From positions 13,973 through 77,972 of the forward strand of contig JAQBRI010000005.1 of the NCBI GenBank assembly GCA_028286585.1: a stretch of 64,000 bases of DNA, in the 5' to 3' direction. Origin of the DNA: Candidatus Kaiserbacteria bacterium (GTDB lineage: Bacteria > Patescibacteriota > Minisyncoccia > Phycocordibacterales > UBA2100). Position 1 is the stretch's first letter, and each line of letters opens with the position of its first letter. Below the pieces are notes generated by a model that saw nothing but the letters and a program-made list of their open reading frames with translations, did no database searches and had not been told where the DNA came from. Shown one piece after another: positions 1 to 64,000 of the stretch. The translations under genes and the position numbers were made by a program.

Positions 1-1193
1 CAAACGTATCAGGCGCAACCGACTCACTCGCAAATACAAAAATTGCGACCGTAAACACAATCCTTTCCGCATATCAATCTATTGAAAACACGGTAACGAC
101 CGTCGCCGATTCAATGATCACCAATCCCAACACTGTATCGCCGCAGTTCGTTGTGACTACATCAAATTCCCAAACTCCAATCGCAATTCAAAATCAGCGA
201 ACAGCAATGAATCCTATTCTCAGCCGTGAACATTCCAAAACTTCGACTCTTTCACCAAGCGATGATCTTCTTGGAGAAATCACTGCGACAGAAAGCGATG
301 CACGTGCAGCCCTTACTCTTATGAACACTATTGTTTTAGGACTTAACAATGCAATCCCAACGACACAAGTCTCGGCATCTACCATTGCAGGTTATTTGGC
401 AAGTGCTTCAGCTGCACGCACGCAACTTAATGCAACACTTGCTAGTTTGAGCACTGCGCGCGAAACATACAACGGCAAAGTAACTGCTCTTACCGCGGCT
501 CAGCAAAACCTCGCACAAGGAGTAACTGGCGGACAAGCGGAGGATGTCTCTGCAGGAGAAGCGTCATTGCAATCGGCCCAGGGCGGACTTGCGGCAGCGC
601 AAGCTGCCTACGAACACTCAATTGTTCGTGCTCCAATTTCTGGATCCATTACAATGCTTTCACTCAAACAGGGTGACTTTGCGACCGCATTTGCTCCGGT
701 TGCAACAATCGCAAACAATGCCGGACTCGAGGTCGTTGCCTATGTAAACTCTACTGATTTGCGAGCGCTTAGTGTTGGAACCAAGGCTACGCTCGACAGT
801 GGCGCAACTGGCGTTGTCACACGACTTGCTACAGCAGTCGATCCAGCGAGTAAAAAGGCAGAAGTACATATTGGTGTAACATCACGCGGTACGCTTACCA
901 ATGGACAATCAACAACGGTATCATTTGCTCGCGCAGATCAAACATCGAGTTCAAATACTGTTACTGCTACCACAACTGGCGATATAATCATCCCACTCAG
1001 TGCCATAAAGGTAGGTTCAGACAATATGTCTGTATTTACACTCTCTGCTTCAAGTACATTGATGACTCACGTTGTTACTATCGGCACATTGTTGGGTGAC
1101 AGAGTACAAATTCTTACTGGCATTACACCGGACATGACTATCGTAGTCGATGCGCGCGGACTAAGAGAGGGCCAAAAGGTCATCACACAATAA
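1..1193 (+). CDS. RND efflux periplasmic adaptor (membrane fusion protein, HlyD/AcrA-like); 5' end runs off the window
   Basis: The reading frame is open from nt 3. It has an Ala/Gln-rich coiled-coil segment followed by a beta-barrel region (IVRAPISGSITMLSLKQGDFA...ATIANNAGLEVVAYVNSTDL) typical of MFPs. The stop is 2 nt before the RND permease start. Confidence 0.7.
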   Translation, partial: NVSGATDSLANTKIATVNTILSAYQSIENTVTTVADSMITNPNTVSPQFVVTTSNSQTPIAIQNQRTAMNPILSREHSKTSTLSPSDDLLGEITATESDARAALTLMNTIVLGLNNAIPTTQVSASTIAGYLASASAARTQLNATLASLSTARETYNGKVTALTAAQQNLAQGVTGGQAEDVSAGEASLQSAQGGLAAAQAAYEHSIVRAPISGSITMLSLKQGDFATAFAPVATIANNAGLEVVAYVNSTDLRALSVGTKATLDSGATGVVTRLATAVDPASKKAEVHIGVTSRGTLTNGQSTTVSFARADQTSSSNTVTATTTGDIIIPLSAIKVGSDNMSVFTLSASSTLMTHVVTIGTLLGDRVQILTGITPDMTIVVDARGLREGQKVITQ

Positions 1194-1194
1194 T

Positions 1195-4100
1195 ATGTTG
1201 CCAATCTGGCATTTCTTTATAGAAAAGCGACAATTCACCATTCTGGTGATTATCGGTCTTACTATCGTTGGCGGCGTGGCAGCAAAAGTCACAACCAAGG
1301 AATCAGCTCCCGAAGTTGAAATTCCTGTTGGCGTCGTTTCAACCGTTCTGCCTGGAGCATCCCCAGAAGAAGTCGAGCGATTGGTCACCAACAAACTCGA
1401 AACACGACTCGCTAACCTTTCTAACGTCAACAAAATTACTTCGACATCGCGCGAAAGTGTGTCTGTCATAACAGTCGAGTTTAACGCTTCGGCCAATCTT
1501 GAGAAGTCGATCCAAACGCTCAAGGATGAAATAGATAAGGCAAAAACCGATCTTCCTACCGATGCACAGGCGCCAAATGTCACCGATGTAAACTTTGTTG
1601 ATCAGCCAATTCAAATTATTTCCATCTCGGCCGATCGCCCGTTTTCTGAACTATCCACACTAGGAGAAACACTCAAGAATGAACTGCAAGGAGTGCATGG
1701 GGTGTCTCGAGTAGAGGTCTCAGGTGCACCTGACCGTGAAATACAAATCGTTGCACGCAAGGAAGCCTTGGCACAATACGGTATCAGTCTTTCACAAGTG
1801 GTAAGTGCGATTTCAAGCGCCAACACGACTCTTCCGATAGGCTCCATCACGACCGACGATATTGTATACAACATCGCCTTTGATGGCGGCCTCGACAACG
1901 TTACGGACCTGGGAGGTCTTCCAATACTCAATGTAAATGGTCAGGTTATTTATTTGCGAGATATAGCGACAGTTTCAGACGGTGTACAACGCTCAACTTC
2001 ATATACACGCGTCTCGGTTGAAAACGCACCATCACAACAAGCACTTACACTCGCAATATATAAGGTCCGCGGATATGACGTGACAAAAGCAACTGTTGAT
2101 GTCCGTGCAAAATTGACTGAACTGCAAAAGACAATCCTCTTGGGAAGTTCTTATCTCATCACGAACGACGCCGGAGACAAGGTCCAGACCGACTTGACCG
2201 AACTAACCAAAACTGGCCTCGAAACAATAGCGCTCGTTATGCTTGCACTGTTTGCAACTATCGGATGGCGAGAAGCGATTATCGCAGGACTTTCGATTCC
2301 ATTATCATTTCTTATCGCGTTTATCGGCATTTTGTATTCTGGTAACACAATCAACTTCGTATCACTTTTTGCGCTGATTCTCGCCATAGGTATTTTGGTG
2401 GACTCAGGCATCGTCATAGTTGAGGCAATCCATACTCGCACCCGTGAATACAACGATCCTCATAAGGCAGCGTACGAGGCACTTCGCGAATATGCGTGGG
2501 CACTTATTGGCGGAACCATGACGACTGTTGCAGTGTTTGTTCCCCTATTCTTTATCTCCGGTGTCGTGGGTAAATTTATCGCAACGATTCCTTTTACTAT
2601 TATCTTTGTACTTCTTGCATCAATCTTTGTCTCACTCGGACTTGTACCTACGCTGGTACTTTTGTTTGTGCGTCATGACGGTAAAACTTCTCCTTTTATG
2701 GAATGGCAGGAACAAATGGCTGAAAAGTCCCGCGTTTGGTATGCGGCGCATCTTGATTCGTTCTTTCATCATCGAAGAACTCAAAATATCTTTCTTACAC
2801 TGTTGGGTGTTGGATTTGTTGCATCAATCTGCTTGCCTATTTTTGGCGCGATGCCGGTACAATTTTTCCCTCAAGCAGACAGTGATTTTATCTATGTTGA
2901 TATTGAAATGCCATATGGTACTACACTTGAGCGCACCGATCTTGCAGCACGAGAAATTGAAGAAAAACTATATACAACCCGAGGTATCGAATCATTTACC
3001 ACAACTGTTGGTCAGACTTCTGCATTTGGTAATGCCCCAGCTCAAGCTGCACGATATGCGACTGTAACTATCAATCTTCCAAAAAAACGTATCGTTAGTA
3101 GTACCAACTTGGTTGAATCAGTACGTAAAAATACCGATAGTATTCATGACGCTATCATTCGCGTAGGCGAACCATCAGGAGGTCCACCAGTTGGGGCCGC
3201 GGTCTTAATCAAATTTACAGGTGACAATCTCGAGACCCTAAACAGCGTTGCAGACAAAGCACGTGACGTGCTTGCTTCTACTCCCGGTGCTACTACCGTT
3301 GACGCAACAACAAAGGATACTGGTTCTGAATTTGTCCTTACACTCGACCGAGGAGCTCTTGCTTCGGCTGGCATTAGTCCTCTTATTGCCGCAAGCACCC
3401 TACATACTGCAGTTGCCGGTGTTACCGCAACCAAATTTACTGGTGGAAGCAAAGATGTGGATGTAATTGTGTCTCTCAATCTCAACTCGCAATTTACCGA
3501 TCCGCATGATGCGTCGAAAACAACTATTGATACCATTCGACAGATTCCTGTACCTGCTCAAAACGGCGGTACCGTATTCCTGGGTTCCCTACTTACTCCT
3601 TCAATTCAGCGCAGTAATGCCATCATCACGCATGAAGACCGTATGCGTGTTGTGAGTGTTACTGGAGACACATTACCCGGATATACCGTTGCACAAGTTG
3701 TTGCGGCATTCCAAAAGAAATATGCGGCGAGCAACACATTGCCTGCCGGTGTCACCATGACGATTGGCGGTGAAGACGAACAAACGAACCAGTCTTTTGC
3801 AGAAATGGGGCTTGCTCTTCTTGCCGGACTTGCCCTCATGTTTGTGATTCTCGTACTTGCATTTGATTCATTCCGATATACCTCGTACCTCCTTCTTGCC
3901 GTACCGCTTTCCCTCATCGGTGTACTCACTGGACTCACGCTGATGGGTCAGCCACTTTCGTTCCCTTCGCTTCTCGGCGTAATTGCGCTTGCGGGAGTTA
4001 TCATCAACCACGCCATCATCTTGATGGACTCGATTATCGTTCGACTGAATGCTGGTGGCGGAAAGACGCTTCGCGCGATTGTTGTGGAATCTGCTACAAG

Positions 4101-4302
4101 CCGACTTCGTCCGATATTCCTCACAACCATCACAACCGTCATCGGCATGCTTCCGCTTACTGCAGCATCACCTTTGTGGGGACCGCTCGCATGGGCAATT
4201 CTGTTTGGACTATCGTTTGCGATGATTCTTACGTTGATTCTTATTCCACTCTTGGTATATCGCTTCCCAAGCAAACTCCCAGAAGGAGTCATTAGAGGTT
4301 AG
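1195..4302 (+). CDS. RND efflux transporter permease (AcrB/HAE family)
   Basis: The 1035-aa product has 12-TM AcrB architecture and an N-terminal motif MLPIWHFFIEKRQFTILVIIGLTIVGG...SPEEVERLVTNKLE. It has two large periplasmic loops and is translationally coupled to the upstream adaptor. Confidence 0.85.
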   Translation: MLPIWHFFIEKRQFTILVIIGLTIVGGVAAKVTTKESAPEVEIPVGVVSTVLPGASPEEVERLVTNKLETRLANLSNVNKITSTSRESVSVITVEFNASANLEKSIQTLKDEIDKAKTDLPTDAQAPNVTDVNFVDQPIQIISISADRPFSELSTLGETLKNELQGVHGVSRVEVSGAPDREIQIVARKEALAQYGISLSQVVSAISSANTTLPIGSITTDDIVYNIAFDGGLDNVTDLGGLPILNVNGQVIYLRDIATVSDGVQRSTSYTRVSVENAPSQQALTLAIYKVRGYDVTKATVDVRAKLTELQKTILLGSSYLITNDAGDKVQTDLTELTKTGLETIALVMLALFATIGWREAIIAGLSIPLSFLIAFIGILYSGNTINFVSLFALILAIGILVDSGIVIVEAIHTRTREYNDPHKAAYEALREYAWALIGGTMTTVAVFVPLFFISGVVGKFIATIPFTIIFVLLASIFVSLGLVPTLVLLFVRHDGKTSPFMEWQEQMAEKSRVWYAAHLDSFFHHRRTQNIFLTLLGVGFVASICLPIFGAMPVQFFPQADSDFIYVDIEMPYGTTLERTDLAAREIEEKLYTTRGIESFTTTVGQTSAFGNAPAQAARYATVTINLPKKRIVSSTNLVESVRKNTDSIHDAIIRVGEPSGGPPVGAAVLIKFTGDNLETLNSVADKARDVLASTPGATTVDATTKDTGSEFVLTLDRGALASAGISPLIAASTLHTAVAGVTATKFTGGSKDVDVIVSLNLNSQFTDPHDASKTTIDTIRQIPVPAQNGGTVFLGSLLTPSIQRSNAIITHEDRMRVVSVTGDTLPGYTVAQVVAAFQKKYAASNTLPAGVTMTIGGEDEQTNQSFAEMGLALLAGLALMFVILVLAFDSFRYTSYLLLAVPLSLIGVLTGLTLMGQPLSFPSLLGVIALAGVIINHAIILMDSIIVRLNAGGGKTLRAIVVESATSRLRPIFLTTITTVIGMLPLTAASPLWGPLAWAILFGLSFAMILTLILIPLLVYRFPSKLPEGVIRG

Positions 4303-4329
4303 AACTTCTTGATGACTGTGTGCTGAATA

Positions 4330-4929
4330 TTATATTCCTCGCGAGCCGAGTCTTTTGACCTTGGCAAACCACTTAACTTTCATTGATTCGGTCATGCGCT
4401 CCGAAGGTCCAAACATAGTTGTGGCAACCTTGATACCAGCAAAGCCTAATATATTGTCCTTAATGGTATGCGTCACATCCCCCATCGAAAGCCACAAAAG
4501 CCATGGCGGACTATTAGTTGCAACAATAAGACGTGCGGTCTTTCCTTTGAGTAATTTATCCCACATGTGCAGTCGTCCAAGCCATCCCTCTTTAAAATAT
4601 CTAAAAGCAAACCGAGGAATCCACGTACGATCAAAAAGTCCCTTAAGAAGGGCTGGCATTGTTCCCCACCAATTAGGATAGATGATTACTATATGATCCG
4701 CCGCACGAATTCTATTTTGAAAAAGTACCAGATCGGGCTCCAACTGCTGAATAGTTTTATAACCGTGATGCAAAATCGGATCAAACTTCATATCCTCGAT
4801 ATGCATTACTTCAACAGTATGTCCGGCTTCTCGTGCGTTTTGTACATAGATCTCGGCCAGTGCTCCGCATAGACCTTTGCAATCTGGATTACCGACAAAT
4901 ACGAAGATGTTTTTCTTACGCATATTCAC
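4330..4929 (-). CDS. NAD(P)H-dependent oxidoreductase, flavodoxin-like fold (MdaB/quinone reductase family)
   Basis: The 199-aa product contains VFVGNPDCKGLCGALAE...ADHIVIIYPNWWGTMPALLKGLFDR, a typical Flavodoxin_2 / NAD(P)H dehydrogenase (quinone) signature. Confidence 0.6.
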   Translation of the reverse strand: MNMRKKNIFVFVGNPDCKGLCGALAEIYVQNAREAGHTVEVMHIEDMKFDPILHHGYKTIQQLEPDLVLFQNRIRAADHIVIIYPNWWGTMPALLKGLFDRTWIPRFAFRYFKEGWLGRLHMWDKLLKGKTARLIVATNSPPWLLWLSMGDVTHTIKDNILGFAGIKVATTMFGPSERMTESMKVKWFAKVKRLGSRGI

Positions 4930-4931
4930 AC

Positions 4932-5120
4932 TTATTCGTCTCCTTCACTTTCTCCTGTTTTTAAATAATCCTCTTTTTCCGGCATATTGCCGTCGGCATC
5001 TTTATCAAACTCAGGGTTGTGCGCCTCTTGATCAGGAAATTGTTTCATTGCCTGCTCGAGCTCACTTTTAATTGAAGCGTCATCTTGTATTTCGTCCGGT
5101 TCAATAAATTCTGTATTCAT
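4932..5120 (-). CDS. small acidic hypothetical protein (62 aa)
   Basis: The ORF sits tightly between its neighbours on the same strand. The product is highly acidic (D/E-rich) with no recognisable domain. Confidence 0.3.
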   Translation of the reverse strand: MNTEFIEPDEIQDDASIKSELEQAMKQFPDQEAHNPEFDKDADGNMPEKEDYLKTGESEGDE

Positions 5121-5135
5121 ACTGGTAAGTATATA

Positions 5136-5471
5136 CTACTTTTTTATACGCATGTGAATATCTGCCTGTGTCTGGGCTAGCGCAACGAGTGCAATTGGCG
5201 AATCATTGGACTGTGCGGAATTTCGCTTGGTATGTCCGCATGATTCACACGTGTGAGTGATCATGTATCTCGCAACAGTGCCTTCGATACCAATTGGTTT
5301 CATCATCCCACCGCACGTTGCACCGCGATCTCCCGGCTCAATATCGACATGCTTACTCCACAAACAGGTCGGGCAATGGTTGGTGTATCCAGTTCCTTGT
5401 GTCGGAACCTTGCAATGCTCGCATACGAAATCTTCTTTTTTTCTTTGAAATGCCATGGTTTTATTGTACAA
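5136..5471 (-). CDS. RNHCP-domain zinc-ribbon protein
   Basis: The product has CEHC...GYTNHCPTCLWSKH...CGGMM...CESCGH, i.e. four Cys pairs and the NHCP motif typical of the RNHCP domain. The true start is probably the internal MAFQRKKE, at nt 5456. Confidence 0.55.
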   Translation of the reverse strand: MYNKTMAFQRKKEDFVCEHCKVPTQGTGYTNHCPTCLWSKHVDIEPGDRGATCGGMMKPIGIEGTVARYMITHTCESCGHTKRNSAQSNDSPIALVALAQTQADIHMRIKK

Positions 5472-7566
5472 CTATTGTCTTATTTTTTGTGACAGAAACA
5501 CCTGCATAGGTAGTGCAGCGCATCTCAAACAATGCCGAACCAACAGCAGAAAGCGTAACCGAAGTTGATCCCTCATTACGAGCTGTGATTGGTTTTGCAT
5601 TATATAGAATTGTACATGGATTGTTTGTACTCATACCGGTTGATGACCATATTACCAGAACATTTGATCCAAGTCGCGGAGTCGTCGCCTGGACGATTAT
5701 CTGTGCCGTTGCTGGAACATTTTGTGAAGTTGGTGTACCTGGGTTGAGTGCTTGCTGCAAGTTGGTCGATGCTGACGTATTGAGCTGTATTTGCTGCGGA
5801 GTATATTGTTGCTGTCCAGTTATTGGGTTGTATGTGGCGCCTCCGCTTGAAGAACCACCTGCCGAAGAGCCGCTTGATCCATAGGATGGCGCTTGTGGGT
5901 ATGATTGCGTCGGAGCATATTGCGTTTGAGGGTATCCGCTTGAGTATTGATTCTGAGGACTTGCTCCTACAGGAGCCGTTGCATACGCTGGTGCAGGGCT
6001 GGCATACGCAAATGGACTGCCTTGGAATTGAGTGGTCTGTGTACCTTCTCCGGCAAAACTAAACGGACTCGAAGAATTGGAAGAATACGCAGGAGCAGGA
6101 CTGCTATATGAAGGTCCGCTTGCGGCGGTTGGCGTTCCGCCCATATTAGTTTCTATTTTTCCAACAGCCTGAGCCAGCGTAATGTTTCCATTACCAAAAT
6201 TCACTGGATTGTTTGCAATAGAATATGATTGCAGTCCGATACTGTTTACCGTTGCGTCTGGATTGTTGGCGTATGCCTGTATGAACTTTGGTCCGTCCCC
6301 AACACCGATGTTGTGTATCAAATACGCTCCAGTTGCAGGATCAAGACCTGCCTGGTCAATGCGATCTCCATATTTGTTCAAATAATACGAGACCGACGAG
6401 GCAGTTACTTGTGCCGATGTTTCCGGATCAAATCGCAGTGATGGTGAAAGAGGTACGCCACCGTTCATGCGGGCACTATCTATTGCCCAGGTACTTGCTG
6501 TGTATTGAAAGAGCCCGCACGCTCCACTTCCTGAGCAGATGTTTGGATTACCGCCACTTTCTACTTTCATGTATTTGGCTAGCACACCGTCGGCCTTGCC
6601 GGTGAGCCCGTACTGGTCTTCAACTTTTTTTAGCATTTCGCCGTACCTTCCGCCAGGTAATGGTTTGTTTGGATCTTCTTGCGGAGCAGCAAAAGTTGAT
6701 CCAGCAGATCCAGCAGTATCTATCGATTTTTGCTGCTCTTCAGTACCAACTCCATTTGAAACAAGTGAACTAAATCCATCTGGCTGAAGCGAACTTATTT
6801 TGTTTACAGTATCAGGATTCAGCGTGATACCAAGATCGTTTTGCGCAGTCTGCTGCGCCTGGGCTACTTTTGATGGGTCTCCGGATACCAAATTTTGGAG
6901 CATGTCATATGCCTGATTTTTTTGTGAGGAATCCTGCGAAATAGTATCAGCCTTTTCTTTTTCGACACCAAGGTTTTGTAATGCTTGTGACAGCTTTGTG
7001 CTGTCGATCGCTCCATCAGTTCCCTTGATGCCGCTGATTGCCTGCTGTGCGACAGACTGTGCTGCAAGCCCACTCTGTTGTGTAAGCAAAGCGTCTATTT
7101 TTCCTTTTTGTTCTGGGTCACATTTTGAAACATCTTTCTCACTTGCCGGAGTTGAGCCGATAGCCGGAATCGAATAATGTACCGTTGCACACTCTGTTTG
7201 GAGCGTTGGCTTACAAGCGTCAGGTACGCACCAATTTAAATCCGCAGTAAGTGGAACTTTGGGCAAAATCATATTTGCCTTTGGTGTTATAGTTTTTTTG
7301 CCGGCAGCATCGATGGTTATGATGTCACTAATGCACTTATCGCTGTTTTCGGTACTCGCGTTTGCAGTTGTCTGTTTTGTTTTTATCTGCGCAGAAATTA
7401 ATTTTTTTATACAAAGTGAGGATGCTGTTTTTGGATCAAGTATTTTTGGCGCAGCGGTGGTCGCCGCAAAAAGTACCATCGGAGAAAATGCACACGCGAA
7501 GATTGCTACTGGCAAAAGAATACGTGTGAAATACATACGGTACATTGTACCTTTTATTCTATGCAA
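5461..7566 (-). CDS. secreted lysozyme-like (lytic transglycosylase/SLT-type) protein with S/P/A/Y-rich low-complexity linker
   Basis: The product has an N-terminal signal/TM segment. Its central motif KVESGGNPNICSGSGACGLFQYTASTW matches the catalytic E-S...GLMQ signature of SLT domains. The distal part is a SPAPAY/SYPQ low-complexity region. Confidence 0.55.
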   Translation of the reverse strand: MHRIKGTMYRMYFTRILLPVAIFACAFSPMVLFAATTAAPKILDPKTASSLCIKKLISAQIKTKQTTANASTENSDKCISDIITIDAAGKKTITPKANMILPKVPLTADLNWCVPDACKPTLQTECATVHYSIPAIGSTPASEKDVSKCDPEQKGKIDALLTQQSGLAAQSVAQQAISGIKGTDGAIDSTKLSQALQNLGVEKEKADTISQDSSQKNQAYDMLQNLVSGDPSKVAQAQQTAQNDLGITLNPDTVNKISSLQPDGFSSLVSNGVGTEEQQKSIDTAGSAGSTFAAPQEDPNKPLPGGRYGEMLKKVEDQYGLTGKADGVLAKYMKVESGGNPNICSGSGACGLFQYTASTWAIDSARMNGGVPLSPSLRFDPETSAQVTASSVSYYLNKYGDRIDQAGLDPATGAYLIHNIGVGDGPKFIQAYANNPDATVNSIGLQSYSIANNPVNFGNGNITLAQAVGKIETNMGGTPTAASGPSYSSPAPAYSSNSSSPFSFAGEGTQTTQFQGSPFAYASPAPAYATAPVGASPQNQYSSGYPQTQYAPTQSYPQAPSYGSSGSSAGGSSSGGATYNPITGQQQYTPQQIQLNTSASTNLQQALNPGTPTSQNVPATAQIIVQATTPRLGSNVLVIWSSTGMSTNNPCTILYNAKPITARNEGSTSVTLSAVGSALFEMRCTTYAGVSVTKNKTIVVQ

Positions 7567-7599
7567 AATGCGTCCTCAAAACCCTACTATGTTGAAAAG

Positions 7600-7848
7600 C
7601 TAAAGGAGTACAACAACTGTGTTGTCAGCACACTCAACTACTCCAGAAGTCACTTCGTATTCCCTCTTTTCGTTGCCTGCTGCATTCAAAAATATTGTGC
7701 CATGCTTGAGCGTCGTTATAAACGGCTCGTGATGAGCGAGTACGGTAAATATTCCAGACTCACCTGGAAATGTTGCCGAAATTGCCTCTCCGCTGTATTG
7801 GGTCTCGCCAACGCTCGCGATCGTAATATGAAAAGTATGATCTGCCAT
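7600..7848 (-). CDS. atpC: F0F1 ATP synthase epsilon subunit
   Basis: The product is 82 aa and lies immediately downstream of atpD. The beta-sandwich N-terminal domain pattern (ITIASVGETQYSGEAISATFPGESGIFTVLAHHEP) is present. Confidence 0.85.
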   Translation of the reverse strand: MADHTFHITIASVGETQYSGEAISATFPGESGIFTVLAHHEPFITTLKHGTIFLNAAGNEKREYEVTSGVVECADNTVVVLL

Positions 7849-7855
7849 ACTTTGT

Positions 7856-9292
<1,437 letters not shown>

Positions 9293-9351
9293 TTATCCCA
9301 GTTAGACTACCCTATTTGGGGGCCGTCTGGCCGGAACATTTTGACTCCCAG

Positions 9352-11955
9352 TTATTGGATTGGGGTAGATGAGGAATCGAGTACAGGAGTTTCTGTTACA
9401 TCATTTTCTGAAGGTGTAGTGGTGCTAGTATCTGGTTCTGGCGTTGAATCTACTTGTGCAGGAGTTCCACCAATCCCTGTTCCCCTTCCGTTCAGCCCTG
9501 TTCCCGAAAGAAGAGCATCAAGTTGAGATTTGGTGATACAAGTAGTGGCGCCCGTGTTATCGCGCACACACAACTGATCTGTAGTAACTTTGTTTAGCCC
9601 ATTACTCGAAGATCCAAGCCAGCTTACGAGCGCGTCTTTAAACCCACCGGCAATACTTCCAATATCCTTAATCGCATTCACCGTCGCAGCAAGAATAGGA
9701 CGATCTTGGAGGGTGAGATAGCCGTTGTTGGTGGTGCCGACAGCTTCTGGTATTGCCGACCGGACATTTTGTGCTGAGAAGCCAGAATAACTATTTTGTG
9801 TATCAAGGCCTGAGAGTTGATTCCAGTGGTAAGAGATTGGTGAGAGCTTCATGATGTCTGAGAGTCCTCGGGTAAATGATCCGTCGATGTTTTTCAAACG
9901 TTCGTCAGAAGATACTGAAAGGTTACCACTTGCGTCGGTGGTGAGAGTTCCCGCGCCGAAGTTGGAGAAGCGGACAGTGCCGGTGGTAGACAACTGTGCG
10001 GTGGGGGTCGAGGTGCCGATGCCAACATTACCCACGCTATCAATCCTGACTCGCTCGGCATAGGTGCCGCCGTTGTTGGTAAGGAAAGCAAGACTACCCG
10101 TATTGGTGCCGCCAGGATATACATTTCGTATTGCCGAGATATTATTCCCGAGATAATCCCGGAAAGAAATTTGGGAGTTTGCGCCAGCACCGGTGTTAGA
10201 TTCTTGTAAAATTAAGGACTCGTCCAGCAGTCCAAACCCCGCTGTCCCCCCAAAAAAACCAGAAGTGGACCGGAACTGCCCATCCTTGGTAATTGTTGCC
10301 GTGTTGTTAAAAACACCGGCGTTCAAATTGTAAAATTTTAAGTCGGAACTTCCACTGGCACCCCCAGTAGTAAGAGTAGGCCGTATAGCGTTATACAAAG
10401 TCCCGGCGCCGTAGAAATCTACACTTCCAGGGATGGAGGTGCCGCCGTTTGTTGAGTTTGAAAGAGAGAGAGAACCATACTGGGTCGCACCACCCCCACT
10501 TCCCAAAATTTGAAGTGTAGTAGAGCCTGTGCCAACAGGAGAAGCAGTACCAATACCGACGTTGCCAGCTGAATCAATGCGCATTCGCTCGGAAAGAGTG
10601 GTGCTGCCACTGGGTGTCGTCAAGAATACGAGACGCCCTGGCATGCTGGAAGAACTGACTGTCGTTCCATCAACGGTGGCATTCATAGCTGCTGCCGTTT
10701 GATAGTTTGTACCATCAAATCCTTGCCAAAAATATTGGCCGAGATTCTGCCCGTTCGACACAATTGTTGGAGCGCCCGAGGTACCTTGTGCACGGCGGAA
10801 GCCAGTGTTGGCACTCGATGAAAAGCGTGTCATTACTATTCCAAAGGTCGAGGTATTAAAAATGTCGAGGCTCGTGCCTGCACTTGGAGAACTCGTTCCG
10901 ATGCCGACGTTTCCTGACTGATCAACAATAAAACTGACAGCAGTTGATGACGCGACAACAAATTGTGGAATAGATGCGTTTGCGGCTGCAGCAATGGAAA
11001 ACCTGCCCCACGGAGTAGATGTTCCTACACCAAGCTGTCCGGTTGAAGCAGTGAGTGCTGTTCCTGAATTATTTTTACCGTACAAAATGTTTTGAATGTT
11101 CATTTGATAATTGTCGGTAGAGGAAGCAGTATTTAATAGGTTACCTATCATAATATTGTTGGAGCCTGAAGTTATGTTTGACGATCCAGATCCGACAATA
11201 ATATTGCTATTTCCCGTAATGGCTCCGCCCGTAGTTCCTCCTGCGCTTCCACCAATAACAGTATTTCCACTGCCAGTCGTAATTAAATAACCTGCATTTG
11301 TGCCGACCACCGTGTTTGAGCCGCCTGTTGTATTGATCCAACCTGCATTAATTCCAAGAAAAACATTACCTGCTCCAAGAGTATTCGCATTGCCCGCGTT
11401 GTATCCAAAGAATGAATTGGCAAAACCACCTCCACTCGAGACATCGGGAATGTTTGCCCCGGAATTGAGACCAAAGATGGTATTGCGGTACGCTACCGAA
11501 CCTGTTGCATTTGCACCTACAGAATTTCCCACAAACAAGTTTGATGAATTACCCATGTTTGTAAATACCGCTTGACCGCCACCAATCGAGAATCCGATGT
11601 TACGAGGACCAGTACTTTGTGCTCCGCCAGACGCATTAATGCCACCATTTGCATCAAGTATGTACGAAGAAGACGAGGGCGGAGTGATGCCTATCCCCAC
11701 CTTGCCTGAGATACTGTCAACAAAGAGACTACTAGTACCTACGGAGAACCCTCCTGCAAACGTACTCGTTGCGGTAGTAGATGTCGCATTAATATTTGCT
11801 GCGGTAATAGTTATATTTACAACCAAACAGGTGGGATCGCTTGGTGAACAGTTTGGGTCTAAAGTTTGGCCGGGAGTGTACGTTGTGGCAAAGGCAGACA
11901 ACGGCACGAGAAAAGATACGGCGATAAAAAGGCCTATAGCTCGTACATTTTTCAT
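9352..11955 (-). CDS. tail-fibre-like secreted protein with C-terminal intramolecular chaperone (peptidase S74-like) domain
   Basis: The product has a signal peptide. It has many Gly/Asn/Thr-rich beta-helix repeats (GNSVGANATG, NTVVGTNAGY, RIDSAGNVGIGTASP, RIDSVGNVGIGTSTP). Near residue 683 (nt 9892–9909) is SDERLKNIDGSF...LSPISYHWN, the autocleavage/chaperone motif of endosialidase-type tail spikes. Confidence 0.6.
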   Translation of the reverse strand: MKNVRAIGLFIAVSFLVPLSAFATTYTPGQTLDPNCSPSDPTCLVVNITITAANINATSTTATSTFAGGFSVGTSSLFVDSISGKVGIGITPPSSSSYILDANGGINASGGAQSTGPRNIGFSIGGGQAVFTNMGNSSNLFVGNSVGANATGSVAYRNTIFGLNSGANIPDVSSGGGFANSFFGYNAGNANTLGAGNVFLGINAGWINTTGGSNTVVGTNAGYLITTGSGNTVIGGSAGGTTGGAITGNSNIIVGSGSSNITSGSNNIMIGNLLNTASSTDNYQMNIQNILYGKNNSGTALTASTGQLGVGTSTPWGRFSIAAAANASIPQFVVASSTAVSFIVDQSGNVGIGTSSPSAGTSLDIFNTSTFGIVMTRFSSSANTGFRRAQGTSGAPTIVSNGQNLGQYFWQGFDGTNYQTAAAMNATVDGTTVSSSSMPGRLVFLTTPSGSTTLSERMRIDSAGNVGIGTASPVGTGSTTLQILGSGGGATQYGSLSLSNSTNGGTSIPGSVDFYGAGTLYNAIRPTLTTGGASGSSDLKFYNLNAGVFNNTATITKDGQFRSTSGFFGGTAGFGLLDESLILQESNTGAGANSQISFRDYLGNNISAIRNVYPGGTNTGSLAFLTNNGGTYAERVRIDSVGNVGIGTSTPTAQLSTTGTVRFSNFGAGTLTTDASGNLSVSSDERLKNIDGSFTRGLSDIMKLSPISYHWNQLSGLDTQNSYSGFSAQNVRSAIPEAVGTTNNGYLTLQDRPILAATVNAIKDIGSIAGGFKDALVSWLGSSSNGLNKVTTDQLCVRDNTGATTCITKSQLDALLSGTGLNGRGTGIGGTPAQVDSTPEPDTSTTTPSENDVTETPVLDSSSTPIQ

Positions 11956-11959
11956 ACTT

Positions 11960-13447
11960 TTAGAATGACTGTCCTGTTGGCATTCCGGTTGGGAGGTTAC
12001 TGTTGATCTTTGGCTTTCTTGTTTTGATAAAAATTATAGCGATAACTATCAATATACACAGAACTAGGAAGCCAGCTATTGCCTCGAGAGGAAGAATCGT
12101 ACATCCAAACATTTGTACATAGAATGTAAGGTACGCGTCTATCGCGGGAATGAGGACACAATTATTCTGAGTGGTTTGTGCAGCAACTGGAGCCAGAGTT
12201 TGAGTGGTATCTGTATTTTCATCAGCGGTAATGGTAAACATCGACAAGTGGTCTACATAAAATGTGACAGTGTCATACGCAAAGACGGAATTAGGAATTC
12301 CTGACCATGGATCGACAGTCGTTTCCCTTGTTTTTAGATGGAGCCCTTGCTTGCCGCGGAAGCTTGTAGGAACAGGGAGTGTTATCTTGAGCAATTTACT
12401 AAACTTGTGTATTGGTGCATTTGTTATCGCATTATATGCAGAAATATCATACACATCTCCTACCGGTGGCTGCCCTGGCGTTTGATGCGCCGTTTGTACT
12501 GTTATGCGAAATACCGTCGGAACATTTGATGATCCTGGCTGCACCTCAAGCTTAACCATTCCTATACCAGGAAGAATTTGTTCGAGAATACCGCATTCGG
12601 TTGTCTTGAGAGTAAGGAGATCATTGGTTACCAATATACAATTTTTACCTGCGTTAAACGAATCGGAAACGGATGCAGTTGATGTAGATTGGCCGCCTGT
12701 TTTTATTATCGTATGAGTAGCTGGCGGCGGAGTCGTTGGCTCTGCATGTGTAGGGCTGGTCTTGGGATTAAAGATTGAAGCTGGATTGTTTGTATAGAGT
12801 GCTCCCAATGTTGCAACACTTACGGATAGAGAACTTGTTGGAGATGTTGAAGTCGCGACTCCGCCGCCACTAGAACCCCCAGTAGAACCACCACTGCTTG
12901 GGCTACCGCCGCCGCCCGTTACTGGTGCGCTACGCCAAGTGACAGAACGCCAGTCTGTTTGGACCCAACAGTTTGTACAATCAAATGTAATCGTGCCAAT
13001 ATTAGATCCGTTGCCAACCCCGGCCGCAGTACCCTGGAATCGTCCGTTGACGCCGATAGTTACTCCTGTAAAATTGATCCAACCAGTACCCGCTCCCCAT
13101 GCAAACCCTCCAAGATGTCCCTCGCCATCGTTGGTAACTCCTCCCTGACTTGGCGCCATGTTGATCCAGCCGGTATTACTATCCCACGCATAGCCAGTGA
13201 CAGCGGTGTCAGTTATTTGCAATCCCCCATTGGTAGTACCAAAATTGATCCAGCCGTCGTTGTTACTCCATGCATAGGCATGTACAGAGTCGATCGTACC
13301 AACAGATGTTGACGCAGAAGCGTATGATGCAAAGGTAAAGAATATACCCAAGAGAAGGATCGCATACTGCAGAAAAGTCCGATACGTTGATAGTGATAGT
13401 GTCCCCATACGTGTCTTATTATTCATAATTATATGAAAATTATACAC
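11960..13447 (-). CDS. hypothetical surface protein with three G(Y/F)AW-x-N-x-GWINF repeats and C-terminal TM anchor
   Basis: The product has a signal/TM N-terminus. The repeats are AYAWSNNDGWINF, GYAWDSNTGWINM and GFAWGAGTGWINF. It is Gly/Ser-rich and has a hydrophobic C-terminal helix followed by KTRKPK. It lies 4 nt upstream of the tail-fibre-like gene. Confidence 0.5.
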   Translation of the reverse strand: MYNFHIIMNNKTRMGTLSLSTYRTFLQYAILLLGIFFTFASYASASTSVGTIDSVHAYAWSNNDGWINFGTTNGGLQITDTAVTGYAWDSNTGWINMAPSQGGVTNDGEGHLGGFAWGAGTGWINFTGVTIGVNGRFQGTAAGVGNGSNIGTITFDCTNCWVQTDWRSVTWRSAPVTGGGGSPSSGGSTGGSSGGGVATSTSPTSSLSVSVATLGALYTNNPASIFNPKTSPTHAEPTTPPPATHTIIKTGGQSTSTASVSDSFNAGKNCILVTNDLLTLKTTECGILEQILPGIGMVKLEVQPGSSNVPTVFRITVQTAHQTPGQPPVGDVYDISAYNAITNAPIHKFSKLLKITLPVPTSFRGKQGLHLKTRETTVDPWSGIPNSVFAYDTVTFYVDHLSMFTITADENTDTTQTLAPVAAQTTQNNCVLIPAIDAYLTFYVQMFGCTILPLEAIAGFLVLCILIVIAIIFIKTRKPKINSNLPTGMPTGQSF

Positions 13448-13571
13448 TGGATGTACCTGTCCATCTAATAAGATAGGGGTAATAAGGGGATAACCGTAGT
13501 ACTAAATTTATTTTTATAAAAGCCCAGTAGTTAGTACTGCCGGGCTTTTAATGTGTTTCGAATCAAATTTG

Positions 13572-13644
13572 TGGACCCTACAGGACTCGAACCTGCCACC
13601 CCCTCATTGCAAATGAGGTGCTCTACCAGATGAGCTAAGGGCCC
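13572..13644 (-). tRNA. tRNA-Ala (anticodon TGC)
   Basis: The reverse complement folds as a cloverleaf: acceptor GGGCCCT/AGGGTCC with a G3·U70 wobble (the Ala identity element), anticodon loop TTTGCAA, T-loop TTCGAGT. It is 73 nt and CCA is not encoded. Confidence 0.85.
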
Positions 13645-13653
13645 AATTAATGC

Positions 13654-13920
13654 TTATGCATTATTCTCGGACTCGAACATTGTATCACTTTCTTTTGACA
13701 TTTCAATATCTTTATCGGTGACGGCTCCTGCATCGTGTGTTGACCACGAAACCACACAATATCCCCACCCGAGCTCGATATCCGGATGGTGCTGCATCTT
13801 TTCTGCGTAGTTTCCAAGCTTGTTTACAAACGCGAGTGCGCTTACAAAATCTGGAAATGCATACCGTTTGGTAAGCTTGATACCGTCATTTTGCCATTCG
13901 TTCAGTGTAGCGTTGTTCAT
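13654..13920 (-). CDS. 4a-hydroxytetrahydrobiopterin (pterin-4a-carbinolamine) dehydratase
   Basis: The 88-aa product has the EKMQHHPDIELGWGY motif, the PCD signature [E/K]xxxHHPx5-6[YW]. Confidence 0.8.
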   Translation of the reverse strand: MNNATLNEWQNDGIKLTKRYAFPDFVSALAFVNKLGNYAEKMQHHPDIELGWGYCVVSWSTHDAGAVTDKDIEMSKESDTMFESENNA

Positions 13921-14885
13921 ACATTCATTGCGAGCTTTATCAGGTGCTGCGCATAGTCCGAAACTGAAACCCCAACACTTTCAAGCATTTTTGGCGTAGC
14001 AGAAGCAGAATGCAATGCCGGCACGCTATCTGCCTCGAGTACATATACTCCCCGCGGACTTTTAATCATATCAACCTGAGACATGTGTTGCATACCGAGT
14101 ACCGCATGTACTTGCCGAGCAATATTTTCCATTTCACTTTTATTGTCATGGGTAAACTTTGTTGGTACAACATGTTCAATACTATTTTCGCTGTAATGCG
14201 ATGGTAAAAGTACTCGTGATTGCTTAGGAATGTTTTGTTGTGCAATCGGAAATACGTATACGTCTTGATTGCGAAAATTTTCTAGCACACTGGCATGCAC
14301 CTGCTCGCCATTAATATATTCTTCAACTAGTGCAGCTCCATAAGCGTCGAGAACGTCTCCAATAGCATCTGGTAAGTCACGTATTGTTGCAACATATCGC
14401 ACACCCGTTGAATGTCCTTCGGAAACTGGTTTAACAACGTACGGTGGCGCAAATGTCTCAAAGACCTGCATCGCCATAGTCCCGGTGTCGATATCATCTG
14501 AAAGCGCAAATGGCATTCCTTGCGGCGTCATAATATCTGCGGCGCGAAGCGCCTCTCGTGCACGAATTTTGTTATGGGCAAGTGCTGCAGCAGGGGCGCG
14601 CGACCCTGCGTACGCAATACCTTGTTGTTCCAAAAATCTGCTTACCGTTCCATCCTCACCCATACCGCCATGGAGTGCGTTTAACACTACGTCTGATTGT
14701 GCCAAAGCTTGTACCGGTGTCGTAGGAATACCCCGCGAATGCCATACGCCTTCCATGTCGATAAAGATGTCGCGAACCGTGTACTGATCCTCGGGCAAAG
14801 AGCGCAGATATTCTGCTCCGGTTTTAAGCGAGAGTGCATATTCACTTGATGGCCCTCCTCGCAACACCGCAACATTGATTTTCAT
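13917..14885 (-). CDS. ddl: D-alanine--D-alanine ligase
   Basis: The N-terminus is MKINVAVLRGGPSSEYALSLKTG and there is an ATP-grasp fold. The 322-aa product overlaps the downstream gene by 4 nt. Confidence 0.85.
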   Translation of the reverse strand: MKINVAVLRGGPSSEYALSLKTGAEYLRSLPEDQYTVRDIFIDMEGVWHSRGIPTTPVQALAQSDVVLNALHGGMGEDGTVSRFLEQQGIAYAGSRAPAAALAHNKIRAREALRAADIMTPQGMPFALSDDIDTGTMAMQVFETFAPPYVVKPVSEGHSTGVRYVATIRDLPDAIGDVLDAYGAALVEEYINGEQVHASVLENFRNQDVYVFPIAQQNIPKQSRVLLPSHYSENSIEHVVPTKFTHDNKSEMENIARQVHAVLGMQHMSQVDMIKSPRGVYVLEADSVPALHSASATPKMLESVGVSVSDYAQHLIKLAMNV

Positions 14886-14934
14886 ATCAATAGTATATCA
14901 CCGGAAATTTGTGAAAAAACACTTGGATCTGCTC

Positions 14935-16227
14935 TTAGAAAAGGGCGCGTCGCATGCGTTTGCGATGCTTTGTAATTGCAAATCGATGCGACTCGGCATT
15001 TGCAAGCAAAATATCCTTTTCAAACTGCTTTATAGAGGCGTCATCTCCAATAAGATGATCTGGTCTGTGGCGCGCATCTTTCACTACTCCCACAACAGGA
15101 ATAGAAAGTCCTGCGTTTTGTAACGAGTGCTCGGCAACTCGCACTTGTGCGGTACTTCCATCCACCGCTATTATTTGCGGCAAGGGCCATTCACGATGTG
15201 AAAGCCGTCGCACAATCATTTCAGAAAGCGATGCGACATCGTCATTGGTCGAGGTGCGAATTTTAAACATTCGATACGCACTTTTAATAGCTTCGCCTGC
15301 CTGAACTACCACCATAACTCCAAGTGTTTCAGATCCTCCTGTATGGGCCACATCATACGCTTCGATGCGAACACGTGATGATCCCCCATCAGATGCGAGG
15401 TCTGATTTGATAAGCGAGACGTCACGCACATGTGTTAATGCTGCAACCTGTCGCTGCAGTGTGCGAGCTTCTTCAAACCGTTCCTCCTTCGATGCCTTTT
15501 TCATTTCTCGAGCCAATCGCTGTTGAAGACCCTTGAACTTGCCAGAAAAAAGTTCGGCGATATTTCGTATCACCTCTTTGTATTCTTCTTGAGAAATTTC
15601 TCCGCTGCATACGCCCGGACAAAGCCCTAGCTGTCGGTTAAAGCACGGCCGACACTGCTTGTTTGCAGTTCTTTTTTTTGGGCTCTCATCCAGGTGCACG
15701 GTTGGTTCTTCGGCAAGTGTTGCCGCGCAAGGTGTGCACGTATCGTGAAATGGAAATATTTTACGGACTATTGCGAGCGCTTCTTTAAGTTGGCCACCAT
15801 GCGGAAACGGGCCAAACACATACTTGGTTGTGTATGGCACTGGGTGTACTGCATCAAAAAGTACACGACCACGCACTATGATGACGCGTGGAAAAGCCTC
15901 TTTGGTTATGGCAAGATAATTAAAACTCTTGTTATCTTTTTGATCGGTATTAGCAGGGGGCTGATGCTGCTTGATAAGACTTGCCTCGAGAATAAGCGCT
16001 TCGAGTACCGAATTAGTTTCGGTATACGAAATAGATGATGCCTTTTCTACCATCTGTGCGATAAGCGGTGAGCGCGTTGCAAGTAGGTCACTGGTAAAAT
16101 AGCTTCGCACTCGATCACGGAGCGAAGTCGCCTTGCCAATGTAAAGGACTTTTTTCTTGGCATCCCTAAAGACATACACCCCAGGTGCATCAGGAAGCTT
16201 TACCTTATTGAGGTCTTCTCGGGTCAT
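14935..16227 (-). CDS. uvrC: excinuclease ABC subunit C (short form, 430 aa)
   Basis: An N-terminal GIY-YIG motif is present (GVYVFRDAKKKVLYIGKATSLRDRVRSYF). There is a UvrB-interaction region and an RNase H-like endonuclease region. It lacks the usual C-terminal HhH extension. Confidence 0.8.
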   Translation of the reverse strand: MTREDLNKVKLPDAPGVYVFRDAKKKVLYIGKATSLRDRVRSYFTSDLLATRSPLIAQMVEKASSISYTETNSVLEALILEASLIKQHQPPANTDQKDNKSFNYLAITKEAFPRVIIVRGRVLFDAVHPVPYTTKYVFGPFPHGGQLKEALAIVRKIFPFHDTCTPCAATLAEEPTVHLDESPKKRTANKQCRPCFNRQLGLCPGVCSGEISQEEYKEVIRNIAELFSGKFKGLQQRLAREMKKASKEERFEEARTLQRQVAALTHVRDVSLIKSDLASDGGSSRVRIEAYDVAHTGGSETLGVMVVVQAGEAIKSAYRMFKIRTSTNDDVASLSEMIVRRLSHREWPLPQIIAVDGSTAQVRVAEHSLQNAGLSIPVVGVVKDARHRPDHLIGDDASIKQFEKDILLANAESHRFAITKHRKRMRRALF

Positions 16228-16413
16228 ATGTCCACACTATCCTAAACACGAAAAATAAGAAAGCTTTGAAGCGGTTTTGGAAATATTAAAAAGAAACAAG
16301 CCCGACACAAAAGTGACGGGCTAGTTGCAAAGAAGAAAGAGCATTAGGACTCGGATAAACCGCGAGTCAGTTATTGTTGCCTGTCGAATCACAAGATTCG
16401 AGTTGGCCTGTAC

Positions 16414-16845
16414 TCAGGGTAGCGCTTTCAACTTTTTTGTCAACTCCTCCGGCAGCAGATCTTCAACGGGAGCGTACGGAGAAGGGGGATGTGTCGCTCT
16501 TTCAATCATGGAGCCCGCATGACTTTTGACCCGTGTATTCATCCGAGCGCAACGATAAATACTGGTCCAGAGCGGCAAGAATTTCTTGACCTCTGCAGTG
16601 TCCGAATGTTGTGGACATTTTTTTAGCAGTATCGCCAGAATCAAAATATCCATTTCGCCGCCAGGATTCGCAACTTGGACAAGTTGAACAAGCGCCGAGT
16701 CGTCGAAAGCCCCTTCCTTAAGATAAGGGATCGCCATGTTGGCAATCGAGTCATCATCAGGGTTACTTATGGCAATTCTTTCAGCGATTATCCCACCTGT
16801 AAGAATTCGCATTGCCTTCTCCTTGATTTCTACGCCGAGCAGCAA
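16414..16845 (-). CDS. hypothetical protein (143 aa)
   Basis: The ORF lies between uvrC and uvrA on the same strand. No recognisable motifs were found. The start is possibly the internal MRILTGG. Confidence 0.3.
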   Translation of the reverse strand: MLLGVEIKEKAMRILTGGIIAERIAISNPDDDSIANMAIPYLKEGAFDDSALVQLVQVANPGGEMDILILAILLKKCPQHSDTAEVKKFLPLWTSIYRCARMNTRVKSHAGSMIERATHPPSPYAPVEDLLPEELTKKLKALP

Positions 16846-16899
16846 TCTCTCTATGCTCTAAAAATTCATACTACCATTAGAAAATGGCTTTGCAAGCAG

Positions 16900-19521
16900 T
16901 TATTTCTTAGCCCTTTTAAGAACACGTTTAAGATAATATCCCGTGTGAGAACCGTCGGTTTTTGAGACTTCCTCTGGTGTTCCCTTTGCAACAATATTTC
17001 CCCCGCCAGCGCCACCTTCTGGTCCCATGTCGATAATATAATCAGCACACTTAAGAAGATCGAGATTGTGCTCAATTACCACCACCGAATTTCCACGGTC
17101 TACCAACTTTTGCAAAATATCAATCAATTTTTGAACGTCGTCATAGTGCAATCCGACAGTCGGTTCATCAAGCAAATAAATGGTCTTGTTTTGCATCGGT
17201 CGATACAACTCCGACGCAATTTTGACGCGCTGCGCTTCACCGCCAGAAAGCGTCGTTGCACTTTGTCCAAGTGTAAGATATGAAAGTCCCACATCGGCAA
17301 GCGACTGAAGTCTGTCCGAAATTGCTGGAATGTCCTCAAAAAAGCGCCCTGCTTCTTCAACTGTCATCGAAAGAATGTCGTGAATATTCTTGTTCTTAAA
17401 TTTTACGTCAAGCGTCTCTTTCATGAACCGCTTACCATTACAAACATCACACGTTACGTACACGGTTGGCAAAAAGTGCATTTCGACTGCAATAAGACCA
17501 TTACCCTGACATGCTTCACATCGTCCTCCTTTTACGTTAAAAGAAAATCTTCCCGGTCCCCATCCTCGAGATTTTGATTCTTCGCTCATGGCAAACATAT
17601 CTCGAATATGCGTCCATGCGCCAGTATAGGTTGCCGGGTTAGAACGAGGTGTGCGACCAATCGCAGACTGGTCTATAAGAATTGCTCGACTCAAGTATTC
17701 GGTGCCGCTAAATTCTTTTGCATTAAATGTCTTTGCACTTCTCCAGCGTGAATCAAATCGTGCCTGCAAGTTGCGGTGTAGTATCTCATACAAGAAAGTT
17801 GATTTACCCGAACCCGAAACGCCAGTAATACAAACTAACTTACCGAGAGGCACATCGGCATTTACATTCTTAAGATTAAATTTGGTTGCGCCACGGATTT
17901 TGATACTTCCTTTGTCTTGTGTGCGACGCTGCGCTGGGATTTCGATTCGCGCTTCTTCGCGCAAATATGAAAGCGTTCGTGATCCGCTCTTGTTTGTTTT
18001 TGCAGTGAGCAAATCCTCGAGCCAGCCCGAAACAACAATGTTGCCTCCGTGGACTCCCGCCCCTGGTCCGATGTCTACAATATAGTCAGATGCATAAATG
18101 GTATCCTCGTCGTGCTCAACAACTATCACTGTATTTCCCAAATCACGCAAATGTTTGAGCGTATCAATAAGCTTGTCATTATCACGCTGATGGAGTCCGA
18201 TTGTTGGCTCATCAAGTACATAAAGCGCACCCACAAGACCACTGCCAAGCTGTGAAGCAAGACGAATGCGCTGCGCTTCTCCTCCAGAAAGAGTATTTGC
18301 CTTGCGATCGAGTGTAAGATATTCGATACCTACGTCGAGCATAAAGGTAAGTCGAGCGGTAATCTCTTTGATAACAGTGCGTGATATCTCTTCTTCCTTT
18401 GCAGAAAGTTTGAGCGAATCAAAAAAAGCACCGGCATTCTGAATAGACATCGATGTAAGGGTGACGATGTTTTTACCGGTCTTTGCGTCCCCTCCAATAA
18501 ACACATGTAGTGCCTCTGGGCGCAATCGTGCTCCGTGACACACATCACATTCTTCATCACTAAAAAGAAACTTTGTACCCAGTCCCTTACATTCTGAACA
18601 TGCTCCGTATGGACTGTTAAAAGAAAAGAGTCGCGGTTCAACTTCTGGAAATGAAAATCCATCGTATGGACACATGAACTTTGCTGAGATGAGATGCGTT
18701 TGACCATCGGGGTCGGTAACGGTTACCAGTCCTTCGGACTCAAGAAGTGCACGCTCGATTGCCTCGGATGCACGTTCTCGCGCAGCCTTAAGATCATCCC
18801 GAAATTCACTTACAAAAATATCATCAACAACAATATCAACCGTATGTTTTACATTCTTTTCGAGCACAATGCGTTCACGCAATGATTTTTCTTCTCCATC
18901 GATAACTACTTTTTCGTATCCCTTATTGAGATAGTCATAGAGCATTTGGTAGTATTCACCTTTTCGCCCTACAACTACAGGAGAACTAATACGCACTTTT
19001 GATTGCGTAACAGACGCGGTCAATTTCTTCCCATCTGCTTTTCCGGATTTTGTAGCTGCATCAACAAACTTTAATACCGTCTCCAATATTTCCTCGTTGG
19101 TAAGTTTTTTTATTTCACGGCCGCACACAAGACAATGGGGCTTTCCAACACGTGCATAGAGTACGCGAAGGTAGTCGTAAATTTCGGTAATCGTAGCAAC
19201 AGTCGAGCGCGGATTATTTGACCGGCTTTTTTGATCAATGGATATTGCTGGTGAGAGTCCGCTAATCTCATCAACATCGGGCTTTTGCATCTGTCTCAAA
19301 AATTGTCGGGCATATGCAGAGAGCGATTCGACATATTTGCGCTGGCCTTCGGCAAAAATAGTATCAAAGGCAAGGGATGATTTTCCACTTCCAGAAAGAC
19401 CGGTAAATACGATCATTTTGTCGCGAGGAACCTCAACACTCACATTCTTGAGGTTATGAGTACGAGCGCCTTTGATGACTATTTTGTTCGCACCTATGCT
19501 GTTTTTTGAAGTATCGCTCAT
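16900..19521 (-). CDS. uvrA: excinuclease ABC subunit A
   Basis: Two ABC ATPase modules are present ([15 protein letters not shown] and [13 protein letters not shown] with LSGGEAQR signatures) and there are zinc-finger Cys clusters. The product is 873 aa. Confidence 0.95.
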
Positions 19522-19582
19522 AGAATTAAGAGCTCAATTATAACACATTAAGAGCAAAAATATAAGCCCGTAAGCCTGATTT

Positions 19583-20506
19583 TTAGAGCAGGGTTACCTC
19601 TTCTTGGAGCGTGATGCCATATTCTTTGTATACCGCATGTTTGATGCGCTCAGCAAGCTGCGTCACGTCATATGCTGTCGCCGAACCGGTTTCATTTACC
19701 AAATAGTTTGGGTGCTGTACGCTGGCTATTGCACCGCCTTCCCGCTCGCCTTTCAAACCTACTTTATCAATAAGCCATCCGGCCGGCACTCTACCCTCGC
19801 GGGCTGTAGTTGCCTTTTCTGTCTCAAAATATTTTACAACGTGCTCGGGCGCAACCGGATTCATAAAGTATGATCCTGCGGCACGAACATTTTGCAGATG
19901 TCGAATCTCACGCTCATGGATCGTATGTTCGATTTCTGCGAGTATTTCCTTTTGGTCTTTTTCTGCCAATCGCATAGTTGCAGAAATAATAACCCACTCT
20001 GGATGTAACTTGAAAAAACTATTTCTATAACTAAATTCACATTCCTCTGTCGTAAATATCTTTTTCTCAAATGTATGAATATGCATTGCAGAGACCTCCA
20101 CCACAACATCTTTGATTTCGGTGCCAAAGGCGCCCGCATTGCCGCGCACCGCTCCGCCCAATGTTCCCGGAATGCCAGCAAGCTTTTCCCAACTACCAAG
20201 AATATGTTTAGCGGCGGCATCGATAAGGACCGACAAATTGCATCCAGATGAAGCGGTAAGCATATTTCCTTCAAACGAATAGCTGTCGCTCAGCATGCGA
20301 ATAACCAGCCCATCAAATCCATCATCGTCTATAAGCATGTTGCTGCCCCCAGCAAGAATGAAAAACGGAACCTCTTCTGTTTGTGCATAGCGAATTGCTT
20401 CTTCGATATCTGCTTCGGAACGTACCTCACAATACAAACGTGCGTTACCGCCAATCTCAAAAGTGGTAAGCGGTCCAAGTGGAATATCCTTTTGAATGGT
20501 AATCAT
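19583..20506 (-). CDS. murB: UDP-N-acetylenolpyruvoylglucosamine reductase
   Basis: The FAD-binding N-terminus is LTTFEIGGNARLYCEV...FFILAGGSNMLIDDDGFDGLVIRM. The product is 307 aa and is embedded between uvrA and uvrB. Confidence 0.85.
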   Translation of the reverse strand: MITIQKDIPLGPLTTFEIGGNARLYCEVRSEADIEEAIRYAQTEEVPFFILAGGSNMLIDDDGFDGLVIRMLSDSYSFEGNMLTASSGCNLSVLIDAAAKHILGSWEKLAGIPGTLGGAVRGNAGAFGTEIKDVVVEVSAMHIHTFEKKIFTTEECEFSYRNSFFKLHPEWVIISATMRLAEKDQKEILAEIEHTIHEREIRHLQNVRAAGSYFMNPVAPEHVVKYFETEKATTAREGRVPAGWLIDKVGLKGEREGGAIASVQHPNYLVNETGSATAYDVTQLAERIKHAVYKEYGITLQEEVTLL

Positions 20507-20514
20507 ACTAGCTA

Positions 20515-22584
20515 TTATATCTTGGTGTGCCCTTTTCTTACTTTTTTCTCCTTTGGCTTTGTTTTATCTTCTTCTTTTAACTTTTGTTCAAGATGCTGCA
20601 CCTCATCGCGAATAAGTGCTGCCGTTTCAAAATCAAGACTGTCTGCTGCATCATGCATTTGTCGGCGTTTCTCTGCAATCAATTTTTTAGTATCTCCGCC
20701 AAATGCCGCGCTATCCAACTCGGCAAGTTCGGTAACAGCACGACTGCGGGCACGGGTAATGTCTCCGACAATATCCTTAATGCGGGTCTTTACTGTTGCT
20801 GGAGTAATGCCATGTTTGGTGTTATATGCAATCTGAATTGCACGACGGCGATTAGTCTCACCAATCGCACGCTCCATCGATCCTGTCATGACATCGGCAT
20901 ACAAAATAACTCTTCCATCAACGTTACGTGCCGCGCGTCCAATGGTTTGAATAAGTGAAGTCTCGCTACGCAAAAATCCTTCTTTGTCTGCATCTAGAAT
21001 TCCAACCAGTTCCACCTCGGGAAGATCGAGTCCTTCGCGCAACAAGTTTACACCGATCAAAACATCAAACTCTCCTTTGCGGAAATTGGTCAAGATTTCG
21101 ATACGTTCAATCGTTTTTATATCACTGTGTACATATCGCGCCTTAATTTTTTTGCCAATGAGAAATTCGGTCAAGTCTTCTGCCATTTTTTTCGTGAGTA
21201 CGGTAACCATAGATCGTGCACCTTTTTTTGTCACCAGTTCCGCTTCGCGTAGAAAATCTTTTACCTGTCCTTCGTAGTCGATTCCAGACACGACAGGGCG
21301 TACGATAATCTCGGGATCAATAAGACCAGTTGGGCGAATGATTTGAGAAACTGGTTCGCCACTGTGTTCTATTTCATATTTACCCGGCGTTGCACTAGTA
21401 TAAATTGTTTGTGAGACATTTTTCTCAAATTCTTTAAATGTAAGCGGACGATTATCGAGCGCACTCGGAAGTCTAAATCCGTGCTCAATGAGCATTTCTT
21501 TGCGAGACCGATCGCCTGCATACATACCACCAATTTGTGGCACTGCCACGTGCGACTCGTCGATCACCGTCAAAAAGTTTGGCGTGCCGTCCTTAAGATG
21601 TGGAAAGTAAGACATCAGCGTATATGGCGGTTCTCCCGGTTGTCTTCGGTCAAAATGTCTCGAGTAGTTTTCGATACCGTTACAATATCCAAACTCTCTG
21701 ATCATACTTATATCCTGCCGTGTACGACGCTTGAGTCGTTCGTGTTCGAGTATCTTTTCGGCACCCTGAAGTTGCTTTAGTCGTGCAGCAAGTTCAAGTT
21801 CCATTTCGGCAACAGCGGCATCTTGTACTTCCTTTGGAGTCACATAGTGTTTTGCGGGAAATATAAATACTGCATCATGTGTTGCATCAATCACTCGCGT
21901 GACCGAGTTCATTTCCTCGATCTGACTAATTGCTCCCTGAGAAAGGTCAACTCGATACACTACTCGCTCACTGGCTGGCATGATTTCAACGTAACTTCCC
22001 AATGCTCTAAATGAACCAGGTGAAAGATCTCCGGCAACACGTTCAAAATACATACTGACTAGTTTTTTTGTGAGATCCGAGCGTGTCATCTTTTCACCCT
22101 TGACCAGTTTCATGTTGACCTTTTGATATTCGATTGGACTACCCAATCCATAGATACACGAAACAGACGCGACGATTATAACGTCATCGCGAGTAAGCAA
22201 TGCTTGCGTTGCAGCGTGTCGCAAACGCTCAATATCTTCGTTGACCATCGCCTCCTTTTCGATAAACGTGTCAGACGACGGAACGTATGCTTCTGGCTGA
22301 TAGTAGTCGTAATATGAAACAAAATAATGCACCGCATTATCAGGAAAAAATTCTCGGTACTCGGCTGCAAGTTGAGCGGCAAGTGTTTTATTATGCGCAA
22401 TCACCAAAGTGGGTTTTTGAATTTGCTGGATTACATTTGCAATGGTAAATGTCTTACCAGAACCAGTAACACCAAGCAGCGTCTGATCACGAACGCCTGC
22501 CTTTACTCCCTTTACCAAGGCTTCGATTGCCGTTGGCTGGTCTCCAGCTGGTGCGTAATTACTTTTGAGATTAAATCGGGCCAT
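20515..22584 (-). CDS. uvrB: excinuclease ABC subunit B
   Basis: The N-terminal helicase motif is LLGVTGSGKTFTIANVI. The beta-hairpin, DEAD-like motif DESH, helicase C-terminal region and the C-terminal UvrC-interaction region are present. The product is 689 aa. Confidence 0.95.
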   Translation of the reverse strand: MARFNLKSNYAPAGDQPTAIEALVKGVKAGVRDQTLLGVTGSGKTFTIANVIQQIQKPTLVIAHNKTLAAQLAAEYREFFPDNAVHYFVSYYDYYQPEAYVPSSDTFIEKEAMVNEDIERLRHAATQALLTRDDVIIVASVSCIYGLGSPIEYQKVNMKLVKGEKMTRSDLTKKLVSMYFERVAGDLSPGSFRALGSYVEIMPASERVVYRVDLSQGAISQIEEMNSVTRVIDATHDAVFIFPAKHYVTPKEVQDAAVAEMELELAARLKQLQGAEKILEHERLKRRTRQDISMIREFGYCNGIENYSRHFDRRQPGEPPYTLMSYFPHLKDGTPNFLTVIDESHVAVPQIGGMYAGDRSRKEMLIEHGFRLPSALDNRPLTFKEFEKNVSQTIYTSATPGKYEIEHSGEPVSQIIRPTGLIDPEIIVRPVVSGIDYEGQVKDFLREAELVTKKGARSMVTVLTKKMAEDLTEFLIGKKIKARYVHSDIKTIERIEILTNFRKGEFDVLIGVNLLREGLDLPEVELVGILDADKEGFLRSETSLIQTIGRAARNVDGRVILYADVMTGSMERAIGETNRRRAIQIAYNTKHGITPATVKTRIKDIVGDITRARSRAVTELAELDSAAFGGDTKKLIAEKRRQMHDAADSLDFETAALIRDEVQHLEQKLKEEDKTKPKEKKVRKGHTKI

Positions 22585-22631
22585 TACCCTACTGTACCAA
22601 AAATCTTGCTAAAAATCCTCTTTCGCAAGCT

Positions 22632-25135
<2,504 letters not shown>

Positions 25136-25229
25136 GTAAAAACTTTCCTAGCGGCCAAGAAACATCAGTGATGGGGCTGATTATGTCGCGTGACACAATC
25201 AACCCCATACCTACTTGAATAGTAACAAC

Positions 25230-26714
25230 CTATTCCTTTGGTCGCAACAGAGGGAAAAGCTGTGTTTCGTGCGCTGATTTGTTTTCGAGGAATGAGAAAA
25301 CGCGCTCTGACATTCCAAATCCAAACGCCGGCGGCATGCCGTATTCCATTGCACGCACATAACTCTCGTCGAGTCGTTGCGCCTCATCATCACCTGCTTC
25401 ACGCATAGCCTGTTGTTCTTCAAATCGCGAGCGCTGATCTTGTGGATCATTCAATTCACTATATCCCTTGCCCAGTTCGGATCCGGCAATCAAAACCTGC
25501 ATGCGTTCAACAATTCTCTTATCACTCGCCGATCTCTTTGCAAGCGGCTCCAAGTACACAGGAACACCGGTCAAAAATGCAGGTCCGGTAATCGTCTTCC
25601 GAATAGCTTTCCACAAATGATCAACCGCTCGTGCTTTGTTTAGTTTTTCTCCCACCTTAATGTGTGCACTTGAAACAGCGGCGATTGCCTCGGCTTCTGT
25701 ACAGCTTAGTGGATCAATACCGTATTTTTCTTTGATGATGCTACAAAAATCAATCGTCTCCCAATCAGCAGCAAAGTTCACTTCATGTCCATTGATATTA
25801 AACTCGTAACGCCCATACACATCATGAGCAATACGACGGAAAAGTTCTTGCACCAACTGCATACCCTTTCGATAATCGGAGAAGGCCTCGTAAAATTCAA
25901 TTTGTGTGTAGTCCTGCAAATGTTCGCGCGACTGCCCTTCGTTGCGAAAGATACGTCCAATTTCAAATACTTTTGGAAAACCAGCAACGAGCAATACCTT
26001 TTGCCACAGTTCACCAGCAGATATACGAAGGTGCACATCTATATCAAGTGCATTGTGATGCGTTATAAACGGCCGCGCATCGGCGCCCCCCGGAGAGGAT
26101 TCGAGAATAGGAGTTTCGACTTCCAAAAACCCACGTTCAATAAGAAAGTTTCGAATGGTATGCCAAAACCGCGACCGTCGTTCAACCATCGCACGCAATT
26201 CTGGATTGAGAAGCATGTCTATGTATCTCTCGCGCAGTCGCAGTTCTTCGTCTTTGATTCCAGTCCATTCATCCGGAATTTGAAGCAGTGACTTTGATAG
26301 CATCTGCCAACTTTGTACCTGGACAGACTTTTCTCCGCGCTTGGTTGTAAACAAGGTACCCGTAATAGATATAAAATCCCCTGTATCGACGGTATCACTA
26401 AACAAATCAAATTCTGCTTCTGACATTTCGGTTTTTTGCAGCACTCCCTGCATGCGTGCACTACCATCAAAAATATCGGTAAACATTATGCCTCCCTGTC
26501 CGCGGCGTGCCATCACGCGACCGGCTATGGTAATGTGCTCATTTTGAGCAACTCGCTCATCAAAGGTATTCAATATATCTGGAATTGAAGCCGTATAGTC
26601 TGTTACAGCAGGATATGGATCGCGACCAGCGTCACGCAAAAGCTGTAATTTGCGCAGCCGTTCTTCGCGTATCGTTATTTCACTCATGGGAGGAATAATA
26701 CCATACCGCTGCAA
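25230..26714 (-). CDS. lysS: lysine--tRNA ligase (class II)
   Basis: An N-terminal OB anticodon-binding domain is present. Class II motifs are present (FLEVETPIL, GGADARPF; motif 3 GFGMSERVF). The likely start is MSEITIRE at nt 26684. Confidence 0.9.
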   Translation of the reverse strand: MQRYGIIPPMSEITIREERLRKLQLLRDAGRDPYPAVTDYTASIPDILNTFDERVAQNEHITIAGRVMARRGQGGIMFTDIFDGSARMQGVLQKTEMSEAEFDLFSDTVDTGDFISITGTLFTTKRGEKSVQVQSWQMLSKSLLQIPDEWTGIKDEELRLRERYIDMLLNPELRAMVERRSRFWHTIRNFLIERGFLEVETPILESSPGGADARPFITHHNALDIDVHLRISAGELWQKVLLVAGFPKVFEIGRIFRNEGQSREHLQDYTQIEFYEAFSDYRKGMQLVQELFRRIAHDVYGRYEFNINGHEVNFAADWETIDFCSIIKEKYGIDPLSCTEAEAIAAVSSAHIKVGEKLNKARAVDHLWKAIRKTITGPAFLTGVPVYLEPLAKRSASDKRIVERMQVLIAGSELGKGYSELNDPQDQRSRFEEQQAMREAGDDEAQRLDESYVRAMEYGMPPAFGFGMSERVFSFLENKSAHETQLFPLLRPKE

Positions 26715-26771
26715 ACGGTGCTGCAGTCGTGACCTCCAGATGCGAGAATTAATCCAATGTACTTATACAAC

Positions 26772-26805
26772 ACACAACCCCTCGCAAGTTTGCGAGGGGT
26801 TGTGT
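26772..26805 (-). terminator. rho-independent terminator (16-bp perfect stem) downstream of tRNA-Met
   Basis: The hairpin is acacaacccctcgcaa-gt-ttgcgaggggttgtgt. It is followed on the minus strand by a T-rich tract (gtgttgtat). Confidence 0.55.
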
Positions 26806-26833
26806 GTTGTGATCCCTGAACCATCATTTGAGG

Positions 26834-26910
26834 TGGTGCCGAGGGGCGGGATCGAACCGCCGACCTTAGCGTTATGAGTGCTACGCTCTAACCATCTGAG
26901 CTACCCCGGC
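26834..26910 (-). tRNA. tRNA-Met (anticodon CAT; elongator type with G1-C72 paired; could alternatively be tRNA-Ile2/lysidine)
   Basis: The reverse complement is GCCGGGGTAGCTCAGATGGTTAGAGCGTAGCACTCATAACGCTAAGGTCGGCGGTTCGATCCCGCCCCTCGGCACCA. The cloverleaf has anticodon loop CTCATAA and the 3' CCA is encoded. Confidence 0.8.
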
Positions 26911-26995
26911 GTGTTTTGTATCATACCCCACTTTCTCATTTTTTCCAGTGTATTTTGGTGCGCGTTATATCAATATGATACTATAATTGAATATA

Positions 26996-27180
26996 TGGAT
27001 GAAAAAATCATAGAGAAAATCAGCTTTGTGGTTAATGTCCTCTTGACCCTTTCCGCTATTTTTCTTGTGTATTCATTTGGAATGCTGCTCGTCGCATTTG
27101 CCTGGAAACTTTTTTTTACCGCGCTGCTTATCACCGCTATTTTGACGATTATTTTCTTCCTCCTTGGTTTTGTGGCGTAA
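26996..27180 (+). CDS. putative small membrane protein (61 aa, two TM helices)
   Basis: An ATG at 26996 is followed by a hydrophobic product (MDEKIIEKISFVVNVLLTLSAIFLVYSFGMLLVAFAWKLFFTALLITAILTIIFFLLGFVA). The ORF ends 15 nt before a strong bidirectional terminator. Expression is unverified. Confidence 0.35.
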
Positions 27181-27195
27181 ACAATACTACAAACA

Positions 27196-27225
27196 AAAAG
27201 CGCCTCTATGTAGAGGCGCTTTTTG
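27196..27225. terminator. bidirectional rho-independent terminator
   Basis: The sequence is aaaaag-cgcctcta-tg-tagaggcg-ctttttg, i.e. an 8-bp GC-rich stem with an A-run on one side and a T-run on the other. It serves the small + strand ORF and the minus-strand initiator tRNA. Confidence 0.6.
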
Positions 27226-27234
27226 CTATACGTG

Positions 27235-27306
27235 TTGCGGGGGTAGGAATTGCACCTACGACCTTCAGGTTATGAGCCTGACGAGCTACTCCTGCTCTAC
27301 CCCGCG
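27235..27306 (-). tRNA. initiator tRNA-fMet (anticodon CAT)
   Basis: The reverse complement is CGCGGGGTAGAGCAGGAGTAGCTCGTCAGGCTCATAACCTGAAGGTCGTAGGTGCAATTCCTACCCCCGCAA. It has the C1·A72 mismatch, is near-identical in layout to E. coli tRNA-fMet, and has anticodon loop CTCATAA. CCA is not encoded. Confidence 0.8.
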
Positions 27307-27403
27307 ATATCTGTCACTTGCAGCTATATTAACACGAATCAAAGTTTTTTTCAAATTCAATTATTTTGAAGTACTACAACGAAATGTATCAATTTTGTGG
27401 GTT

Positions 27404-28108
27404 TTATTTAATAATTCCAAATTCTTTAAATACTGCTGCATACTGCGCAATAGTTTGTTGTGTTTCGCGCTGCGTAAGCACCATTCGCGATCCTTCATGT
27501 GCAACAATGTTACGAGTGCGATGTGCCTCCCACGCCAAATCAATCGAATTAAACTGTGATCGGTTTACAATTTTCATCTTGTCTCCCATCGTCTCACCCT
27601 TGTAACCTAATGTATCCAAGAGATCGCCAAGCATAATATCTGCTTCAAGAATTGCCACACGCCAACCGGATGTTTCTTCTCCGTTTGCTTGTTGAACGAT
27701 TGTGTCCCACCTAAGCTGGGATGGAGTTATATCAATATGGTGTTCATGAGCGTGCGCCGCATGATGATATCGATCATGTTCTGCATGATGAATATGTCGC
27801 ATACGCATAATTGAGTACACAACTATCGCAAAGAGAATTATAGAAATGAATATCGAGAACGCCACGTATATTCCCCAAATAACAAGAAAATGTTCATAGG
27901 CGGCAGAAGGTGCAATGCTCGACAAATAATCTGCCGCTTGTGATATCGAGACAGGTTCAGTGATTGGCTGCAGCGAGTACGTCGGATCGGTCACAATGCT
28001 TTCGCTACCATTGAGCGAAATTACAGTTGCCGGTACCCATTTAAATGTAAAAATACTTGCAGCGTAGAGTACGTTTACTATTCCTTCCGCAAGTGTCACT
28101 GGATGCAT
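27404..28108 (-). CDS. hypothetical membrane protein with His-rich segment
   Basis: The product has an N-terminal domain, then a TM helix (FLVIWGIYVAFSIFISIILFAIVVYSIM), then RMRHIHHAEHDRYHHAAHAHEHHID (13 His in 25 residues), then a C-terminal soluble domain. Confidence 0.45.
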   Translation of the reverse strand: MHPVTLAEGIVNVLYAASIFTFKWVPATVISLNGSESIVTDPTYSLQPITEPVSISQAADYLSSIAPSAAYEHFLVIWGIYVAFSIFISIILFAIVVYSIMRMRHIHHAEHDRYHHAAHAHEHHIDITPSQLRWDTIVQQANGEETSGWRVAILEADIMLGDLLDTLGYKGETMGDKMKIVNRSQFNSIDLAWEAHRTRNIVAHEGSRMVLTQRETQQTIAQYAAVFKEFGIIK

Positions 28109-28166
28109 AGATACTAGTATACAACCATTTATATTGAAATATTTGCAATCAAAACTAATTTTATGC

Positions 28167-29612
28167 TTACTTACTTTTTTCTAGTGTACTACCAATATCA
28201 AAAAGGATGTTCTCATTTCGATGAGCGGCGATAAGTTGAAAACCTATTGGGAGTTGTTTGCCATCACGCTCGACGGTGTCAGTTGGAATTGAGATTGCCG
28301 GAACTCCAGCAAGATTCACCGGTACAGTAAAAATATCTTCGAGATACATAGCAACGGGATCAGTGGTATGACTTCCCAATGTAAACGCTGGAGTTGGAGT
28401 TGTCGGGAGCGCGATTGCATCAACATCCTTAAACGCATCAACAAAATCCTTTCGAATAAGTTCGCGCAGTGCACGTGCCTTGCGATAATGTGCATCAGAA
28501 TAACCAGCCGAAAGCACAAACGTACCCGTTAAAATGCGTCGTCGTGTTTCTGGGCCAAATCCTTGTGCACGAGACTGTTCGTATATTTCGCCGATACTTG
28601 GCGCATCCACGCGAGTGCCGTATCGTACTCCATCGTAGCGCGCGAGATTCGTCGACACTTCGGCTGGATTGATAATATAATACACAGCCAGTGAATACTG
28701 AAGGTTGGGCAATTCGACATCGACTATTTCATATCCAGCACTAACCAAGTCTTGTATTGTCTTTTCAAATGATGCAAGAACATCGGTATCAATTCCCTTT
28801 TCAAGAAATGATCGTGGAACGCCAATCCGCTTGGTTGTTGCAAATGTATTTGAAACATCGGGCAGCGAAGTACTGTCATGTGAGTCGTATCCTTTGATCG
28901 CGTCGTACACAATGCGAGCATCCGCAATAGATTTTGTTATCGGGCCGATTTGATCCAGTGATGACGCCGCCGCCATTAGTCCATATCGAGATACATTTCC
29001 ATAGGTTGGCTTGAGTCCTACCACTCCACAAAAAGCCGCCGGCTGTCGGATTGAACCTCCTGTGTCGGAGCCCAATGCGGCAAGCGCAAGATTCCCCGCA
29101 ACTGCAGCAGCCGAGCCACCAGAAGTTCCACCCGGTACACGACTCTCATCGTGCGGGTTGTGTGTTGGTCCATATGCCGAATTTTCTGTCGATCCACCAA
29201 GCGCAAATTCATCCATGTTGGTGCGTCCAAGAAAAACAACGCCTTGTTCTTTTAGTTTTGCGATAACAGTAGCATCATAAACCGCAGTGTAATGTTCCAA
29301 AATTTTTGAAGCACTACTTGCAACACATCCATCGATAAGAATATTGTCTTTCACTGCAATCGGGATACCGGTGAGCGGATGTATATCGCCTGATGCAATC
29401 ATCGCATCTGCTCGGAGCGCGTCGGCCTTTGCGCCCTCAGTCCATACTTCAAGATATGCATGCAATGACTGATCGCGTTTTTCAATTTCGGCGAGATAGG
29501 CGTCTGTTAAATCAACAGCAGAATATTCACGTGCATCAAGTGCGCGGCGCGCTTCGACAATCGTAAGAGTTTCTAAGTCAATATTTTTCATATTAACGTG
29601 TGCGCGAGACAA
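28167..29612 (-). CDS. gatA: Asp-tRNA(Asn)/Glu-tRNA(Gln) amidotransferase subunit A
   Basis: The amidase signature is [45 protein letters not shown]. The 481-aa product overlaps gatC by 20 nt. Confidence 0.9.
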   Translation of the reverse strand: [481 protein letters not shown]

Positions 29613-29886
29613 CTTGTTTTACAACAATTCGATTATTTGCAGCAGATAGGGCTTCTGCAATAAGTTTTTCCGTATATAATCCCGTCTCTATAACATTTGT
29701 ATCATCTCGCATAACATTACGATGCGCTGTATCTGCCGGGGCATCGCCCACATTCGCGCTCTGAATGATATCTACAAAAGCGAGTATCTGCGGTATTTCG
29801 TTTGCGAGTTTTGCTTTCTCGATACCAGTAATGGCAAGGCGCGCAAGTGTAGCCAATGTGTCGATATCAACAACGGGTTCGGTCAT
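29593..29886 (-). CDS. gatC: Asp-tRNA(Asn)/Glu-tRNA(Gln) amidotransferase subunit C
   Basis: The 97-aa product begins with IDTLATLARLAITGIEKAKLANEIPQILAFVDIIQ. It lies directly upstream of, and overlapping, gatA. Confidence 0.8.
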   Translation of the reverse strand: MTEPVVDIDTLATLARLAITGIEKAKLANEIPQILAFVDIIQSANVGDAPADTAHRNVMRDDTNVIETGLYTEKLIAEALSAANNRIVVKQVVSRTR

Positions 29887-29968
29887 GGCACCATTGTACG
29901 GTAGTCAGCAAAAATATACAAAGTAAGAAGCGGTTGCCTGGGCAACCGCTTCAATGATCAAGTTTGAT

Positions 29969-30238
29969 CTATTTTTCTTCTTCATTTTCGCCAAGCATTC
30001 GGCGCTGAAGTTTCGGCCACGCTTGTTCGGCCGCACTCTTGAGCACCTTGCCCATACGATCGAAAGCTGGGGCAACATCTTCCGGATGGTCCCGAAAATG
30101 CGTTTGCTGTTCTTTGTCCGACAGCTTTCTCCAACTTGCTACTGCATTCTGTTTCCGTCGAAACACTTTGTTTCGACGTTTTTCTGCAATTTTGTTTTGT
30201 ATCGCAAGTAAAGCCTCGTCCATAGATCGCTCCAACAT
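29969..30238 (-). CDS. small basic hypothetical protein (89 aa)
   Basis: The ORF lies between gatC and the sortase gene on the same strand. The product is Lys/Arg-rich with no recognisable domain. Confidence 0.3.
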   Translation of the reverse strand: MLERSMDEALLAIQNKIAEKRRNKVFRRKQNAVASWRKLSDKEQQTHFRDHPEDVAPAFDRMGKVLKSAAEQAWPKLQRRMLGENEEEK

Positions 30239-30280
30239 CTCTTTTCCTTTCCAAGAAATCCAAAGAGCTGCGCACGCTAC

Positions 30281-31162
30281 TTACATCACTCCTACAAAAT
30301 CTGCCGAGAGGACAAACCTCGCGGATTTACCCGTGAGTGTATCACAGGTAACGAGAGTGAGCTTTTTTCCGTGCGCGGTCGAAAGGTCGATGGTAGTGCC
30401 ATCGGTCGTACTCGCCTTTTCGACGCCCGTTACGCGGTAGAGATATTTTTTGCCGTTACTTCCCACGAGCGTAATAGAATCCCCTGCCTTGAGATCAGGA
30501 ATTTTGTTGAACGCTCGAAACATTTGATTGTGTACGATTGGAAGATGTGAACTGTGGGCAAAGAGAACCACATTACCATCCTCACCCAACTGTGCGGATG
30601 CACTATATCGAGCAGGGCCTGTCTGCAATAGCGCGTCAAGTGCATCGACATCACGTGTTGCAGGATTTTGTACCGGAAGATCGATCCCTACTGAATCAAT
30701 TATGATTCGAACTGGATTTGATCCTTGCACAGCGGCACCAACTTGTGCCGATGCAGGCTGAGCTGTTTGTGAGTTAACAGTTTGTGCGTTTGGAGTTTGT
30801 GATGACTGCCCGCTGGTTACAATGAGGCTTCCAACACCTGAGGTGGGAGCAGCGTCTGGAGAAACCGGTATAACAAGTGACTGATTACCAGCTGCATTGG
30901 TATTTGTATCCAAAGAATTTGTAGTATCGCCAAGCTGGGGCAAGTTTGAAAGTGCAACGTCGCGACCAGAATCAGAAGTTGTCATATCGGCAGTAATTGG
31001 AGTAGTACCATCAATATAATCAGGCACAAAACCAACCGAATCGGCTACAGAAAGCGTACAGAAAAAGACTACAATAGCTGTAGCTGCAAACACCAAAAAT
31101 GGGGGTTTTTGGGCAATTTCTGAGGATTGCGTAGGAAGATTATGTGGCGCGTGGCTGTTCAT
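30281..31162 (-). CDS. sortase family transpeptidase (class E/F-like), N-terminally membrane anchored
   Basis: The product has an N-terminal TM helix and a Ser/Thr/Gln-rich linker. The catalytic domain has the conserved His (VVLFAHSSH), the TLVTC active-site Cys, and a downstream Arg (KSARFVL). Confidence 0.8.
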   Translation of the reverse strand: MNSHAPHNLPTQSSEIAQKPPFLVFAATAIVVFFCTLSVADSVGFVPDYIDGTTPITADMTTSDSGRDVALSNLPQLGDTTNSLDTNTNAAGNQSLVIPVSPDAAPTSGVGSLIVTSGQSSQTPNAQTVNSQTAQPASAQVGAAVQGSNPVRIIIDSVGIDLPVQNPATRDVDALDALLQTGPARYSASAQLGEDGNVVLFAHSSHLPIVHNQMFRAFNKIPDLKAGDSITLVGSNGKKYLYRVTGVEKASTTDGTTIDLSTAHGKKLTLVTCDTLTGKSARFVLSADFVGVM

Positions 31163-31258
31163 ATAGGTTTCCTTATAAAGAACATACTACACCATATATG
31201 ACACTTTGTCAACCCTACCTACTTGACAATTACCTAGGATATGAGATAATAGCGCTAT

Positions 31259-32245
31259 ATGAATACACCAGTCATTGTGCACGACGAAGTACACGTAAAA
31301 AAGGAGCCGACGCTTCTTTCTAACGTTTTAGCAATTATCGGCTTTTTGATTATCCTCTTTATTATTGTTTGGGGCCTTTTGCATATCATTGCACTCATTC
31401 GAGGCACTGCTGATCCAATTTCCTTTGGAAACTGGAATCCTACAACCTCTTCTGGCCTTCAAATACAAGCGCCAACGGATGCTACTGCAGGAGCGGTCAT
31501 CACTATTGCTTGGACTTACAAGCCAACTGTATCTGGAACTTACACGTTTACGTATGCTTGTGCGGACGGCGCCGGCTTTCAAGCAGTAATCCCCCAGCAA
31601 TCAAACGTAGCACTTCCTTGTGCAACTGGAATCATCGCATCAACAACGAGTAACTCTGTTGCCGTAATGCCAACTCTTACCGGTTCCAATATTACTTCTG
31701 TCCCTATCACAATATCATTCACTCCTGTCGGCGGCGGTGCTGCTGTAACTGGAACTGCCACAATTGCGATTCATCCAGGCAATACAGTAACTCCTGTTGC
31801 GACATCAACTCCATCGGAAAATCCTACTCAAACACCAGCGACAACTACTCAGCCAACACAGCCACGATCTCCAGCAGATATTTCTGTAACCATCGTAGGC
31901 GTTGGTATTATTGATCCAGGAACTGGAGCATTCATTCCTGTAACCCCGGGCTCACTTGATGATACTGTGGCAGTAAAGTTTGATATCAAAAACATTGGCG
32001 GCACTCCAACAGGTGCGTACACCTTTGAAGCAGATCTTCCTACCATCAATGGATATCATTATGTTTCTCCTATACAAAAATCACTCGGTGCAGGAGATCA
32101 TGTGTTGAACACGCTTCGATTTACCCAGGTTGCCTCGGGTGGCGGAACATTCACCGTTGTTGCCGACCCAAACCAAACAGTTAACGAAGCAACGTTTTCA
32201 AACAACACAGCAAGTGTTGGTGTGAACGCTGGAAACTACCAATAA
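31259..32245 (+). CDS. membrane-anchored protein with C-terminal CARDB-like (cell-adhesion) domain
   Basis: The product has an N-terminal TM helix and a Thr/Pro-rich linker. The C-terminal 110 aa match the CARDB pattern (ADISVTIVGV...DIKNIGGTPTGAYTFEADL...VVADPNQTVNEATFSNN). The gene is divergent from the sortase gene. Confidence 0.55.
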   Translation: MNTPVIVHDEVHVKKEPTLLSNVLAIIGFLIILFIIVWGLLHIIALIRGTADPISFGNWNPTTSSGLQIQAPTDATAGAVITIAWTYKPTVSGTYTFTYACADGAGFQAVIPQQSNVALPCATGIIASTTSNSVAVMPTLTGSNITSVPITISFTPVGGGAAVTGTATIAIHPGNTVTPVATSTPSENPTQTPATTTQPTQPRSPADISVTIVGVGIIDPGTGAFIPVTPGSLDDTVAVKFDIKNIGGTPTGAYTFEADLPTINGYHYVSPIQKSLGAGDHVLNTLRFTQVASGGGTFTVVADPNQTVNEATFSNNTASVGVNAGNYQ

Positions 32246-32319
32246 ATTACAATCACGTAATTATAAAACACCCTCACAATTGTGAGGGTGTTTTATTTTA
32301 AAAATCGACTAACTAACGA

Positions 32320-34374
32320 CTAAATGTCGATAGTTGCTTCGCGGGCATGGCTCGTGATAAATGATTTACGAGCTGGGACGTCGGTACCCATAAGCATGTC
32401 AAAGACATGGTCAGCATCAACAGCATCTTCGACAGTTACCTGCTTAAGGATGCGTCGTGCAGGATCCATCGTAGTTTCCCACAATTCTTCTGCGTTCATT
32501 TCTCCAAGACCCTTGTACCGCTGTACCGAAATCTTTGCAACTCGTTTGGTCACCGCGTTCGGTGTTACTTCTTCATTTTCGTCTGTTGGATCTTCTTCGG
32601 TTTGTCCTTCTTCTTCGATCGGTAAATCAGCACCTACCAATGCAATGCGCTCAGCGTCTGAGAAAGCATAGTTAACCTGTTTGCCCTGCTTAATCTTAAA
32701 GAGTGGTGGTTGTGCAATGTACAAATACCCGCCGTCGATGATCGCACGGAAATGTCTGTAATAGAGTGTGAGCAACAGTGTACGAATGTGTGCTCCGTCA
32801 ACATCGGCATCGGTTGCAATGATGAGTTTGTGATATCGAAGTTTTTCAATATTAAACATGTCTCCAATACCCGAACCCATAGCAACCACAAGGTTGGTGA
32901 TCTGTTCAGATCCAAGCATCTTGTCCAATCGTGCACGCTCGATGTTCAAAATTTTACCGCGCAATGGCAATATCGCCTGCGTGCGGCGGTCACGTCCGGT
33001 TTTTGCTGTTCCACCAGCTGAGTCTCCCTCCACAATAAAGAGTTCTGATTCTGCGGCACTTTTTGTTTGGCAGTCGGCAAGCTTGCCCGGCAATGTCATA
33101 CCATCAAGTGCACCTTTTCGCATGATAGAATCCTTGGCTGCCTTTGCTGCCTTACGTGCCTTCATCGCAAGCGTCGCCTTTCCTAAGATTGCACGAGCGT
33201 CATCAGGATGCTCTTCGAGGAACATACTGAACGCTTCTCCAAATACATTTTCTGTTGCGCCACGCGCTTCGACACTTCCAAGCTTGCCTTTGGTTTGTCC
33301 TTCAAACTGTACTTCACGCATTTTGACCGACACAACCGCAGTCAAGCCTTCGAGTACATCGTCTCCTGTAAAACTGTCACCTTCTTTGCCTTGTCCGCTT
33401 TTTGCAGCATTGTTAAGCGTACGCGTGAGGGCGGTTTTAAATCCAGTTATATGCATGCCGCCTTCAGCGGTATAAATATTGTTTGCAAACGCAGAAATGC
33501 GCGACGTAATATCATCGACGTATTGCAGTGCAATTTCGACTTGTACGCCGTCAACTTCCTTTTCTACATAAAAAACGTTTCTGTGCACACTGTCCAAATG
33601 GCGGTTCTGAAATCCAACGAGTGACTTAAGTCCCCCTTCAAAGTAAAACGTAACCGATGGCACATCTGCACCAAGTTCTCGGAGATAATATACTTCTTCA
33701 TCGCGAACTTTATCAAACTCACGAAAATCCATAATAGCGATTCGCAATCCCTTTACCAAGTATGCCTGCTGTCGCAAGTGCGCAACAATGCGCTCAAAAC
33801 TAAACTCAATTGTTGGAAAGATTGTTGGATCAGCCTCAAAAGTTGTAATTGTTCCGTGCAGTTTTGATTTACCAACTTGTTTGATTTTGCTGACTGGTTT
33901 ACCACCATCTTTGTATTCTTGTACGTACTGCCCGCCATCGCGATGCACTTCGGCGCGAACAGTTGTCGAAAGTGCGTTTACAACGGAAGCTCCCACGCCA
34001 TGCAAACCGCCGGAGACCTTGTAGCCTTCGCCGCCAAACTTACCTCCCGCGTGCAAAATAGTCATAACAGTCTCAAGGGTCGAGACTTTTGTCTTTGGGT
34101 GAACATCAACAGGAATACCGCGGCCATTGTCTGCCACTCGAATACGATTACCTGGAAGCAGTGCTACTTCGATATCATCACAATAGCCACCCATCGCTTC
34201 GTCACGTGAGTTATCAAAAATTTCCCATACCAAATGGTGCAAACCATCGACACCAGTGGTGCCGATGTACATACCTGGTCGGCGTCGTACGGCTTCAAGA
34301 CCCTCGAGAACTGTAATGTCCGAAGCTTCGTATGCGCCCTCTTTTCGCGTCTTTTTTTCTTCTTTTACAGCCAT
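32320..34374 (-). CDS. gyrB: DNA gyrase subunit B (or topoisomerase IV ParE; no adjacent gyrA)
   Basis: The GHKL ATPase N-terminus is LEGLEAVRRRPGMYIGTTGVDGLHHLVWEIFDNSRDE. Toprim motifs are present (EGDSAGG, PLRGKILN). The product is 684 aa. Confidence 0.9.
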   Translation of the reverse strand: MAVKEEKKTRKEGAYEASDITVLEGLEAVRRRPGMYIGTTGVDGLHHLVWEIFDNSRDEAMGGYCDDIEVALLPGNRIRVADNGRGIPVDVHPKTKVSTLETVMTILHAGGKFGGEGYKVSGGLHGVGASVVNALSTTVRAEVHRDGGQYVQEYKDGGKPVSKIKQVGKSKLHGTITTFEADPTIFPTIEFSFERIVAHLRQQAYLVKGLRIAIMDFREFDKVRDEEVYYLRELGADVPSVTFYFEGGLKSLVGFQNRHLDSVHRNVFYVEKEVDGVQVEIALQYVDDITSRISAFANNIYTAEGGMHITGFKTALTRTLNNAAKSGQGKEGDSFTGDDVLEGLTAVVSVKMREVQFEGQTKGKLGSVEARGATENVFGEAFSMFLEEHPDDARAILGKATLAMKARKAAKAAKDSIMRKGALDGMTLPGKLADCQTKSAAESELFIVEGDSAGGTAKTGRDRRTQAILPLRGKILNIERARLDKMLGSEQITNLVVAMGSGIGDMFNIEKLRYHKLIIATDADVDGAHIRTLLLTLYYRHFRAIIDGGYLYIAQPPLFKIKQGKQVNYAFSDAERIALVGADLPIEEEGQTEEDPTDENEEVTPNAVTKRVAKISVQRYKGLGEMNAEELWETTMDPARRILKQVTVEDAVDADHVFDMLMGTDVPARKSFITSHAREATIDI

Positions 34375-34498
34375 ACTAAGTGGATCAATTATACCCTAAA
34401 AAGACCGTAAACAACAGTGAATATGTTAGACAATATTGGCCGTGCGTGGTATGAATATTGCGGACTGCAGGCGTGGTGCCGCAGAAGGAGTATGAGTC

Positions 34499-35047
34499 AT
34501 GCTGAACATCCAAAATCTGTCGCTCAAACGCATCGAACAGGCGTTTTACAGCGCCATGCGCGCTGGCTACGGCTCGAACAAGTCAAAGATAGAGCCGGTG
34601 TCCGGCTATCCAGCCTCAAAAAGCACTAGGCTCGAGACGAACGGCCTTCTTGTTGTCGACACCTGGTTTAGCAACCCAGGCTGCGACGGCAGCCACGGAT
34701 TCACCAACATTTATTGCGAAGACGTATTGGTGTGGTACATGATATACCATGGTTCCTACGAACCGAGTGCCGTGAAGGCATTAAAAGTGTTTTTGCAAAG
34801 AAGCTACCTCGAAAGCAGGTGGGTGCGTGGCGTGCACGAGGAGCAAATCGATATGAACGGCACTAAGTTTGAATACGGTTCGCATGCGCCCAGGGAGAAC
34901 CAGCTGACATTCGCCGAATTTCGAGCGCGCGAAACGATTCACTTCTGGGATGCCGACGACATGGACTGGCGGGAATGCGGTCATCATTTCTATGTTGGTG
35001 GCATTACCGATTACGCAAAAAACTTTCAACGAACTCACCGTGTATGA
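34499..35047 (+). CDS. hypothetical protein (182 aa) in GC-rich island; possibly DUF5680-like
   Basis: An AAGGAG RBS lies 7 nt upstream of the ATG. Local GC is about 60% against a 43% backbone. The product motifs NGLLVVDTWFSNPGCDGSHGF...HFWDADDMDWRECGHHFYVGG have no confident assignment. Confidence 0.45.
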   Translation: MLNIQNLSLKRIEQAFYSAMRAGYGSNKSKIEPVSGYPASKSTRLETNGLLVVDTWFSNPGCDGSHGFTNIYCEDVLVWYMIYHGSYEPSAVKALKVFLQRSYLESRWVRGVHEEQIDMNGTKFEYGSHAPRENQLTFAEFRARETIHFWDADDMDWRECGHHFYVGGITDYAKNFQRTHRV

Positions 35048-35210
35048 TCCTTTTCTCTGCCGCGCACCTGCGCGGCTTTTTTCTTATTGACTCATATCGT
35101 TACAGTCCTCTCAACCCGTCGACACAGGTATGTAAACATGGTATGTTTTTTCTCAGAGTTCAGATCTTTAATTAGGGATCGTTGGGCTCTTGCAATAGCA
35201 GGAGGTAGCA

Positions 35211-35801
35211 GTGAAGCACGAACAAATCGATCACGCCAAAGCCGAAGCGCTCAATGTCGAAAAAGCACTCCGGGTGATGGGCGCGCAAATTTGGCAGCCG
35301 CAGGATGTGCAAAAGCATATGCGCGATTTCGCCGGCTTCTGGCCTGAAGTTTGGGCCGGAAACTTGAAGTTCATGAAAATTTTGTTTGTTGGCACGATTC
35401 TGACTGGTTTAGCTGCGCTGGCGTGTCGTGCTATGGGCTTGCCGTACTTCAACACATTACTGGTAGCGACAATGCTATTGTTCGTAGCGATTATACTGTC
35501 GATCGCCACGGCTTACTTTACAAACGATATATCCTGGCGAACCAACTGGCTATTTACCGATGGACCTCGACAATACACCTATATGAAGGATGACAAAAAC
35601 GCGGCCATTCCCAAGATCGGTGAAAAGATTGTGCAAAACGTCCGCACAATGTGGCCGAAGGCTATGTTTTCGGTCACCTTCTTCGGGCGAGATCCGATCC
35701 TCAACTGCACCATCGACGGAATAACCACCTATCATGTTCTCGTCTGGGTCGAAAACTCCGACGGCACCATGACCATCATCCCGCCGCCGAGTCGAGGCTG
35801 A
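35211..35801 (+). CDS. hypothetical membrane protein (196 aa, two TM helices) in GC-rich island
   Basis: The coding region is GC-rich. The product has a hydrophobic core (ILFVGTILTGLAALACRAMGLPYFNTLLVATMLLFVAIILSIATAYF). Confidence 0.4.
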   Translation: MKHEQIDHAKAEALNVEKALRVMGAQIWQPQDVQKHMRDFAGFWPEVWAGNLKFMKILFVGTILTGLAALACRAMGLPYFNTLLVATMLLFVAIILSIATAYFTNDISWRTNWLFTDGPRQYTYMKDDKNAAIPKIGEKIVQNVRTMWPKAMFSVTFFGRDPILNCTIDGITTYHVLVWVENSDGTMTIIPPPSRG

Positions 35802-35857
35802 AGCATCCGATCTCTTTCGATCTTTTTCACGACAGGTTCTCATGCATACATTCAAAT

Positions 35858-35896
35858 AGCCGCGCATCGATATCGATGCGCGGCTGATTCTTTATT
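35858..35896. terminator. bidirectional terminator (28-bp perfect palindrome)
   Basis: The palindrome agccgcgcatcgatatcgatgcgcggct is followed by gattctttatt. It lies between the converging + and - genes. Confidence 0.5.
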
Positions 35897-35927
35897 CATA
35901 ATTCATATATCTTTATAATTTCTTACT

Positions 35928-35965
35928 CCGTACCTAACTCCCGCGGTCGCGATACTTAGGTACGG
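35928..35965. repeat. 38-bp palindromic element, copy 1 (ccGTACCTAAC-tcCCGCGGTCGCga-tacTTAGGTACgg)
   Basis: It is an imperfect direct repeat of the copy at 36598..36635 (30/38 identity). Each copy has internal arms ACCTAAC…GTTAGGT and lies 3 nt past the stop of the flanked gene. Confidence 0.6.
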
Positions 35966-35967
35966 AA

Positions 35968-36537
35968 TTATTTTAGTTTAAATAAGCGTTTTAAATGTCC
36001 GTCATTCTCAATTGCATCCGCGACTATATACAAGACATCATTACCAGTTTTAAAATCTGCCTTGAGTAACGTTATGAGATCTTCACAATCATATGGATAT
36101 GCCCATACACTGTGTTGTAAATGAACAAATCCGATTGTCTGTAGTGTTTGACGAATATGATCGCGTAGTTTCTTGCGGTGTTCCGGTATGTCAAACATCA
36201 GTAATCTCCATTTATGGTCCCAATGTTTTGGACGTTTATTTTTGTATTCAATCAATTTCAATTTATAGAGCAGTGCCTCTCCTTTTACTGTAATAGTTAA
36301 ATAACCGTTTTTCCATGTGAGTGCACCAGATTTAACCAGCCTGCTGCTTGTTTTATAAACGATATCCTTTTGACGCGATGACTGTATTAATCCGAGCTTT
36401 GTCATTGCACCAATAACGTTTGGAGCAACCGCCAAGACAGCAAGCATACCTGCAGTTTGGATGCCAGCGAGTACTAAGTGTTGTATCTGTCCCCGACGCG
36501 CACGAAGTTTGACCCCTTGTTCGATGACCCCCATCAT
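35968..36537 (-). CDS. PaaX-like / Cas2-fold (VapD-like) putative regulator, wHTH N-terminus
   Basis: The 189-aa product has the C-terminal motif WRLLMFDIPEHRKKLRDHIRQTLQTIGFVHLQHSVWAYP (PaaX_C / Cas2-like). The N-terminal winged-helix-like region is IVYKTSSRLVKSGALTWKNGYLTI. Confidence 0.5.
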   Translation of the reverse strand: MMGVIEQGVKLRARRGQIQHLVLAGIQTAGMLAVLAVAPNVIGAMTKLGLIQSSRQKDIVYKTSSRLVKSGALTWKNGYLTITVKGEALLYKLKLIEYKNKRPKHWDHKWRLLMFDIPEHRKKLRDHIRQTLQTIGFVHLQHSVWAYPYDCEDLITLLKADFKTGNDVLYIVADAIENDGHLKRLFKLK

Positions 36538-36597
36538 ATGAGTATTCTACCGTGACTTCCTCACATCGATATATACGCTATGCACACCTTATGGAAA

Positions 36598-36635
36598 GCG
36601 TACCTAACATCCGCGGTCGCAGGAGTTAGGTACAT
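36598..36635. repeat. 38-bp palindromic element, copy 2 (gcGTACCTAAC-atCCGCGGTCGCag-gaGTTAGGTACat)
   Basis: This copy lies about 60 nt upstream of the start codon of the PaaX-like gene. It has the same arms as copy 1 and the conserved core CCGCGGTCGC. Confidence 0.6.
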
Positions 36636-36678
36636 GAATGAGTTACAAAACATTATCTTAGTGTCGAAGAATTATAGA

Positions 36679-38577
36679 TTACCGGACTTCCCAGCCAGCT
36701 GCTTTGAGAGCAAGGGTGATGCTTTCGACATGACCGTTTGCGTCTTCTTCGAAGAGCGTTCGGTCCATTGATTGGAATACCATTCGAAATGCGTAGGACA
36801 CGCGGCCTTCTTTTTCAAACTGGTCAAAAAGTCTAATACTTGTGAGGAGTTCTCCGCCCTGGGATTGAATTTTATTTTGCACTTCTTCTACACTGGTTCC
36901 GGCAGGGCACCACAAAGAAATATCGCGCACAATTGCTGGGTATTTTGAAAATGCTTTATATCGTTCTGTTTGCGAAAGTGGAAGTTCGTCGTAGGAATCG
37001 GTAAGCATGAGTGCGTTTTCAAATATCTCAAGTGGAATTTCGGCAGCGATGGCTGTTTTTGTAGCTTTTGATAAGTTGACTCCAGCGCCTTTTTCGAGAA
37101 CCTGAACAAAAGTATCGATGGTGTCATGCTTTTTTAGTTTCTCAACTGCAAATGCGATGTGCACATGTTCTGCATTTGCATACCAGACGGTTCCTATTTC
37201 AAATAGTTTAACCTGATTGAGCCCGAGAATATCTTTGTTGCGAATATTTTTCTCGAGCGAATCAGACAGTTGTGCAATAAGCGAATCGCGCAAATATGGC
37301 CGTACACCATCTACCTTATTTGCAACAATCTGTTCGCCACTTTCGGTAAACACACTCGTATACACTTCACTAAATCCGCGTTCAACCAAAAAGTTTCTCA
37401 AAAAATCGATTACATAAAATTGATGATTTACCGCTGGTGCAATTTCACTTTCGGGCAATTCAATGGCAGGCACTGTGTCGTACCCGATAATTCGCCCAAC
37501 CTCTTCTATCAAATCTTCTGGAATTGTAAGGTCAATACGTTCAAATGGAATATGTACTTCAAAAACGCCTGCCTGTTCCTTGTATGCGAGACTGAGTCTT
37601 TGAAACACGTCAGCAATCTCAGATCCGGAAATAGCATATCCTAATACGCCCTGAATTCTCTCTTCGGTGACCGCGATGATTGTGTGTTCTTCCTGTGTTT
37701 GATCATGTACAGCATATCCAATCACCTCTCCTCCCGCAATCAAAGTAATAAGCTTGGTAAGTTCTTGCACACCGTAGTAACAAAATTGCGCGGGCAGTTT
37801 GTTTTCGTAGCGACTCGATGCATCGGTACGGATCTTTAACCCTTGAGCTGTTTTTCTAATTGTTGGACCATCAAATGAACCAACTGTGAGCAGTATATTT
37901 TTTGTTTCAGTGGTAAGTTCTGCTGCACGTCCACCCTTGATGCCCGCAACATCAAGTGGTGCACCACTTACCGCATCAGTAAGCATCAGTATATTTGCAG
38001 GAAGGTCATATGACACTCCTCCCAAAAGATCGATATGTTCTCCTTCTTTTGAATATCTGATGTGTATCCCTTTTGAACTATCTTTTTCTTGGAGTTTGTC
38101 GTAATCAAAAACGTGGCCCGGTTGTCCCAATCCAAACATCACATAGTTTGTTGCATCAACAACATTATTGATCGATCGCTGTCCCAATGATTGCAATCGC
38201 TCTACAAGCCACGAGGGCGACGGTCCTACTGTTACACCATCGATACGTGCCAATATATGCACAGGCGCAACTGCACTATCATCAACTTTGAGTAGTATAT
38301 TTTCTGAAATATTTGTAACGGGCGGTGCAGATTTTGAAAGCACATCATCCTTGATAGGAAATTTGAATATCGCTGACAATTCTTTTGCGATACCGCGATG
38401 CGAAAGACAATCATGTCCTCTGTTAGGTGTGACCTTTACATCAAAGACTGAGTCATCGCCAACATGTTCAATTCCATCTATTTCAAATACATGAAATGTG
38501 AGCGCGTCAGAAATCTCCGCATCAGTAGGAAGCGGTTCTTCAAAATATGTTTGTAACCAATTACGAGAAATTTTCAT
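36679..38577 (-). CDS. pheT: phenylalanine--tRNA ligase beta subunit (short bacterial form)
   Basis: The N-terminus is MKISRNWLQTYFEEPLPT. The B3/B4, B5 and C-terminal catalytic-like domains are present. The 632-aa product lies directly downstream of pheS. Confidence 0.9.
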   Translation of the reverse strand: MKISRNWLQTYFEEPLPTDAEISDALTFHVFEIDGIEHVGDDSVFDVKVTPNRGHDCLSHRGIAKELSAIFKFPIKDDVLSKSAPPVTNISENILLKVDDSAVAPVHILARIDGVTVGPSPSWLVERLQSLGQRSINNVVDATNYVMFGLGQPGHVFDYDKLQEKDSSKGIHIRYSKEGEHIDLLGGVSYDLPANILMLTDAVSGAPLDVAGIKGGRAAELTTETKNILLTVGSFDGPTIRKTAQGLKIRTDASSRYENKLPAQFCYYGVQELTKLITLIAGGEVIGYAVHDQTQEEHTIIAVTEERIQGVLGYAISGSEIADVFQRLSLAYKEQAGVFEVHIPFERIDLTIPEDLIEEVGRIIGYDTVPAIELPESEIAPAVNHQFYVIDFLRNFLVERGFSEVYTSVFTESGEQIVANKVDGVRPYLRDSLIAQLSDSLEKNIRNKDILGLNQVKLFEIGTVWYANAEHVHIAFAVEKLKKHDTIDTFVQVLEKGAGVNLSKATKTAIAAEIPLEIFENALMLTDSYDELPLSQTERYKAFSKYPAIVRDISLWCPAGTSVEEVQNKIQSQGGELLTSIRLFDQFEKEGRVSYAFRMVFQSMDRTLFEEDANGHVESITLALKAAGWEVR

Positions 38578-38583
38578 GGTGAT

Positions 38584-39315
38584 TTAGAATTGATTGATGA
38601 AACGAAGATCTGCAGAATGCATATGTCGCACATCGTCAATTCCCCATCGCAGCATGGCCAATCGGTCGAGACCGACACCAAAAGCAAAACCTTTGTAGAG
38701 AGTCGGGTCTACACCAGCATTTTTGAGAACGTTTGGATGCACCATTCCAGCGCCCATTATTTCGATCCATCTGTCGCGAAGTTTTTCTGGGACAGTGTCC
38801 CCCACCAATCGCATATCAACTTCGACCGACGGCTCGGTGAATGGAAAGAAACTAGGACGAAAGCGAATCTCAACGGATGCACCCTTAAATAGTTCCTTAA
38901 AAAATCTCGCGAGCGTTCCTTTGAGATGTGCGAGAGAAACGTCGGGACCTACTGCAAGTCCTTCGAGTTGAAAAAATTCCGCCTCATGCGTCATGTCAGT
39001 TGCTTCGTTACGAAACACCTTACCTGGCACAATCACGCGATATGGCGGACGAATGCCCTTTTGTATTTGCGCTTCCATGTACCGAATTTGCACCGGACTG
39101 GTATGCGTGCGAAGGACATGATCGGGCACATCCTTAATAAAAAAGGTGTCCTGCATGTCGCGAGCCGGATGGTCCTTGGGCACGTTCAATGCGTCAAAAT
39201 TATGCCATTCATCCTCCAAAAGCGGTCCATCAGCAAAAGCAAAGCCCATACGGGTAAATATTTGTGTCACTTCGCGGACAAGTGAGGATATCGGATGAAG
39301 GTGCGCGTTATTCAT
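38584..39315 (-). CDS. pheS: phenylalanine--tRNA ligase alpha subunit (catalytic core only, 243 aa)
   Basis: Class II core motifs are present: DALNVPKDHPARDMQDTFF, FRNEATDMTHEAEFFQLEG, GAGMVHPNVL...GFAFGVGLDRLAML. The N-terminal coiled-coil is absent. Confidence 0.85.
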   Translation of the reverse strand: MNNAHLHPISSLVREVTQIFTRMGFAFADGPLLEDEWHNFDALNVPKDHPARDMQDTFFIKDVPDHVLRTHTSPVQIRYMEAQIQKGIRPPYRVIVPGKVFRNEATDMTHEAEFFQLEGLAVGPDVSLAHLKGTLARFFKELFKGASVEIRFRPSFFPFTEPSVEVDMRLVGDTVPEKLRDRWIEIMGAGMVHPNVLKNAGVDPTLYKGFAFGVGLDRLAMLRWGIDDVRHMHSADLRFINQF

Positions 39316-39379
39316 CGAACAAGTATACGTCGGGTTTCAATACTTAACAATAGAGCCATTTTGTGCTATAATACCGAAC

Positions 39380-40600
39380 ATGATTTGGCTTATATATGCA
39401 CTCTTTTTTGTCACACTATACTTTGAAGTATTCATGCTTTTGGCCTTTGTAACAACAAAAACAGACCATGATGAACCTGGAGGGCTCGAAAACATCACTT
39501 TTCCACGGGTTACCATTATCGTCCCCTGTTTCAACGAAGAGGCCACCCTCTCTGCAACTATGCACTCCTTGCTTGCCCTCAACTATCCCCACGAGATGCT
39601 CGACATTATTATCGTTAACGACGGTTCAAAAGATGGCACACTAACAGTCGCAAAAACATTTGAATCCGATCCGCGTGTCCGAGTTTTTGACAAGCCAAAC
39701 GGCGGCAAGCACACGGCGATGAATTTTGCTCTTCAACACACAAACAGTGAATTTATCGGCTGTCTTGATGCCGACTCAATCGTAGATCCCGAGGCACTGC
39801 GCGCTATCATTCCCGTTTTTGCAGATGATCGCGTTGCTGCTGTCACGCCGGGAATTCTCATTAAAAAACCCCAGACTCTGATCCAGCACATGCAAGATGC
39901 CGAATACCGGCTTAGTGTATTCAATCGTTTTACACTGGCAGCACTTGGTTCGGCATTTATTACTCCGGGACCATTTTCTATTTACCGCACCAGCATCGTT
40001 CGTGACATGAAAGGTTGGCGACACGGACATTCAACCGAGGATCTGGAGATGGCGCTCTGCATTCAGGATGCCGGCTACATAATCGCAAACGCACCGACTG
40101 CTGTAGTCTATACCGGTTCCCCCCGTACAGTACATGCCCTCTTTAAACAGCGCGTACGTTGGACCTATGGCTTTCTAAGAAATTCGATTGATTATCATTA
40201 CATGTTTGGCAACAAGAAGTACGGTAATTTGAGTATTATTATTTTACCTATGGCATTGCTGTCTATCTTTGCAGCAATTATTTTCTTTACACGTCTTATA
40301 TATCTACTGATTGGACAAATACTACACGCTTTTGCACGATGGCAAATTGTGGGCATTCAATTGCATGCACCCACATTTGATTTGTTTTATTTTAATACCA
40401 GCATGCTTATTGTTCTGGTATTGATAGCAATAGCATTAGTAATTGGACTCATTGCCGTTGGAACTGAGCTAGTAACCGGAAAAAGGCGAGTTCCTTTTGG
40501 TACTGCCTTTTTTGTTTTGTTGTATAGTTTTATTGTGCCATTATGGCTGGCCACTGCTGTCGTTCGCGCAGCGTTTAAAACTGGTGTACGATGGAGATAA
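39380..40600 (+). CDS. family 2 processive beta-glycosyltransferase (cellulose/chitin/hyaluronan synthase-like)
   Basis: The product has VTIIVPCFNEE, DIIIVNDGSKDGT, the DAD motif (GCLDADS), and QRVRWTYG (QxxRW). It has an N-terminal TM helix and C-terminal TM helices. Confidence 0.85.
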   Translation: MIWLIYALFFVTLYFEVFMLLAFVTTKTDHDEPGGLENITFPRVTIIVPCFNEEATLSATMHSLLALNYPHEMLDIIIVNDGSKDGTLTVAKTFESDPRVRVFDKPNGGKHTAMNFALQHTNSEFIGCLDADSIVDPEALRAIIPVFADDRVAAVTPGILIKKPQTLIQHMQDAEYRLSVFNRFTLAALGSAFITPGPFSIYRTSIVRDMKGWRHGHSTEDLEMALCIQDAGYIIANAPTAVVYTGSPRTVHALFKQRVRWTYGFLRNSIDYHYMFGNKKYGNLSIIILPMALLSIFAAIIFFTRLIYLLIGQILHAFARWQIVGIQLHAPTFDLFYFNTSMLIVLVLIAIALVIGLIAVGTELVTGKRRVPFGTAFFVLLYSFIVPLWLATAVVRAAFKTGVRWR

Positions 40601-41316
40601 TTATGACGAGCCCTATCACACAAACACGCACACCAAAGTCACGTACCTATTTGTATGCCCTTTTGATAACTCTGTTTATTTTTGCAACAGCCTTTTATGT
40701 GAGCACCTATTTCAATAGTCAGCGTATCCAGGACATTCGTAGTACGCAGGACAATATTTCGACCGACATACTCTCGCTCGAAACACAATTTGATTTGCTG
40801 CAGCAGCGATCATGCGACTCTGTCACAGAAAATACAATTCTTCCTTCTGAACTTATCTCATTGGGCAATCAGCTTTCGTACATGGAAGCACAAAATTCAT
40901 CGACAAACAAAGATGAAATCATTCGACTCAAGCGATTGTATTCATTGCTTCAAATCAAGGATTATCTTTTGATGAAGCAGCTCGCATTAAAATGTAATCT
41001 GAAGCCGGTTTTTATCCAATATTTTTATACCAATATCGGCAACTGTATTGATTGTGAAAAGCAGGGATATGTACTAACTAAACTCGCTCAAACATACCCA
41101 CAACTGCGTATTTATACATATGACTACAACCTTGATGTTTCGGCACTCAAAACCCTCATTTCAATTAATGATGTCGACAACAAACTTCCAGCGCTCGTGA
41201 TCGATGACAAGGTGTATTATGGATTCCAAAGTGAGGCAGATCTCATCAATGAAATTCCGCAACTTGCAACGCTTGAAAAGGCGACAAGTACTGCTGCAAC
41301 AAGTACGAAGAAGTAG
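40591..41316 (+). CDS. hypothetical membrane protein, overlapping partner of the GT2 synthase; CxxC thioredoxin-like motif
   Basis: It overlaps the GT2 gene by 10 nt. The product has an N-terminal TM helix, NIGNCIDCEKQGYVL, and a C-terminal Thr/Ala/Ser tail. Confidence 0.45.
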   Translation: MEIIMTSPITQTRTPKSRTYLYALLITLFIFATAFYVSTYFNSQRIQDIRSTQDNISTDILSLETQFDLLQQRSCDSVTENTILPSELISLGNQLSYMEAQNSSTNKDEIIRLKRLYSLLQIKDYLLMKQLALKCNLKPVFIQYFYTNIGNCIDCEKQGYVLTKLAQTYPQLRIYTYDYNLDVSALKTLISINDVDNKLPALVIDDKVYYGFQSEADLINEIPQLATLEKATSTAATSTKK

Positions 41317-41419
41317 AAGGAGGAGTGTAGAACTCTTTCGTAATAGAGTTTTCGAGCACACTGTATATATCTCCCGAAAAATACAGTGTTCTTTGGAATG
41401 TATATGTTGAGGCGATTTC

Positions 41420-41545
41420 GGAGCGACACCTCCACAGACACTTTGGAAACCTACGGTTTTCCAACGGTTGAGTACAACCTGCCTTCCTGCGCGGGGAACT
41501 ACCGTTCCCCGACCCCCTCCCGTCTGGGAGGTGTCTCCTTCGTTA
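41420..41545. ncRNA. candidate structured RNA in 240-nt gene-free gap (strand and identity unknown)
   Basis: There is a long-range helix GACACCTCC (41426–41434) / GGAGGTGTC (41528–41536). It encloses local hairpins GGGGAAC-taccg-GTTCCCC (41493–41510) and CCTCCC-gtct-GGGAGG (41516–41531). No match to tRNA geometry was found. Confidence 0.25.
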
Positions 41546-41554
41546 TCACTTCGG

Positions 41555-41627
41555 AGCCACCTCCCAGACTCGAACTGGGGACCTTCGCTTTACAAAAGCG
41601 TTGCTCTACCAACTGAGCTAAGGTGGC
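41555..41627 (-). tRNA. tRNA-Thr (anticodon TGT)
   Basis: The reverse complement is GCCACCTTAGCTCAGTTGGTAGAGCAACGCTTTTGTAAAGCGAAGGTCCCCAGTTCGAGTCTGGGAGGTGGCT. The cloverleaf has anticodon loop TTTGTAA and T-loop TTCGAGT. Confidence 0.85.
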
Positions 41628-41652
41628 ACTGGTAAACAGGTAACAGAGGCTA

Positions 41653-42057
41653 TTATATAGAATCAGTTGAGTCTTGGCTAGTAATTCCCTTTTTGTGGTC
41701 GGTAACTTCTTTCAAGAAATCGGACTGCGTCTCGCGCAATGAAAATGAATGCTTATGCGATATTCTATCTGCCACAGCATGCGCACCACGCTCTACAGCA
41801 CGTGCGCTGTATGCAGTACCAAGAGCAGCACGATGAATTCCCCATCGCAGTACCAAAACAGACGTTGGTGCTATTTTTTTGAGCTCGTGGGTCAAAAGTT
41901 GTCCTTTACGTTTAAGAGCAAGTGCTTGCATGTCTCCCTGTTCTCGTAAAGCTCGAGCAAATCGAACATCAGATCGAAGCTCATATGACTTGAGCACGAA
42001 AAGTCCGATTATACCCAAGAACGAAATTACGAAAATTGCGAGAACAAAAAATACCAT
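41653..42057 (-). CDS. hypothetical membrane protein (134 aa)
   Basis: The product has an N-terminal TM helix (MVFFVLAIFVISFLGIIGLFVL). The gene is co-directional with tsf, 6 nt downstream of it. Confidence 0.4.
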   Translation of the reverse strand: MVFFVLAIFVISFLGIIGLFVLKSYELRSDVRFARALREQGDMQALALKRKGQLLTHELKKIAPTSVLVLRWGIHRAALGTAYSARAVERGAHAVADRISHKHSFSLRETQSDFLKEVTDHKKGITSQDSTDSI

Positions 42058-42063
42058 ATACGA

Positions 42064-42696
42064 TTACTGCACTGAAAGTCGTTCAAATCTCACAACGTCG
42101 ACCTTTTCACCAAACTTTTGAACTGCCTGTGATACCAGTTCGCCCACAGTAACAGAACCATCTTTGACGAATGGCTGATTCATTAATACCTTTTCACTCA
42201 GATAGCTTTCGAGCTTGCCTTCAACAGCCTTTGCGCGGAATGCTTCAGAAACCGAAGCAGCCTCAGCCTCAAATACAGATCGTGCAGCAGCGATATCACT
42301 CTCTTGCACGTCATCACGAGTCTTAAATTGCGGTCCCATTGCAGCAACGTGCATCGCTATGTCGTATGCAAGTTTTGCAAAGTCCTCGTTTTTGGAAACA
42401 AAGTCTGTTTCGCAGCCAAGTACAATTGCACCAACAACCTGTCCGCCAGCATGAACATATGCCGCAGCAACGCCAGCACCAAGGGTGCGGTCGCCTTTTT
42501 TGAGCGCTATTGCAGCACTCGCCTTTCGCAAGACGACTTGCGCCTTTTCAATATCTCCTCCAGACTCCTCGAGCGCCTTTTTGCACTGCATAACTGAAAC
42601 GCCGGTAATGTCTCGTAATTGTTTGATGAGGTCTGTTGTAATTTCCATAGCAAAAAAATAATAAGTAGTAGGACTATTGTACCCGCATTGAGTCAA
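42064..42696 (-). CDS. tsf: translation elongation factor Ts
   Basis: The UBA-like N-terminus is LIKQLRDITGVSVMQCKKALEESGGDIEKAQVVLRK. The likely start is MEITTDL at nt 42648. It lies downstream of rpsB. Confidence 0.9.
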   Translation of the reverse strand: MTQCGYNSPTTYYFFAMEITTDLIKQLRDITGVSVMQCKKALEESGGDIEKAQVVLRKASAAIALKKGDRTLGAGVAAAYVHAGGQVVGAIVLGCETDFVSKNEDFAKLAYDIAMHVAAMGPQFKTRDDVQESDIAAARSVFEAEAASVSEAFRAKAVEGKLESYLSEKVLMNQPFVKDGSVTVGELVSQAVQKFGEKVDVVRFERLSVQ

Positions 42697-42716
42697 TGAC
42701 TCAAGTGGGCTGCGAA

Positions 42717-43493
42717 TTACGCTGTTACAGAAGCAGCTGGCTGTGCAGCTGGAGCGGCACGCTTACCGTCTTGGTAACTTTCTGAGACAGCATCGGAAAC
42801 TGTGCGAACCGATCGTACTGATGTGTCATTTCCTGGGATAGGATATTGGATGACAGAAAAATCACAGTCAGAACTAGCGAGTCCAACAACAGGAATGTTG
42901 AGCTGATTTGCTTCGCGGACTGCAATATGTTCATGTCGAGTATCAACAACAAAGAGTGCTGCTGGAAGTGATCCCATGTGTGCAATGCCTCCAAATCGAG
43001 AGATAAGCTTGTCAATCTGGCGATCAATCATGAGACGTTCTTTCTTGGTGTATTTGCCCAATTCTCCACGATCTCGCTCGCCACTCAATCGTTCCAATAG
43101 GTCGAGTCGTGTTCGAATATTCTTAAAATTAGTGAGAGTGCCTCCAATCCATCGTCCTGCAACGTATGGCTGTCCTGCGCGCTCAGCTGCAGCACGTACG
43201 ATTGCTTGTACTTCGTTTTTACCTCCGACAAAAAGGACAGTCTTACCTGCTTGTGCGAGATTTGATACAAATGTTGAGGCAGCAGTCAATCGATCGTTAG
43301 TATTATCAATATTAAACATATCGATCCGTTCTTTTACGGTACCGAGAAATGGAAGTGCTGTTGGGTGACGACGTGTGCGACTATAGCCGAAATGAGTTCC
43401 GGCGCTTTCAAGTATTTGAGTAGTGATATTTGTCATGAAAAAGTCCCACATCTGGGTAGCCTGCATAGTATCAGATTGAGGTGCTATATGCAA
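42717..43493 (-). CDS. rpsB: 30S ribosomal protein S2
   Basis: The product has LESAGTHFGYSRTRRHPTALPFLGTVKERIDMFNIDNTN. The likely start is MTNITTQ at nt 43433. There is a short Ala/Pro-rich C-terminal tail. Confidence 0.9.
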   Translation of the reverse strand: MHIAPQSDTMQATQMWDFFMTNITTQILESAGTHFGYSRTRRHPTALPFLGTVKERIDMFNIDNTNDRLTAASTFVSNLAQAGKTVLFVGGKNEVQAIVRAAAERAGQPYVAGRWIGGTLTNFKNIRTRLDLLERLSGERDRGELGKYTKKERLMIDRQIDKLISRFGGIAHMGSLPAALFVVDTRHEHIAVREANQLNIPVVGLASSDCDFSVIQYPIPGNDTSVRSVRTVSDAVSESYQDGKRAAPAAQPAASVTA

Positions 43494-43512
43494 CAGGCAG
43501 GCGTAAAGCTAA

Positions 43513-44502
43513 CTATTCGTCGTCGTCCCCTGCCTCAAGTTCGCCTTTTTCATATTTATCAAGGCTCTCGAGAATTGGGCCGATGCGTCCACCCATAATA
43601 GCTTCGATGTTTGACCATGATTGCTTGATGCGATGATCCGTCAATCGATCTTGGGGAAAGTTATATGTTCGAATCTTTTCCGAACGATCTCCGGTACCAA
43701 CCTGACCCTTGCGATCTGCGGCACGTTCACGATCTTCTTCTTCATCCTTTTTTTGCTGAAGCCGACTCATGAGCATGGTCATCGCCTTTTCTCTGTTTTG
43801 TGCCTGACTGCGCTCGGACGTCACGCGCACATCGATGCCTGTCGGCTTGTGAATGAGTCGTACCGCCGTTTCAACTTTGTTGACGTTTTGTCCTCCTTTA
43901 CCGCCAGAGCGTGAAAATTCTACTTCGATATCAGTTGGTGGAACTTCCATCTTGGTACGTTTGTAGAGCGGCAAGATTGCAACGGAGGCAGTCGAGGTAT
44001 GTATGCGTCCTGCTTTTTCTGTTGCAGGTACACGCTGTACGCGATGTACTCCCGTCTCAAAACGAAGTGTTCGGTAACAATCAACGCCCTTTATTTCAAA
44101 TTGTGCTTCTTTGATGCCACCCAATGCAGCGCGAGATTCATCAAGTTTTGTCCAAGTCCACTTTTGTACTTCGGCAAACCGCAAATACATATGAGCGAGT
44201 TCTTCTGCAAATAGCGAGGCCTCTTCACCTCCTACACCTGAGCGCACTTCAAGAATAACTTCGTTTGGCCATTCACGTTCGTTTGGGTTGCCAATGATGC
44301 TTTCCATTTGCTTCATAAGACTATCCTTTTGTGCAGAAATATCCTCAAGCTCCTTTTCGGCAAGCTCCTTCATGCCTGGATCAACTTCCAAAAGTTCACT
44401 GGCATCGTGTTCAGCCTGCGTAAGACGCTTCCATTCATCTACCAAAAAAGTTACCCGATGATCATCGGCGTAGTCGAGGGGTTGAATAGTATTGTCGGTC
44501 AT
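43513..44502 (-). CDS. prfA: peptide chain release factor 1
   Basis: The GGQ motif ([17 protein letters not shown]) and the RF1-type codon-recognition motif PAT ([17 protein letters not shown]) are present. The RF2-type SPF motif is absent. The product is 329 aa. Confidence 0.85.
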
Positions 44503-44561
44503 AGAGATATATCAGTATACAACAACACTCCGTGTAAAGACGGAGTGTTGGATATACGTAG

Positions 44562-44819
44562 TTATTTTTTAGAAACCTTAGCTTGTCGAGTCTTAAACTT
44601 CTCAACGCGTCCTGCAGTATCGATAACCTTGGACTGACCAGTATAAAATGGGTGTGAAGCACTCGAAATTTCGATTTGGTGAAGTGGGTATTCTTCTCCA
44701 TCTGGACCTTTGCCTGTTTTTGAGGTTTTGATGGTTGAGCCAATCAAAAAAGTCTTTCCTGAGGTAGTGTCCTCAAAGAGTACTGTTCGGTAACTTTCTG
44801 GATGTGTATCTTTTTTCAT
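44562..44819 (-). CDS. rpmE: 50S ribosomal protein L31 (type B, no Cys cluster)
   Basis: The 85-aa product begins [13 protein letters not shown] and contains [20 protein letters not shown]. Confidence 0.85.
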
Positions 44820-44866
44820 TGGTTACACTATACCGTAAAGCAGCCTTCTTTGCAACACCAGGGTGA

Positions 44867-46192
44867 TTAGGTGCCCGCATTGACCACATCAATATCCTTT
44901 TGGTATTTAGCAGCGAGCGTCATGACTTCATTGCCATAAAAGGCATATTTTGAATTTGTGGCGTTTTTCCAGCCTGCCAAGTAGCGCAGTGCAGCAAGGC
45001 GCTCGTCCGCTGCATTGCCGCTGTCTGCCCCATTATCCTTCATGAGAAGCGCTGTTGCAAAGGCTGCGGTACGAGGACTCCATGGATTTGGCGGACTTTG
45101 ATTGGTTGCGGCCGAGATGCGATCGGCGTAGAGCACCCATGTCGATGGTATAAATTGTCCCGGTCCCATAGCGCCACCCCAGCCGTACCATGCTTTCTTG
45201 GAAACGGGTTGTGAATCGGGATCGAGGCCAAGCTGTGTACAAATAGTTTGAAAAACAGGAGCATCACGCGTTGGATTCATATCTGTTTTCCAATTTCCAG
45301 TTCCTATATTTTGTCCAAGATTACTTTCTTCGGAAAGAATCCCGAGGATTAGCGCCGGTCGCACACCAGTTGCCGCTCCCGCTTCTTTTGCATAACTATA
45401 AATATCACCGAACGAAACTGAGGTATTTCCGTTTGCTAGCGAGAAAAGTGCTTTTTGGATCTGCGCAGCGGTTTGTTGTTGTGTTGCAATTAATTTCTTG
45501 TAGCTCGATTCTTGGCCCTTGGTCGCACTAATGAGAGTCTGTTTACTTTGCTGTGCACTTTGTAGTGTCTTTTTTTGCTGTGTTTGAATCACAAGCAAAT
45601 CACTTTGCTGCTGTTTTTTGTCTTGGAGTGATGCCACGTGCGCGGACAAATCACCCCGCTGCTGTGACATTTTTTCAAATGCAGTCTGCATGGATTTTTG
45701 GATCGATTGATAGTCATCATTTTCGCGAAATACATCACTAAACGATCCTGACAAAGTAATTTGTGCAGGAGTTTTTTGGTCGAGCTGACTCACATTACGC
45801 ATTATTTGAGCAAGAGATGCCATGCCATCCTTTACGCTGGTGTCCAATCCTTGAATCGATTCCTGATCTCCTCCGATTGAGTCTTTGAGCTGTGCAATTT
45901 GAAGATCCCGCTGCTGCATTTCGAGCTGTGATTCCTTGATCTGAGCATTGAGCACTGTTACGTCACGCTCGAGAGACGCCTGTTGTTTTTGAGTATTACT
46001 CAGTTTGATTTGATTGTCTTGAATTTGGGCCTGTACTTGCAAAAGCTGTGTCTGTAATAGCGCACGATCACTTGCAGTGTCCGCATGGGCAATCGGCGTA
46101 TGCGCAACACTCATCAAAAGTACATAACAAAAAAAAGCTACACACCCCAACAAGGATATGTACCCCAATAACTGTACATGCAGCGAACGCAT
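44867..46192 (-). CDS. membrane-anchored coiled-coil protein with C-terminal lytic murein transglycosylase-like domain
   Basis: The product has an N-terminal TM helix and about 200 aa of Gln-rich coiled coil. A C-terminal domain has GPGQFIPSTW (compare the G-x-MQFIPSTW motif of MltB-type lytic transglycosylases) and WYGWGGA. Confidence 0.55.
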   Translation of the reverse strand: MRSLHVQLLGYISLLGCVAFFCYVLLMSVAHTPIAHADTASDRALLQTQLLQVQAQIQDNQIKLSNTQKQQASLERDVTVLNAQIKESQLEMQQRDLQIAQLKDSIGGDQESIQGLDTSVKDGMASLAQIMRNVSQLDQKTPAQITLSGSFSDVFRENDDYQSIQKSMQTAFEKMSQQRGDLSAHVASLQDKKQQQSDLLVIQTQQKKTLQSAQQSKQTLISATKGQESSYKKLIATQQQTAAQIQKALFSLANGNTSVSFGDIYSYAKEAGAATGVRPALILGILSEESNLGQNIGTGNWKTDMNPTRDAPVFQTICTQLGLDPDSQPVSKKAWYGWGGAMGPGQFIPSTWVLYADRISAATNQSPPNPWSPRTAAFATALLMKDNGADSGNAADERLAALRYLAGWKNATNSKYAFYGNEVMTLAAKYQKDIDVVNAGT

Positions 46193-46243
46193 GGATAACA
46201 GTATATCATGCGATTCATTTTACAAAAATTGTATCGTGCTGAA

Positions 46244-46900
46244 TTATTCAGCAGTCTCTTCTGTTGGTGCTTCTACTGGCTCTGCAAGTGATTCCTTTGT
46301 TGGAAGCTGCTCTTCTTCTTTTACTTCTTCGTATGAAGTAACTGATGCTACTGTTTCTTCTGGATTTGTCTTGAGTTCGGCACTTGATGGAAGCTTGATA
46401 TCAGCAACAGTGAGATGATCTCCCAAATTTACGAGTGATGAAATATCAACCTCAAGATGGTGAGGCAATTGTGCGGCAGAGACTTCGATCTCGATTTCAT
46501 GCATTGCCTTAACAATGATAAATCCAGCCTTTTCTGCTTGTGATTCTCCAACAAAGTGCAATGGAACTGCAACTTCGATCTTCTTACCCTTTTCGAGAAC
46601 ATAAAAATCTGCATGGATAACGATACCGGTCACTGGGTGAATTTGAACATCGTGGATCAAGGTCTCCTTTGGAGCTCCGATGCCTTCGAGCATGACGAGA
46701 GTTGTTTCTCCTGCCTCTTTCCAAACACTTTCAAGCTTACGAGCGTCTACAGTGATAGCTTGTGCAGCCTCCTTTTTTCCGTAAAAAACAGCAGGAGTCA
46801 TTCCCTTTGAACGTAAAAGTTCAGTGGATTCCTTTCCCATGTCTTCTCGTGCCGTAACTTGTAGTGTTAACATGGGCTGCAGTATACCGTTTTGTGGCAT
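46244..46900 (-). CDS. rplY: 50S ribosomal protein L25 / general stress protein Ctc
   Basis: The product has LTLQVTAREDMGKESTELLRSKGMTPAVFYGKK and an acidic C-terminal tail. The likely start is MLTLQV. Confidence 0.8.
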   Translation of the reverse strand: MPQNGILQPMLTLQVTAREDMGKESTELLRSKGMTPAVFYGKKEAAQAITVDARKLESVWKEAGETTLVMLEGIGAPKETLIHDVQIHPVTGIVIHADFYVLEKGKKIEVAVPLHFVGESQAEKAGFIIVKAMHEIEIEVSAAQLPHHLEVDISSLVNLGDHLTVADIKLPSSAELKTNPEETVASVTSYEEVKEEEQLPTKESLAEPVEAPTEETAE

Positions 46901-46967
46901 TTTTGCAAGGATTCTATCGCTGTACGTATTTTAATGGTCGTTAAAATGCGTACATTTTAGAGAAGGT

Positions 46968-47858
46968 TTACTTACCGGAGAAAAGACGTAGATATTTTTC
47001 GGTCATTGCCTGTACTCCAGCAACGCCTCCTGCCAAGAATTTGTATGGTGCTATTTCGTCGATATTTGCGACAAGTGCTTCTTCTATCCCCTTGCGATAC
47101 GCAACGCGGATGTCAGTATTGATGTGCACAATCGAGCATCCTGCAGGACCTGCGGCTCCTAAGTCGGAATCAGACGAACCCGATCCGCCATGTAATACCA
47201 ATGGAATATTAATTGCATCTCGTATTGCAGTGATGCGAGCAAGATCAATCTTGGGCTCCCCTCCTCCCTTAAGACGTCCGTGCATCGTGCCCACAGCAGG
47301 CGCGAGCAAATCAACTCCGGTTTCGGTAACAAAATGTACAGCCTCTTCTACCGTTGTGAGATTTGCATCCATATCTTCTGGTGGTGCATCGAGTAATTTA
47401 CTCGAAGTGCCGATGCGTCCAATTTCTGCCTCGACAATGATATCGCGGCCAGAGGCCCGGGCATACGCAACTATTTCTTTTGTGTTTGCAATATTCTCAT
47501 CCATAGGCAAATGACTGCCGTCAAAAATAACCGCATCATATCCGGCATCAATAACTGATTTTACTCCTTCAACTGAGTATGTGTGATCGGCGTTAAGGTA
47601 TACCTGTAGCCCGGCTTCGCGCGCAACTCGCACCAGCGCTGCAAGATTTTTTTCACCAATAAATTTGCGCTCACCTTCTGAGGCACCAATAATTACTGGA
47701 ACTCCAACAGCCTGCGCTGCTGCAATAACCGCATTGCTTTGATTGGAGTCTGAAACATTAAAGTGTCCAATCGCATACTTGCCTTCTCGCGCTTGTGTAA
47801 TTGCTTCTCGTAGTGTTTGCATATGCAAATATAGTAACACACAAACACAAACCGCCAC
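46968..47858 (-). CDS. fba: class II fructose-bisphosphate aldolase (FBA/tagatose-bisphosphate aldolase family)
   Basis: The product has the MQTLREAITQAREGKYAIGHFNV motif. The Zn ligands and motifs are present (HGGSGSSDSD, NADHT, VHINTD). The likely start is MQTLREAI at nt 47822. Confidence 0.85.
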   Translation of the reverse strand: MAVCVCVLLYLHMQTLREAITQAREGKYAIGHFNVSDSNQSNAVIAAAQAVGVPVIIGASEGERKFIGEKNLAALVRVAREAGLQVYLNADHTYSVEGVKSVIDAGYDAVIFDGSHLPMDENIANTKEIVAYARASGRDIIVEAEIGRIGTSSKLLDAPPEDMDANLTTVEEAVHFVTETGVDLLAPAVGTMHGRLKGGGEPKIDLARITAIRDAINIPLVLHGGSGSSDSDLGAAGPAGCSIVHINTDIRVAYRKGIEEALVANIDEIAPYKFLAGGVAGVQAMTEKYLRLFSGK

Positions 47859-47877
47859 TTGTGGTGGCGGTTTGTGT
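47845..47877 (-). terminator. rho-independent terminator of the repeat-protein gene
   Basis: The hairpin is acacaaaccgccac-ttgt-ggtggcggtttgtgt (14-bp stem). It is followed on the minus strand by ttgtgtgttact. It lies between the surface-protein stop and the fba start. Confidence 0.55.
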
Positions 47878-47881
47878 AACT

Positions 47882-47914
47882 TTATTTTGGAGCGTAAGCC
47901 ACGTCTGACGTGGG
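47882..47914. repeat. conserved 3'-flank element copy 1 (ttattttggag…CCACGTCTGACGTGG hairpin)
   Basis: It shares ttattttggag plus the palindrome ccacgtYtgacgtgg with the copy at 51536..51577. Both copies lie just past the stop codons of the two paralogous surface-protein genes. Confidence 0.55.
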
Positions 47915-47934
47915 CACCTATAAGGACGACGGGC

Positions 47935-49599
47935 TTATGAACGATTGATCACAAGTCGTGGTACCCCACCGACTGTTTCCATGGTCATTGAGTCACCTTT
48001 TTGAGTAACCGCTACTGGTGTAGCTACTACTGTTGGTGCAACAACTGGCTGTACAGGAGTTGTAATAGCCTTTGCTACAAAGTTAACTGGCTTTACCGGC
48101 TTGTATCCCTTGATAGCTTGCGTTGCGAGTCGAGCAGCGCCACCGTTCATATACACGATAAGGTATGCGCCAGAGACAGCAAAGAGTCCGAGAGCAAACC
48201 AGTAGATTGAATTTCCAAGAACTCCGAAATCAAAACCGGTATAAGGGATTTGAGAGAGTGAAATTGCTGCAACATTGTTTCCAACATTGATGTTCACACT
48301 ACAATTTGAAGTTTGTCCGTTCGAGCTAGTGATAGTAAGCACGTAGTTGGTTGAACTGTATGGATGCACGGTCAACGTACCTGTTGTGTTTACATTTCCA
48401 ACTCCCGAGAGTGAAGCGTAATTTGCTCCAGTTGCAGCCCACGCAAGTACTGTTGAATCACCACTACGAACTGATGTTCGAGTCGCACTGATGTAACAAG
48501 CAAATGCCTGATTGTTGATGTACTGCACTGGCTGTGAGTAGATCGGTGTAACAACGTTGTTGTTATTATTGTTATTGTTGATCACAACTGGGTTGTATGA
48601 ATTCGAGTTTTGGTACGAGTATCCTGGGTATGAAGTGTATACGATCGGTTGCGGGTAAGTATTTCCACGGCAGTTTGGATAGACACCAGTAAGACCCTGT
48701 TGCGCACATGTTGGTACCGGTTGTGGAGGGTATGAACAGTGTGGGTATGTTCCGATCATGCCTTGCTGCACACAGGTTGGAATTGGTTGCTGTGGGTAAG
48801 TAGGGTATGAGGGATATGAAGGAGTTCCAGGGTATGTTGGGTACGAAGGCGTTGAAGGTCGTGAAGGAGTACTTGGGTAACTCGGTGCGTATTGCACTGA
48901 TGATCCCTGTGCTATTGAGTAACCTTGTGAAGAGTAGCCCTGTGAACTTCCGTAACCGCTTGAGTAACTACTGCCATATGATGGAGAGTAGGAACTATCG
49001 TACGATGGTGAGTATGAGCTGTCGTATGACGGTGAGTAAGAAGAATCGTATGAAGCCGTATATGAAGAATCATATGATGGAGAATACGCAGAGTCGTACG
49101 ATGGACTGTATGCACTATCGTACTGAGGTGAATATGATGAGTCATATGATGGTGAGTACGCTGAATCATATTGTGGAGAATACGATGAATCGTATGATGG
49201 AGAATACGAACTATCGTAAAATGGTGAGTATGAGGAATCATACGACGGAGAGTATGAACTGTCGTAAAATGGTGAGTACGAAGAATCATAAGAAGGACTG
49301 TATGAAGAATCATACTGTGGAGAATATGAAGAGTCGTATGACGGACTGTATGATCCACCGTAACTTGGTGAATATGAGGAATCGTATCCCCCACTGTATG
49401 AGCCTGAGTAGTCAGACACATCACCACAACAACCCTCGTCAAATTGTGCATTTGCAATTACCGGCATTACTGATGTAACAACAGTAAAAGCTGCCACAAT
49501 GAATGCGATTCGTGAACTTTGTATAAAATTTGTCATATGATTTTTTTCTAATTCGCACGTAATAATTAACTGCTTACTAATTTTGAGGAGTAAAAACAA
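47935..49599 (-). CDS. cell-surface repeat protein, paralogue 1 (20 tandem DSSYSPSY repeats, Asn8 tract, Ig-like domain, C-terminal IPYTG–TM–basic tail)
   Basis: The product has a signal peptide (start probably MTNFIQ at nt 49536). It has perfect 24-nt periodicity across about 480 nt, then QGYSSQGYSIAQGSSVQYAP and a P/Y-rich linker. The shared C-terminus is LSQIPYTGFDFG + hydrophobic helix + YMNGG + basic residues. Confidence 0.6.
   Translation of the reverse strand: MFLLLKISKQLIITCELEKNHMTNFIQSSRIAFIVAAFTVVTSVMPVIANAQFDEGCCGDVSDYSGSYSGGYDSSYSPSYGGSYSPSYDSSYSPQYDSSYSPSYDSSYSPFYDSSYSPSYDSSYSPFYDSSYSPSYDSSYSPQYDSAYSPSYDSSYSPQYDSAYSPSYDSAYSPSYDSSYTASYDSSYSPSYDSSYSPSYDSSYSPSYGSSYSSGYGSSQGYSSQGYSIAQGSSVQYAPSYPSTPSRPSTPSYPTYPGTPSYPSYPTYPQQPIPTCVQQGMIGTYPHCSYPPQPVPTCAQQGLTGVYPNCRGNTYPQPIVYTSYPGYSYQNSNSYNPVVINNNNNNNNVVTPIYSQPVQYINNQAFACYISATRTSVRSGDSTVLAWAATGANYASLSGVGNVNTTGTLTVHPYSSTNYVLTITSSNGQTSNCSVNINVGNNVAAISLSQIPYTGFDFGVLGNSIYWFALGLFAVSGAYLIVYMNGGAARLATQAIKGYKPVKPVNFVAKAITTPVQPVVAPTVVATPVAVTQKGDSMTMETVGGVPRLVINRS
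48924..49410. repeat. coding tandem repeat array, about 20 copies of a 24-nt unit (encodes D-S-S-Y-S-P-S-Y with Q/F/A/G variants)
   Basis: Visible in the translation: YDSSYSPSYDSSYSPFYDSSYSPSYDSSYSPQYDSAYSPSY. The nucleotide units are imperfect (synonymous variation). Confidence 0.7.
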
Positions 49600-49705
49600 C
49601 TGTTGCTATTATATCAGATAACTGATCATTGTCAATAGGTGGAATAAAAGTATTTTGGCGTCGGCAACATTGGAGTTGCCGACGCACTTTTCTCATTTTT
49701 TTTGC

Positions 49706-50176
49706 TCAGTGAGCCGGTACCGAAGGGTGCCCGGGTCCCCCGCACGCCTCGACGCCCAAAAGGCACGCGAGTGCCGGTGAAGTGTTACCGCGGCCGGACA
49801 AAATCGGATTGATTTCCGAATCGCCTGTCAGCAGCACACTGTGTTCCGAACACAGATACACGTCGTCGGGTTTTCCGCCGCCATGCATCCAGTAGTTTTG
49901 CGGATAGCAAAACTGCCCTTGTGCCGATGGAATCGTCTTCGCGTCGCGTATGACTTCCTTGCCTTTTCGCGAAACGATGATTGTGACATTCGCACCGGCC
50001 GAAGGCAGGACGAAGTTCACGCACACCAGAGGTTTTGTGGTCGGACGAGGCGCGCGAGGCTTTGCATGCTTATACAGCATACAGAGTTCGTCGCAGTCTG
50101 CGGGCAAGCTGCGAGCTTCTACAGTAGCGGGAAGCCACAGCAGAAACATGCTAATGAGAAAGTAAAAGATCTTCAT
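49706..50176 (-). CDS. small secreted Cys-containing hypothetical protein (156 aa) in GC-rich island
   Basis: The product has a signal peptide (MKIFYFLISMFLLWLPATVEA) and 8 Cys. An AAGGAGGG RBS is present. Local GC is about 65–73%. Confidence 0.45.
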   Translation of the reverse strand: MKIFYFLISMFLLWLPATVEARSLPADCDELCMLYKHAKPRAPRPTTKPLVCVNFVLPSAGANVTIIVSRKGKEVIRDAKTIPSAQGQFCYPQNYWMHGGGKPDDVYLCSEHSVLLTGDSEINPILSGRGNTSPALACLLGVEACGGPGHPSVPAH

Positions 50177-50207
50177 GGCCCCCTCCTTGAGTTGTTCGCC
50201 GAATGGC

Positions 50208-50254
50208 GAATTCGTGAGTGCCTGGCTGACATCAATATCTTGATATCAATCAGG
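50208..50254 (-). promoter_or_regulatory. conserved 5' leader / operator-like element, copy 1
   Basis: GAATTCGTGAGTGCCTGGCTGacATCAAtatcTTGATatCAATCAGG lies 30–75 nt upstream of the start codon. It contains the inverted repeat ATCAA-N4-TTGAT and is about 80% identical to copy 2. Confidence 0.45.
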
Positions 50255-50335
50255 CAATTGCGAAAATAAAAAACTAAAAGTAGTGTGGCGGAAGGGTAAA
50301 GAATTTCTTCTTCAATGTTCCCTTCCGCCAATAGA

Positions 50336-50650
50336 TCAACGGGTCCCCGACATGCGAACCATGCCATCGTGACGACCCGCCGCGTCGCATCGGAAATTTG
50401 CGTCGGCCGGAGGAATTCCTCCGAACGGGCGTCCGTTTGTGTCGTAGAACACCGGTCTGGTATTCACGCCGAATTGCGTTCGCCGCTTGTTGGCCTGCTC
50501 GAAACAACGAACAATTCCAGCCTGCCATTGCGGATTTCCGCTCGTGAGAACGGGAGCCGAGATTGGCGGAAGCGCGAAACGTTTCGGTGCTTCTTGCGCA
50601 GAAACAACGGTCGAAGCAATGATGAATGCGGTGACGAAGAACAATTTCAT
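50336..50650 (-). CDS. small secreted hypothetical protein (104 aa) in GC-rich island
   Basis: The product has a signal peptide (MKLFFVTAFIIASTVVSAQEA). The gene has its own hairpin terminator (GGCGGAAGG…CCTTCCGCC at 50274–50320) and a leader element like that of the neighbouring gene. Confidence 0.45.
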   Translation of the reverse strand: MKLFFVTAFIIASTVVSAQEAPKRFALPPISAPVLTSGNPQWQAGIVRCFEQANKRRTQFGVNTRPVFYDTNGRPFGGIPPADANFRCDAAGRHDGMVRMSGTR

Positions 50651-50683
50651 GGCCTTCTCCTGTGGTTGCCTGTCTTGACGACA

Positions 50684-50730
50684 GAATTCGTGAGTGCCTG
50701 GCTGGTATCAAATAATTGATAACAATCAGG
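50684..50730 (-). promoter_or_regulatory. conserved 5' leader / operator-like element, copy 2
   Basis: GAATTCGTGAGTGCCTGGCTGgtATCAAataaTTGATaaCAATCAGG lies upstream of the 50336..50650 gene. Confidence 0.45.
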
Positions 50731-50792
50731 TACTAATGAAAAAGTATTGGCGGAAGGAGCATGATGAATCATGTTTCCTTCCGCCGAATTGA

Positions 50793-51344
50793 TCAGATCG
50801 CGCCAGATTCGGTAAAGCGCGCGTCGAAGTGGCAACGGGACAACGAGTTCATGTCGCCGGAAACTTCCGGCCTGACCTCGGTGCGATGCCATTCTGCGCG
50901 CTTGGCCGCCTGCTCCTCGCACCTGTTCTTGAATTCGCCGAACTTCGACGCGTTCTGATTCTGCGACGCCTCCGGAGTTGGCGAGCGACCTTGCGGGCCG
51001 CCGCGATCCGAGAAGCCGAGATTCGGCTGACGTTCGACGCTCGCGGAAAATTCGCGCTCATCGATCATCGGTTGCTGCGCGTCGTGCGACGAACCAAAGA
51101 TGCGACCGCGGCCACGACCGCTGTGGAGCGCGACAAGCGCCCGCAGTTTCGCCGCGGACATCCTCGGAACTCGCGAACCTTTCGGTTGGCAACGTTCGTC
51201 GATGCCCATATAGTCGCCGCGATGCTGACCGCACGGATTGCCGGCAGCCTCGGCGTTCGTCGCGGTGATCGGTGCCGAGGCGACCGAACCAACGAGAGCG
51301 AGGGCGAAAGCAGACGCAAAGGCGAAAGATGCAATCTTGATCAT
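50793..51344 (-). CDS. secreted hypothetical protein (183 aa), Arg/Gly-rich, in GC-rich island
   Basis: The product has a signal peptide (MIKIASFAFASAFALALVGSVASA). The terminator hairpin GGCGGAAGG…CCTTCCGCC at 50747–50790 lies downstream. Confidence 0.4.
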   Translation of the reverse strand: MIKIASFAFASAFALALVGSVASAPITATNAEAAGNPCGQHRGDYMGIDERCQPKGSRVPRMSAAKLRALVALHSGRGRGRIFGSSHDAQQPMIDEREFSASVERQPNLGFSDRGGPQGRSPTPEASQNQNASKFGEFKNRCEEQAAKRAEWHRTEVRPEVSGDMNSLSRCHFDARFTESGAI

Positions 51345-51535
51345 GTGTAAAAGACCTCCGTTGTGCCTGTTCGGGTGAACTAGGCTTGGGTTCTAGAGAG
51401 ATGAATATCTCCCCAGCTAGTACAATGATAGCATGCAAGAGCCGTTTTGTCAAGCCCCTGTACCATCGCACCTAAAATAGGTGTACCACACTATAAACAC
51501 AAAAACCACCCCTTTCGAGATGGTTTTTGCTGACC

Positions 51536-51577
51536 TTATTTTGGAGTCTTTGAGTGCTGGACCACGTTTGACGTGGG
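51536..51577. repeat. conserved 3'-flank element copy 2 (ttattttggag…CCACGTTTGACGTGG hairpin)
   Basis: See copy 1. A further weak hairpin plus a tttgtgttt tract follows, as in paralogue 1. Confidence 0.55.
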
Positions 51578-51586
51578 GCGGCGGCT

Positions 51587-64000: not shown

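What the first reader, a model, noticed from the sequence alone, without database searches (positions are those of the whole stretch)
9352..13447. Tail-fibre-like protein with an endosialidase-type C-terminal intramolecular chaperone domain, plus a GWINF-repeat protein, sitting immediately upstream of atpDC
The 867-aa protein has the hallmarks of phage tail fibres or spikes. It has G/N/T-rich beta-helix repeats and RIDSxGNVGIGT units. Its C-terminal domain opens with SDERLKNI (Ser codon at nt 9907–9909), the autoproteolytic site of peptidase S74 chaperone domains. The gene is co-directional with an unusual surface protein carrying three (Y/F)AW-x2-N-x-GWINF repeats, and sits only 74 nt upstream of atpD. 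No other phage genes (capsid, terminase, integrase) are nearby. It is therefore more likely a domesticated cell-surface fibre than a prophage. If co-transcribed with atpDC the linkage is odd.
Basis: partly seen in the sequence, partly recalled or inferred. Interest (0 to 1): 0.55.

Follow-up and report, generated by a model that had tools for sequence, protein, structure and literature searches.

The report
Phage-like surface fibre cassette in Kaiserbacteria
A tiny symbiotic bacterium (Candidatus Kaiserbacteria) encodes a secreted, phage-tail-fibre-like surface fibre next to a membrane protein with a large, undescribed "GWINF" domain; the two genes recur as a pair across this bacterial group, and here they sit where six of the eight ATP synthase genes normally lie.

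Summary
The 867-aa ORF (9352-11955, minus strand) has a Peptidase_S74 chaperone domain. Ser683 (codon 9907-9909) and Lys688 are invariant in 40 homologues. The shaft matches phage tail-fibre profiles and the crystal structures of Bdellovibrio MAT fibres.

It is a cellular gene, not a prophage remnant:
- It has a Sec-type signal peptide.
- At least three paralogues occur in the same genome.
- Homologues sit among housekeeping genes.
- A family-specific N-terminal motif, PGxTLxPxC(x5-7)C, follows the signal peptide.

1. The fibre and the GWINF protein form a recurrent gene pair. Of 80 metagenomic loci anchored on the GWINF domain, 30 carry a fibre gene directly upstream on the same strand. Only 1 of 80 control loci does. 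The GWINF domain has no Pfam, PDB or viral match, yet 3,150 cluster representatives carry it.

2. All 22 of the 26 nearest relatives whose fetched sequence reaches far enough upstream have atpBEFHAGDC; none of the other four contradicts this. Here the pair lies between tRNA-Ala and atpD, exactly where atpBEFHAG belongs. atpD is intact and keeps a TATAAT box that is conserved in its closest relatives. The link to atpDC is therefore a rearrangement scar, not a functional operon.

Most likely the fibre is a self-chaperoned trimeric adhesin. The GWINF protein may be its surface partner; that part is inferred.

The parts
9352..11955 (-). Fibre gene, 867 aa (NCBI MDB5187644.1, JWO50_164, Candidatus Kaiserbacteria MAG)
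   Evidence: ORF. The 100% identical protein P0001 appears. PHROG tail fibre phrog_9942 matches at E 2.4e-30.
11887..11955 (-). Sec-type signal peptide, aa 1-23 (MKNVRAIGLFIAVSFLVPLSAFA|TT)
   Evidence: Read directly from the sequence (K/R n-region, hydrophobic core, AFA cleavage motif). The same layout occurs in paralogues P0002-P0014. No signal-peptide predictor was available.
11731..11886 (-). Conserved N-terminal module, aa 24-75, with the Cys-loop motif YTPGQTLDPNCSPSDPTC
   Evidence: Shared by P0002-P0014 and P0028 and by the fibres of L087, L090, L091, L098, L103, L142, L144 and L150. The motif occurs in 17 of 80 GWINF loci and 0 of 80 control loci.
11146..11484 (-). G/N/S/T-rich shaft, aa 158-270, with ~17-aa N-x-x-x-G-x-N-A-G repeats
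   Evidence: Repeats listed. AlphaFold gives short beta strands at pLDDT 55-75.
9916..10968 (-). MAT-like or tail-fibre-like shaft modules, aa 330-680, each ending in (R)IDSxGNVGIGTxxP capping-loop motifs (aa 348, 464, 642)
   Evidence: PDB sequence hits: 8OML (Bd1334) E 2.6e-9, 8ON4, 8OND (Bd2133), 8OL4, 8OJN. Foldseek: 8oml 1e-6, 8onf 1e-5. PHROG 9942 and 18345.
9496..9909 (-). Peptidase S74 intramolecular chaperone domain, aa 683-820. Catalytic Ser683 (9907-9909) and Lys688. Predicted autocleavage lies before Ser683.
   Evidence: Pfam PF13884. S683 and K688 are invariant in 40 homologues. SDERLK is invariant in alignment A4. pLDDT is 85-94. Foldseek: T5 fibre with chaperone 4uw8 1.4e-5, MyRF ICA 7dc3 1.6e-4.
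9355..9495 (-). Low-complexity acidic and S/T/P-rich C-terminal tail, aa 821-867
   Evidence: Sequence. pLDDT is below 50.
11960..13447 (-). GWINF-domain membrane protein gene. The ORF finder starts it at GTG 13447. Likely true starts are ATG 13426 or ATG 13408.
   Evidence: P0121 (482 aa, Logan gene call) begins at 13408. A TATAAT box at 13439-13444 lies inside the GTG-start version.
13331..13393 (-). N-terminal hydrophobic helix or signal sequence (aa 19-39 in 495-aa numbering, ...FTFASYASA|ST)
   Evidence: AlphaFold helix 19-39 and sequence reading.
12941..13306 (-). GWINF domain, aa 48-169: three (Y/F)AW-x4-GWIN(F/M) repeats followed by FDCTNCxVxTDWR
   Evidence: pLDDT about 95, all-beta. 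Alignment A3. No Pfam match even at E<=10. No PDB sequence match. No fold match at E<=1e-3 in PDB or BFVD. 3,150 cluster representatives carry it.
12218..12637 (-). Second beta-sandwich domain, aa 271-410, ZU5-like
   Evidence: pLDDT 75-91. Foldseek: ankyrin ZU5 3ud2 E 1.1e-3, NLRP1 FIIND 7crw. This is a weak match.
12023..12088 (-). C-terminal transmembrane anchor, aa 454-475, followed by a basic tail KTRKPK
   Evidence: AlphaFold helix 454-475 and sequence reading.
13571..13644 (-). tRNA-Ala(TGC), the upstream boundary of the cassette
   Evidence: ARAGORN. The same tRNA lies upstream of atpB in L019, L024 and L026.
13517..13550 (-). Hairpin followed by a T-run after the tRNA (terminator-like)
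   Evidence: Inverted repeat I3 and sequence.
9251..9351 (-). Fibre-atpD spacer: imperfect hairpin at 9294-9338, T8 run at 9276-9283, TATAAT at 9261-9266, 10 nt before the atpD ATG
   Evidence: Sequence. Fold -27.2 kcal/mol with z -1.27, not significant. The TATAAT box is conserved upstream of atpD in L001, L004 and L006.
7600..9250 (-). atpD (7856-9250) and atpC (7600-7848), orphaned from atpBEFHAG
   Evidence: Pfam. No atpA, B, E, F, G or H anywhere in the 64 kb. atpD shows 1 deviation in 205 near-invariant columns, rank 15 of 79.

Best explanation
The 867-aa protein is a cellular surface fibre of a Candidatus Kaiserbacteria (Patescibacteria/CPR) bacterium. It is built like a phage tail fibre and like the Bdellovibrio MAT adhesins.

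Proposed mechanism:
1. Sec export through the N-terminal signal peptide (inferred from sequence).
2. The C-terminal S74 domain brings three chains into register and nucleates folding of the trimeric shaft (inferred from the family).
3. The Ser683/Lys688 dyad cuts the chain before Ser683 and releases the 185-aa chaperone (residues shown, cleavage inferred).
4. The mature fibre of about 660 aa stays on the cell through its conserved N-terminal Cys-loop module and projects outward as an adhesin. The likely target is the host cell or substrate of this presumably episymbiotic bacterium (inferred).

The adjacent GWINF protein is a type I membrane protein. Its novel GWINF domain sits at the outer end of a long stalk. 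Because its gene recurs next to fibre genes of this family, it is most likely a functional partner. My preferred guess is that it is the surface dock for the fibre's N-terminal module (inferred; weakest step).

The two genes form a cassette that replaced atpBEFHAG between tRNA-Ala and atpD. atpDC is transcribed from its own promoter-like element, so its proximity to the fibre gene is a rearrangement scar without functional meaning.
For: S74 domain:
- The Pfam match is above the gathering score.
- S683 and K688 are invariant.
- The domain is modelled confidently and matches the T5 chaperone and the MyRF ICA domain.

Shaft:
- It is homologous to the trimeric Bdellovibrio MAT fibres by sequence (8OML E 2.6e-9) and by fold.
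- It carries their capping-loop-like motif (motif defined in PMC10769870).

Cellular rather than viral:
- A signal peptide is present in all close paralogues.
- Three paralogues are in the same MAG by consecutive accession numbers (P0001, P0005, P0006); a fourth (P0028) is possible on the same arithmetic.
- Three further paralogues lie on one 233-kb contig.
- In four distinct homologue contexts (five fetched loci, L082-L086, two near-identical) the neighbours are rpoBC, trmD, rpsP, tRNA synthetases, recG and dnaA.
- Some homologues carry discoidin or Kelch-like domains.

Pairing with GWINF:
- GWINF followed by fibre occurs in the window, L087/L088 and L090. Fibre followed by GWINF occurs in L089.
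- 21 of 80 GWINF-anchored loci have an S74 domain 0.4-2 kb upstream on the same strand, against 1 of 80 control loci (Fisher p 3e-6).
- After dereplication, 12 of 43 eligible clusters have it (p 1e-5).
- The N-motif occurs in 17 of 80 GWINF loci and 0 of 80 control loci. The union of S74 and N-motif loci is 30 of 80.

Replacement of atpBEFHAG:
- All 22 of the 26 nearest loci whose upstream sequence reaches atpB have atpBEFHAGDC; the other four are cut short on that side.
- L019, L024 and L026 have (ddl/pterin)-tRNA-Ala-...-atpB.
- The window has none of the six genes.
- Both cassette junctions are reproduced at 100% identity in Logan contigs of SRR13312974.
- The TATAAT box before atpD is conserved in L001, L004 and L006.
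Against: - No experiment or multimer model shows trimerisation, cleavage, surface display or binding.
- The full-length monomer model has mean pLDDT 59.6.
- Most GWINF loci (50 of 80) show no adjacent fibre, and the five fibre loci L082-L086 have no GWINF neighbour. The partnership is therefore facultative or one-to-many.
- In most paired loci the order is fibre then GWINF, the reverse of the window.
- The GWINF domain's function is entirely unknown.
- An episymbiotic lifestyle is assumed from the phylum, not shown for this genome.
- The Logan contigs may come from the same reads as the MAG. They exclude an assembler artefact but not a minority variant in the population.
Confidence: 0.62

Rival explanations
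1. Prophage remnant. The fibre is a left-over tail fibre gene of a degraded prophage or tailocin, and the GWINF gene is a passenger.
For: - PHROG tail-fibre profiles match.
- S74 domains 50-62% identical occur on genuine phage contigs L171-L173.
- In L090 the pair lies 6 kb from an integrase and an HTH_17 gene.
- The cassette abuts a tRNA gene, a classic integration site.
Against: - The fibre has a Sec signal peptide. Virion fibres are assembled in the cytoplasm and as a rule carry none (background knowledge).
- No phage structural gene lies within -9 to +20 kb, nor in four distinct homologue contexts.
- L090's neighbours match no PHROG structural family.
- The family is multi-copy per genome and has a conserved, non-viral N-module.
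- The GWINF domain has no relative in IMG/VR or BFVD.
- A close-relative scan of viral contigs with the whole fibre found nothing.
Confidence: 0.05
2. The fibre identity is right, but the fibre and the GWINF protein are independent, co-regulated surface proteins. For example, the GWINF domain could be a cell-wall- or glycan-binding module in the manner of choline-binding repeats. There would then be no physical docking, and the adjacency would reflect a shared surface-protein island.
For: - GWINF domains are fused to PG_binding_1, CarboxypepD_reg, fn3 and PKD domains in other proteins.
- Most GWINF genes have no fibre neighbour.
- The aromatic-rich hairpin repeats resemble wall-binding repeats in style (resemblance recalled from memory only).
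Against: - The adjacency is tight, with genes abutting or 4-90 nt apart. It is strand-consistent and about 28-fold enriched over control DNA.
- It persists in both gene orders across divergent lineages.
- Pfam wall-binding repeat families do not match even at E<=10.
Confidence: 0.25
3. The protein is a secreted tailspike-like depolymerase (an enzyme) rather than an adhesin, as in the endosialidases for which the S74 domain was first described.
For: The S74 domain was first described on endosialidases, and beta-helical tailspikes often carry glycosidase activity (background knowledge).
Against: - No catalytic domain is found by Pfam, NCBIfam or PHROGs.
- The region before S74 aligns to non-enzymatic fibre shafts.
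Confidence: 0.05
4. The atpDC adjacency and the missing atpBEFHAG are an assembly or binning artefact, or a minority variant. The organism's real chromosome has a normal atp operon.
For: - The genome is a MAG.
- No genome with atpD more than 86% identical is present in the species-representative collection.
- atpD shows no decay, as expected if the enzyme is complete.
Against: - Both flanks of the cassette (pterin dehydratase and tRNA-Ala on one side, atpDC-SLT-RNHCP-flavodoxin-AcrB on the other) match the ancestral neighbourhood of the operon. A random chimera would not do this.
- The fibre-atpD junction and the tRNA-GWINF-fibre junction are each contained in a Logan contig at 100% identity.
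Confidence: 0.08

Closest known systems
Bdellovibrio bacteriovorus MAT (mosaic adhesive trimer) fibres, S74 subgroup, e.g. Bd3182 (Caulton et al. 2024, PMC10769870; PDB 8ONB, 8OML, 8OND, 8OL4)
   Same: - Both are cellular, signal-peptide-bearing, multi-paralogue fibre proteins of a bacterium that lives on other bacteria.
- Both have shaft modules with GIGT-P-x3-L capping-loop motifs.
- Both end in an S74 domain with SDxxxK.
- Both are mosaic, with conserved ends and a variable middle.
- Direct sequence and fold matches were found.
   Different: - The phylum differs: monoderm-type CPR against a Gram-negative predator.
- The N-terminal module is a short Cys-loop motif, PGxTLxPxC(x5-7)C. Its relation to the ~130-aa MAT N-domain was not tested.
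- The segment just before the cleavage site is conserved rather than variable.
- A recurrent adjacent GWINF-domain gene has no described counterpart in Bdellovibrio, where the surface anchor is unknown.
Phage T5 L-shaped tail fibre pb1 with its intramolecular chaperone (PDB 4UW8), and the K1F endosialidase C-terminal chaperone (PDB 3GW6)
   Same: Both have the S74 chaperone fold and the Ser-Lys dyad at the start of the domain. Foldseek gives 4uw8 E 1.4e-5 and 3gw6 E 5.5e-2. Pfam PF13884 matches.
   Different: Those proteins are virion components encoded among phage structural genes and have no signal peptide. This protein is chromosomal, exported and multi-copy.
MyRF ICA domain (PDB 7DC3)
   Same: An S74-type auto-processing trimerisation domain found outside phages. 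Foldseek E 1.6e-4, TM 0.54-0.58 on the target.
   Different: It is a eukaryotic membrane-bound transcription factor with an unrelated N-terminal part and biology.
Trimeric autotransporter adhesins (the label some sources give to homologues)
   Same: Repetitive G/N/S/T-rich trimeric stalk-like sequence. Some homologues are named this way by JGI.
   Different: There is no YadA-type C-terminal membrane anchor and no Pfam TAA domain. The C-terminus is an S74 chaperone instead.

Membership tests
Peptidase S74 / intramolecular chaperone auto-processing domain proteins (Pfam PF13884) | Profile match above the curated threshold | tested here: met
   32.4 bits against a gathering score of 22, E 1.1e-7, aa 683-739 covering model positions 1-57 of 58.
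Peptidase S74 / intramolecular chaperone auto-processing domain proteins (Pfam PF13884) | Catalytic Ser and Lys five residues apart (SDxxxK) at the start of the domain | tested here: met
   S683-D-E-R-L-K688. Both residues are invariant in 40 homologues. SDERLK is invariant in alignment A4. The motif definition comes from PMC10769870.
Peptidase S74 / intramolecular chaperone auto-processing domain proteins (Pfam PF13884) | Chaperone fold | tested here: met
   pLDDT 85-94 for aa 690-800. Foldseek: 4uw8 1.4e-5, 7dc3 1.6e-4, 3gw6 5.5e-2.
Peptidase S74 / intramolecular chaperone auto-processing domain proteins (Pfam PF13884) | Autoproteolytic release of the chaperone after trimer folding | not testable with these tools
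   This needs expression of wild type against S683A.
Bdellovibrio-type MAT fibre superfamily | Signal peptide and export to the cell surface | tested here: inconclusive
   A canonical n-h-c region with an AFA motif is read from the sequence and conserved in paralogues. No predictor or localisation data were available.
Bdellovibrio-type MAT fibre superfamily | Conserved ~130-aa beta-rich N-terminal domain shared by all MATs | not tested
   No Bdellovibrio N-terminal sequences were on hand, because the PDB entries are C-terminal constructs. The CPR family has its own conserved N-module.
Bdellovibrio-type MAT fibre superfamily | Trimeric shaft with capping-loop motif V-G-G/N-pi-x-x-P-x-x-x-L | tested here: met
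   The motif GNVGIGTxxPxxxL is present and aligns to the MAT structures 8OML and 8OND. The window motif has one residue more between V-G and P than the published consensus. The trimeric state itself was not modelled.
Bdellovibrio-type MAT fibre superfamily | Multi-paralogue, mosaic family within one genome | tested here: met
   JWO50_51, _88 and _164, and possibly MDB5188133. Conserved ends with a divergent middle.
Phage tail fibre as part of a prophage | Encoded among phage structural, packaging or integration genes | tested here: not met
   The window neighbours are atpDC, SLT, tRNA-Ala, pterin dehydratase, ddl and uvrABC. Four distinct homologue contexts (five fetched loci) are all housekeeping.
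Trimeric autotransporter adhesin | C-terminal YadA-like beta-barrel anchor | tested here: not met
   No such Pfam match even at E<=10.
Known cell-wall-binding repeat families (for the GWINF domain) | Match to a Pfam repeat family such as CW_binding_1 | tested here: not met
   Zero Pfam families at E<=10 for two GWINF proteins. No PDB sequence match for the profile of A3.

The most novel reading that the evidence does not exclude
Patescibacteria use a dedicated two-part surface system for attaching to other cells. It would consist of phage-like, S74-self-chaperoned trimeric fibres whose conserved N-terminal Cys-loop module plugs into the threefold-repeated GWINF domain of a wall- or membrane-anchored docking protein. 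That would identify the kind of surface anchor that is still unknown for the Bdellovibrio MAT fibres. It would also add a second host-recognition device to the type IV pili known in this phylum. A separate, less likely novelty is that this lineage has truly lost atpBEFHAG while keeping atpDC under selection for another role.
Probability: 0.3. Interest if true: 0.75.

Novelty: new variant of a known kind. Interest (0 to 1): 0.55.

Why it matters
How ultrasmall Patescibacteria recognise and hold on to their hosts is largely unknown. The literature I could search names type IV pili and unspecified adhesins, and no retrieved paper links S74 or tail-fibre-like proteins to this phylum.

A multi-copy, mosaic, phage-like fibre family with a recurrent partner gene gives concrete candidates that can be tested by multimer modelling, cleavage assays and imaging. 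It extends the Bdellovibrio MAT concept to a second, unrelated group that depends on other bacteria.

The GWINF domain has about 3,150 cluster representatives at 50% identity and no Pfam, PDB or literature record. It deserves a family definition.

The replaced atp genes are a caution for metabolic reconstruction of this MAG. They also show that the atp operon is permeable in this clade: unrelated genes sit inside it and atpD has an internal promoter-like box.

Tried and rejected
- Prophage hypothesis. I checked neighbours by Pfam and PHROGs, scanned viral contigs with the whole fibre (nothing close) and with the GWINF domain (nothing). With the S74 domain alone, real phages share the chaperone module at 50-62% identity. 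That shows module sharing, not a prophage at this site.
- Mobile-element signatures. No flanking direct repeats mark an insertion. There is no GC anomaly. No integrase lies in the part of the window scanned by Pfam (114-29612).
- Is atpA elsewhere in the MAG? A search with a relative's AtpA found no protein from this MAG among the best 120. The one similarly named hit (MDB5238418) belongs to another MAG by accession arithmetic. This is inconclusive, because the MAG may be incomplete.
- Terminator between the fibre gene and atpD. The consensus scan found none. The fold gives an imperfect hairpin whose energy is not unusual (z -1.27).
- Tool failures. The first attempt at an 87-sequence fibre alignment failed. 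Alignment A1 was too divergent for a locus scan and was replaced by the domain-only alignment A3.
- N-module HMM. It was too strict to find the short N-motif in metagenomic loci, so I replaced it with a regular expression.
- Exact-sequence look-ups. P0001 and P0005 are not in the contig index.
- GWINF fold search. The only hits were to its second, ZU5-like domain.

Full report
**Source and gene layout.** The fibre protein is 100% identical to MDB5187644.1 (locus tag JWO50_164) of a Candidatus Kaiserbacteria metagenome-assembled genome, on a 93-kb contig. All genes discussed are on the minus strand. In reading direction the order is:
- uvrA, uvrC, ddl, pterin-4a-carbinolamine dehydratase (13654-13920)
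- tRNA-Ala(TGC) (13571-13644), then a hairpin and T-run (13517-13550)
- the GWINF protein (11960 to 13408 or 13447)
- a 4-nt gap, then the fibre (9352-11955)
- a 101-nt spacer, then atpD (7856-9250) and atpC (7600-7848)
- a secreted SLT-domain protein, an RNHCP protein, a flavodoxin-like protein, then AcrB and HlyD

This layout rests.

**Checking the observation.**
- SDERLKNI starts at aa 683, and the Ser codon is 9907-9909.
- Pfam Peptidase_S74 matches aa 683-739 above its gathering score.
- RIDSxGNVGIGT occurs twice exactly and twice loosely.
- Glycine, serine, threonine and asparagine make up 49% of the protein.
- The neighbour has three GWIN(F/M) repeats.
- One correction: the true atpD start is almost certainly ATG 9250. 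Homologue alignments begin just after it, and an independent gene call gives exactly that protein. The spacer is therefore 101 nt, not 74.

**What the fibre is.**
- PHROG tail-fibre families match aa 386-672 at E 2.4e-30.
- A sequence search of the PDB finds only the Bdellovibrio bacteriovorus MAT fibres: 8OML/Bd1334 at E 2.6e-9, then 8ON4, 8OND/Bd2133, 8OL4/Bd2439 and 8OJN.
- These are cellular, signal-peptide-bearing 'mosaic adhesive trimer' fibres displayed on the predator's surface. Thirteen of the 21 end in an S74 domain with an SDxxxK motif. Their shafts carry a capping-loop motif V-G-G/N-pi-x-x-P-x-x-x-L (PMC10769870).
- The Kaiserbacteria protein has the corresponding GNVGIGTxxPxxxL units.
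- In an alignment of 40 homologues, Ser683 and Lys688 are invariant.
- A monomer AlphaFold model is poor overall (mean pLDDT 59.6), as expected for an obligate trimer. It is confident for the S74 domain (85-94) and for one shaft module.
- Foldseek ranks the MAT fibres first, then the T5 tail fibre with its chaperone (4UW8), then the MyRF ICA domain (7DC3). The endosialidase chaperone 3GW6 is weaker.
- Trimeric beta-helix architecture is therefore inferred by homology, not shown.

**Cellular, not prophage.**
- The protein opens with a textbook Sec signal (…LSAFA|TTY…).
- So do its closest homologues, which also share the next ~50 residues, including Y-x-P-G-x-T-L-x-P-x-C-x(5-7)-C.
- Three paralogues belong to the same MAG, because accession numbers track locus tags (51, 88, 164); a fourth (P0028) is possible on the same arithmetic.
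- Three more paralogues lie on one 233-kb metagenomic contig.
- Four distinct homologue contexts (five fetched loci, L082-L086, two of them near-identical) show only housekeeping neighbours such as rpoBC, trmD, rpsP, gltX, recG and dnaA.
- The paralogues keep both ends and vary the middle, with lengths of 566-1398 aa. Some insert discoidin or Kelch-like domains.
- Genuine phage contigs do carry S74 domains 50-62% identical to this one. The chaperone module is thus shared with phages, as is usual for this domain.
- A scan for close relatives of the whole protein in IMG/VR found none.

**The GWINF protein.**
- AlphaFold (79-sequence alignment) gives, in order: an N-terminal hydrophobic helix or signal; a very confident all-beta GWINF domain (aa 50-170, pLDDT about 95); a ~100-aa disordered G/S/T/P linker; a second beta-sandwich (aa 271-410); and a C-terminal transmembrane helix followed by a basic tail.
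- This is the layout of a type I membrane protein that holds the GWINF domain outermost.
- The second domain weakly resembles ZU5 domains.
- The GWINF domain has no Pfam match even at E<=10.
- It has no NCBIfam or PHROG match.
- It has no PDB sequence match.
- It has no fold match at E<=1e-3 in PDB or BFVD.
- It has no relative in IMG/VR, and the motif does not occur in the searchable literature.
- Yet a search of 1.84 billion cluster representatives finds 3,150 proteins at E<=1e-3 and 1,635 at E<=1e-10. In almost all of them the domain sits at residues ~25-150.
- In other proteins the domain is followed by PG_binding_1, CarboxypepD_reg, fn3 or PKD domains.

**The two genes are a recurrent pair.**
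- The closest GWINF homologue (46% identity) is followed after 23 nt by a gene that opens with the fibre signal peptide and N-motif (L087/L088).
- In L090 a GWINF protein is followed after 90 nt by an 873-aa S74 fibre with the N-motif.
- In L089 an S74 fibre ends 5 nt before the GWINF gene.
- Of these, 21 have an S74 domain 0.4-2 kb upstream on the same strand. That is 18 of the 54 loci with at least 1.5 kb of upstream sequence.
- None of the 33 loci with enough downstream sequence has an S74 domain downstream.
- In the 80 atpD-anchored control loci (1.39 Mb of related genomes), only one has an S74 domain anywhere.
- After collapsing GWINF domains at 90% identity, 12 of 43 eligible clusters remain positive (Fisher p 1e-5).
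- The N-motif lies upstream of GWINF in 17 loci and in no control locus. All 8 upstream fibres whose N-terminus is inside the fetched sequence have it.
- Together, S74 or the N-motif marks 30 of the 80 loci.
- The partnership is not universal. The five fibre loci L082-L086 have no GWINF gene within 8-10 kb, which would fit one partner serving several fibres.
- Whether the GWINF domain physically docks the fibre's N-module is my inference. The Bdellovibrio study states that the surface element binding the MAT N-domain is unknown.

**The atp context.**
- In all 22 of the 26 nearest relatives whose fetched sequence reaches far enough upstream (atpD 74-86% identical), the order is atpB-E-F-H-A-G-D-C. 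The other four loci are cut short on that side, and what remains of them (atpA-atpG-atpD in two) is consistent. The order was verified by Pfam in L002.
- The window contains none of the first six genes anywhere in 64 kb.
- The downstream synteny (atpC, SLT, RNHCP, flavodoxin, AcrB) is conserved.
- Upstream, L019 has uvrC-ddl-…-tRNA-Ala(TGC)-…-atpB. L024 has pterin dehydratase-tRNA-Ala(TGC)-…-atpB. L026 has tRNA-Ala(TGC)-…-atpB.
- Both flanks of the cassette are therefore the ancestral flanks of the operon, and the GWINF-fibre pair occupies the place of atpBEFHAG.
- The junctions are not an assembler artefact. Logan contigs of run SRR13312974 match window 1-9753 and 11782-13600 at 100% identity. 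The first spans fibre 3' end to atpD. The second spans tRNA-Ala to GWINF to the fibre 5' end.
- atpD is not decaying. It deviates at only 1 of 205 near-invariant columns, rank 15 of 79.
- I could not find an atpA from this MAG. The MAG may be incomplete, so relocation against loss stays open. [quoted passage not shown]

**Is the fibre gene co-transcribed with atpDC?**
- The spacer holds an imperfect hairpin, a T8 run and a perfect TATAAT 10 nt before the ATG.
- The fold energy is unremarkable (z -1.27), and the consensus scan called no terminator.
- The same TATAAT position is conserved in L001, L004 and L006. In those genomes atpD is preceded not by atpG but by unrelated genes: Ham1 in L006, and unannotated sequence that by eye looks NUDIX-like in L001 and L004 (that reading was not checked with a profile). 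L002 has HD-domain and Ham1 genes inside its operon.
- In this clade atpDC thus appears to have its own start signal. The fibre's position upstream needs no functional explanation. Read-through cannot be excluded without RNA data.

**Verdict.**
- The fibre is a new member of the S74-terminated cellular fibre adhesins. It is closest to the Bdellovibrio MAT family in both sequence and logic.
- The CPR subfamily is a distinct variant. It has its own N-terminal Cys-loop motif and a recurrent partner gene encoding a large, undescribed domain family.
- The atpDC linkage is a lineage-specific rearrangement scar.
- The mechanistic steps of export, S74-assisted trimerisation, autocleavage at Ser683 and adhesion are inferred from family knowledge and conserved residues. 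The docking role of GWINF is a hypothesis supported only by gene neighbourhood.

Noticed in passing
window 13571-13644 (-), hairpin 13517-13550: tRNA-Ala(TGC), followed by a terminator-like hairpin, sits between the pterin dehydratase gene and the GWINF gene. The same tRNA precedes the atp operon in L019, L024 and L026.
   Followed up: yes
window 1-64000; L001-L026: atpB, E, F, H, A and G are absent from the whole window. All 22 of the 26 nearest relatives with enough upstream sequence have the full operon; the other four loci are cut short on that side. Whether this genome lost or relocated the six genes is unresolved.
   Followed up: partly
L002 5334-9995; L001, L004, L006 upstream of atpD: Relatives carry unrelated genes inside the atp operon: an HD/YfbR-like gene, a 107-aa ORF and Ham1 in L002, and Ham1 in L006. 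In L001 and L004 the sequence before atpD looks NUDIX-like by eye (not checked with a profile). A TATAAT box 10-20 nt before the atpD ATG is conserved in L001, L004, L006 and the window, which suggests an internal promoter and a very short leader.
   Followed up: partly
window 7600-7848 (-): atpC encodes only 82 aa (the beta-sandwich domain, without the C-terminal helical domain). Relatives have the same short form.
   Followed up: no
window 5461-7566 (-): A 701-aa secreted protein has an SLT lytic transglycosylase domain and long low-complexity S/T/Q/P-rich regions. Its PHROG 'lytic tail protein' and 'endolysin' hits reflect the SLT domain only. It is syntenic downstream of atpC in L001, L002 and L006.
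   Followed up: partly
window 114-4302 (+): An RND efflux pair (HlyD-family adaptor plus AcrB-family pump) occurs in a Patescibacteria genome. It is conserved near atpDC in L007, L013, L017 and L019. This is unexpected for a cell thought to lack an outer membrane.
   Followed up: no
L090 9143-11764; L089 2-3073; proteins P0015-P0031: Many S74 fibres carry a Bact_surface_Ig-like (PF16403) domain after the S74 domain, on the fragment that autocleavage would release. That fragment may therefore be more than a disposable chaperone.
   Followed up: no
window 12218-12637 (-) (GWINF protein aa 271-410): The second domain of the GWINF protein is weakly ZU5-like by Foldseek (ankyrin ZU5 3ud2 E 1.1e-3; NLRP1 FIIND also listed). 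ZU5-type domains can self-cleave. This was not examined.
   Followed up: no
L090 998-2343: In one relative the GWINF-fibre pair lies 6 kb from a tyrosine integrase and an HTH_17 gene, among small ORFs with no PHROG structural match. It may be a genomic island, which hints that the cassette can move.
   Followed up: partly
L122, L130, L132, L137, L141, L146, L154, L155, L157: These loci have genes with the fibre N-motif directly upstream of GWINF genes but no detectable S74 domain. They may be a 'non-S74' branch analogous to the NS74 MAT fibres.
   Followed up: no

What the first reader, a model, noticed from the sequence alone, without database searches (positions are those of the whole stretch)
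35928..36635. PaaX/Cas2-fold gene bracketed by 38-bp palindromic direct repeats with integron attC-like core/inverse-core (ACCTAAC…GTTAGGT)
Copies at 35928–35965 and 36598–36635 are 30/38 identical. Each is an imperfect palindrome whose arms match the attC consensus inverse core RYYYAAC (ACCTAAC) and core GTTRRRY (GTTAGGT), around a conserved CCGCGGTCGC centre. They flank a single 189-aa gene whose product has the WRLLMFDIPE…HLQHSVW motif of PaaX C-terminal / Cas2-VapD-like proteins. One gene between two attC-like sites, with the site just past the ORF's 3' end, is the arrangement of a gene cassette. Alternatively the palindromes are autoregulatory operators for the wHTH-containing product. 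No integrase is visible in the window, and 38 bp is shorter than typical attC sites.
Basis: partly seen in the sequence, partly recalled or inferred. Interest (0 to 1): 0.55.

Follow-up and report, generated by a model that had tools for sequence, protein, structure and literature searches.

The report
Mini-PaaX regulator flanked by own operators
The two 36-bp palindromes are most likely the binding sites of the small PaaX-like DNA-binding protein encoded between them, an arrangement shared by hundreds of Patescibacteria genomes, and they are not integron attC sites.

Summary
Two about 83%-identical 36-bp imperfect palindromes (35929-35964, 36599-36634) bracket a 189-aa gene with a winged-helix N-terminal domain and a Cas2-like (PaaX_M) domain. 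There are no other copies in 64 kb.

The integron/attC reading fails. No integrase was found. The 'core' GTTAGGT is in one copy only, and the AAC/GTT bases vary across the family. The closest relatives have neither the gene nor a solo site.

In 67 of 81 homologous loci the gene has matching upstream and downstream palindromes with locus-specific arms. In 53 loci the upstream 36-mer ends exactly on the A of the ATG and carries a -10 box at -12..-7, so it is a promoter-sized operator on a leaderless gene.

Residues of the predicted recognition helix and wing covary with the outer bases of the site, for example Arg62 with C5 and Ser/Ala62 with T5. Cas2-like residues 126 and 142 covary with the centre. 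The window's pair fits this code. E. coli PaaX binds TGATTC-N27-GAATCA, which is the same layout.

Three points are unexplained: the conserved downstream copy, orphan copies of the palindrome family elsewhere (87 of 113 sampled), and the perfect symmetry of the arms. I rate it a new variant of a known kind, of moderate interest.

The parts
36599..36634 (.). Upstream 36-bp palindrome, the 'far' operator. It reads TGTACCTAACTCCTGCGACCGCGGATGTTAGGTACG in gene orientation. Its centre is 79 nt before the A of the ATG, and it lies 44 nt after the pheT stop.
   Evidence: It fits the family pattern of TRYAC ends and a C-GACC-G centre, and fits the protein-DNA code.
36544..36549 (-). -10 box TAGAAT, 6 nt upstream of the ATG. 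It is the probable promoter of a leaderless mRNA for the gene and is separate from the palindrome in this locus.
   Evidence: Read from the sequence. About 10 of 54 window genes, including pheS and the GT2 gene, have TAnnnT starting 11-13 nt (mostly 12-13) before the ATG. No -35 match was found by the consensus scan.
35968..36537 (-). Gene X: a 189-aa 'mini-PaaX' with an N-terminal winged helix (helix 56-70, wing 73-82), a Cas2-like domain (110-173) and no PaaX C-terminal domain.
   Evidence: Pfam PaaX_M 1.2e-20. NCBIfam PaaX scores 33.5 bits against a cutoff of 264.55, and Cas2 scores 24.9 against 24.5. The AF2 model has pLDDT 74.6. Foldseek top hits are E. coli PaaX 8a39 and Rv0674 3kfw, then Cas2 proteins.
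35929..35964 (.). Downstream 36-bp palindrome, CGTACCTAAGTATCGCGACCGCGGGAGTTAGGTACG in gene orientation, starting 3 nt after the stop codon.
   Evidence: A downstream copy is present in 73 of 81 family loci.
35857..35886 (.). G+C-rich hairpin with a T-run, an intrinsic terminator for the convergent 196-aa gene. It probably also ends the X transcript. It is context, not part of the repeat.
   Evidence: A hairpin in the equivalent position is the only element between pheT and the convergent gene in relatives L203, L204 and L205, which lack X.
46920..46955 (.). Possible additional 'orphan' site: GTAC ends and a GACC centre with different arms, and GTAC-to-GTAC spacing 2 bp shorter than canonical. 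It lies just upstream of the rplY promoter.
   Evidence: It is absent from the same intergenic region of the closest relative L206, where the promoter is conserved.

Best explanation
The gene encodes a small dimeric DNA-binding protein of the PaaX type: a winged helix plus a Cas2-like dimerisation domain, without the C-terminal effector domain. The two palindromes are its own cognate binding sites.

Each 36-bp site is read like a PaaX operator. The two winged helices contact the outer about 5 bp (TRYAC, here GTAC), which lie 26 bp apart. The Cas2-like dimer sits over the dyad (C-GACC-G).

In most family members the upstream site is exactly promoter-sized: positions 1-6 sit where a -35 would (3/6 match to TTGACA, an inference from reading the consensus, not scored), then a 17-bp spacer, the -10 at positions 24-29, and the last base as the A of the ATG (+1). 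Binding there would shut off the protein's own leaderless transcript.

In this window the upstream site has moved 61 bp away from a separate TAGAAT leaderless promoter. Here the two sites bracket the transcription unit. They probably act together as auxiliary operators or roadblocks, keeping pheST read-through and convergent transcription out and limiting the gene's own expression.

Shown by computation: the family-wide site architecture, the promoter geometry and the protein-DNA covariation. Inferred: actual binding, dimer geometry, repression, and the role of the downstream copy.
For: (1) Of 81 homologous loci, 74 have a family-type palindrome upstream, 73 downstream and 67 both. The background is 9 such palindromes in 457 kb.

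(2) The upstream and downstream copies of one locus share 25.2 of 32 arm positions, against 15.5 between loci.

(3) The upstream centre sits at -17 in 53 loci. In those, TAnnnT occupies -12..-7 in 85%, against 32% on the mirror arm and 26-33% in downstream copies. Leaderless promoters are common in this genome and in relatives.

(4) Covariation over 77 pairs: the top residues are 75, 59, 58, 62 and 64 (predicted recognition helix and wing) against half-site positions 2-5. Residue 126 pairs with positions 13-15 and residue 142 with the central dinucleotide. Six of the top 9 residues fall in residues 56-82 (hypergeometric P about 0.001).

(5) Readable rules emerge: R62 with C5 in 34 of 35, S/A62 with T5, F/Y59 with G4, W75/D58 with GT, D142 with a TA centre and H/N/K142 with GG/GA. 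These also hold inside one clade. The window's protein and site obey them.

(6) Arm mismatches show no G:T excess over A:C (45 versus 46), as expected for duplex recognition and not for an RNA hairpin.

(7) E. coli PaaX binds TGATTC-N27-GAATCA and represses its own promoter by blocking RNA polymerase (PMC9493321). The best structural match is PaaX.
Against: No binding experiment exists, and part of the covariation could be shared ancestry. A winged helix reading about 5 bp does not explain two things: why the inner 8-10 bp of each arm stay perfectly symmetric, and why identical 36-mers recur in unrelated contexts.

The downstream copy has no established role. Helical phasing between the two sites is weak (R 0.23, p about 0.03 uncorrected).

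Of 113 unbiased palindrome hits, 87 are not next to an X gene. Fifteen of 65 classifiable orphans lie between convergent genes, and neighbouring genes show no functional theme.

In this window the upstream site does not overlap the promoter, so simple occlusion is not shown for this locus. The Cas2 catalytic-position Asp (FDIPE) is invariant in the family alignments and is unexplained by a pure regulator.
Confidence: 0.7

Rival explanations
1. REP/RAYT-like system. The palindromes are a low-copy family of small elements of about 40 bp that spread by copy-and-paste. The flanked Cas2-fold protein is their cognate, possibly nucleolytic, partner, much as RAYT genes are flanked by their own REPs.
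For: An unbiased metagenome scan found 87 of 113 sites away from any X gene, 46 of them perfect 18/18 palindromes, in all kinds of intergenic region. The same 36-mer, including the same asymmetry, recurs in different contexts. Two near-identical copies lie on one contig (L089 and L142). Unit borders are about CA|TACAC..GTGTA|TG. The X unit, and separately a roughly 50-bp segment carrying a palindrome upstream of rplY, are present in the window but absent from the closest relative. Each paralogue has its own arm sequence. The Cas2 catalytic-position Asp is invariant.
Against: Density is only about one per 30-70 kb. There is no HUH/Y1 or other transposase domain. The protein-DNA covariation and the promoter geometry fit a duplex-binding regulator. 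There is no strand bias in arm mismatches. No palindrome hits occur in 2.9 million viral contigs. X sits in neighbourhoods shared across genomes.
Confidence: 0.12
2. Integron-like gene cassette. The palindromes are short attC-like recombination sites, and the gene is a mobile cassette inserted by a tyrosine recombinase encoded elsewhere.
For: One gene lies between two similar sites, with a site just past its 3' end. ACCTAAC/GTTAGGT match RYYYAAC/GTTRRRY in the pheT-side copy. The gene is absent at this position in the three closest relatives.
Against: No Phage_integrase domain was found in 20 tested ORFs, and there is no cassette array. The site is 36 bp and symmetric. The downstream copy reads CTTAGGT. 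Positions 6-9 (the AAC) vary freely across the family, while the TRYAC ends and the centre are what is conserved. The gene has its own promoter, and in most loci the site is the promoter. Empty sites carry only a terminator and no solo site. The same position after pheT is occupied in distant relatives. The family is essentially absent from viral contigs.
Confidence: 0.02
3. RNA-level elements. The palindromes act as hairpins in the transcript, as a terminator or 3' stabiliser downstream, or as a translational occluder upstream. They could be cut or bound by the Cas2-like RNase domain.
For: The hairpins are stable. The downstream copy lies inside the 3' UTR, before the terminator. In canonical loci a read-through transcript from the upstream gene would bury the ATG in the stem. 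Cas2/VapD relatives include endoribonucleases (established knowledge; PMC3351183, listed).
Against: G:T mismatches are not favoured over A:C (45 versus 46). Only 12 of 87 orphans have a T-run nearby. With a leaderless start at the last base of the palindrome, the upstream copy is not in the mRNA. Covarying residues map to a DNA-reading helix and wing.
Confidence: 0.05

Closest known systems
PaaX, the phenylacetyl-CoA-responsive repressor of the paa genes (E. coli, Pseudomonas; PDB 8a39, 3l09)
   Same: It has an N-terminal winged helix followed by a Cas2-like dimerisation domain (Pfam PaaX_M 1.2e-20; best Foldseek hit 8a39). Its operator is two short inverted motifs far apart (TGATTC-N27-GAATCA, 39 bp), compared with TRYAC-N26-GTRYA (36 bp) here. 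It represses its own promoter by excluding RNA polymerase (PMC9493321).
   Different: The protein ends at 189 aa, with no PaaX_C effector domain. It scores 33.5 bits against the 264.55-bit cutoff of the PaaX equivalog model. There are no paa genes nearby; the neighbours are pheST and gyrB. The whole 36 bp is palindromic with a conserved centre. A second site follows the gene. The promoter is leaderless. There are several paralogues per genome, each with its own arms.
CRISPR-associated Cas2
   Same: It shares the ferredoxin-like fold and the motifs FDI(PE) and LQxSVW, including the Asp at the catalytic position. It scores 24.9 bits against the 24.5-bit TIGR01573 cutoff. Structural matches to Cas2 in Cas1-Cas2 complexes follow the PaaX hits. 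Some database records name relatives Cas2.
   Different: It is fused to a winged helix. No CRISPR array is present in the window, and no Cas1 domain was found in the 20 ORFs tested. It occurs as a stand-alone gene in housekeeping neighbourhoods.
REP elements and their RAYT genes
   Same: A single-copy chromosomal gene is flanked on both sides by its cognate palindromes of about 36-40 bp. Related palindromes are scattered in intergenic DNA. Different gene paralogues go with different palindrome variants.
   Different: The protein is not an HUH/Y1 transposase. Copy number is low, about one per 30-70 kb. The GTAG/CGTC end tag is absent. The upstream copy doubles as the promoter.
Integron attC sites and gene cassettes
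   Same: One ORF lies between two imperfect palindromes, and there is a chance match to RYYYAAC/GTTRRRY in one copy.
   Different: See the membership test. Length, symmetry, conservation pattern, promoter content, absence of an integrase and empty sites without a solo copy all differ.

Membership tests
Integron gene cassette / attC | An attC of about 57-141 bp with R''-L''...L'-R' boxes (RYYYAAC ... GTTRRRY) and an imperfect, strand-specific fold | tested here: not met
   The sites are 36 bp and symmetric. GTTRRRY is present only in the 36599-36634 copy; the other reads CTTAGGT. Across 81 loci the AAC/GTT positions vary, while the TRYAC ends and the C-KRYM-G centre are conserved. There is no strand bias in mismatches.
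Integron gene cassette / attC | An IntI tyrosine recombinase with attI and Pc nearby, and arrays of cassettes | tested here: not met
   No Phage_integrase hit in the 20 window ORFs tested, 199-494 aa. Only two copies of the repeat occur in 64 kb, and there is no array. The rest of the genome was not available.
Integron gene cassette / attC | A promoterless mobile ORF, with the empty site retaining one recombination site | tested here: not met
   The gene has its own TAGAAT leaderless promoter here, and in 53 loci the palindrome itself carries the -10 box. Relatives lacking the gene (L203-L205) have only a terminator and no palindrome.
PaaX (TIGR02277 equivalog) | A winged-helix N-domain plus a Cas2-like middle domain | tested here: met
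   PF20803 at 1.2e-20. [quoted passage not shown] Foldseek top hits are 8a39 and 3kfw.
PaaX (TIGR02277 equivalog) | A C-terminal effector (PaaX_C) domain and a full-length score above the family cutoff | tested here: not met
   The protein is 189 aa and ends after the Cas2-like domain. It scores 33.5 bits against a cutoff of 264.55. No PaaX_C hit was found.
PaaX (TIGR02277 equivalog) | Association with phenylacetate catabolic genes | tested here: not met
   The neighbours are pheS, pheT, two small unknown genes and gyrB. Family loci sit in varied housekeeping contexts.
PaaX (TIGR02277 equivalog) | An operator of two short inverted motifs about 27 bp apart that overlaps the regulator's own promoter | tested here: met
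   TRYAC-N26-GTRYA is seen in 74 upstream and 73 downstream sites. The site overlaps -35 to +1 in 53 loci. In this window the site lies 61 bp upstream of the promoter instead. Binding itself was not tested.
CRISPR Cas2 | The Cas2 fold with a conserved N-terminal Asp | tested here: met
   TIGR01573 scores 24.9 against 24.5. FDIPE Asp116 is invariant in 112 sequences. Cas2 structures appear among the Foldseek hits.
CRISPR Cas2 | Encoded next to cas1 and a CRISPR array | tested here: not met
   No repeat array is present in the window. The neighbours are housekeeping genes.
REP / RAYT | A gene flanked by cognate extragenic palindromes that also occur dispersed in the genome | tested here: inconclusive
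   Flanking is met in 67 of 81 loci. Dispersed orphans exist (87 of 113) but at low density. A per-genome census was not possible.
REP / RAYT | An HUH/Y1 (IS200/IS605-like) transposase fold and a GTAG/CGTC end tag | tested here: not met
   Only PaaX_M and Cas2 hits were found. His139 and His142 (HLQH in the window) are not conserved. The palindrome ends are TRYAC.

The most novel reading that the evidence does not exclude
The palindromes are not only operators. They would be a low-copy, self-propagating family of repeats of about 40 bp whose spread or upkeep depends on the Cas2-fold protein they flank, giving a RAYT-like partnership built on a Cas2 fold. In that picture a Cas2-type dimer sits on the dyad of a repeat of about 36 bp while end-binding domains measure its length. 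That geometry recalls Cas1-Cas2 on a CRISPR repeat and could bear on how Cas2 was recruited to repeat recognition.
Probability: 0.1. Interest if true: 0.85.

Novelty: new variant of a known kind. Interest (0 to 1): 0.48.

Why it matters
Patescibacteria (CPR) have tiny genomes, few recognisable regulators and no cultured models. This family comprises 415 clusters at 50% identity with E below 1e-30, and often has two or three paralogues per genome. It may therefore be one of their main sequence-specific DNA-binding families.

The comparative data already give three testable things. The first is a readable recognition code: which residue reads which base. The second is a promoter-sized operator that ends on the start codon of a leaderless gene. 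The third is an unusual design with a second, more perfect site just after the gene.

The family also shows a Cas2-fold domain apparently tracking the central bases of a palindrome of about 36 bp, which is of interest for the history of Cas2. For genome annotation, these genes should not be called Cas2 or PaaX, and the palindromes should not be mistaken for attC sites, REPs or terminators.

Tried and rejected
RNA-hairpin reading: arm mismatches were counted by type. G:T equals A:C (45 versus 46), so there is no transcript-strand signature.

Terminator reading: only 12 of 87 orphan palindromes have a T4 run nearby. The window has ordinary terminators elsewhere.

Downstream copy as a leaderless promoter of the next gene: only 1 of 73 has an ORF starting at its end. 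The next gene is convergent in 36 of 69 loci.

Regulon theme: Pfam scan of 67 genes whose starts face orphan sites gave assorted housekeeping families with no enrichment.

DNA looping: centre-to-centre distances show only weak 10.5-bp phasing (R 0.23, p about 0.03 before correction, sequences not independent), so this is inconclusive.

Phage or mobile-element origin: one partial (Cas2-domain only) homologue and no palindrome hits in 2.9 million viral contigs.

Defence system: PADLOC gives only weak Cas2 matches.

Solved structures by sequence: none.

Literature: six full-text searches found no description of this arrangement. The library is incomplete.

Paralogue of X in the window: none.

A degenerate canonical palindrome hidden at -17 in the window: none seen by eye in the sequence (reading, not a computed test).

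Full report
**1. The observation**

In register they are 35929-35963 and 36599-36633, 83% identical over 35 nt.

A pattern built from the shared bases occurs only at these two places in 64 kb, with 0.00 expected from shuffles. The 8-mer GTACCTAA occurs only in the four arms.

Each copy is an imperfect palindrome, with 14/18 and 13/18 complementary pairs around a 4-nt centre. Each folds as single-stranded DNA at -10 to -14 kcal/mol, z -3.4 to -5.1.

ACCTAAC is in both copies. GTTAGGT is in the pheT-side copy only; the other copy reads CTTAGGT.

The gene between them (35968-36537, minus strand, 189 aa) hits Pfam PaaX_M at 1.2e-20 and Cas2 weakly. One palindrome starts 3 nt after its stop codon. 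The other lies 61 nt upstream of its ATG and 44 nt after the stop of pheT, which with pheS lies upstream on the same strand.

**2. The protein**

NCBIfam scores it far below the PaaX equivalog cutoff (33.5 bits against 264.55). It sits on the cutoff of the Cas2 model (24.9 against 24.5). This explains why public records call relatives either PaaX or Cas2.

An AlphaFold model built from 112 homologues (pLDDT 74.6) shows three parts:
- a long N-terminal helix;
- a winged helix, with helix 56-70 and hairpin 73-82;

Its best structural matches are E. coli PaaX (8a39) and Rv0674 (3kfw), followed by Cas2 proteins. It has no PaaX C-terminal domain. I call it a mini-PaaX, or 'X'.

The family is large:
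- At least 589 loci in GTDB species representatives.
- 415 clusters at 50% identity with E below 1e-30, nearly all about 190 aa.
- Named sources are Kaiserbacteria, Paceibacterota and related Patescibacteria.
- Several genomes carry two or three paralogues.

**3. The flanking palindromes are a family trait**

I fetched 80 homologous loci and scanned both flanks. Of 81 loci including the window, 74 have a family-type palindrome upstream, 73 downstream and 67 both. Elsewhere in the same 457 kb there are only 9 such palindromes.

The arms differ from locus to locus, but the two copies of one locus match each other. They share 25.2 of 32 arm positions, against 15.5 between loci.

What is conserved across the family is the outer end (T-R-Y-A-C) and the centre. 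The centre is C-[TATA, GGTC, GACC, GATC or GGCC]-G. The asymmetric centre GGTC/GACC flips freely between the two copies and between orthologous loci.

The 'attC-like' AAC/GTT bases of the window fall in the variable part.

**4. The upstream copy is usually the promoter**

In 53 loci the centre of the upstream palindrome lies exactly 17 nt before the A of the ATG. The last base of the 36-mer is therefore that A.

In those loci the gene-proximal arm breaks symmetry to give TAnnnT at -12..-7 in 85% of cases. The figures are 32% on the mirror arm, 26-33% in downstream copies and 25% in displaced upstream copies.

The layout is:
- positions 1-6 in the place of a -35 (T..AC of TTGACA);
- a 17-bp spacer;
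- the -10 box at positions 24-29;
- 6 nt;
- +1 on the start codon.

This makes a 36-bp palindrome the size of a sigma-70 promoter on a leaderless gene. The -35 part is my inference from the geometry.

Leaderless genes with a -10 box 6-7 nt before the ATG are common in these genomes. Examples are purD in L003, L010 and L012 and about 10 of 54 genes in the window, including pheS and X itself.

The window belongs to a minority of about 11 loci in which the upstream palindrome lies further away (centre -79 here). In these, X has a separate TAGAAT box (36544-36549).

**5. Evidence that the protein reads these sites**

Over 77 protein/site pairs I computed mutual information between every variable residue and every half-site position. 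The strongest signals are:
- residues 58, 59, 62 and 64 (predicted recognition helix) and 75 and 79 (wing) with half-site positions 2-5;
- residue 126 (first helix of the Cas2-like domain) with positions 13-15;
- residue 142 (the LQxSVW strand) with the central dinucleotide.

Six of the nine top residues fall in residues 56-82, which hold 23 of the 130 residues tested (P about 0.001).

The rules are simple:
- Arg62 goes with C at position 5 in 34 of 35 cases, and Ser/Ala62 with T.
- Ile/Val59 goes with A at position 4, and Phe/Tyr59 with G.
- Trp75 and Asp58 go with GT at positions 2-3, and Tyr/Arg/Phe75 with Glu58 go with AC.
- Asp142 goes with a TA centre, and His/Asn/Lys142 with GG or GA.

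The rules hold within the large 'AC' clade and recur in separate sub-lineages, which argues against pure shared ancestry.

The window's protein (D58, I59, K62, S64, W75, D126, H142) and its site (CGTACC...CGCGA/G) fit every rule.

Mismatches in the arms show no excess of G:T over A:C (45 versus 46). The symmetry is therefore not that of an RNA hairpin on one strand.

**6. Comparison with PaaX**

A review states that E. coli PaaX binds TGATTC-N27-GAATCA. It also states that PaaX represses its own Px promoter by steric hindrance of RNA polymerase. It describes PaaX as a winged helix, a dimerisation motif and a C-terminal domain (PMC9493321).

The sites here have the same layout: short inverted end motifs 26 bp apart. 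The working model is a PaaX-type dimer, with winged helices at the ends and the Cas2-like dimer over the dyad.

**7. Tests of the cassette idea**

- No Phage_integrase domain was found in the 20 window ORFs tested, 199-494 aa.
- There is no repeat array in the window.
- X sits in several gene neighbourhoods that are shared between genomes. The window's pheT-X-...-gyrB order is shared with L002 and L065, whose GyrB is 78% identical.
- The closest relatives lack X at this position. By GyrB these are L203 (96%) and L204 (91%); L205 was chosen by PheT (51%) and has no gyrB in the locus. Between pheT and the convergent small gene they have only a terminator hairpin and no solo palindrome.
- Viral contigs hold one partial homologue and no palindromes.

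The gene is thus gained or lost as a whole unit on a moderate timescale. Nothing points to attC-type recombination.

**8. What the operator model does not explain**

An unbiased scan of metagenome contigs used the commonest family pattern, TACAC-N8-CGCTATAGCG-N8-GTGTA. It gave 113 non-redundant sites, of which only 26 are next to an X-like gene.

The 87 orphans have these properties:
- They are mostly perfect palindromes (46 at 18/18).
- Symmetry usually extends to CA...TG.
- They lie in co-directional (34), divergent (16) and convergent (15) intergenic regions.
- They sit next to assorted housekeeping genes.

Identical 36-mers, even with the same asymmetry, recur in different contexts, and two near-identical copies lie on one contig. 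Different palindromes can cluster, as in L114 and L135. Overall density is about one per 30-70 kb.

The window has one orphan-like site upstream of the rplY promoter (46920-46955). The closest relative lacks it, although the promoter is conserved.

These facts leave room for a REP/RAYT-like reading. So does the invariant Asp at the Cas2 catalytic position. I give that reading about 0.12.

The role of the downstream copy is open:
- It is not the promoter of the next gene.
- The next gene is convergent in 36 of 69 loci.
- Phasing with the upstream copy is weak.

Auxiliary operator, roadblock and insulator roles are all inferences.

**9. Verdict**

The attC/cassette interpretation is not supported.

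The system is a new variant of a known kind: a PaaX-type autoregulator stripped of its effector domain. It has a promoter-sized palindromic operator, a second site after the gene, a readable recognition code and scattered extra sites. It is widespread in Patescibacteria and, as far as six literature searches show, undescribed.

Noticed in passing
window 46920-46955: An orphan-like palindrome (GTACGCATTTTAACGACCATTAAAATACGTAC) lies between fba and rplY, just upstream of the conserved rplY promoter. It has the same GTAC ends and GACC centre as the X sites, but the spacing is 2 bp shorter. It is absent from the closest relative (L206), where the intergenic region is only 43 bp.
   Followed up: yes
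window 46873-46900: The rplY ORF listed from 46900 is probably 9 codons too long. Homologues are 206-209 aa, and a conserved GGTATACT box lies 7 nt before the second ATG (46873), which suggests a leaderless start there.
   Followed up: partly
window, many genes (e.g. 39316-39335, 39360-39379, 36538-36549): About 10 of 54 genes have a -10-like TAnnnT starting 11-13 nt (mostly 12-13) before the start codon, and only 12 of 54 have a Shine-Dalgarno-like motif. Leaderless expression seems common in this genome.
   Followed up: partly
window 50208-50266 and 50684-50742: A 59-nt repeat (80% identical) contains a different palindrome (GCCTGGCTGACATCAATATCTTGATATCAATCAGGC). It precedes two of three consecutive small genes with signal-peptide-like N-termini and no Pfam hits, each after a hairpin. 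It could be another operator/promoter module, and the stretch looks G+C-richer by eye.
   Followed up: partly
window 48800-49390 and 52180-52890: Long tandem repeats with periods of 24, 33, 39 and 123 nt lie inside two large ORFs (47935-49599 and 51587-52990; the latter has a weak DUF2963 hit). The two ORFs also share an 88%-identical 75-nt segment.
   Followed up: no
L037:5899-5934, L149:11214-11249, L176:1027-1062, L197:10084-10119: A different perfect palindrome recurs in several genomes: CTTGTTTATGATTCGCG-G[AGT]CC-CGCGAATCATAAACAAG. It has the same centre type but other ends, and its sequence is conserved across genomes. It may be the site of another protein or another paralogue class.
   Followed up: no
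L108:4141-4176 and 6508-6543: Two palindromes that differ at a single base lie 2.3 kb apart. They bracket a homospermidine-synthase-like gene and a uracil-DNA-glycosylase-like gene (my reading of the translations; Pfam not run), not an X gene.
   Followed up: partly
L135:1213-1486; L114:4597-4699: Two or three family-type palindromes with different arms cluster within 100-300 bp of intergenic DNA. In L135 they lie next to a G+C-rich stretch that looks like a structured RNA gene.
   Followed up: no
window 36679-38577 versus L203: PheT is only 62% identical to that of the closest relative, whereas GyrB is 96% and L25 is 93% identical. PheT evolves unusually fast in this lineage, or has been replaced.
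   Followed up: no
L082:3001-3258: The only homologue in 2.9 million viral contigs matches just the Cas2-like half (residues 101-186, 40% identity). It is probably a genuine stand-alone Cas2-like gene.
   Followed up: no

What the first reader, a model, noticed from the sequence alone, without database searches (positions are those of the whole stretch)
48924..49410. About 20 tandem copies of an 8-residue DSSYSPSY unit (24-nt periodicity) resembling the RNA polymerase II CTD heptad
Translation of paralogue 1 gives YDSSYSPSYDSSYSPFYDSSYSPSYDSSYSPQYD… with strict 8-aa spacing. Tyr, Ser and Pro occupy fixed positions and only the fifth residue varies (S/Q/F/A/G). YSPSY with Ser-Pro is reminiscent of the eukaryotic Pol II CTD heptad YSPTSPS. 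In a secreted bacterial protein such arrays are candidate O-glycosylation or phosphorylation scaffolds or adhesive regions. The near-identical 24-nt DNA units also make the locus prone to repeat-number variation.
Basis: seen in the sequence. Interest (0 to 1): 0.6.

Follow-up and report, generated by a model that had tools for sequence, protein, structure and literature searches.

The report
Tyrosine-rich repeat brush on CPR surface protein
The repeat is real: it is the outermost, probably floppy, tyrosine/serine/aspartate-rich stretch of a membrane- or wall-anchored surface protein of an ultra-small Kaiserbacteria (CPR) bacterium, one member of a very large unannotated protein family, and it has nothing to do with the RNA polymerase II tail.

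Summary
The 8-residue/24-nt array exists on the minus strand: 17 canonical YDSSYSPx units (49386..48979) plus 3 degenerate ones (49410..48931). Two details are wrong. The variable positions are the 8th (S/Q/F) and 4th (S/A). The DNA units are not near-identical: 68% nt against 84% aa identity, no two units alike, synonymous sites saturated.

The gene (49536..47935) encodes a 533-aa hypothetical protein of a Candidatus Kaiserbacteria MAG. Its parts, in order:
- signal peptide
- Cys-Cys motif
- the array
- Pro/Tyr-rich low-complexity region
- Ig-like domain
- invariant IPYTG plus a membrane helix
- cytoplasmic tail

The Ig+anchor module matches 14,844 cluster representatives, and every genome relative retrieved was Patescibacteria. 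Pfam and NCBIfam do not cover it. Across the family the N-terminal arrays change unit and period (4-28 aa) even between proteins with about 90% identical anchors. Composition is kept: aromatic plus acidic, almost no Lys/Arg. AlphaFold2 gives no confident fold for the array.

Best reading: a surface-exposed, acidic, Tyr-studded disordered segment selected at the peptide level, probably for multivalent adhesion. The CTD likeness is superficial (no alignment, period 8 not 7, extracytoplasmic). Slippage-prone or artefact readings are unlikely. Glycosylation remains untested.

The parts
49608..49635 (-). Promoter-like site: TTGACA, 16 nt, TATAAT with TG extension, 12/12 match to the sigma-70 consensus, about 72 nt upstream of the ATG
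   Evidence: This is a consensus match only. Five such sites were found in the region against 4.5 expected, but this is the only perfect one and it is correctly placed.
47935..49536 (-). Coding sequence of the 533-aa surface protein (identical to NCBI 'hypothetical protein JWO50_200, Candidatus Kaiserbacteria bacterium'); stop codon TAA at 47935-47937
   Evidence: P0001, 100% identity; independent assembly
49447..49536 (-). Signal-peptide-like N-terminus, aa 1-30: MTNFIQSSR, then a hydrophobic core, then ANA|QF
   Evidence: Read directly from the sequence. AF2 predicts a helix at aa 6-21. The same layout is seen in about 50 homologues. SignalP was not available.
49426..49431 (-). Vicinal Cys-Cys (aa 36-37), just after the predicted cleavage site
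   Evidence: CC recurs in 27 of 111 family members, and another 28 have CxnC.
48931..49410 (-). The octapeptide array: 20 units in register (aa 43-202). The 17 canonical YDSSYSPx units span 48979-49386. Composition over 160 aa: 68 Ser, 40 Tyr, 16 Asp, 16 Pro, no Lys or Arg.
48787..48930 (-). Post-array linker SQGYSIAQGSSVQYAP followed by a (P/T/S)YP-rich stretch (aa 203-250). Positions 48880-48945 are 60/66 nt identical to 52262-52327 in paralogue 2.
48667..48786 (-). Two 'P-x-P-T-C-x-Q-Q-G-x-x-G-x-Y-P-x-C' Cys-loop motifs (aa 251-290; Cys 255/267 and 277/289)
   Evidence: The same motif forms 18-aa arrays in other family members.
48511..48666 (-). Further low-complexity segment including an Asn8 run (aa 291-342)
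   Evidence: AF2 pLDDT is about 32-44 here.
48277..48504 (-). Ig-like beta-sandwich domain bounded by Cys347 and Cys412 (aa 345-420)
   Evidence: AF2 pLDDT is 94-98. Foldseek finds only weak, generic Ig/PKD/Rib/SoxYZ matches. The profile search shows the domain repeated up to 47 times in other proteins.
48235..48249 (-). IPYTG, a sortase-type (xPxTG) motif within LSQIPYTGFDFG
   Evidence: L427, P431, Y432, T433, G434 and G438 are invariant in 50 sequences.
48148..48225 (-). Transmembrane helix (aa 438-463)
   Evidence: AF2 predicts a helix at 438-463. Hydrophobic segment seen in the sequence.
47938..48147 (-). Cytoplasmic tail (aa 464-533). It is Lys/Arg-rich next to the membrane and ends in the conserved beta-hairpin ...DSMTMETVGGVPRLVINRS.
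   Evidence: (strands 516-522 and 525-531, block-mean pLDDT 74-88)
47845..47877 (-). Terminator-like hairpin downstream of the stop codon
51587..52990 (-). Paralogue 2 (467 aa). Same family, unrelated arrays (GYDSGSFDTGYNT...; VIGQYDPSTGx), one Ig-like domain, then IPYTG, a membrane helix and a short basic tail.
   Evidence: (DUF2963, E 1.4e-6)
30281..31162 (-). Sortase gene, the candidate processing enzyme. Contains the TLVTC catalytic motif.
   Evidence: Pfam PF04203, E 1.7e-18. Sequence. Scores fall below every NCBIfam sortase-class cut-off.

Best explanation
The array is the N-terminal, cell-distal part of a Sec-exported, C-terminally anchored surface protein of a Candidatus Kaiserbacteria (CPR/Patescibacteria) bacterium.

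Architecture, shown or directly read from sequence: signal peptide; Cys-Cys; 160 aa of YDSSYSPx octapeptides; about 150 aa of further Pro/Tyr/Asn/Gln-rich low complexity; one Cys-bounded Ig-like domain; an invariant IPYTG motif; a membrane helix; and a 70-aa cytoplasmic tail.

Mechanism, inferred: the array is an intrinsically disordered or extended, Lys-free, net-acidic chain. It carries a tyrosine every fourth residue (40 Tyr, 16 Asp, 68 Ser in 160 aa). It projects tens of nanometres from the tiny cell. It acts as a multivalent 'sticker-and-spacer' segment, making many weak aromatic and hydrogen-bond contacts with a partner cell envelope, a glycan or another surface.

Function appears to depend on composition and spacing rather than on a fold. 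That would explain why the family keeps aromatic-plus-acidic, non-basic arrays while the unit sequence and period turn over quickly. Selection acts on the peptide: the codons are scrambled to near saturation, so the array is old or is kept non-repetitive at the DNA level. It is therefore not a recent expansion, a slippage hotspot or an assembly artefact.

Anchoring is by the membrane helix. It may also involve sortase cleavage at IPYTG and transfer to the wall; this step is inferred, not shown.
For: Identity and frame:
- 100% match to a Kaiserbacteria hypothetical protein, plus about 50 homologues sharing the same frame and architecture.

Export and topology:
- Signal-peptide-like N-terminus, a single C-terminal helix, and basic residues after it.

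Disorder:
- With a 50-sequence alignment, AF2 gives pLDDT of about 40 and no secondary structure for aa 25-341, while the Ig domain reaches 94-98.
- The single-sequence run on the array gives mean pLDDT 49.
- That model has no structural neighbour at E<1.

Peptide-level selection:
- aa identity 0.84 against nt identity 0.68.
- Identical-codon fraction 0.43 against 0.355 expected.
- pS 0.77.
- TCN and AGY Ser codons mixed at one repeat position.
- The same scrambling is seen in two independent YDSSYxPS arrays, P0004 and P0015.

Family pattern:
- In 50 homologues and about 85 genes from reference genomes, the arrays have periods of 4-28 aa. Typical values are aromatic 0.10-0.40, acidic 0.07-0.35 and basic about 0.
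- P0031 and P0032 are about 90% identical in the Ig+anchor region but carry unrelated arrays.
- P0017 and P0023 have 99-100% identical flanks but different copy numbers.
- The two paralogues in this window share a 91%-identical 66-nt junction but have unrelated arrays.

Family size and range:
- The Ig+anchor profile finds 14,844 cluster representatives at E<=1e-3 and 1,392 at E<=1e-30.
- All 78 loci retrieved from reference genomes whose records name a taxon are Patescibacteria.

Sortase link:
- IPYTG is invariant.
- Paralogue 2 has the classic motif, helix and short basic tail layout.
- A sortase is encoded at 30281-31162.
- A sortase orthologue lies within 8 kb upstream in about 48 of 78 loci, and directly adjacent in L076 and L082.

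Precedents:
- More than half of CPR genomes encode a sortase (PMC6744442).
- A Gracilibacteria surface protein carries a peptide-conserved, nucleotide-diversified PTD repeat proposed to be adhesive (PMC6851277).

Expression:
- A perfect consensus promoter and its own terminator suggest a strongly expressed single-gene unit.
Against: - No experiment or binding partner is known, so 'adhesion' rests on architecture and analogy.
- Disorder is inferred from low AF2 confidence, which is also what a poorly aligned repeat would give. The best single-sequence model shows regular 2-residue beta bridges every 8 residues at pLDDT 50-58, so a stacked form is not excluded.
- The sortase-family linkage sits inside a generally syntenic region (gyrB, aaRS and dnaE are also conserved). 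In this window the sortase lies 17 kb away on the other side, so the linkage is weak evidence.
- Most family members, including this one, have a long conserved cytoplasmic tail, which is atypical for sortase sorting signals.
- Post-translational modification of Ser or Tyr could be the real point of the array.
Confidence: 0.6

Rival explanations
1. Modification scaffold. The Ser/Tyr-rich extracytoplasmic segment is mainly a substrate for O-glycosylation (on Ser/Thr or on Tyr) or for phosphorylation. The glycan or phosphate coat, not the peptide, provides protease protection, hydration or adhesion. This overlaps with the best explanation rather than excluding it.
For: Ser makes up 42% of the array, and it is extracytoplasmic and predicted to be disordered. 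Extracytoplasmic Ser/Thr-rich disordered regions of streptococcal membrane proteins are O-glycosylated, which protects them from proteolysis (PMC12041528). CPR genomes are reported to carry many glycosyltransferases (PMC5220378).
Against: No protein O-glycosyltransferase, GtrB/PgtC2-like pair or kinase was identified among the 26 window ORFs scanned. The one GT2 (39380-40600) best matches general family-2 glycosyltransferase models, with only a sub-threshold chitin-synthase hit. Many family arrays are Gly/Asp/aromatic-rich and much poorer in Ser/Thr (for example GGVYADEADN and GYDLGYLDG). Ser/Thr content is therefore not the conserved property.
Confidence: 0.22
2. Folded repeat. The octapeptides, perhaps as 16-aa double units, stack into a beta-solenoid or superhelix with a tyrosine ladder. 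Analogues would be choline/cell-wall-binding repeats or ice-nucleation-protein repeats. The structure would bind a defined ligand or self-assemble.
For: There is a weak 16-aa super-period. The single-sequence AF2 model shows beta bridges every 8 residues. The only two marginal Foldseek hits are beta-helices, at E 1.3 and 9.9. Some family arrays (DTGWYDTGSSYTP, GGSTGWITDGITY) and paralogue 2's VIGQYDPSTG (DUF2963) look like beta-hairpin repeats.
Against: pLDDT is only 40-58 and pTM 0.33-0.37. No structural match is significant. There is a Pro in every unit and no hydrophobic core residues other than Tyr. Unit length and sequence are not conserved across the family, which argues against a shared fold.
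Confidence: 0.1
3. Contingency locus. The array changes length frequently by slipped-strand mispairing or recombination, giving population-level size or antigenic variation. This is the periscope-type or phase-variation reading offered by the first reader.
For: Copy number differs among homologues (5, about 12 and 17 units). P0017 and P0023 differ in copy number despite 99-100% identical flanks.
Against: In this gene no two units are identical. The longest exact repeat is 17 nt and synonymous sites are saturated. This is the opposite of the highly identical repeats that define periscope proteins (PMC9704523). Two assemblies give the same protein.
Confidence: 0.06
4. RNA polymerase II CTD mimic, or a eukaryote-like Ser-Pro kinase and CTD-reader docking platform.
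For: Only the shared tetrapeptide YSP[S/T] and the Tyr/Ser/Pro richness.
Against: The period is 8, not 7. BLASTP against (YSPTSPS)x20 gives no alignment at E<=100. The phmmer search of PDB chain sequences returned only two chains at E<=10 (a designed protein and a gamma-hemolysin component), neither a polymerase. The array lies N-terminal in an exported protein of a bacterium, outside the membrane.
Confidence: 0.01
5. Artefact: an assembly collapse or expansion, or a non-coding repeat read in a spurious frame.
For: Short-read metagenome assemblies often mishandle repeats. Repeat-driven ORFs also appear in two other frames (48807-49478 on the plus strand, 48912-49457 on the minus strand).
Against: Every unit is distinguishable at the DNA level, so collapse is unlikely. 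An independent Logan assembly encodes the identical protein. The Tyr-rich frame runs continuously from a signal peptide to a conserved anchor shared by thousands of proteins.
Confidence: 0.02

Closest known systems
Gracilibacteria (BD1-5) hypervariable PTD-repeat surface protein (PMC6851277)
   Same: Both are CPR bacterial proteins predicted to be extracellular. Both carry a short tandem peptide repeat in a coil region whose amino-acid sequence is conserved while the codons are diversified. An adhesion role was proposed for the PTD protein.
   Different: The PTD unit is a 3-residue Pro-Thr-Asp repeat built from four main 9-mers with reduced codon diversity, and the protein has an N-terminal membrane anchor. 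Here the unit is an 8-residue Tyr/Ser/Asp/Pro repeat using near-random synonymous codons, with a C-terminal IPYTG+TM anchor and an Ig-like domain. There is no sequence relation.
Gram-positive LPXTG cell-wall-anchored proteins with low-complexity repeat regions (e.g. Ser-Asp-repeat proteins ClfA/Sdr; own knowledge)
   Same: Signal peptide, xPxTG motif, hydrophobic helix, basic residues, a genome-encoded sortase, an acidic Ser-rich repeat region and Ig-like domains.
   Different: In Sdr/Clf proteins the repeat is a wall-proximal stalk below a folded ligand-binding domain. Here the repeat is the distal N-terminal end and the Ig-like domain is proximal. The motif is IPYTG. Most members have a 70-100 aa conserved cytoplasmic tail. 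There is no homology, and sortase cleavage is untested.
Extracytoplasmic Ser/Thr-rich intrinsically disordered regions of streptococcal membrane proteins (PMC12041528)
   Same: An extracytoplasmic, Ser-rich, disordered segment of a membrane-associated protein, and a plausible O-glycosylation substrate.
   Different: The streptococcal regions are non-repetitive tails on enzymes and chaperones. Here the segment is a strict tandem array with 25% Tyr and regular Asp. The glycosylation machinery was not identified.
Periscope proteins (PMC9704523)
   Same: A single-chain surface protein carrying a tandem repeat region whose copy number differs among relatives.
   Different: Periscope repeats are folded domains that are highly identical at the DNA level and vary by homologous recombination. 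These units are 8 aa long, predicted to be unfolded, and only 68% identical at the DNA level.
RNA polymerase II CTD heptad YSPTSPS (own knowledge)
   Same: Tyr/Ser/Pro-rich tandem repeat, disordered, sharing YSP[S/T].
   Different: The CTD has period 7 against 8 here. It has no Asp, it is nuclear and C-terminal on Rpb1, and it is read by kinases and CTD-binding domains. No alignment was found.
Tyr-rich 'sticker-spacer' low-complexity domains and Ser/Tyr/Asp-rich bioadhesive or mineral-binding proteins (FUS-type [G/S]Y[G/S] domains, sandcastle-worm and mussel cement proteins, DSS-repeat phosphophoryn; own knowledge, analogy only)
   Same: Regularly spaced Tyr among Ser/Gly/Pro, DSS tripeptides, absence of a hydrophobic core, and multivalency.
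   Different: These are eukaryotic and unrelated in sequence. Many of them depend on DOPA or phosphoserine chemistry, for which there is no evidence here.

Membership tests
RNA polymerase II CTD-type heptad repeat | 7-residue period with consensus YSPTSPS | tested here: not met
   The period is 8 aa/24 nt. BLASTP against (YSPTSPS)x20 gives no alignment at E<=100.
RNA polymerase II CTD-type heptad repeat | Located on the largest polymerase subunit, or at least intracellular and accessible to CTD kinases and readers | tested here: not met
   The array lies between a signal peptide and a C-terminal membrane anchor in a 533-aa protein with no polymerase domains. The PDB sequence search returned only two chains at E<=10, neither a polymerase.
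Sortase substrates (cell-wall sorting signal) | N-terminal secretion signal | tested here: met
   By sequence inspection: MTNFIQSSR, hydrophobic core, ANA|Q. No dedicated predictor was available.
Sortase substrates (cell-wall sorting signal) | LPXTG-like pentapeptide followed by a hydrophobic segment | tested here: met
   IPYTG, with P, T and G invariant in 50 sequences, is followed by a helix at 438-463.
Sortase substrates (cell-wall sorting signal) | Short positively charged tail at the extreme C-terminus | tested here: not met
   The tail is 70 aa long and ends in a conserved beta-hairpin. The feature is met by paralogue 2 (…GGITRFVPKRV*) and by P0028.
Sortase substrates (cell-wall sorting signal) | Cognate sortase encoded in the genome | tested here: met
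   PF04203, E 1.7e-18, at 30281-31162 with a TLVTC motif. An orthologue lies within 8 kb upstream of family genes in about 48 of 78 loci. The surrounding region is broadly syntenic.
Sortase substrates (cell-wall sorting signal) | Cleavage between Thr and Gly and covalent attachment to peptidoglycan | not testable with these tools
   Requires biochemistry.
Periscope proteins | Tandem repeats highly identical at the DNA level | tested here: not met
   Mean nt identity is 0.68 and the maximum is 0.92. There are no identical units and pS is 0.77. Definition taken from PMC9704523.
Periscope proteins | Repeats are independently folding domains forming a rod | tested here: not met
   The units are 8 aa long, and AF2 pLDDT is about 40-58 with no confident structure.
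Glycosylated extracytoplasmic Ser/Thr-rich IDRs | Extracytoplasmic, Ser/Thr-rich and disordered | tested here: met
   68 Ser in 160 aa, low pLDDT, and topology inferred from the signal peptide and membrane helix.
Glycosylated extracytoplasmic Ser/Thr-rich IDRs | Dedicated glycosyltransferases (GtrB/PgtC2-type or Pgf-type) present, and glycan detected | not tested
   Only 64 kb of the genome is available, and only 26 of its ORFs were scanned. The GT2 at 39380-40600 best matches general family-2 glycosyltransferase models.
CPR 'Ig-like + IPYTG anchor' surface protein family (unnamed; defined here by profile A2) | Cys-bounded Ig-like domain, LSQIPYTGFDFG, membrane helix, tail ending PR[IL]V[IV]xR | tested here: met
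   The query seeds the profile. There are 29 invariant columns in 20 sequences and 14,844 representatives at E<=1e-3. Pfam and NCBIfam have no model for it.
CPR 'Ig-like + IPYTG anchor' surface protein family (unnamed; defined here by profile A2) | N-terminal aromatic-plus-acidic, non-basic short tandem array | tested here: met
   In the detected 148-aa array of this protein: aromatic 0.26, acidic 0.11, basic 0. The same pattern holds in about 45 of 50 homologues and in most genes from reference genomes.

The most novel reading that the evidence does not exclude
The N-terminal aromatic/acidic arrays may be the exchangeable specificity end of a CPR-wide, sortase-linked adhesin system. A conserved anchor and Ig stalk would present a rapidly replaceable low-complexity 'barcode' that decides which host cell envelope or surface an ultra-small episymbiont sticks to. 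Exchange would occur at conserved junctions, such as the 91%-identical 66-nt stretch shared by the two paralogues. The codons would be kept deliberately non-repetitive to stabilise each array. On this reading, host range in a large part of Patescibacteria would be written in these arrays.
Probability: 0.15. Interest if true: 0.7.

Novelty: new variant of a known kind. Interest (0 to 1): 0.4.

Why it matters
CPR/Patescibacteria are thought to live attached to other cells, but apart from type IV pili almost nothing is known about what they use to attach. This gene belongs to a very abundant surface-protein family: thousands of 50%-identity clusters, confined to Patescibacteria in the reference-genome sample, and absent from Pfam and NCBIfam. 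In most loci examined the gene sits at a conserved position, at the aaRS/dnaE end of a variable stretch whose other end is a sortase gene. The family's outermost part is a fast-evolving Tyr/Asp-rich repeat.

If the arrays mediate attachment, they give a concrete, testable handle on partner specificity. They would also be a clean natural example of a low-complexity region under composition-level rather than sequence-level selection.

Taken alone, the finding as written is ordinary: one more repetitive surface protein. Its eye-catching CTD analogy is wrong.

Tried and rejected
- Pfam and NCBIfam scans of the protein and 25 other window ORFs gave nothing for the target. DUF2963 appeared only for paralogue 2.
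- Neither library covers the Ig-like domain, even in multi-copy relatives.
- A PDB sequence search with the array gave nothing below E = 0.12.
- BLASTP against a synthetic CTD gave no alignment.
- A homologue search with the array alone recovered only a family fragment (P0054) and one unrelated small peptide (P0055). The neighbourhood of P0055 was uninformative.
- Foldseek of the full model against the PDB gave only generic Ig-like matches at E of 1e-3 or weaker.
- Foldseek of the array model gave nothing.
- A JGI metagenome scan for close relatives, intended to compare repeat counts in the same lineage, found 600 pattern matches but no true relative. No close orthologue with the N-terminus exists among the 5.8 billion clusters; the best, P0002, is a C-terminal fragment. 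Copy-number variation of this particular gene therefore could not be assessed.
- Literature searches for IPYTG, for Kaiserbacteria surface repeats and for tyrosine-rich octapeptide repeats found nothing relevant.
- Sortase-family gene linkage was considered as functional evidence and down-weighted, because the whole region (gyrB, CARDB protein, aaRS, dnaE) is syntenic.
- The alternative-frame ORFs over the array (48807-49478 on the plus strand, 48912-49457 on the minus strand) were rejected as repeat-driven artefacts.
Full report
OBSERVATION

The region lies in a minus-strand ORF (47935..49599). The likely start is the ATG at 49536, giving a 533-aa product. In register, aa 43-202 (nt 49410..48931) form 20 consecutive 8-residue units. 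Seventeen are canonical: Y-D-S-S-Y-S-P-[S/Q/F], aa 51-186, nt 49386..48979. They are flanked by YSGSYSGG upstream and by YGSSYSSG and YGSSQGYS downstream. Tandem Repeats Finder reports period 24 and 15.7 copies, but only 68% matches.

Two details are not. First, the variable positions are the 8th (S/Q/F) and 4th (S/A), not 'the fifth'. Second, the DNA units are far from near-identical:
- Mean pairwise identity is 0.84 for protein but 0.68 for DNA.
- No two units are the same.
- The longest exact DNA repeat is 17 nt.
- Re-encoding the same peptide at random with the window's codon usage gives 0.617 nt identity and an identical-codon fraction of 0.355 +/- 0.024. The observed values are 0.68 and 0.43.
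- pS between units is 0.77, which is saturated.
- Serine positions mix TCN and AGY codons.

A faint two-unit (16 aa) super-period is visible. An independent Logan assembly of run SRR13312974 encodes the identical protein. Because every unit is distinguishable, assembly collapse or expansion is unlikely.

THE PROTEIN

The product is 100% identical to 'hypothetical protein JWO50_200 [Candidatus Kaiserbacteria bacterium]'. Pfam and NCBIfam give no hit. Reading the sequence together with an AlphaFold2 model built on a 50-sequence alignment gives this layout:
- Signal-peptide-like N-terminus (aa 1-30, ANA|Q).
- A vicinal Cys-Cys (aa 36-37).
- The octapeptide array (aa 43-202).
- A linker and a (S/T/P)YP-rich stretch (aa 203-250).
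- Two Cys-loop motifs, PxPTCxQQGxxGxYPxC (aa 251-290).
- More low complexity with an Asn8 run (aa 291-342).
- A Cys-bounded Ig-like beta-sandwich (aa 345-420, pLDDT 94-98).
- LSQIPYTGFDFG.
- A membrane helix (aa 438-463).
- A 70-aa tail that starts with Lys/Arg and ends in a conserved beta-hairpin (...PRLVINRS).

Residues 25-341 have pLDDT of about 40 and no secondary structure. The mature ectodomain (aa 31-430) contains 0 Lys, 4 Arg, 20 Asp, 63 Tyr, 100 Ser and 42 Pro. The Ig-like domain has only weak, generic structural neighbours: SoxYZ, Ig, Rib and PKD, at E of 1e-3 or weaker.

A 12/12 sigma-70 consensus promoter with a TG extension lies about 72 nt upstream. A hairpin follows the stop codon. 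This suggests an independently and strongly transcribed gene.

THE FAMILY

About 50 homologues share the C-terminal half: Ig-like domain, invariant L-x-x-x-P-Y-T-G-x-x-x-G, helix, and a tail ending PRIVIxR. A profile of that module finds 14,844 cluster representatives at E<=1e-3, 5,436 at E<=1e-10 and 1,392 at E<=1e-30 among 1.84 billion. The Ig-like domain is repeated up to 47 times in giant proteins. Neither Pfam nor NCBIfam models it.

A pattern scan of one genome per GTDB species returned 96 relatives. The 78 distinct loci kept that name a taxon are all Patescibacteria: Kaiserbacteria, Paceibacterota, Parcubacteria, Nomurabacteria and others.

The N-terminal regions are strikingly variable in sequence and constant in kind. 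Nearly every member has a short tandem array, with periods of 4-28 aa. Examples are YSPDTTSY, YDSSYTPS, YDSSYYPS, SEYVPSYD, GGVYADEADN, DYGYTGVAADTT, WYDGGYDEGS, GYDLGYLDG and LGYVDTYGSN. Aromatic residues typically make up 10-40%, Asp/Glu 7-35%, and Lys/Arg essentially 0%.

Turnover is fast:
- P0031 and P0032 are about 90% identical in the Ig and anchor regions but have unrelated arrays.
- P0003 and P0004 are about 80% identical in the signal peptide and anchor but carry different units.
- P0017 and P0023 have 99-100% identical flanks but different copy numbers.

Within this window, paralogue 2 (51587-52990) has entirely different arrays. It nevertheless shares a 66-nt post-array junction that is 91% identical at the DNA level. 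Two independent YDSSYxPS arrays, P0004 with 5 units and P0015 with about 12, are also scrambled at synonymous sites, with identical-codon fractions of 0.46 and 0.36. Codon scrambling is therefore a property of this repeat type, not an accident of this genome.

ANCHORING

IPYTG fits the xPxTG sortase pattern. Paralogue 2 and P0028 show the classic layout of motif, helix and short basic tail. A sortase with the TLVTC motif is encoded at 30281-31162 (Pfam E 1.7e-18). It scores below all NCBIfam class cut-offs.

In about 48 of 78 reference loci a sortase orthologue lies upstream on the same strand. The usual order is gyrB, CARDB protein, sortase, then a variable run of small lineage-specific genes, then 1-3 family genes, then aaRS and dnaE. 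In L076 and L082 the sortase is directly adjacent to the family gene. More than half of CPR genomes are reported to encode a sortase (PMC6744442).

Because the whole region is syntenic, this linkage is only suggestive. In the window the order is rearranged and the sortase is 17 kb away. The long conserved cytoplasmic tail of most members, including this one, is atypical for sorting signals. Sortase processing is therefore an inference, at roughly even odds. Membrane anchoring with the ectodomain outside is well supported.

HOW THE ARRAY MOST LIKELY WORKS

Shown:
- It is translated in the Tyr-rich frame.
- It sits at the distal N-terminal end of an exported, anchored protein.
- It is constrained at the peptide level while codons drift to saturation.
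- It has no confident predicted fold.
- The family conserves array composition, not array sequence.

Inferred: the array is an extended or disordered, acidic, Lys-free chain. Its 160 residues give a contour length of roughly 55-60 nm, within about 310 residues of low complexity. A Tyr sits every fourth residue. The chain would act as a multivalent sticker-and-spacer segment for weak, additive contacts with a partner cell envelope, a glycan or another surface.

The rapid replacement of arrays on conserved anchors is what one expects of an interaction surface under diversifying pressure. The closest documented precedent is the PTD-repeat surface protein of a Gracilibacterium. There too the peptide is conserved, the nucleotides are diversified and adhesion was proposed. 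Those authors also noted that nucleotide variants can suppress slipped-strand mispairing (PMC6851277).

RIVALS

(i) A modification scaffold. O-glycosylation of extracytoplasmic Ser/Thr-rich disordered regions is established in streptococci (PMC12041528). This is compatible with the data and not testable in 64 kb. However, many family arrays are poor in Ser/Thr, so Ser/Thr content is not the conserved property.

(ii) A folded beta-solenoid or ligand-binding superhelix. Hints are the 16-aa super-period and periodic beta bridges in a low-confidence single-sequence model. Confidence is poor, and no structural match exists.

(iii) A slippage-driven contingency locus. This is contradicted by the DNA divergence of the units. 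It also fails the periscope-protein definition of highly identical repeats (PMC9704523).

(iv) A Pol II CTD mimic. This is rejected: the period is 8 rather than 7, there is no alignment, and the location is extracytoplasmic.

(v) An artefact. This is rejected.

NOVELTY AND SCORE

Repetitive low-complexity regions on anchored bacterial surface proteins are a known kind. This one is a variant in several respects. The array is distal rather than stalk-like. It is Tyr/Asp-rich and Lys-free. It sits on an unannotated family that was confined to Patescibacteria in the reference-genome sample. That family has an IPYTG motif and an unusual conserved cytoplasmic tail.

I found no description of the family or motif in the searchable literature. 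The single finding is of moderate interest. The family-level pattern (exchangeable arrays on a conserved anchor, next to a sortase, in organisms whose attachment biology is largely unknown) is the part worth following up.

Noticed in passing
window 51587-52990 (-), and 48880-48945 vs 52262-52327: Paralogue 2 has unrelated arrays: GYDSGSFDTGYNT-type, then VIGQYDPSTGx, which matches Pfam DUF2963 at E 1.4e-6. It also has a classic short basic tail after the IPYTG motif and membrane helix. A 66-nt junction just after each array (SQGYSSQGYSIAQGSSVQYAP) is 60/66 nt identical between the two paralogues. This may be a gene-conversion or array-exchange boundary.
   Followed up: partly
window 49426-49431 (aa 36-37) and family-wide: A vicinal Cys-Cys motif lies a few residues after the predicted signal-peptide cleavage site. 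It recurs in 27 of 111 family members, usually as G-CC-G/D/S, and 28 more have CxnC. Its role is unknown; a disulfide, metal binding or a covalent link are possibilities.
   Followed up: partly
window 47938-48000 (aa ~513-533) and family-wide: The cytoplasmic tails end in a conserved TxDxM...G.PR[IL]V[IV]xR beta-hairpin (AF2 block-mean pLDDT 74-88 over aa 511-533). This is unexpected for a sorting signal and suggests an intracellular partner or a signalling role for the tail.
   Followed up: partly
window 48667-48786; L002 5482-6819, L047, L051, L061, L083: The Cys-loop unit (C-P-T-G-Y-T-G-T-Y-P-N-C...) is present twice here. In other family members it is expanded into 18-aa tandem arrays.
   Followed up: no
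window ~49700-55700: This stretch has higher GC (0.49-0.53, against about 0.45 elsewhere). It holds a run of small minus-strand ORFs with signal-peptide-like N-termini: 49706-50176, 50336-50650, 50793-51344, 53145-53660, 53833-54162, 54175-54606 and 54616-54849. None has a Pfam hit, and none has a homologue in the neighbourhoods of other family loci. ORFs 54175-54606 and 54616-54849 share an internal repeat. In other genomes the equivalent position, between the sortase and the family gene, is also filled with lineage-specific small genes.
   Followed up: partly
window 30281-34374 vs L005 and about 40 GTDB loci: The usual order is gyrB, CARDB protein, sortase, a variable island, family gene(s), then aaRS and dnaE. 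In this window the family genes lie between dnaE and gyrB on the other side of the sortase, with about 13 kb of housekeeping genes in between. This indicates a rearrangement in this lineage.
   Followed up: partly
window 9352-11955 (-): An 867-aa protein with a signal-peptide-like N-terminus carries a Peptidase_S74 (intramolecular chaperone of endosialidase/tail-fibre type) domain at E 1.1e-7. This is a fibre-like surface protein or a prophage remnant.
   Followed up: no
L084 2185-2637 (P0055, JGI 3300038443): An unrelated small ORF carries a double-glycine-leader-like N-terminus (…MSAVRGG), four YDSSYQP[ST] octapeptides and a Cys-Cys. It lies two genes upstream of an 829-aa Ser/Thr protein kinase gene. 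This is an independent occurrence of nearly the same octapeptide in another apparently exported peptide.
   Followed up: partly
window 48807-49478 (+) and 48912-49457 (-): Long ORFs in two other frames run across the array (223 and 181 aa). They are by-products of the stop-free repeat and should not be annotated as genes.
   Followed up: yes
window 39380-40600 (+): A membrane GT2 glycosyltransferase (Glyco_tranf_2_3, E 1e-33; weak, sub-threshold chitin-synthase similarity) lies about 9 kb from the gene. I read it as polysaccharide-synthase-like rather than a protein glycosyltransferase.
   Followed up: no

What the first reader, a model, noticed from the sequence alone, without database searches (positions are those of the whole stretch)
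49620..51500. GC-rich island B: three small secreted Cys-containing proteins, two driven by a duplicated leader with an ATCAA-N4-TTGAT operator-like site
Local GC is about 60–73% against a roughly 43% backbone, so the segment is a compositional outlier and likely horizontally acquired. Each of three genes (156, 104 and 183 aa, all with signal peptides and no recognisable domains) has its own hairpin terminator. Two terminators use the same GGCGGAAGG/CCTTCCGCC stem. Two genes share a 47-nt 5' element, GAATTCGTGAGTGCCTGGCTG..ATCAA....TTGAT..CAATCAGG, followed by a small hairpin and a strong RBS. This implies co-regulation by a DNA-binding factor or a duplicated promoter module. The products could be secreted effectors, bacteriocin-like peptides or host-interaction proteins.
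Basis: seen in the sequence. Interest (0 to 1): 0.6.

Follow-up and report, generated by a model that had tools for sequence, protein, structure and literature searches.

The report
Conserved intercistronic RNA leader in Kaiserbacteria
The duplicated "operator-like" leader is best read as a conserved folded RNA element, absent from Rfam, that sits between the genes of a small secreted-protein operon in Kaiserbacteria-type ultra-small bacteria; it is not a DNA operator or a promoter.

Summary
Three minus-strand genes (156, 104 and 183 aa) have GC3 of 0.58-0.71 against a background of 0.40. Two share a duplicated intergenic module.

The interpretation needs revision. NCBI names the proteins Candidatus Kaiserbacteria. 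The same island sits at the same locus in a relative whose housekeeping proteins are about 94% identical, so it is not a chimera. All homologues with a named source are CPR bacteria.

Twenty-four module copies from Kaiserbacteria/Adlerbacteria-like contigs fold into one structure. This is a 5-bp closing helix, a 5x5 internal loop and a 14-bp hairpin with a conserved A-C mismatch. In the alignment, 92.8% of cells are paired against 77.4% after shuffling (0/500), and 10 pairs show compensatory changes. ATCAA-N4-TTGAT is the apex of that hairpin and covaries in relatives, so it is not a sequence-specific operator.

No canonical promoter lies in the module. The only promoter on this strand that can serve the three genes precedes the 183-aa gene. 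The module always follows a GC-rich hairpin and precedes a strong SD.

It has no Rfam match. Its usual cargo is a tiny secreted, Cys-containing protein family (34 clusters in 1.84 billion) with no Foldseek match in PDB or BFVD. How the element acts (processing, stability or translation control) is inferred, not shown.

The parts
51425..51453 (-). Canonical sigma-70-type promoter (TTGACA-17-TATCAT with TG) of the operon, upstream of the 183-aa gene
   Evidence: Promoter scan scores 11/12. The same promoter is conserved in L001 at 6454-6482.
50793..51344 (-). Gene P3: 183-aa secreted protein with 4 Cys, first cistron, no module upstream
   Evidence: ORF. GC3 is 0.71. An orphan apart from its L001 orthologue at 36% identity.
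50749..50785 (-). H0 hairpin of module a (GGCGGAAGG...CCTTCCGCC), starting 7 nt after the P3 stop codon
   Evidence: dG -22.7.
50648..50744 (-). Module a core. Closing helix: 50736-50740 pairs with 50687-50691. Long hairpin: 50716-50730 pairs with 50697-50711, with its loop at 50712-50715. Small hairpin H3: 50670-50684. SD: 50657-50660. ATG of P2: 50648-50650.
   Evidence: Covariance-model match of 77.7 bits. Structure.
50336..50650 (-). Gene P2: 104-aa secreted protein with 2 Cys
   Evidence: ORF. 62% identical to its L001 orthologue. No other homologue found.
50287..50329 (-). H0 hairpin of module b, with the same GGCGGAAGG/CCTTCCGCC stem, starting about 5 nt after the P2 stop codon
   Evidence: dG -25.7.
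50174..50268 (-). Module b core. Closing helix: 50260-50264 pairs with 50211-50215. Long hairpin: 50240-50254 pairs with 50221-50235, with its loop at 50236-50239. H3: 50195-50210. SD: 50182-50188. ATG of P1: 50174-50176.
   Evidence: Covariance-model match of 80.7 bits. Structure.
49706..50176 (-). Gene P1: 156-aa secreted protein with 7 Cys, founding member here of a small beta-strand-rich protein family
49658..49685 (.). Hairpin at the end of the operon (GCGTCGGCAAC...GTTGCCGACGC). No module follows it.
   Evidence: The scan calls it terminator-like only on the + strand.

Best explanation
Proposed mechanism. The three genes form one operon. It is transcribed from the canonical promoter at 51425-51453, upstream of the 183-aa gene. 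Each of the two downstream cistrons is preceded by a conserved intercistronic RNA module of about 150 nt, read on the sense strand. Module anatomy, 5' to 3'. (i) A GC-rich hairpin, H0, with a purine-rich 5' arm, starting a few nt after the upstream stop codon. (ii) A short A/C-rich spacer and a U-tract. (iii) A 5-bp closing helix, UUUCGU/ACGAA. (iv) A 5x5 pyrimidine-rich internal loop with invariant nucleotides. (v) A 14-bp hairpin whose base, CCUGAUUG/CAGCCAGG, carries a conserved A-C mismatch and a U-G wobble, and whose apex and loop are free to vary. (vi) An optional small hairpin, H3. (vii) A strong SD, AAGGAGG, usually followed by AGCC and AUG. What is shown. The structure is conserved and covaries. 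Its orientation and its distance to the start codon are fixed. It carries no canonical promoter. It always sits second or later in a same-strand operon. It is tied to one secreted-protein family in Kaiserbacteria/Adlerbacteria-like genomes. What is inferred. The element acts on the polycistronic mRNA after transcription. The favoured reading is a recognition site for a trans-acting factor or an endonuclease. Such a factor would uncouple the stability or translation of the downstream secreted-protein cistron from the upstream one. H0 would then serve as a leaky terminator or as a 3' stabiliser of the upstream segment. As a side effect, the repeated modules act as homology handles. These allow cistrons to be gained, lost or converted; the relative L001 has one extra gene between two identical modules.
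For: Covariation: on 19 copies, 87.7% of cells are paired against 75.0% after shuffling (0/500). The covariation score is 0.363 against 0.151, and slid controls give 30-47%. RNAalifold independently predicts the same two helices. On 24 copies aligned to the model, 92.8% are paired against 77.4% (0/500), and 10 pairs show double changes. Strand: sense matches score 46-85 bits and antisense 16-33 bits. G-U outnumbers A-C by 57 cells to 14, giving 92.8% pairing on the sense strand against 83.3% on the antisense. Unbiased association: loci fetched only through distant P1-family proteins carry the module. L116, L117, L119, L121 and L123 score 46-60 bits. L125 and L124 keep the architecture with different sequence, and L125 keeps the A-C mismatch. 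Stability: the two window intergenic regions fold with z = -6.5 and -5.5. Operon position: the only minus-strand canonical promoters in 49400-51700 are at 51453->51425 and 49635->49608. In all the larger loci mapped, a canonical promoter precedes a first gene without a module, and module genes follow on the same strand. H0: it is present upstream of 23/23 copies tested, at -22.7 to -34.7 kcal/mol. Only 25% of random windows reach -22.7. Taxonomy: true hits in species-representative genomes are only CPR MAGs labelled Kaiserbacteria, Adlerbacteria and one 'Saccharibacteria'. Turnover: L001 has an extra cistron between 100% identical modules, whereas orthologous modules are 75-85% identical.
Against: No transcript data exist, so co-transcription, processing and any trans-factor are all inferred. 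No consistent expression platform was found. A candidate anti-SD helix shows no covariation (78.9% paired against 78.7% shuffled). The predicted partners of the SD differ from copy to copy. In the window and L001 copies the hairpin contains TGnTATCAA, which resembles an extended -10. A weak internal promoter in this sub-lineage is therefore not excluded. H0 could be an efficient terminator in vivo, which would leave the downstream genes without an obvious promoter. The 24 sequences are related, so the shuffle control overstates significance. The slid-partner control and the protein-first retrieval mitigate this but do not remove it.
Confidence: 0.68

Rival explanations
1. Each small gene is its own transcription unit. 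The leader is a duplicated promoter carrying a palindromic operator (ATCAA-N4-TTGAT) bound by a dimeric DNA-binding regulator. The GGCGGAAGG hairpins are the terminators of the preceding genes.
For: There is a perfect 5-nt inverted repeat with a 4-nt spacer at both copies and nowhere else in 64 kb. TGnTATCAA in the window and L001 copies resembles an extended -10. A hairpin plus a T-rich tract precedes every copy.
Against: The half-sites change in relatives, but always in complementary fashion. No -35/-10 reaches the scan threshold on the gene strand inside the module, while real promoters nearby score 11-12/12. The covarying closing helix lies 5' of any possible -10, so it must be transcribed. 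The G-U over A-C bias is a single-strand signature that duplex DNA would not show.
Confidence: 0.08
2. A DNA-level cassette system. The modules are single-stranded-DNA recombination sites, like attC or the VCR repeats of chromosomal integrons. They would let promoterless secreted-protein cassettes be inserted and excised behind one promoter.
For: Imperfect palindromes repeat between small promoterless genes driven by one upstream promoter. Cistron GC is heterogeneous: 0.62, 0.57 and 0.56 in the window, and 0.42 for the extra L001 gene. Gene content differs between close relatives, with identical repeats flanking the extra gene. The structure is conserved more than the sequence in the apical part.
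Against: The Pfam scans of window ORFs and the precomputed Pfam lists of L001, L003, L004, L119, L121 and L123 show no integrase, transposase or other recombinase. By inspection there are no RYYYAAC/GTTRRRY core sites. The last cistron is not followed by a module, and the first is not preceded by an attI-like site. The module keeps a fixed distance to an SD and start codon and includes them. There are only 2 copies in 64 kb. The locus is syntenic across genomes.
Confidence: 0.07
3. An ordinary explanation. The similarity is only the residue of a recent tandem duplication of an intergenic region, with a terminator hairpin and incidental secondary structure but no function of its own.
For: The two window copies are 77-80% identical. 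L001 copies show gene conversion.
Against: The element is retained upstream of unrelated genes and across lineages whose P1 proteins are only 20-50% identical. It keeps invariant loop nucleotides and compensatory changes.
Confidence: 0.04

Closest known systems
Intercistronic processing and stability hairpins in polycistronic mRNAs, such as phage T7 RNase III sites (R1.1 type), Rhodobacter puf and E. coli pap/malEFG intercistronic stem-loops (recalled from general knowledge, not tested here)
   Same: These also sit between cistrons of one operon. They combine a lower stem, an internal loop and an upper stem, with an upstream GC-rich hairpin that could protect a 3' end. The expected outcome is differential expression of cistrons.
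   Different: No cleavage has been shown here. There is no sequence relationship. The strict conservation of CCUGAUUG/CAGCCAGG and of the loop nucleotides goes beyond what generic RNase sites need.
Cis-regulatory leader RNAs, that is riboswitches and protein-binding leaders as collected in Rfam
   Same: A conserved, covarying structure lies immediately upstream of an SD and is tied to one gene family.
   Different: No Rfam 15 family matches, even at E<=1. No ligand or effector and no convincing expression platform were found. The element is intercistronic rather than promoter-proximal.
EAR / epsC-type elements inside operons for extracellular products, which act by processive antitermination in Bacillales (recalled from memory)
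   Same: An RNA element lies inside an operon for surface or extracellular products, in a context where terminator-like hairpins must be read through.
   Different: Here the element lies downstream of the hairpin it would have to bypass. It has no pseudoknotted EAR fold and no Rfam match, and it comes from a different phylum.
Integron attC sites and the VCR repeats of sedentary chromosomal integrons
   Same: Imperfect palindromes repeat between small promoterless genes behind one promoter, with variable gene content.
   Different: There is no IntI and no R''/R' core motifs. The sense-strand G-U bias, the SD and start codon being part of the unit, and the absence of a module after the last gene all differ.

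Membership tests
Any described RNA family (Rfam 15) | Covariance-model match at or near the gathering score | tested here: not met
   There was no match at E<=1 in window 49400-51700. Six further module loci gave only sub-threshold hits of 20-23 bits, all far below their gathering scores of 35-75; at least two lie outside the module.
Sigma-70 promoter with palindromic operator | -35 and -10 hexamers at 16-18 nt spacing on the gene strand | tested here: not met
   The scan finds none inside either module on the minus strand. Flanking genuine promoters score 11-12/12.
Sigma-70 promoter with palindromic operator | Half-site sequence conserved among orthologous sites | tested here: not met
   The apical pairs vary with compensatory changes, for example AU:12 CG:6 UA:4 at one pair.
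Intrinsic (Rho-independent) terminator, for hairpin H0 | GC-rich stem-loop | tested here: met
   All 23 copies tested have one, at -22.7 to -34.7 kcal/mol.
Intrinsic (Rho-independent) terminator, for hairpin H0 | U-tract starting 0-2 nt after the stem | tested here: not met
   In most copies the U-run begins about 2-8 nt after the stem, behind an A/C-rich spacer; L088 has a longer spacer. The scan does not call the two window hairpins terminator-like. In vivo efficiency is unknown.
Integron cassette array (attC) | Tyrosine recombinase IntI adjacent to the array | tested here: not met
   The Pfam scans of 36 window ORFs and the precomputed Pfam lists of six related loci show no integrase.
Integron cassette array (attC) | R''/R' core sites (RYYYAAC ... 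GTTRRRY) and a site after every cassette | tested here: not met
   By inspection of the sequences, no such cores are present. The last gene is followed by an unrelated hairpin.
Dispersed repeat (REP/BIME/MITE) | Many copies scattered over the genome | tested here: not met
   The covariance model finds only the 2 copies in 64 kb; the next hit is 17.7 bits at E=0.16. In related loci, copies occur only in the one operon.
Structured cis-acting mRNA leader (generic class) | Conserved secondary structure supported by covariation, on the sense strand, at a fixed position before an SD and start codon | tested here: met
   All 24 copies end at an SD plus start codon.
Structured cis-acting mRNA leader (generic class) | A demonstrated effector (ligand, protein or RNase) and a switchable expression platform | tested here: inconclusive
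   The anti-SD helix has no covariation and SD pairing is inconsistent across copies. The effector is not testable with these tools.
Known protein families, for P1, P2 and P3 | Pfam or NCBIfam profile match, or a structural match to a solved or viral structure | tested here: not met
   Pfam and NCBIfam give no hits. Foldseek of the P1 model (pLDDT 89.7) finds nothing at E<=1e-3 in PDB or BFVD.

The most novel reading that the evidence does not exclude
The module could be a new class of functional RNA specific to Kaiserbacteria/Adlerbacteria-type CPR bacteria. It might be a ligand- or protein-responsive switch, or a self-processing or RNase-directed element. It would gate expression of a fast-evolving set of secreted, disulfide-containing proteins encoded beside the major surface-protein gene. 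It would also serve as a recombination handle that lets these host-interaction cistrons be shuffled between genomes.
Probability: 0.2. Interest if true: 0.75.

Novelty: new variant of a known kind. Interest (0 to 1): 0.55.

Why it matters
To my knowledge, CPR/Patescibacteria have few described regulatory RNAs and almost no experimentally characterised regulation. This work gives a well-delimited RNA motif, supported by covariation, that can be tested directly. It is tied to one operon type. In relatives that operon runs from a sortase, through a variable first gene, the module and a small Cys-containing secreted protein, to the large repeat-rich surface protein.

The cargo genes diverge far faster than the rest of the genome. 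They are 36-73% identical between two genomes whose housekeeping proteins are 88-98% identical. That pattern is expected for proteins at the interface with a host or with phage.

The P1 protein family is tiny, at 34 clusters among 1.84 billion representatives, and has no recognisable fold relative. The motif therefore gives a handle for finding and studying candidate host-interaction genes in an uncultured lineage.

It also corrects a tempting misreading. A perfect palindrome upstream of two genes is not necessarily an operator.

Tried and rejected
- **Rfam:** scans of the region, the whole window and six related loci gave only four tRNAs and sub-threshold chance hits.
- **Protein families:** Pfam and NCBIfam scans of the three proteins and their neighbours found nothing for the island proteins.
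- **P2 and P3 homologues:** the word-indexed search returned only the proteins themselves. Orthologues were found only by synteny in L001.
- **Anti-SD helix:** pairing of the 3' internal-loop strand (GGCUYUC) with GRRAGCC before the AUG is 79% complementary. That equals the shuffled value, so it is unsupported.
- **SD sequestration:** single-sequence partition functions give SD partners that differ between copies.
- **First AlphaFold run:** with 7 sequences the mean pLDDT was 55.6 and the model was unusable. The 34-sequence alignment gave 89.7.
- **Mobile-element sources:** the island has no match in plasmids or phages by blastn, and the module pattern has none in viral contigs.
- **Pattern scans:** most of the 82 metagenome hits and 24 of the 27 genome hits were chance or coding matches and were discarded after inspection.
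- **Literature:** three full-text searches found nothing on such an element or protein family in CPR.
- **5S rRNA resemblance:** I considered that the P3 5' UTR resembles a 5S rRNA fragment. I dropped the idea because there is no Rfam hit.
Full report
**What is in the window.** Region 49.6-51.5 kb holds three minus-strand ORFs.
- P1 is 49706-50176 (156 aa).
- P2 is 50336-50650 (104 aa).
- P3 is 50793-51344 (183 aa).

By inspection each has a signal-peptide-like N-terminus and several Cys. None matches Pfam or NCBIfam. The rest of the window is an ordinary bacterial chromosome. It encodes gyrB, uvrABC, several aminoacyl-tRNA synthetases, ribosomal proteins S2 and L25, a release factor, class II FBA aldolase and four tRNAs. 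NCBI names the three proteins JWO50_201 to JWO50_203 of a Candidatus Kaiserbacteria MAG.

**Composition.** 200-nt windows give 0.52-0.665. The outlier is nevertheless real, and it is not an amino-acid effect. GC3 is 0.62, 0.58 and 0.71 for P1, P2 and P3, against 0.395+-0.066 for the 35 genes upstream of 47.9 kb.

**The repeats.**
- The leader (50208-50266 and 50684-50742) is 80% identical over 59 nt.
- The GGCGGAAGG/CCTTCCGCC stems and ATCAA-N4-TTGAT each occur exactly twice.
- None occurs elsewhere in the 64 kb.

**Not a chimera, not a recent foreign insert.** P1 has a 73% identical homologue on six JGI contigs.
- One of these, L001, is syntenic with the window. It carries a repeat-rich surface protein, FBA aldolase, L25, an SLT-domain protein, a release factor and S2.
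- Its housekeeping proteins are 88-98% identical to the window's.
- L001 has the same island with the same GC shift. A promoter is followed by the P3 orthologue, a module, the P2 orthologue, a module, an extra 94-aa low-GC gene, a module and the P1 orthologue.
- The island proteins are much more diverged than the backbone: P1 73%, P2 62% and P3 36%.
- The island has no blastn match in plasmid or phage collections.

**The leader is a conserved element.** More distant P1 homologues (L003, L004) carry a recognisable but diverged leader. In these the ATCAA/TTGAT arms are replaced by other complementary sequences.

A pattern built on the conserved flanks (CCTGATTG ... CAGCCAGGC) was scanned through the metagenome and genome collections. 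After inspection, true copies were those with a GC hairpin, a T-tract, the core, an SD and a small gene. They were found on about a dozen further contigs. Among species-representative genomes they occur only in three CPR MAGs. These are labelled Candidatus Kaiserbacteria, Candidatus Adlerbacteria and one 'Saccharibacteria'. Viral contigs gave none.

**Structure.** Nineteen copies were aligned (A2).
- RNAalifold predicts a 5-bp closing helix (UUUCGU with ACGAA) enclosing a 14-bp hairpin. The hairpin base is CCUGAUUG/CAGCCAGG.
- Counting pairs on that alignment gives 87.7% paired against 75.0% in column shuffles (0/500). The covariation score is 0.363 against 0.151. When partners are slid by 1-3 columns, pairing is 30-47%.
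- A covariance model, R1, scores sense copies at 46-85 bits and their antisense at 16-33 bits.
- The 24-copy model alignment gives 92.8% paired against 77.4% shuffled, with 10 pairs showing changes on both sides. This alignment is fitted to the model, so it leans towards the structure. The MAFFT-based result does not share that bias.
- G-U pairs (57 cells) far outnumber A-C (14). The sense strand is 92.8% paired and the antisense 83.3%. One A-C mismatch is itself conserved in 20 of 24 copies.
- The two window intergenic regions fold with z-scores of -6.5 and -5.5.

**An unbiased test of the association.** A profile of the P1 family found only 34 proteins at E<=1e-3 among 1.84 billion representatives. 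I fetched contigs for ten of the more distant members by protein identity alone, without reference to the DNA motif.
- Five carry the module at 46-60 bits: L116, L117, L119, L121 and L123.
- In L123 two pairs of the closing helix have changed compensatorily, C-G to U-A and G-C to A-U.
- L125 and L124 keep the architecture of hairpin, closing helix and long hairpin with different sequence. L125 keeps the A-C mismatch.
- L118 is degenerate.
- L126 is cut by the contig end.

Conversely, 9 of 19 genes downstream of a module are clear P1-family members and 3 are marginal. The remainder are unrelated small secreted proteins. In the Adlerbacteria MAG a module variant precedes the large repeat-rich surface protein itself.

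**Operon context.** Real promoters in these genomes are near-consensus TTGACA-N16-18-TAnnnT. In the window the minus strand of 49400-51700 has only two.
- One lies upstream of P3 (51453->51425).
- One lies downstream of P1, for the 534-aa surface protein (49635->49608).

In every larger locus mapped, a canonical promoter precedes a first gene that lacks the module. The module gene or genes then follow on the same strand. The next promoter drives the 435-533-aa repeat-rich protein.

Because the covarying closing helix lies at the 5' edge of the module, that edge must be transcribed. Transcription therefore enters from upstream, through hairpin H0.

H0 is present before all 23 copies tested, at -22.7 to -34.7 kcal/mol. 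Only a quarter of random windows reach -22.7. Its 5' arm is purine-rich, and where the upstream ORF could be determined it usually starts 2-15 nt after the stop codon. Its U-run usually begins about 2-8 nt after the stem, and the terminator scan does not call it.

**Mechanism.** What is shown is the existence, strand, position and conservation of the RNA structure. The action is inferred.

I favour a post-transcriptional role on the polycistronic mRNA. The element would be a recognition site for a protein or an endonuclease. Such a factor would set the stability or translation of the downstream cistron. H0 would act as a leaky terminator or as a 3' stabiliser of the upstream segment.

I could not find a convincing switch. 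An anti-SD pairing has no covariation. Predicted SD partners differ among copies. A riboswitch or a self-cleaving element is not excluded.

The modules also behave as recombination handles. In L001 two modules flanking the extra gene are 100% identical, while orthologous modules between the two genomes are 75-85% identical.

**Rivals.**
- **Operator/promoter:** this fails on half-site conservation, promoter hexamers and the strand bias.
- **Integron-like cassette:** this fits the variable gene content and mixed GC. However, it lacks any recombinase in the scanned window ORFs and in six related loci. It also lacks core sites and a site after the last gene.
- **Functionless duplication:** this is contradicted by retention across lineages whose cargo proteins are only 20-50% identical.

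**The proteins.** With the 34-sequence alignment, AlphaFold gives a confident model of P1, with pLDDT 89.7 and pTM 0.77. The model is mainly beta-strands with a few short helices. Cys at positions 32, 90 and 109 are invariant and those at 28 and 52 are nearly so. Foldseek finds no significant match in PDB or BFVD; the best TM-score is about 0.3. Function is unknown. Three features fit a surface or host-interaction role: the position next to the sortase and surface-protein genes, secretion, and rapid divergence. None of this has been tested.

**Verdict.** The operator/promoter and foreign-island readings are replaced by a conserved intercistronic RNA leader absent from Rfam, in a CPR secreted-protein operon. 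It is a new motif of a known general kind, with its mechanism still open.

Noticed in passing
window 47935-49539 (-) and 51587-52990 (-): Two paralogous Ser/Tyr/Asp-rich repeat proteins (YDSSYSPS-type repeats) flank the island. They share a C-terminal part: a poly-Asn stretch, QIPYTGFD (LPXTG-like), a hydrophobic helix and a further tail. The tail of the 534-aa protein ends ...PRLVINRS and matches tails seen in relatives. Each has its own canonical promoter. In relatives a protein of this kind follows the module gene wherever the contig extends far enough, and several loci have a sortase upstream (L003 3862-4584, L123 419-1054). No Pfam or NCBIfam family describes them.
   Followed up: partly
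window 34499-35801, 53145-53660, 58003-59550, 60906-62126, 62554-63858: Other genes with clearly elevated GC3 (0.56-0.67 against a background of 0.40) are scattered in the window. Those scanned from the 53-64 kb stretch gave no Pfam or NCBIfam match. 53145-53660 is another small secreted protein with its own promoter and a 54% identical orthologue in L001. The island is therefore one of several compositional patches.
   Followed up: partly
window 42717-57071 compared with L001: There is a steep gradient of divergence between two otherwise close genomes. Housekeeping proteins are 88-98% identical, the repeat-rich surface proteins 67-83%, and the small secreted proteins 36-73%. This suggests diversifying selection or allele replacement at the cell surface.
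   Followed up: partly
window 51345-51424 (-); L001 6483-6561: The 5' UTR of the first gene, about 80 nt between the TTGACA-17-TATCAT promoter and the P3 start, is conserved between the window and L001. It contains two hairpins, one of the form GCCU-N-GUUC...GAAC-AGGC. It is not matched by the module model or by Rfam.
   Followed up: no
L001 7571-8156: An extra 94-aa low-GC gene (ATG at 7720, ending at 8004) sits between two modules that are 100% identical over about 110 nt. The window lacks it. This is consistent with gain or loss by recombination between modules and with concerted evolution of the repeats.
   Followed up: partly
L099 5238-5333 (= L041 6821-6916, minus strand): In the Adlerbacteria MAG a diverged module (UCUGAUUA...UAAACAGA base, 55 bits) directly precedes the large YPEYDSTF-repeat surface protein, in place of that gene's usual promoter. 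The module is therefore not restricted to small proteins.
   Followed up: partly
window 9352-11955 (-): An 867-aa protein carries a Peptidase_S74 (chaperone of endosialidase) domain, which is typical of phage tail fibres and spikes. It sits among housekeeping genes of this CPR chromosome.
   Followed up: no
window 49658-49685: The hairpin after the last gene of the operon is scored as terminator-like only on the + strand, with a T-run at 49686-49710. On the gene strand it is followed by CAAAATACTTTTATT. It may act as a bidirectional terminator, or mainly for antisense read-in.
   Followed up: no
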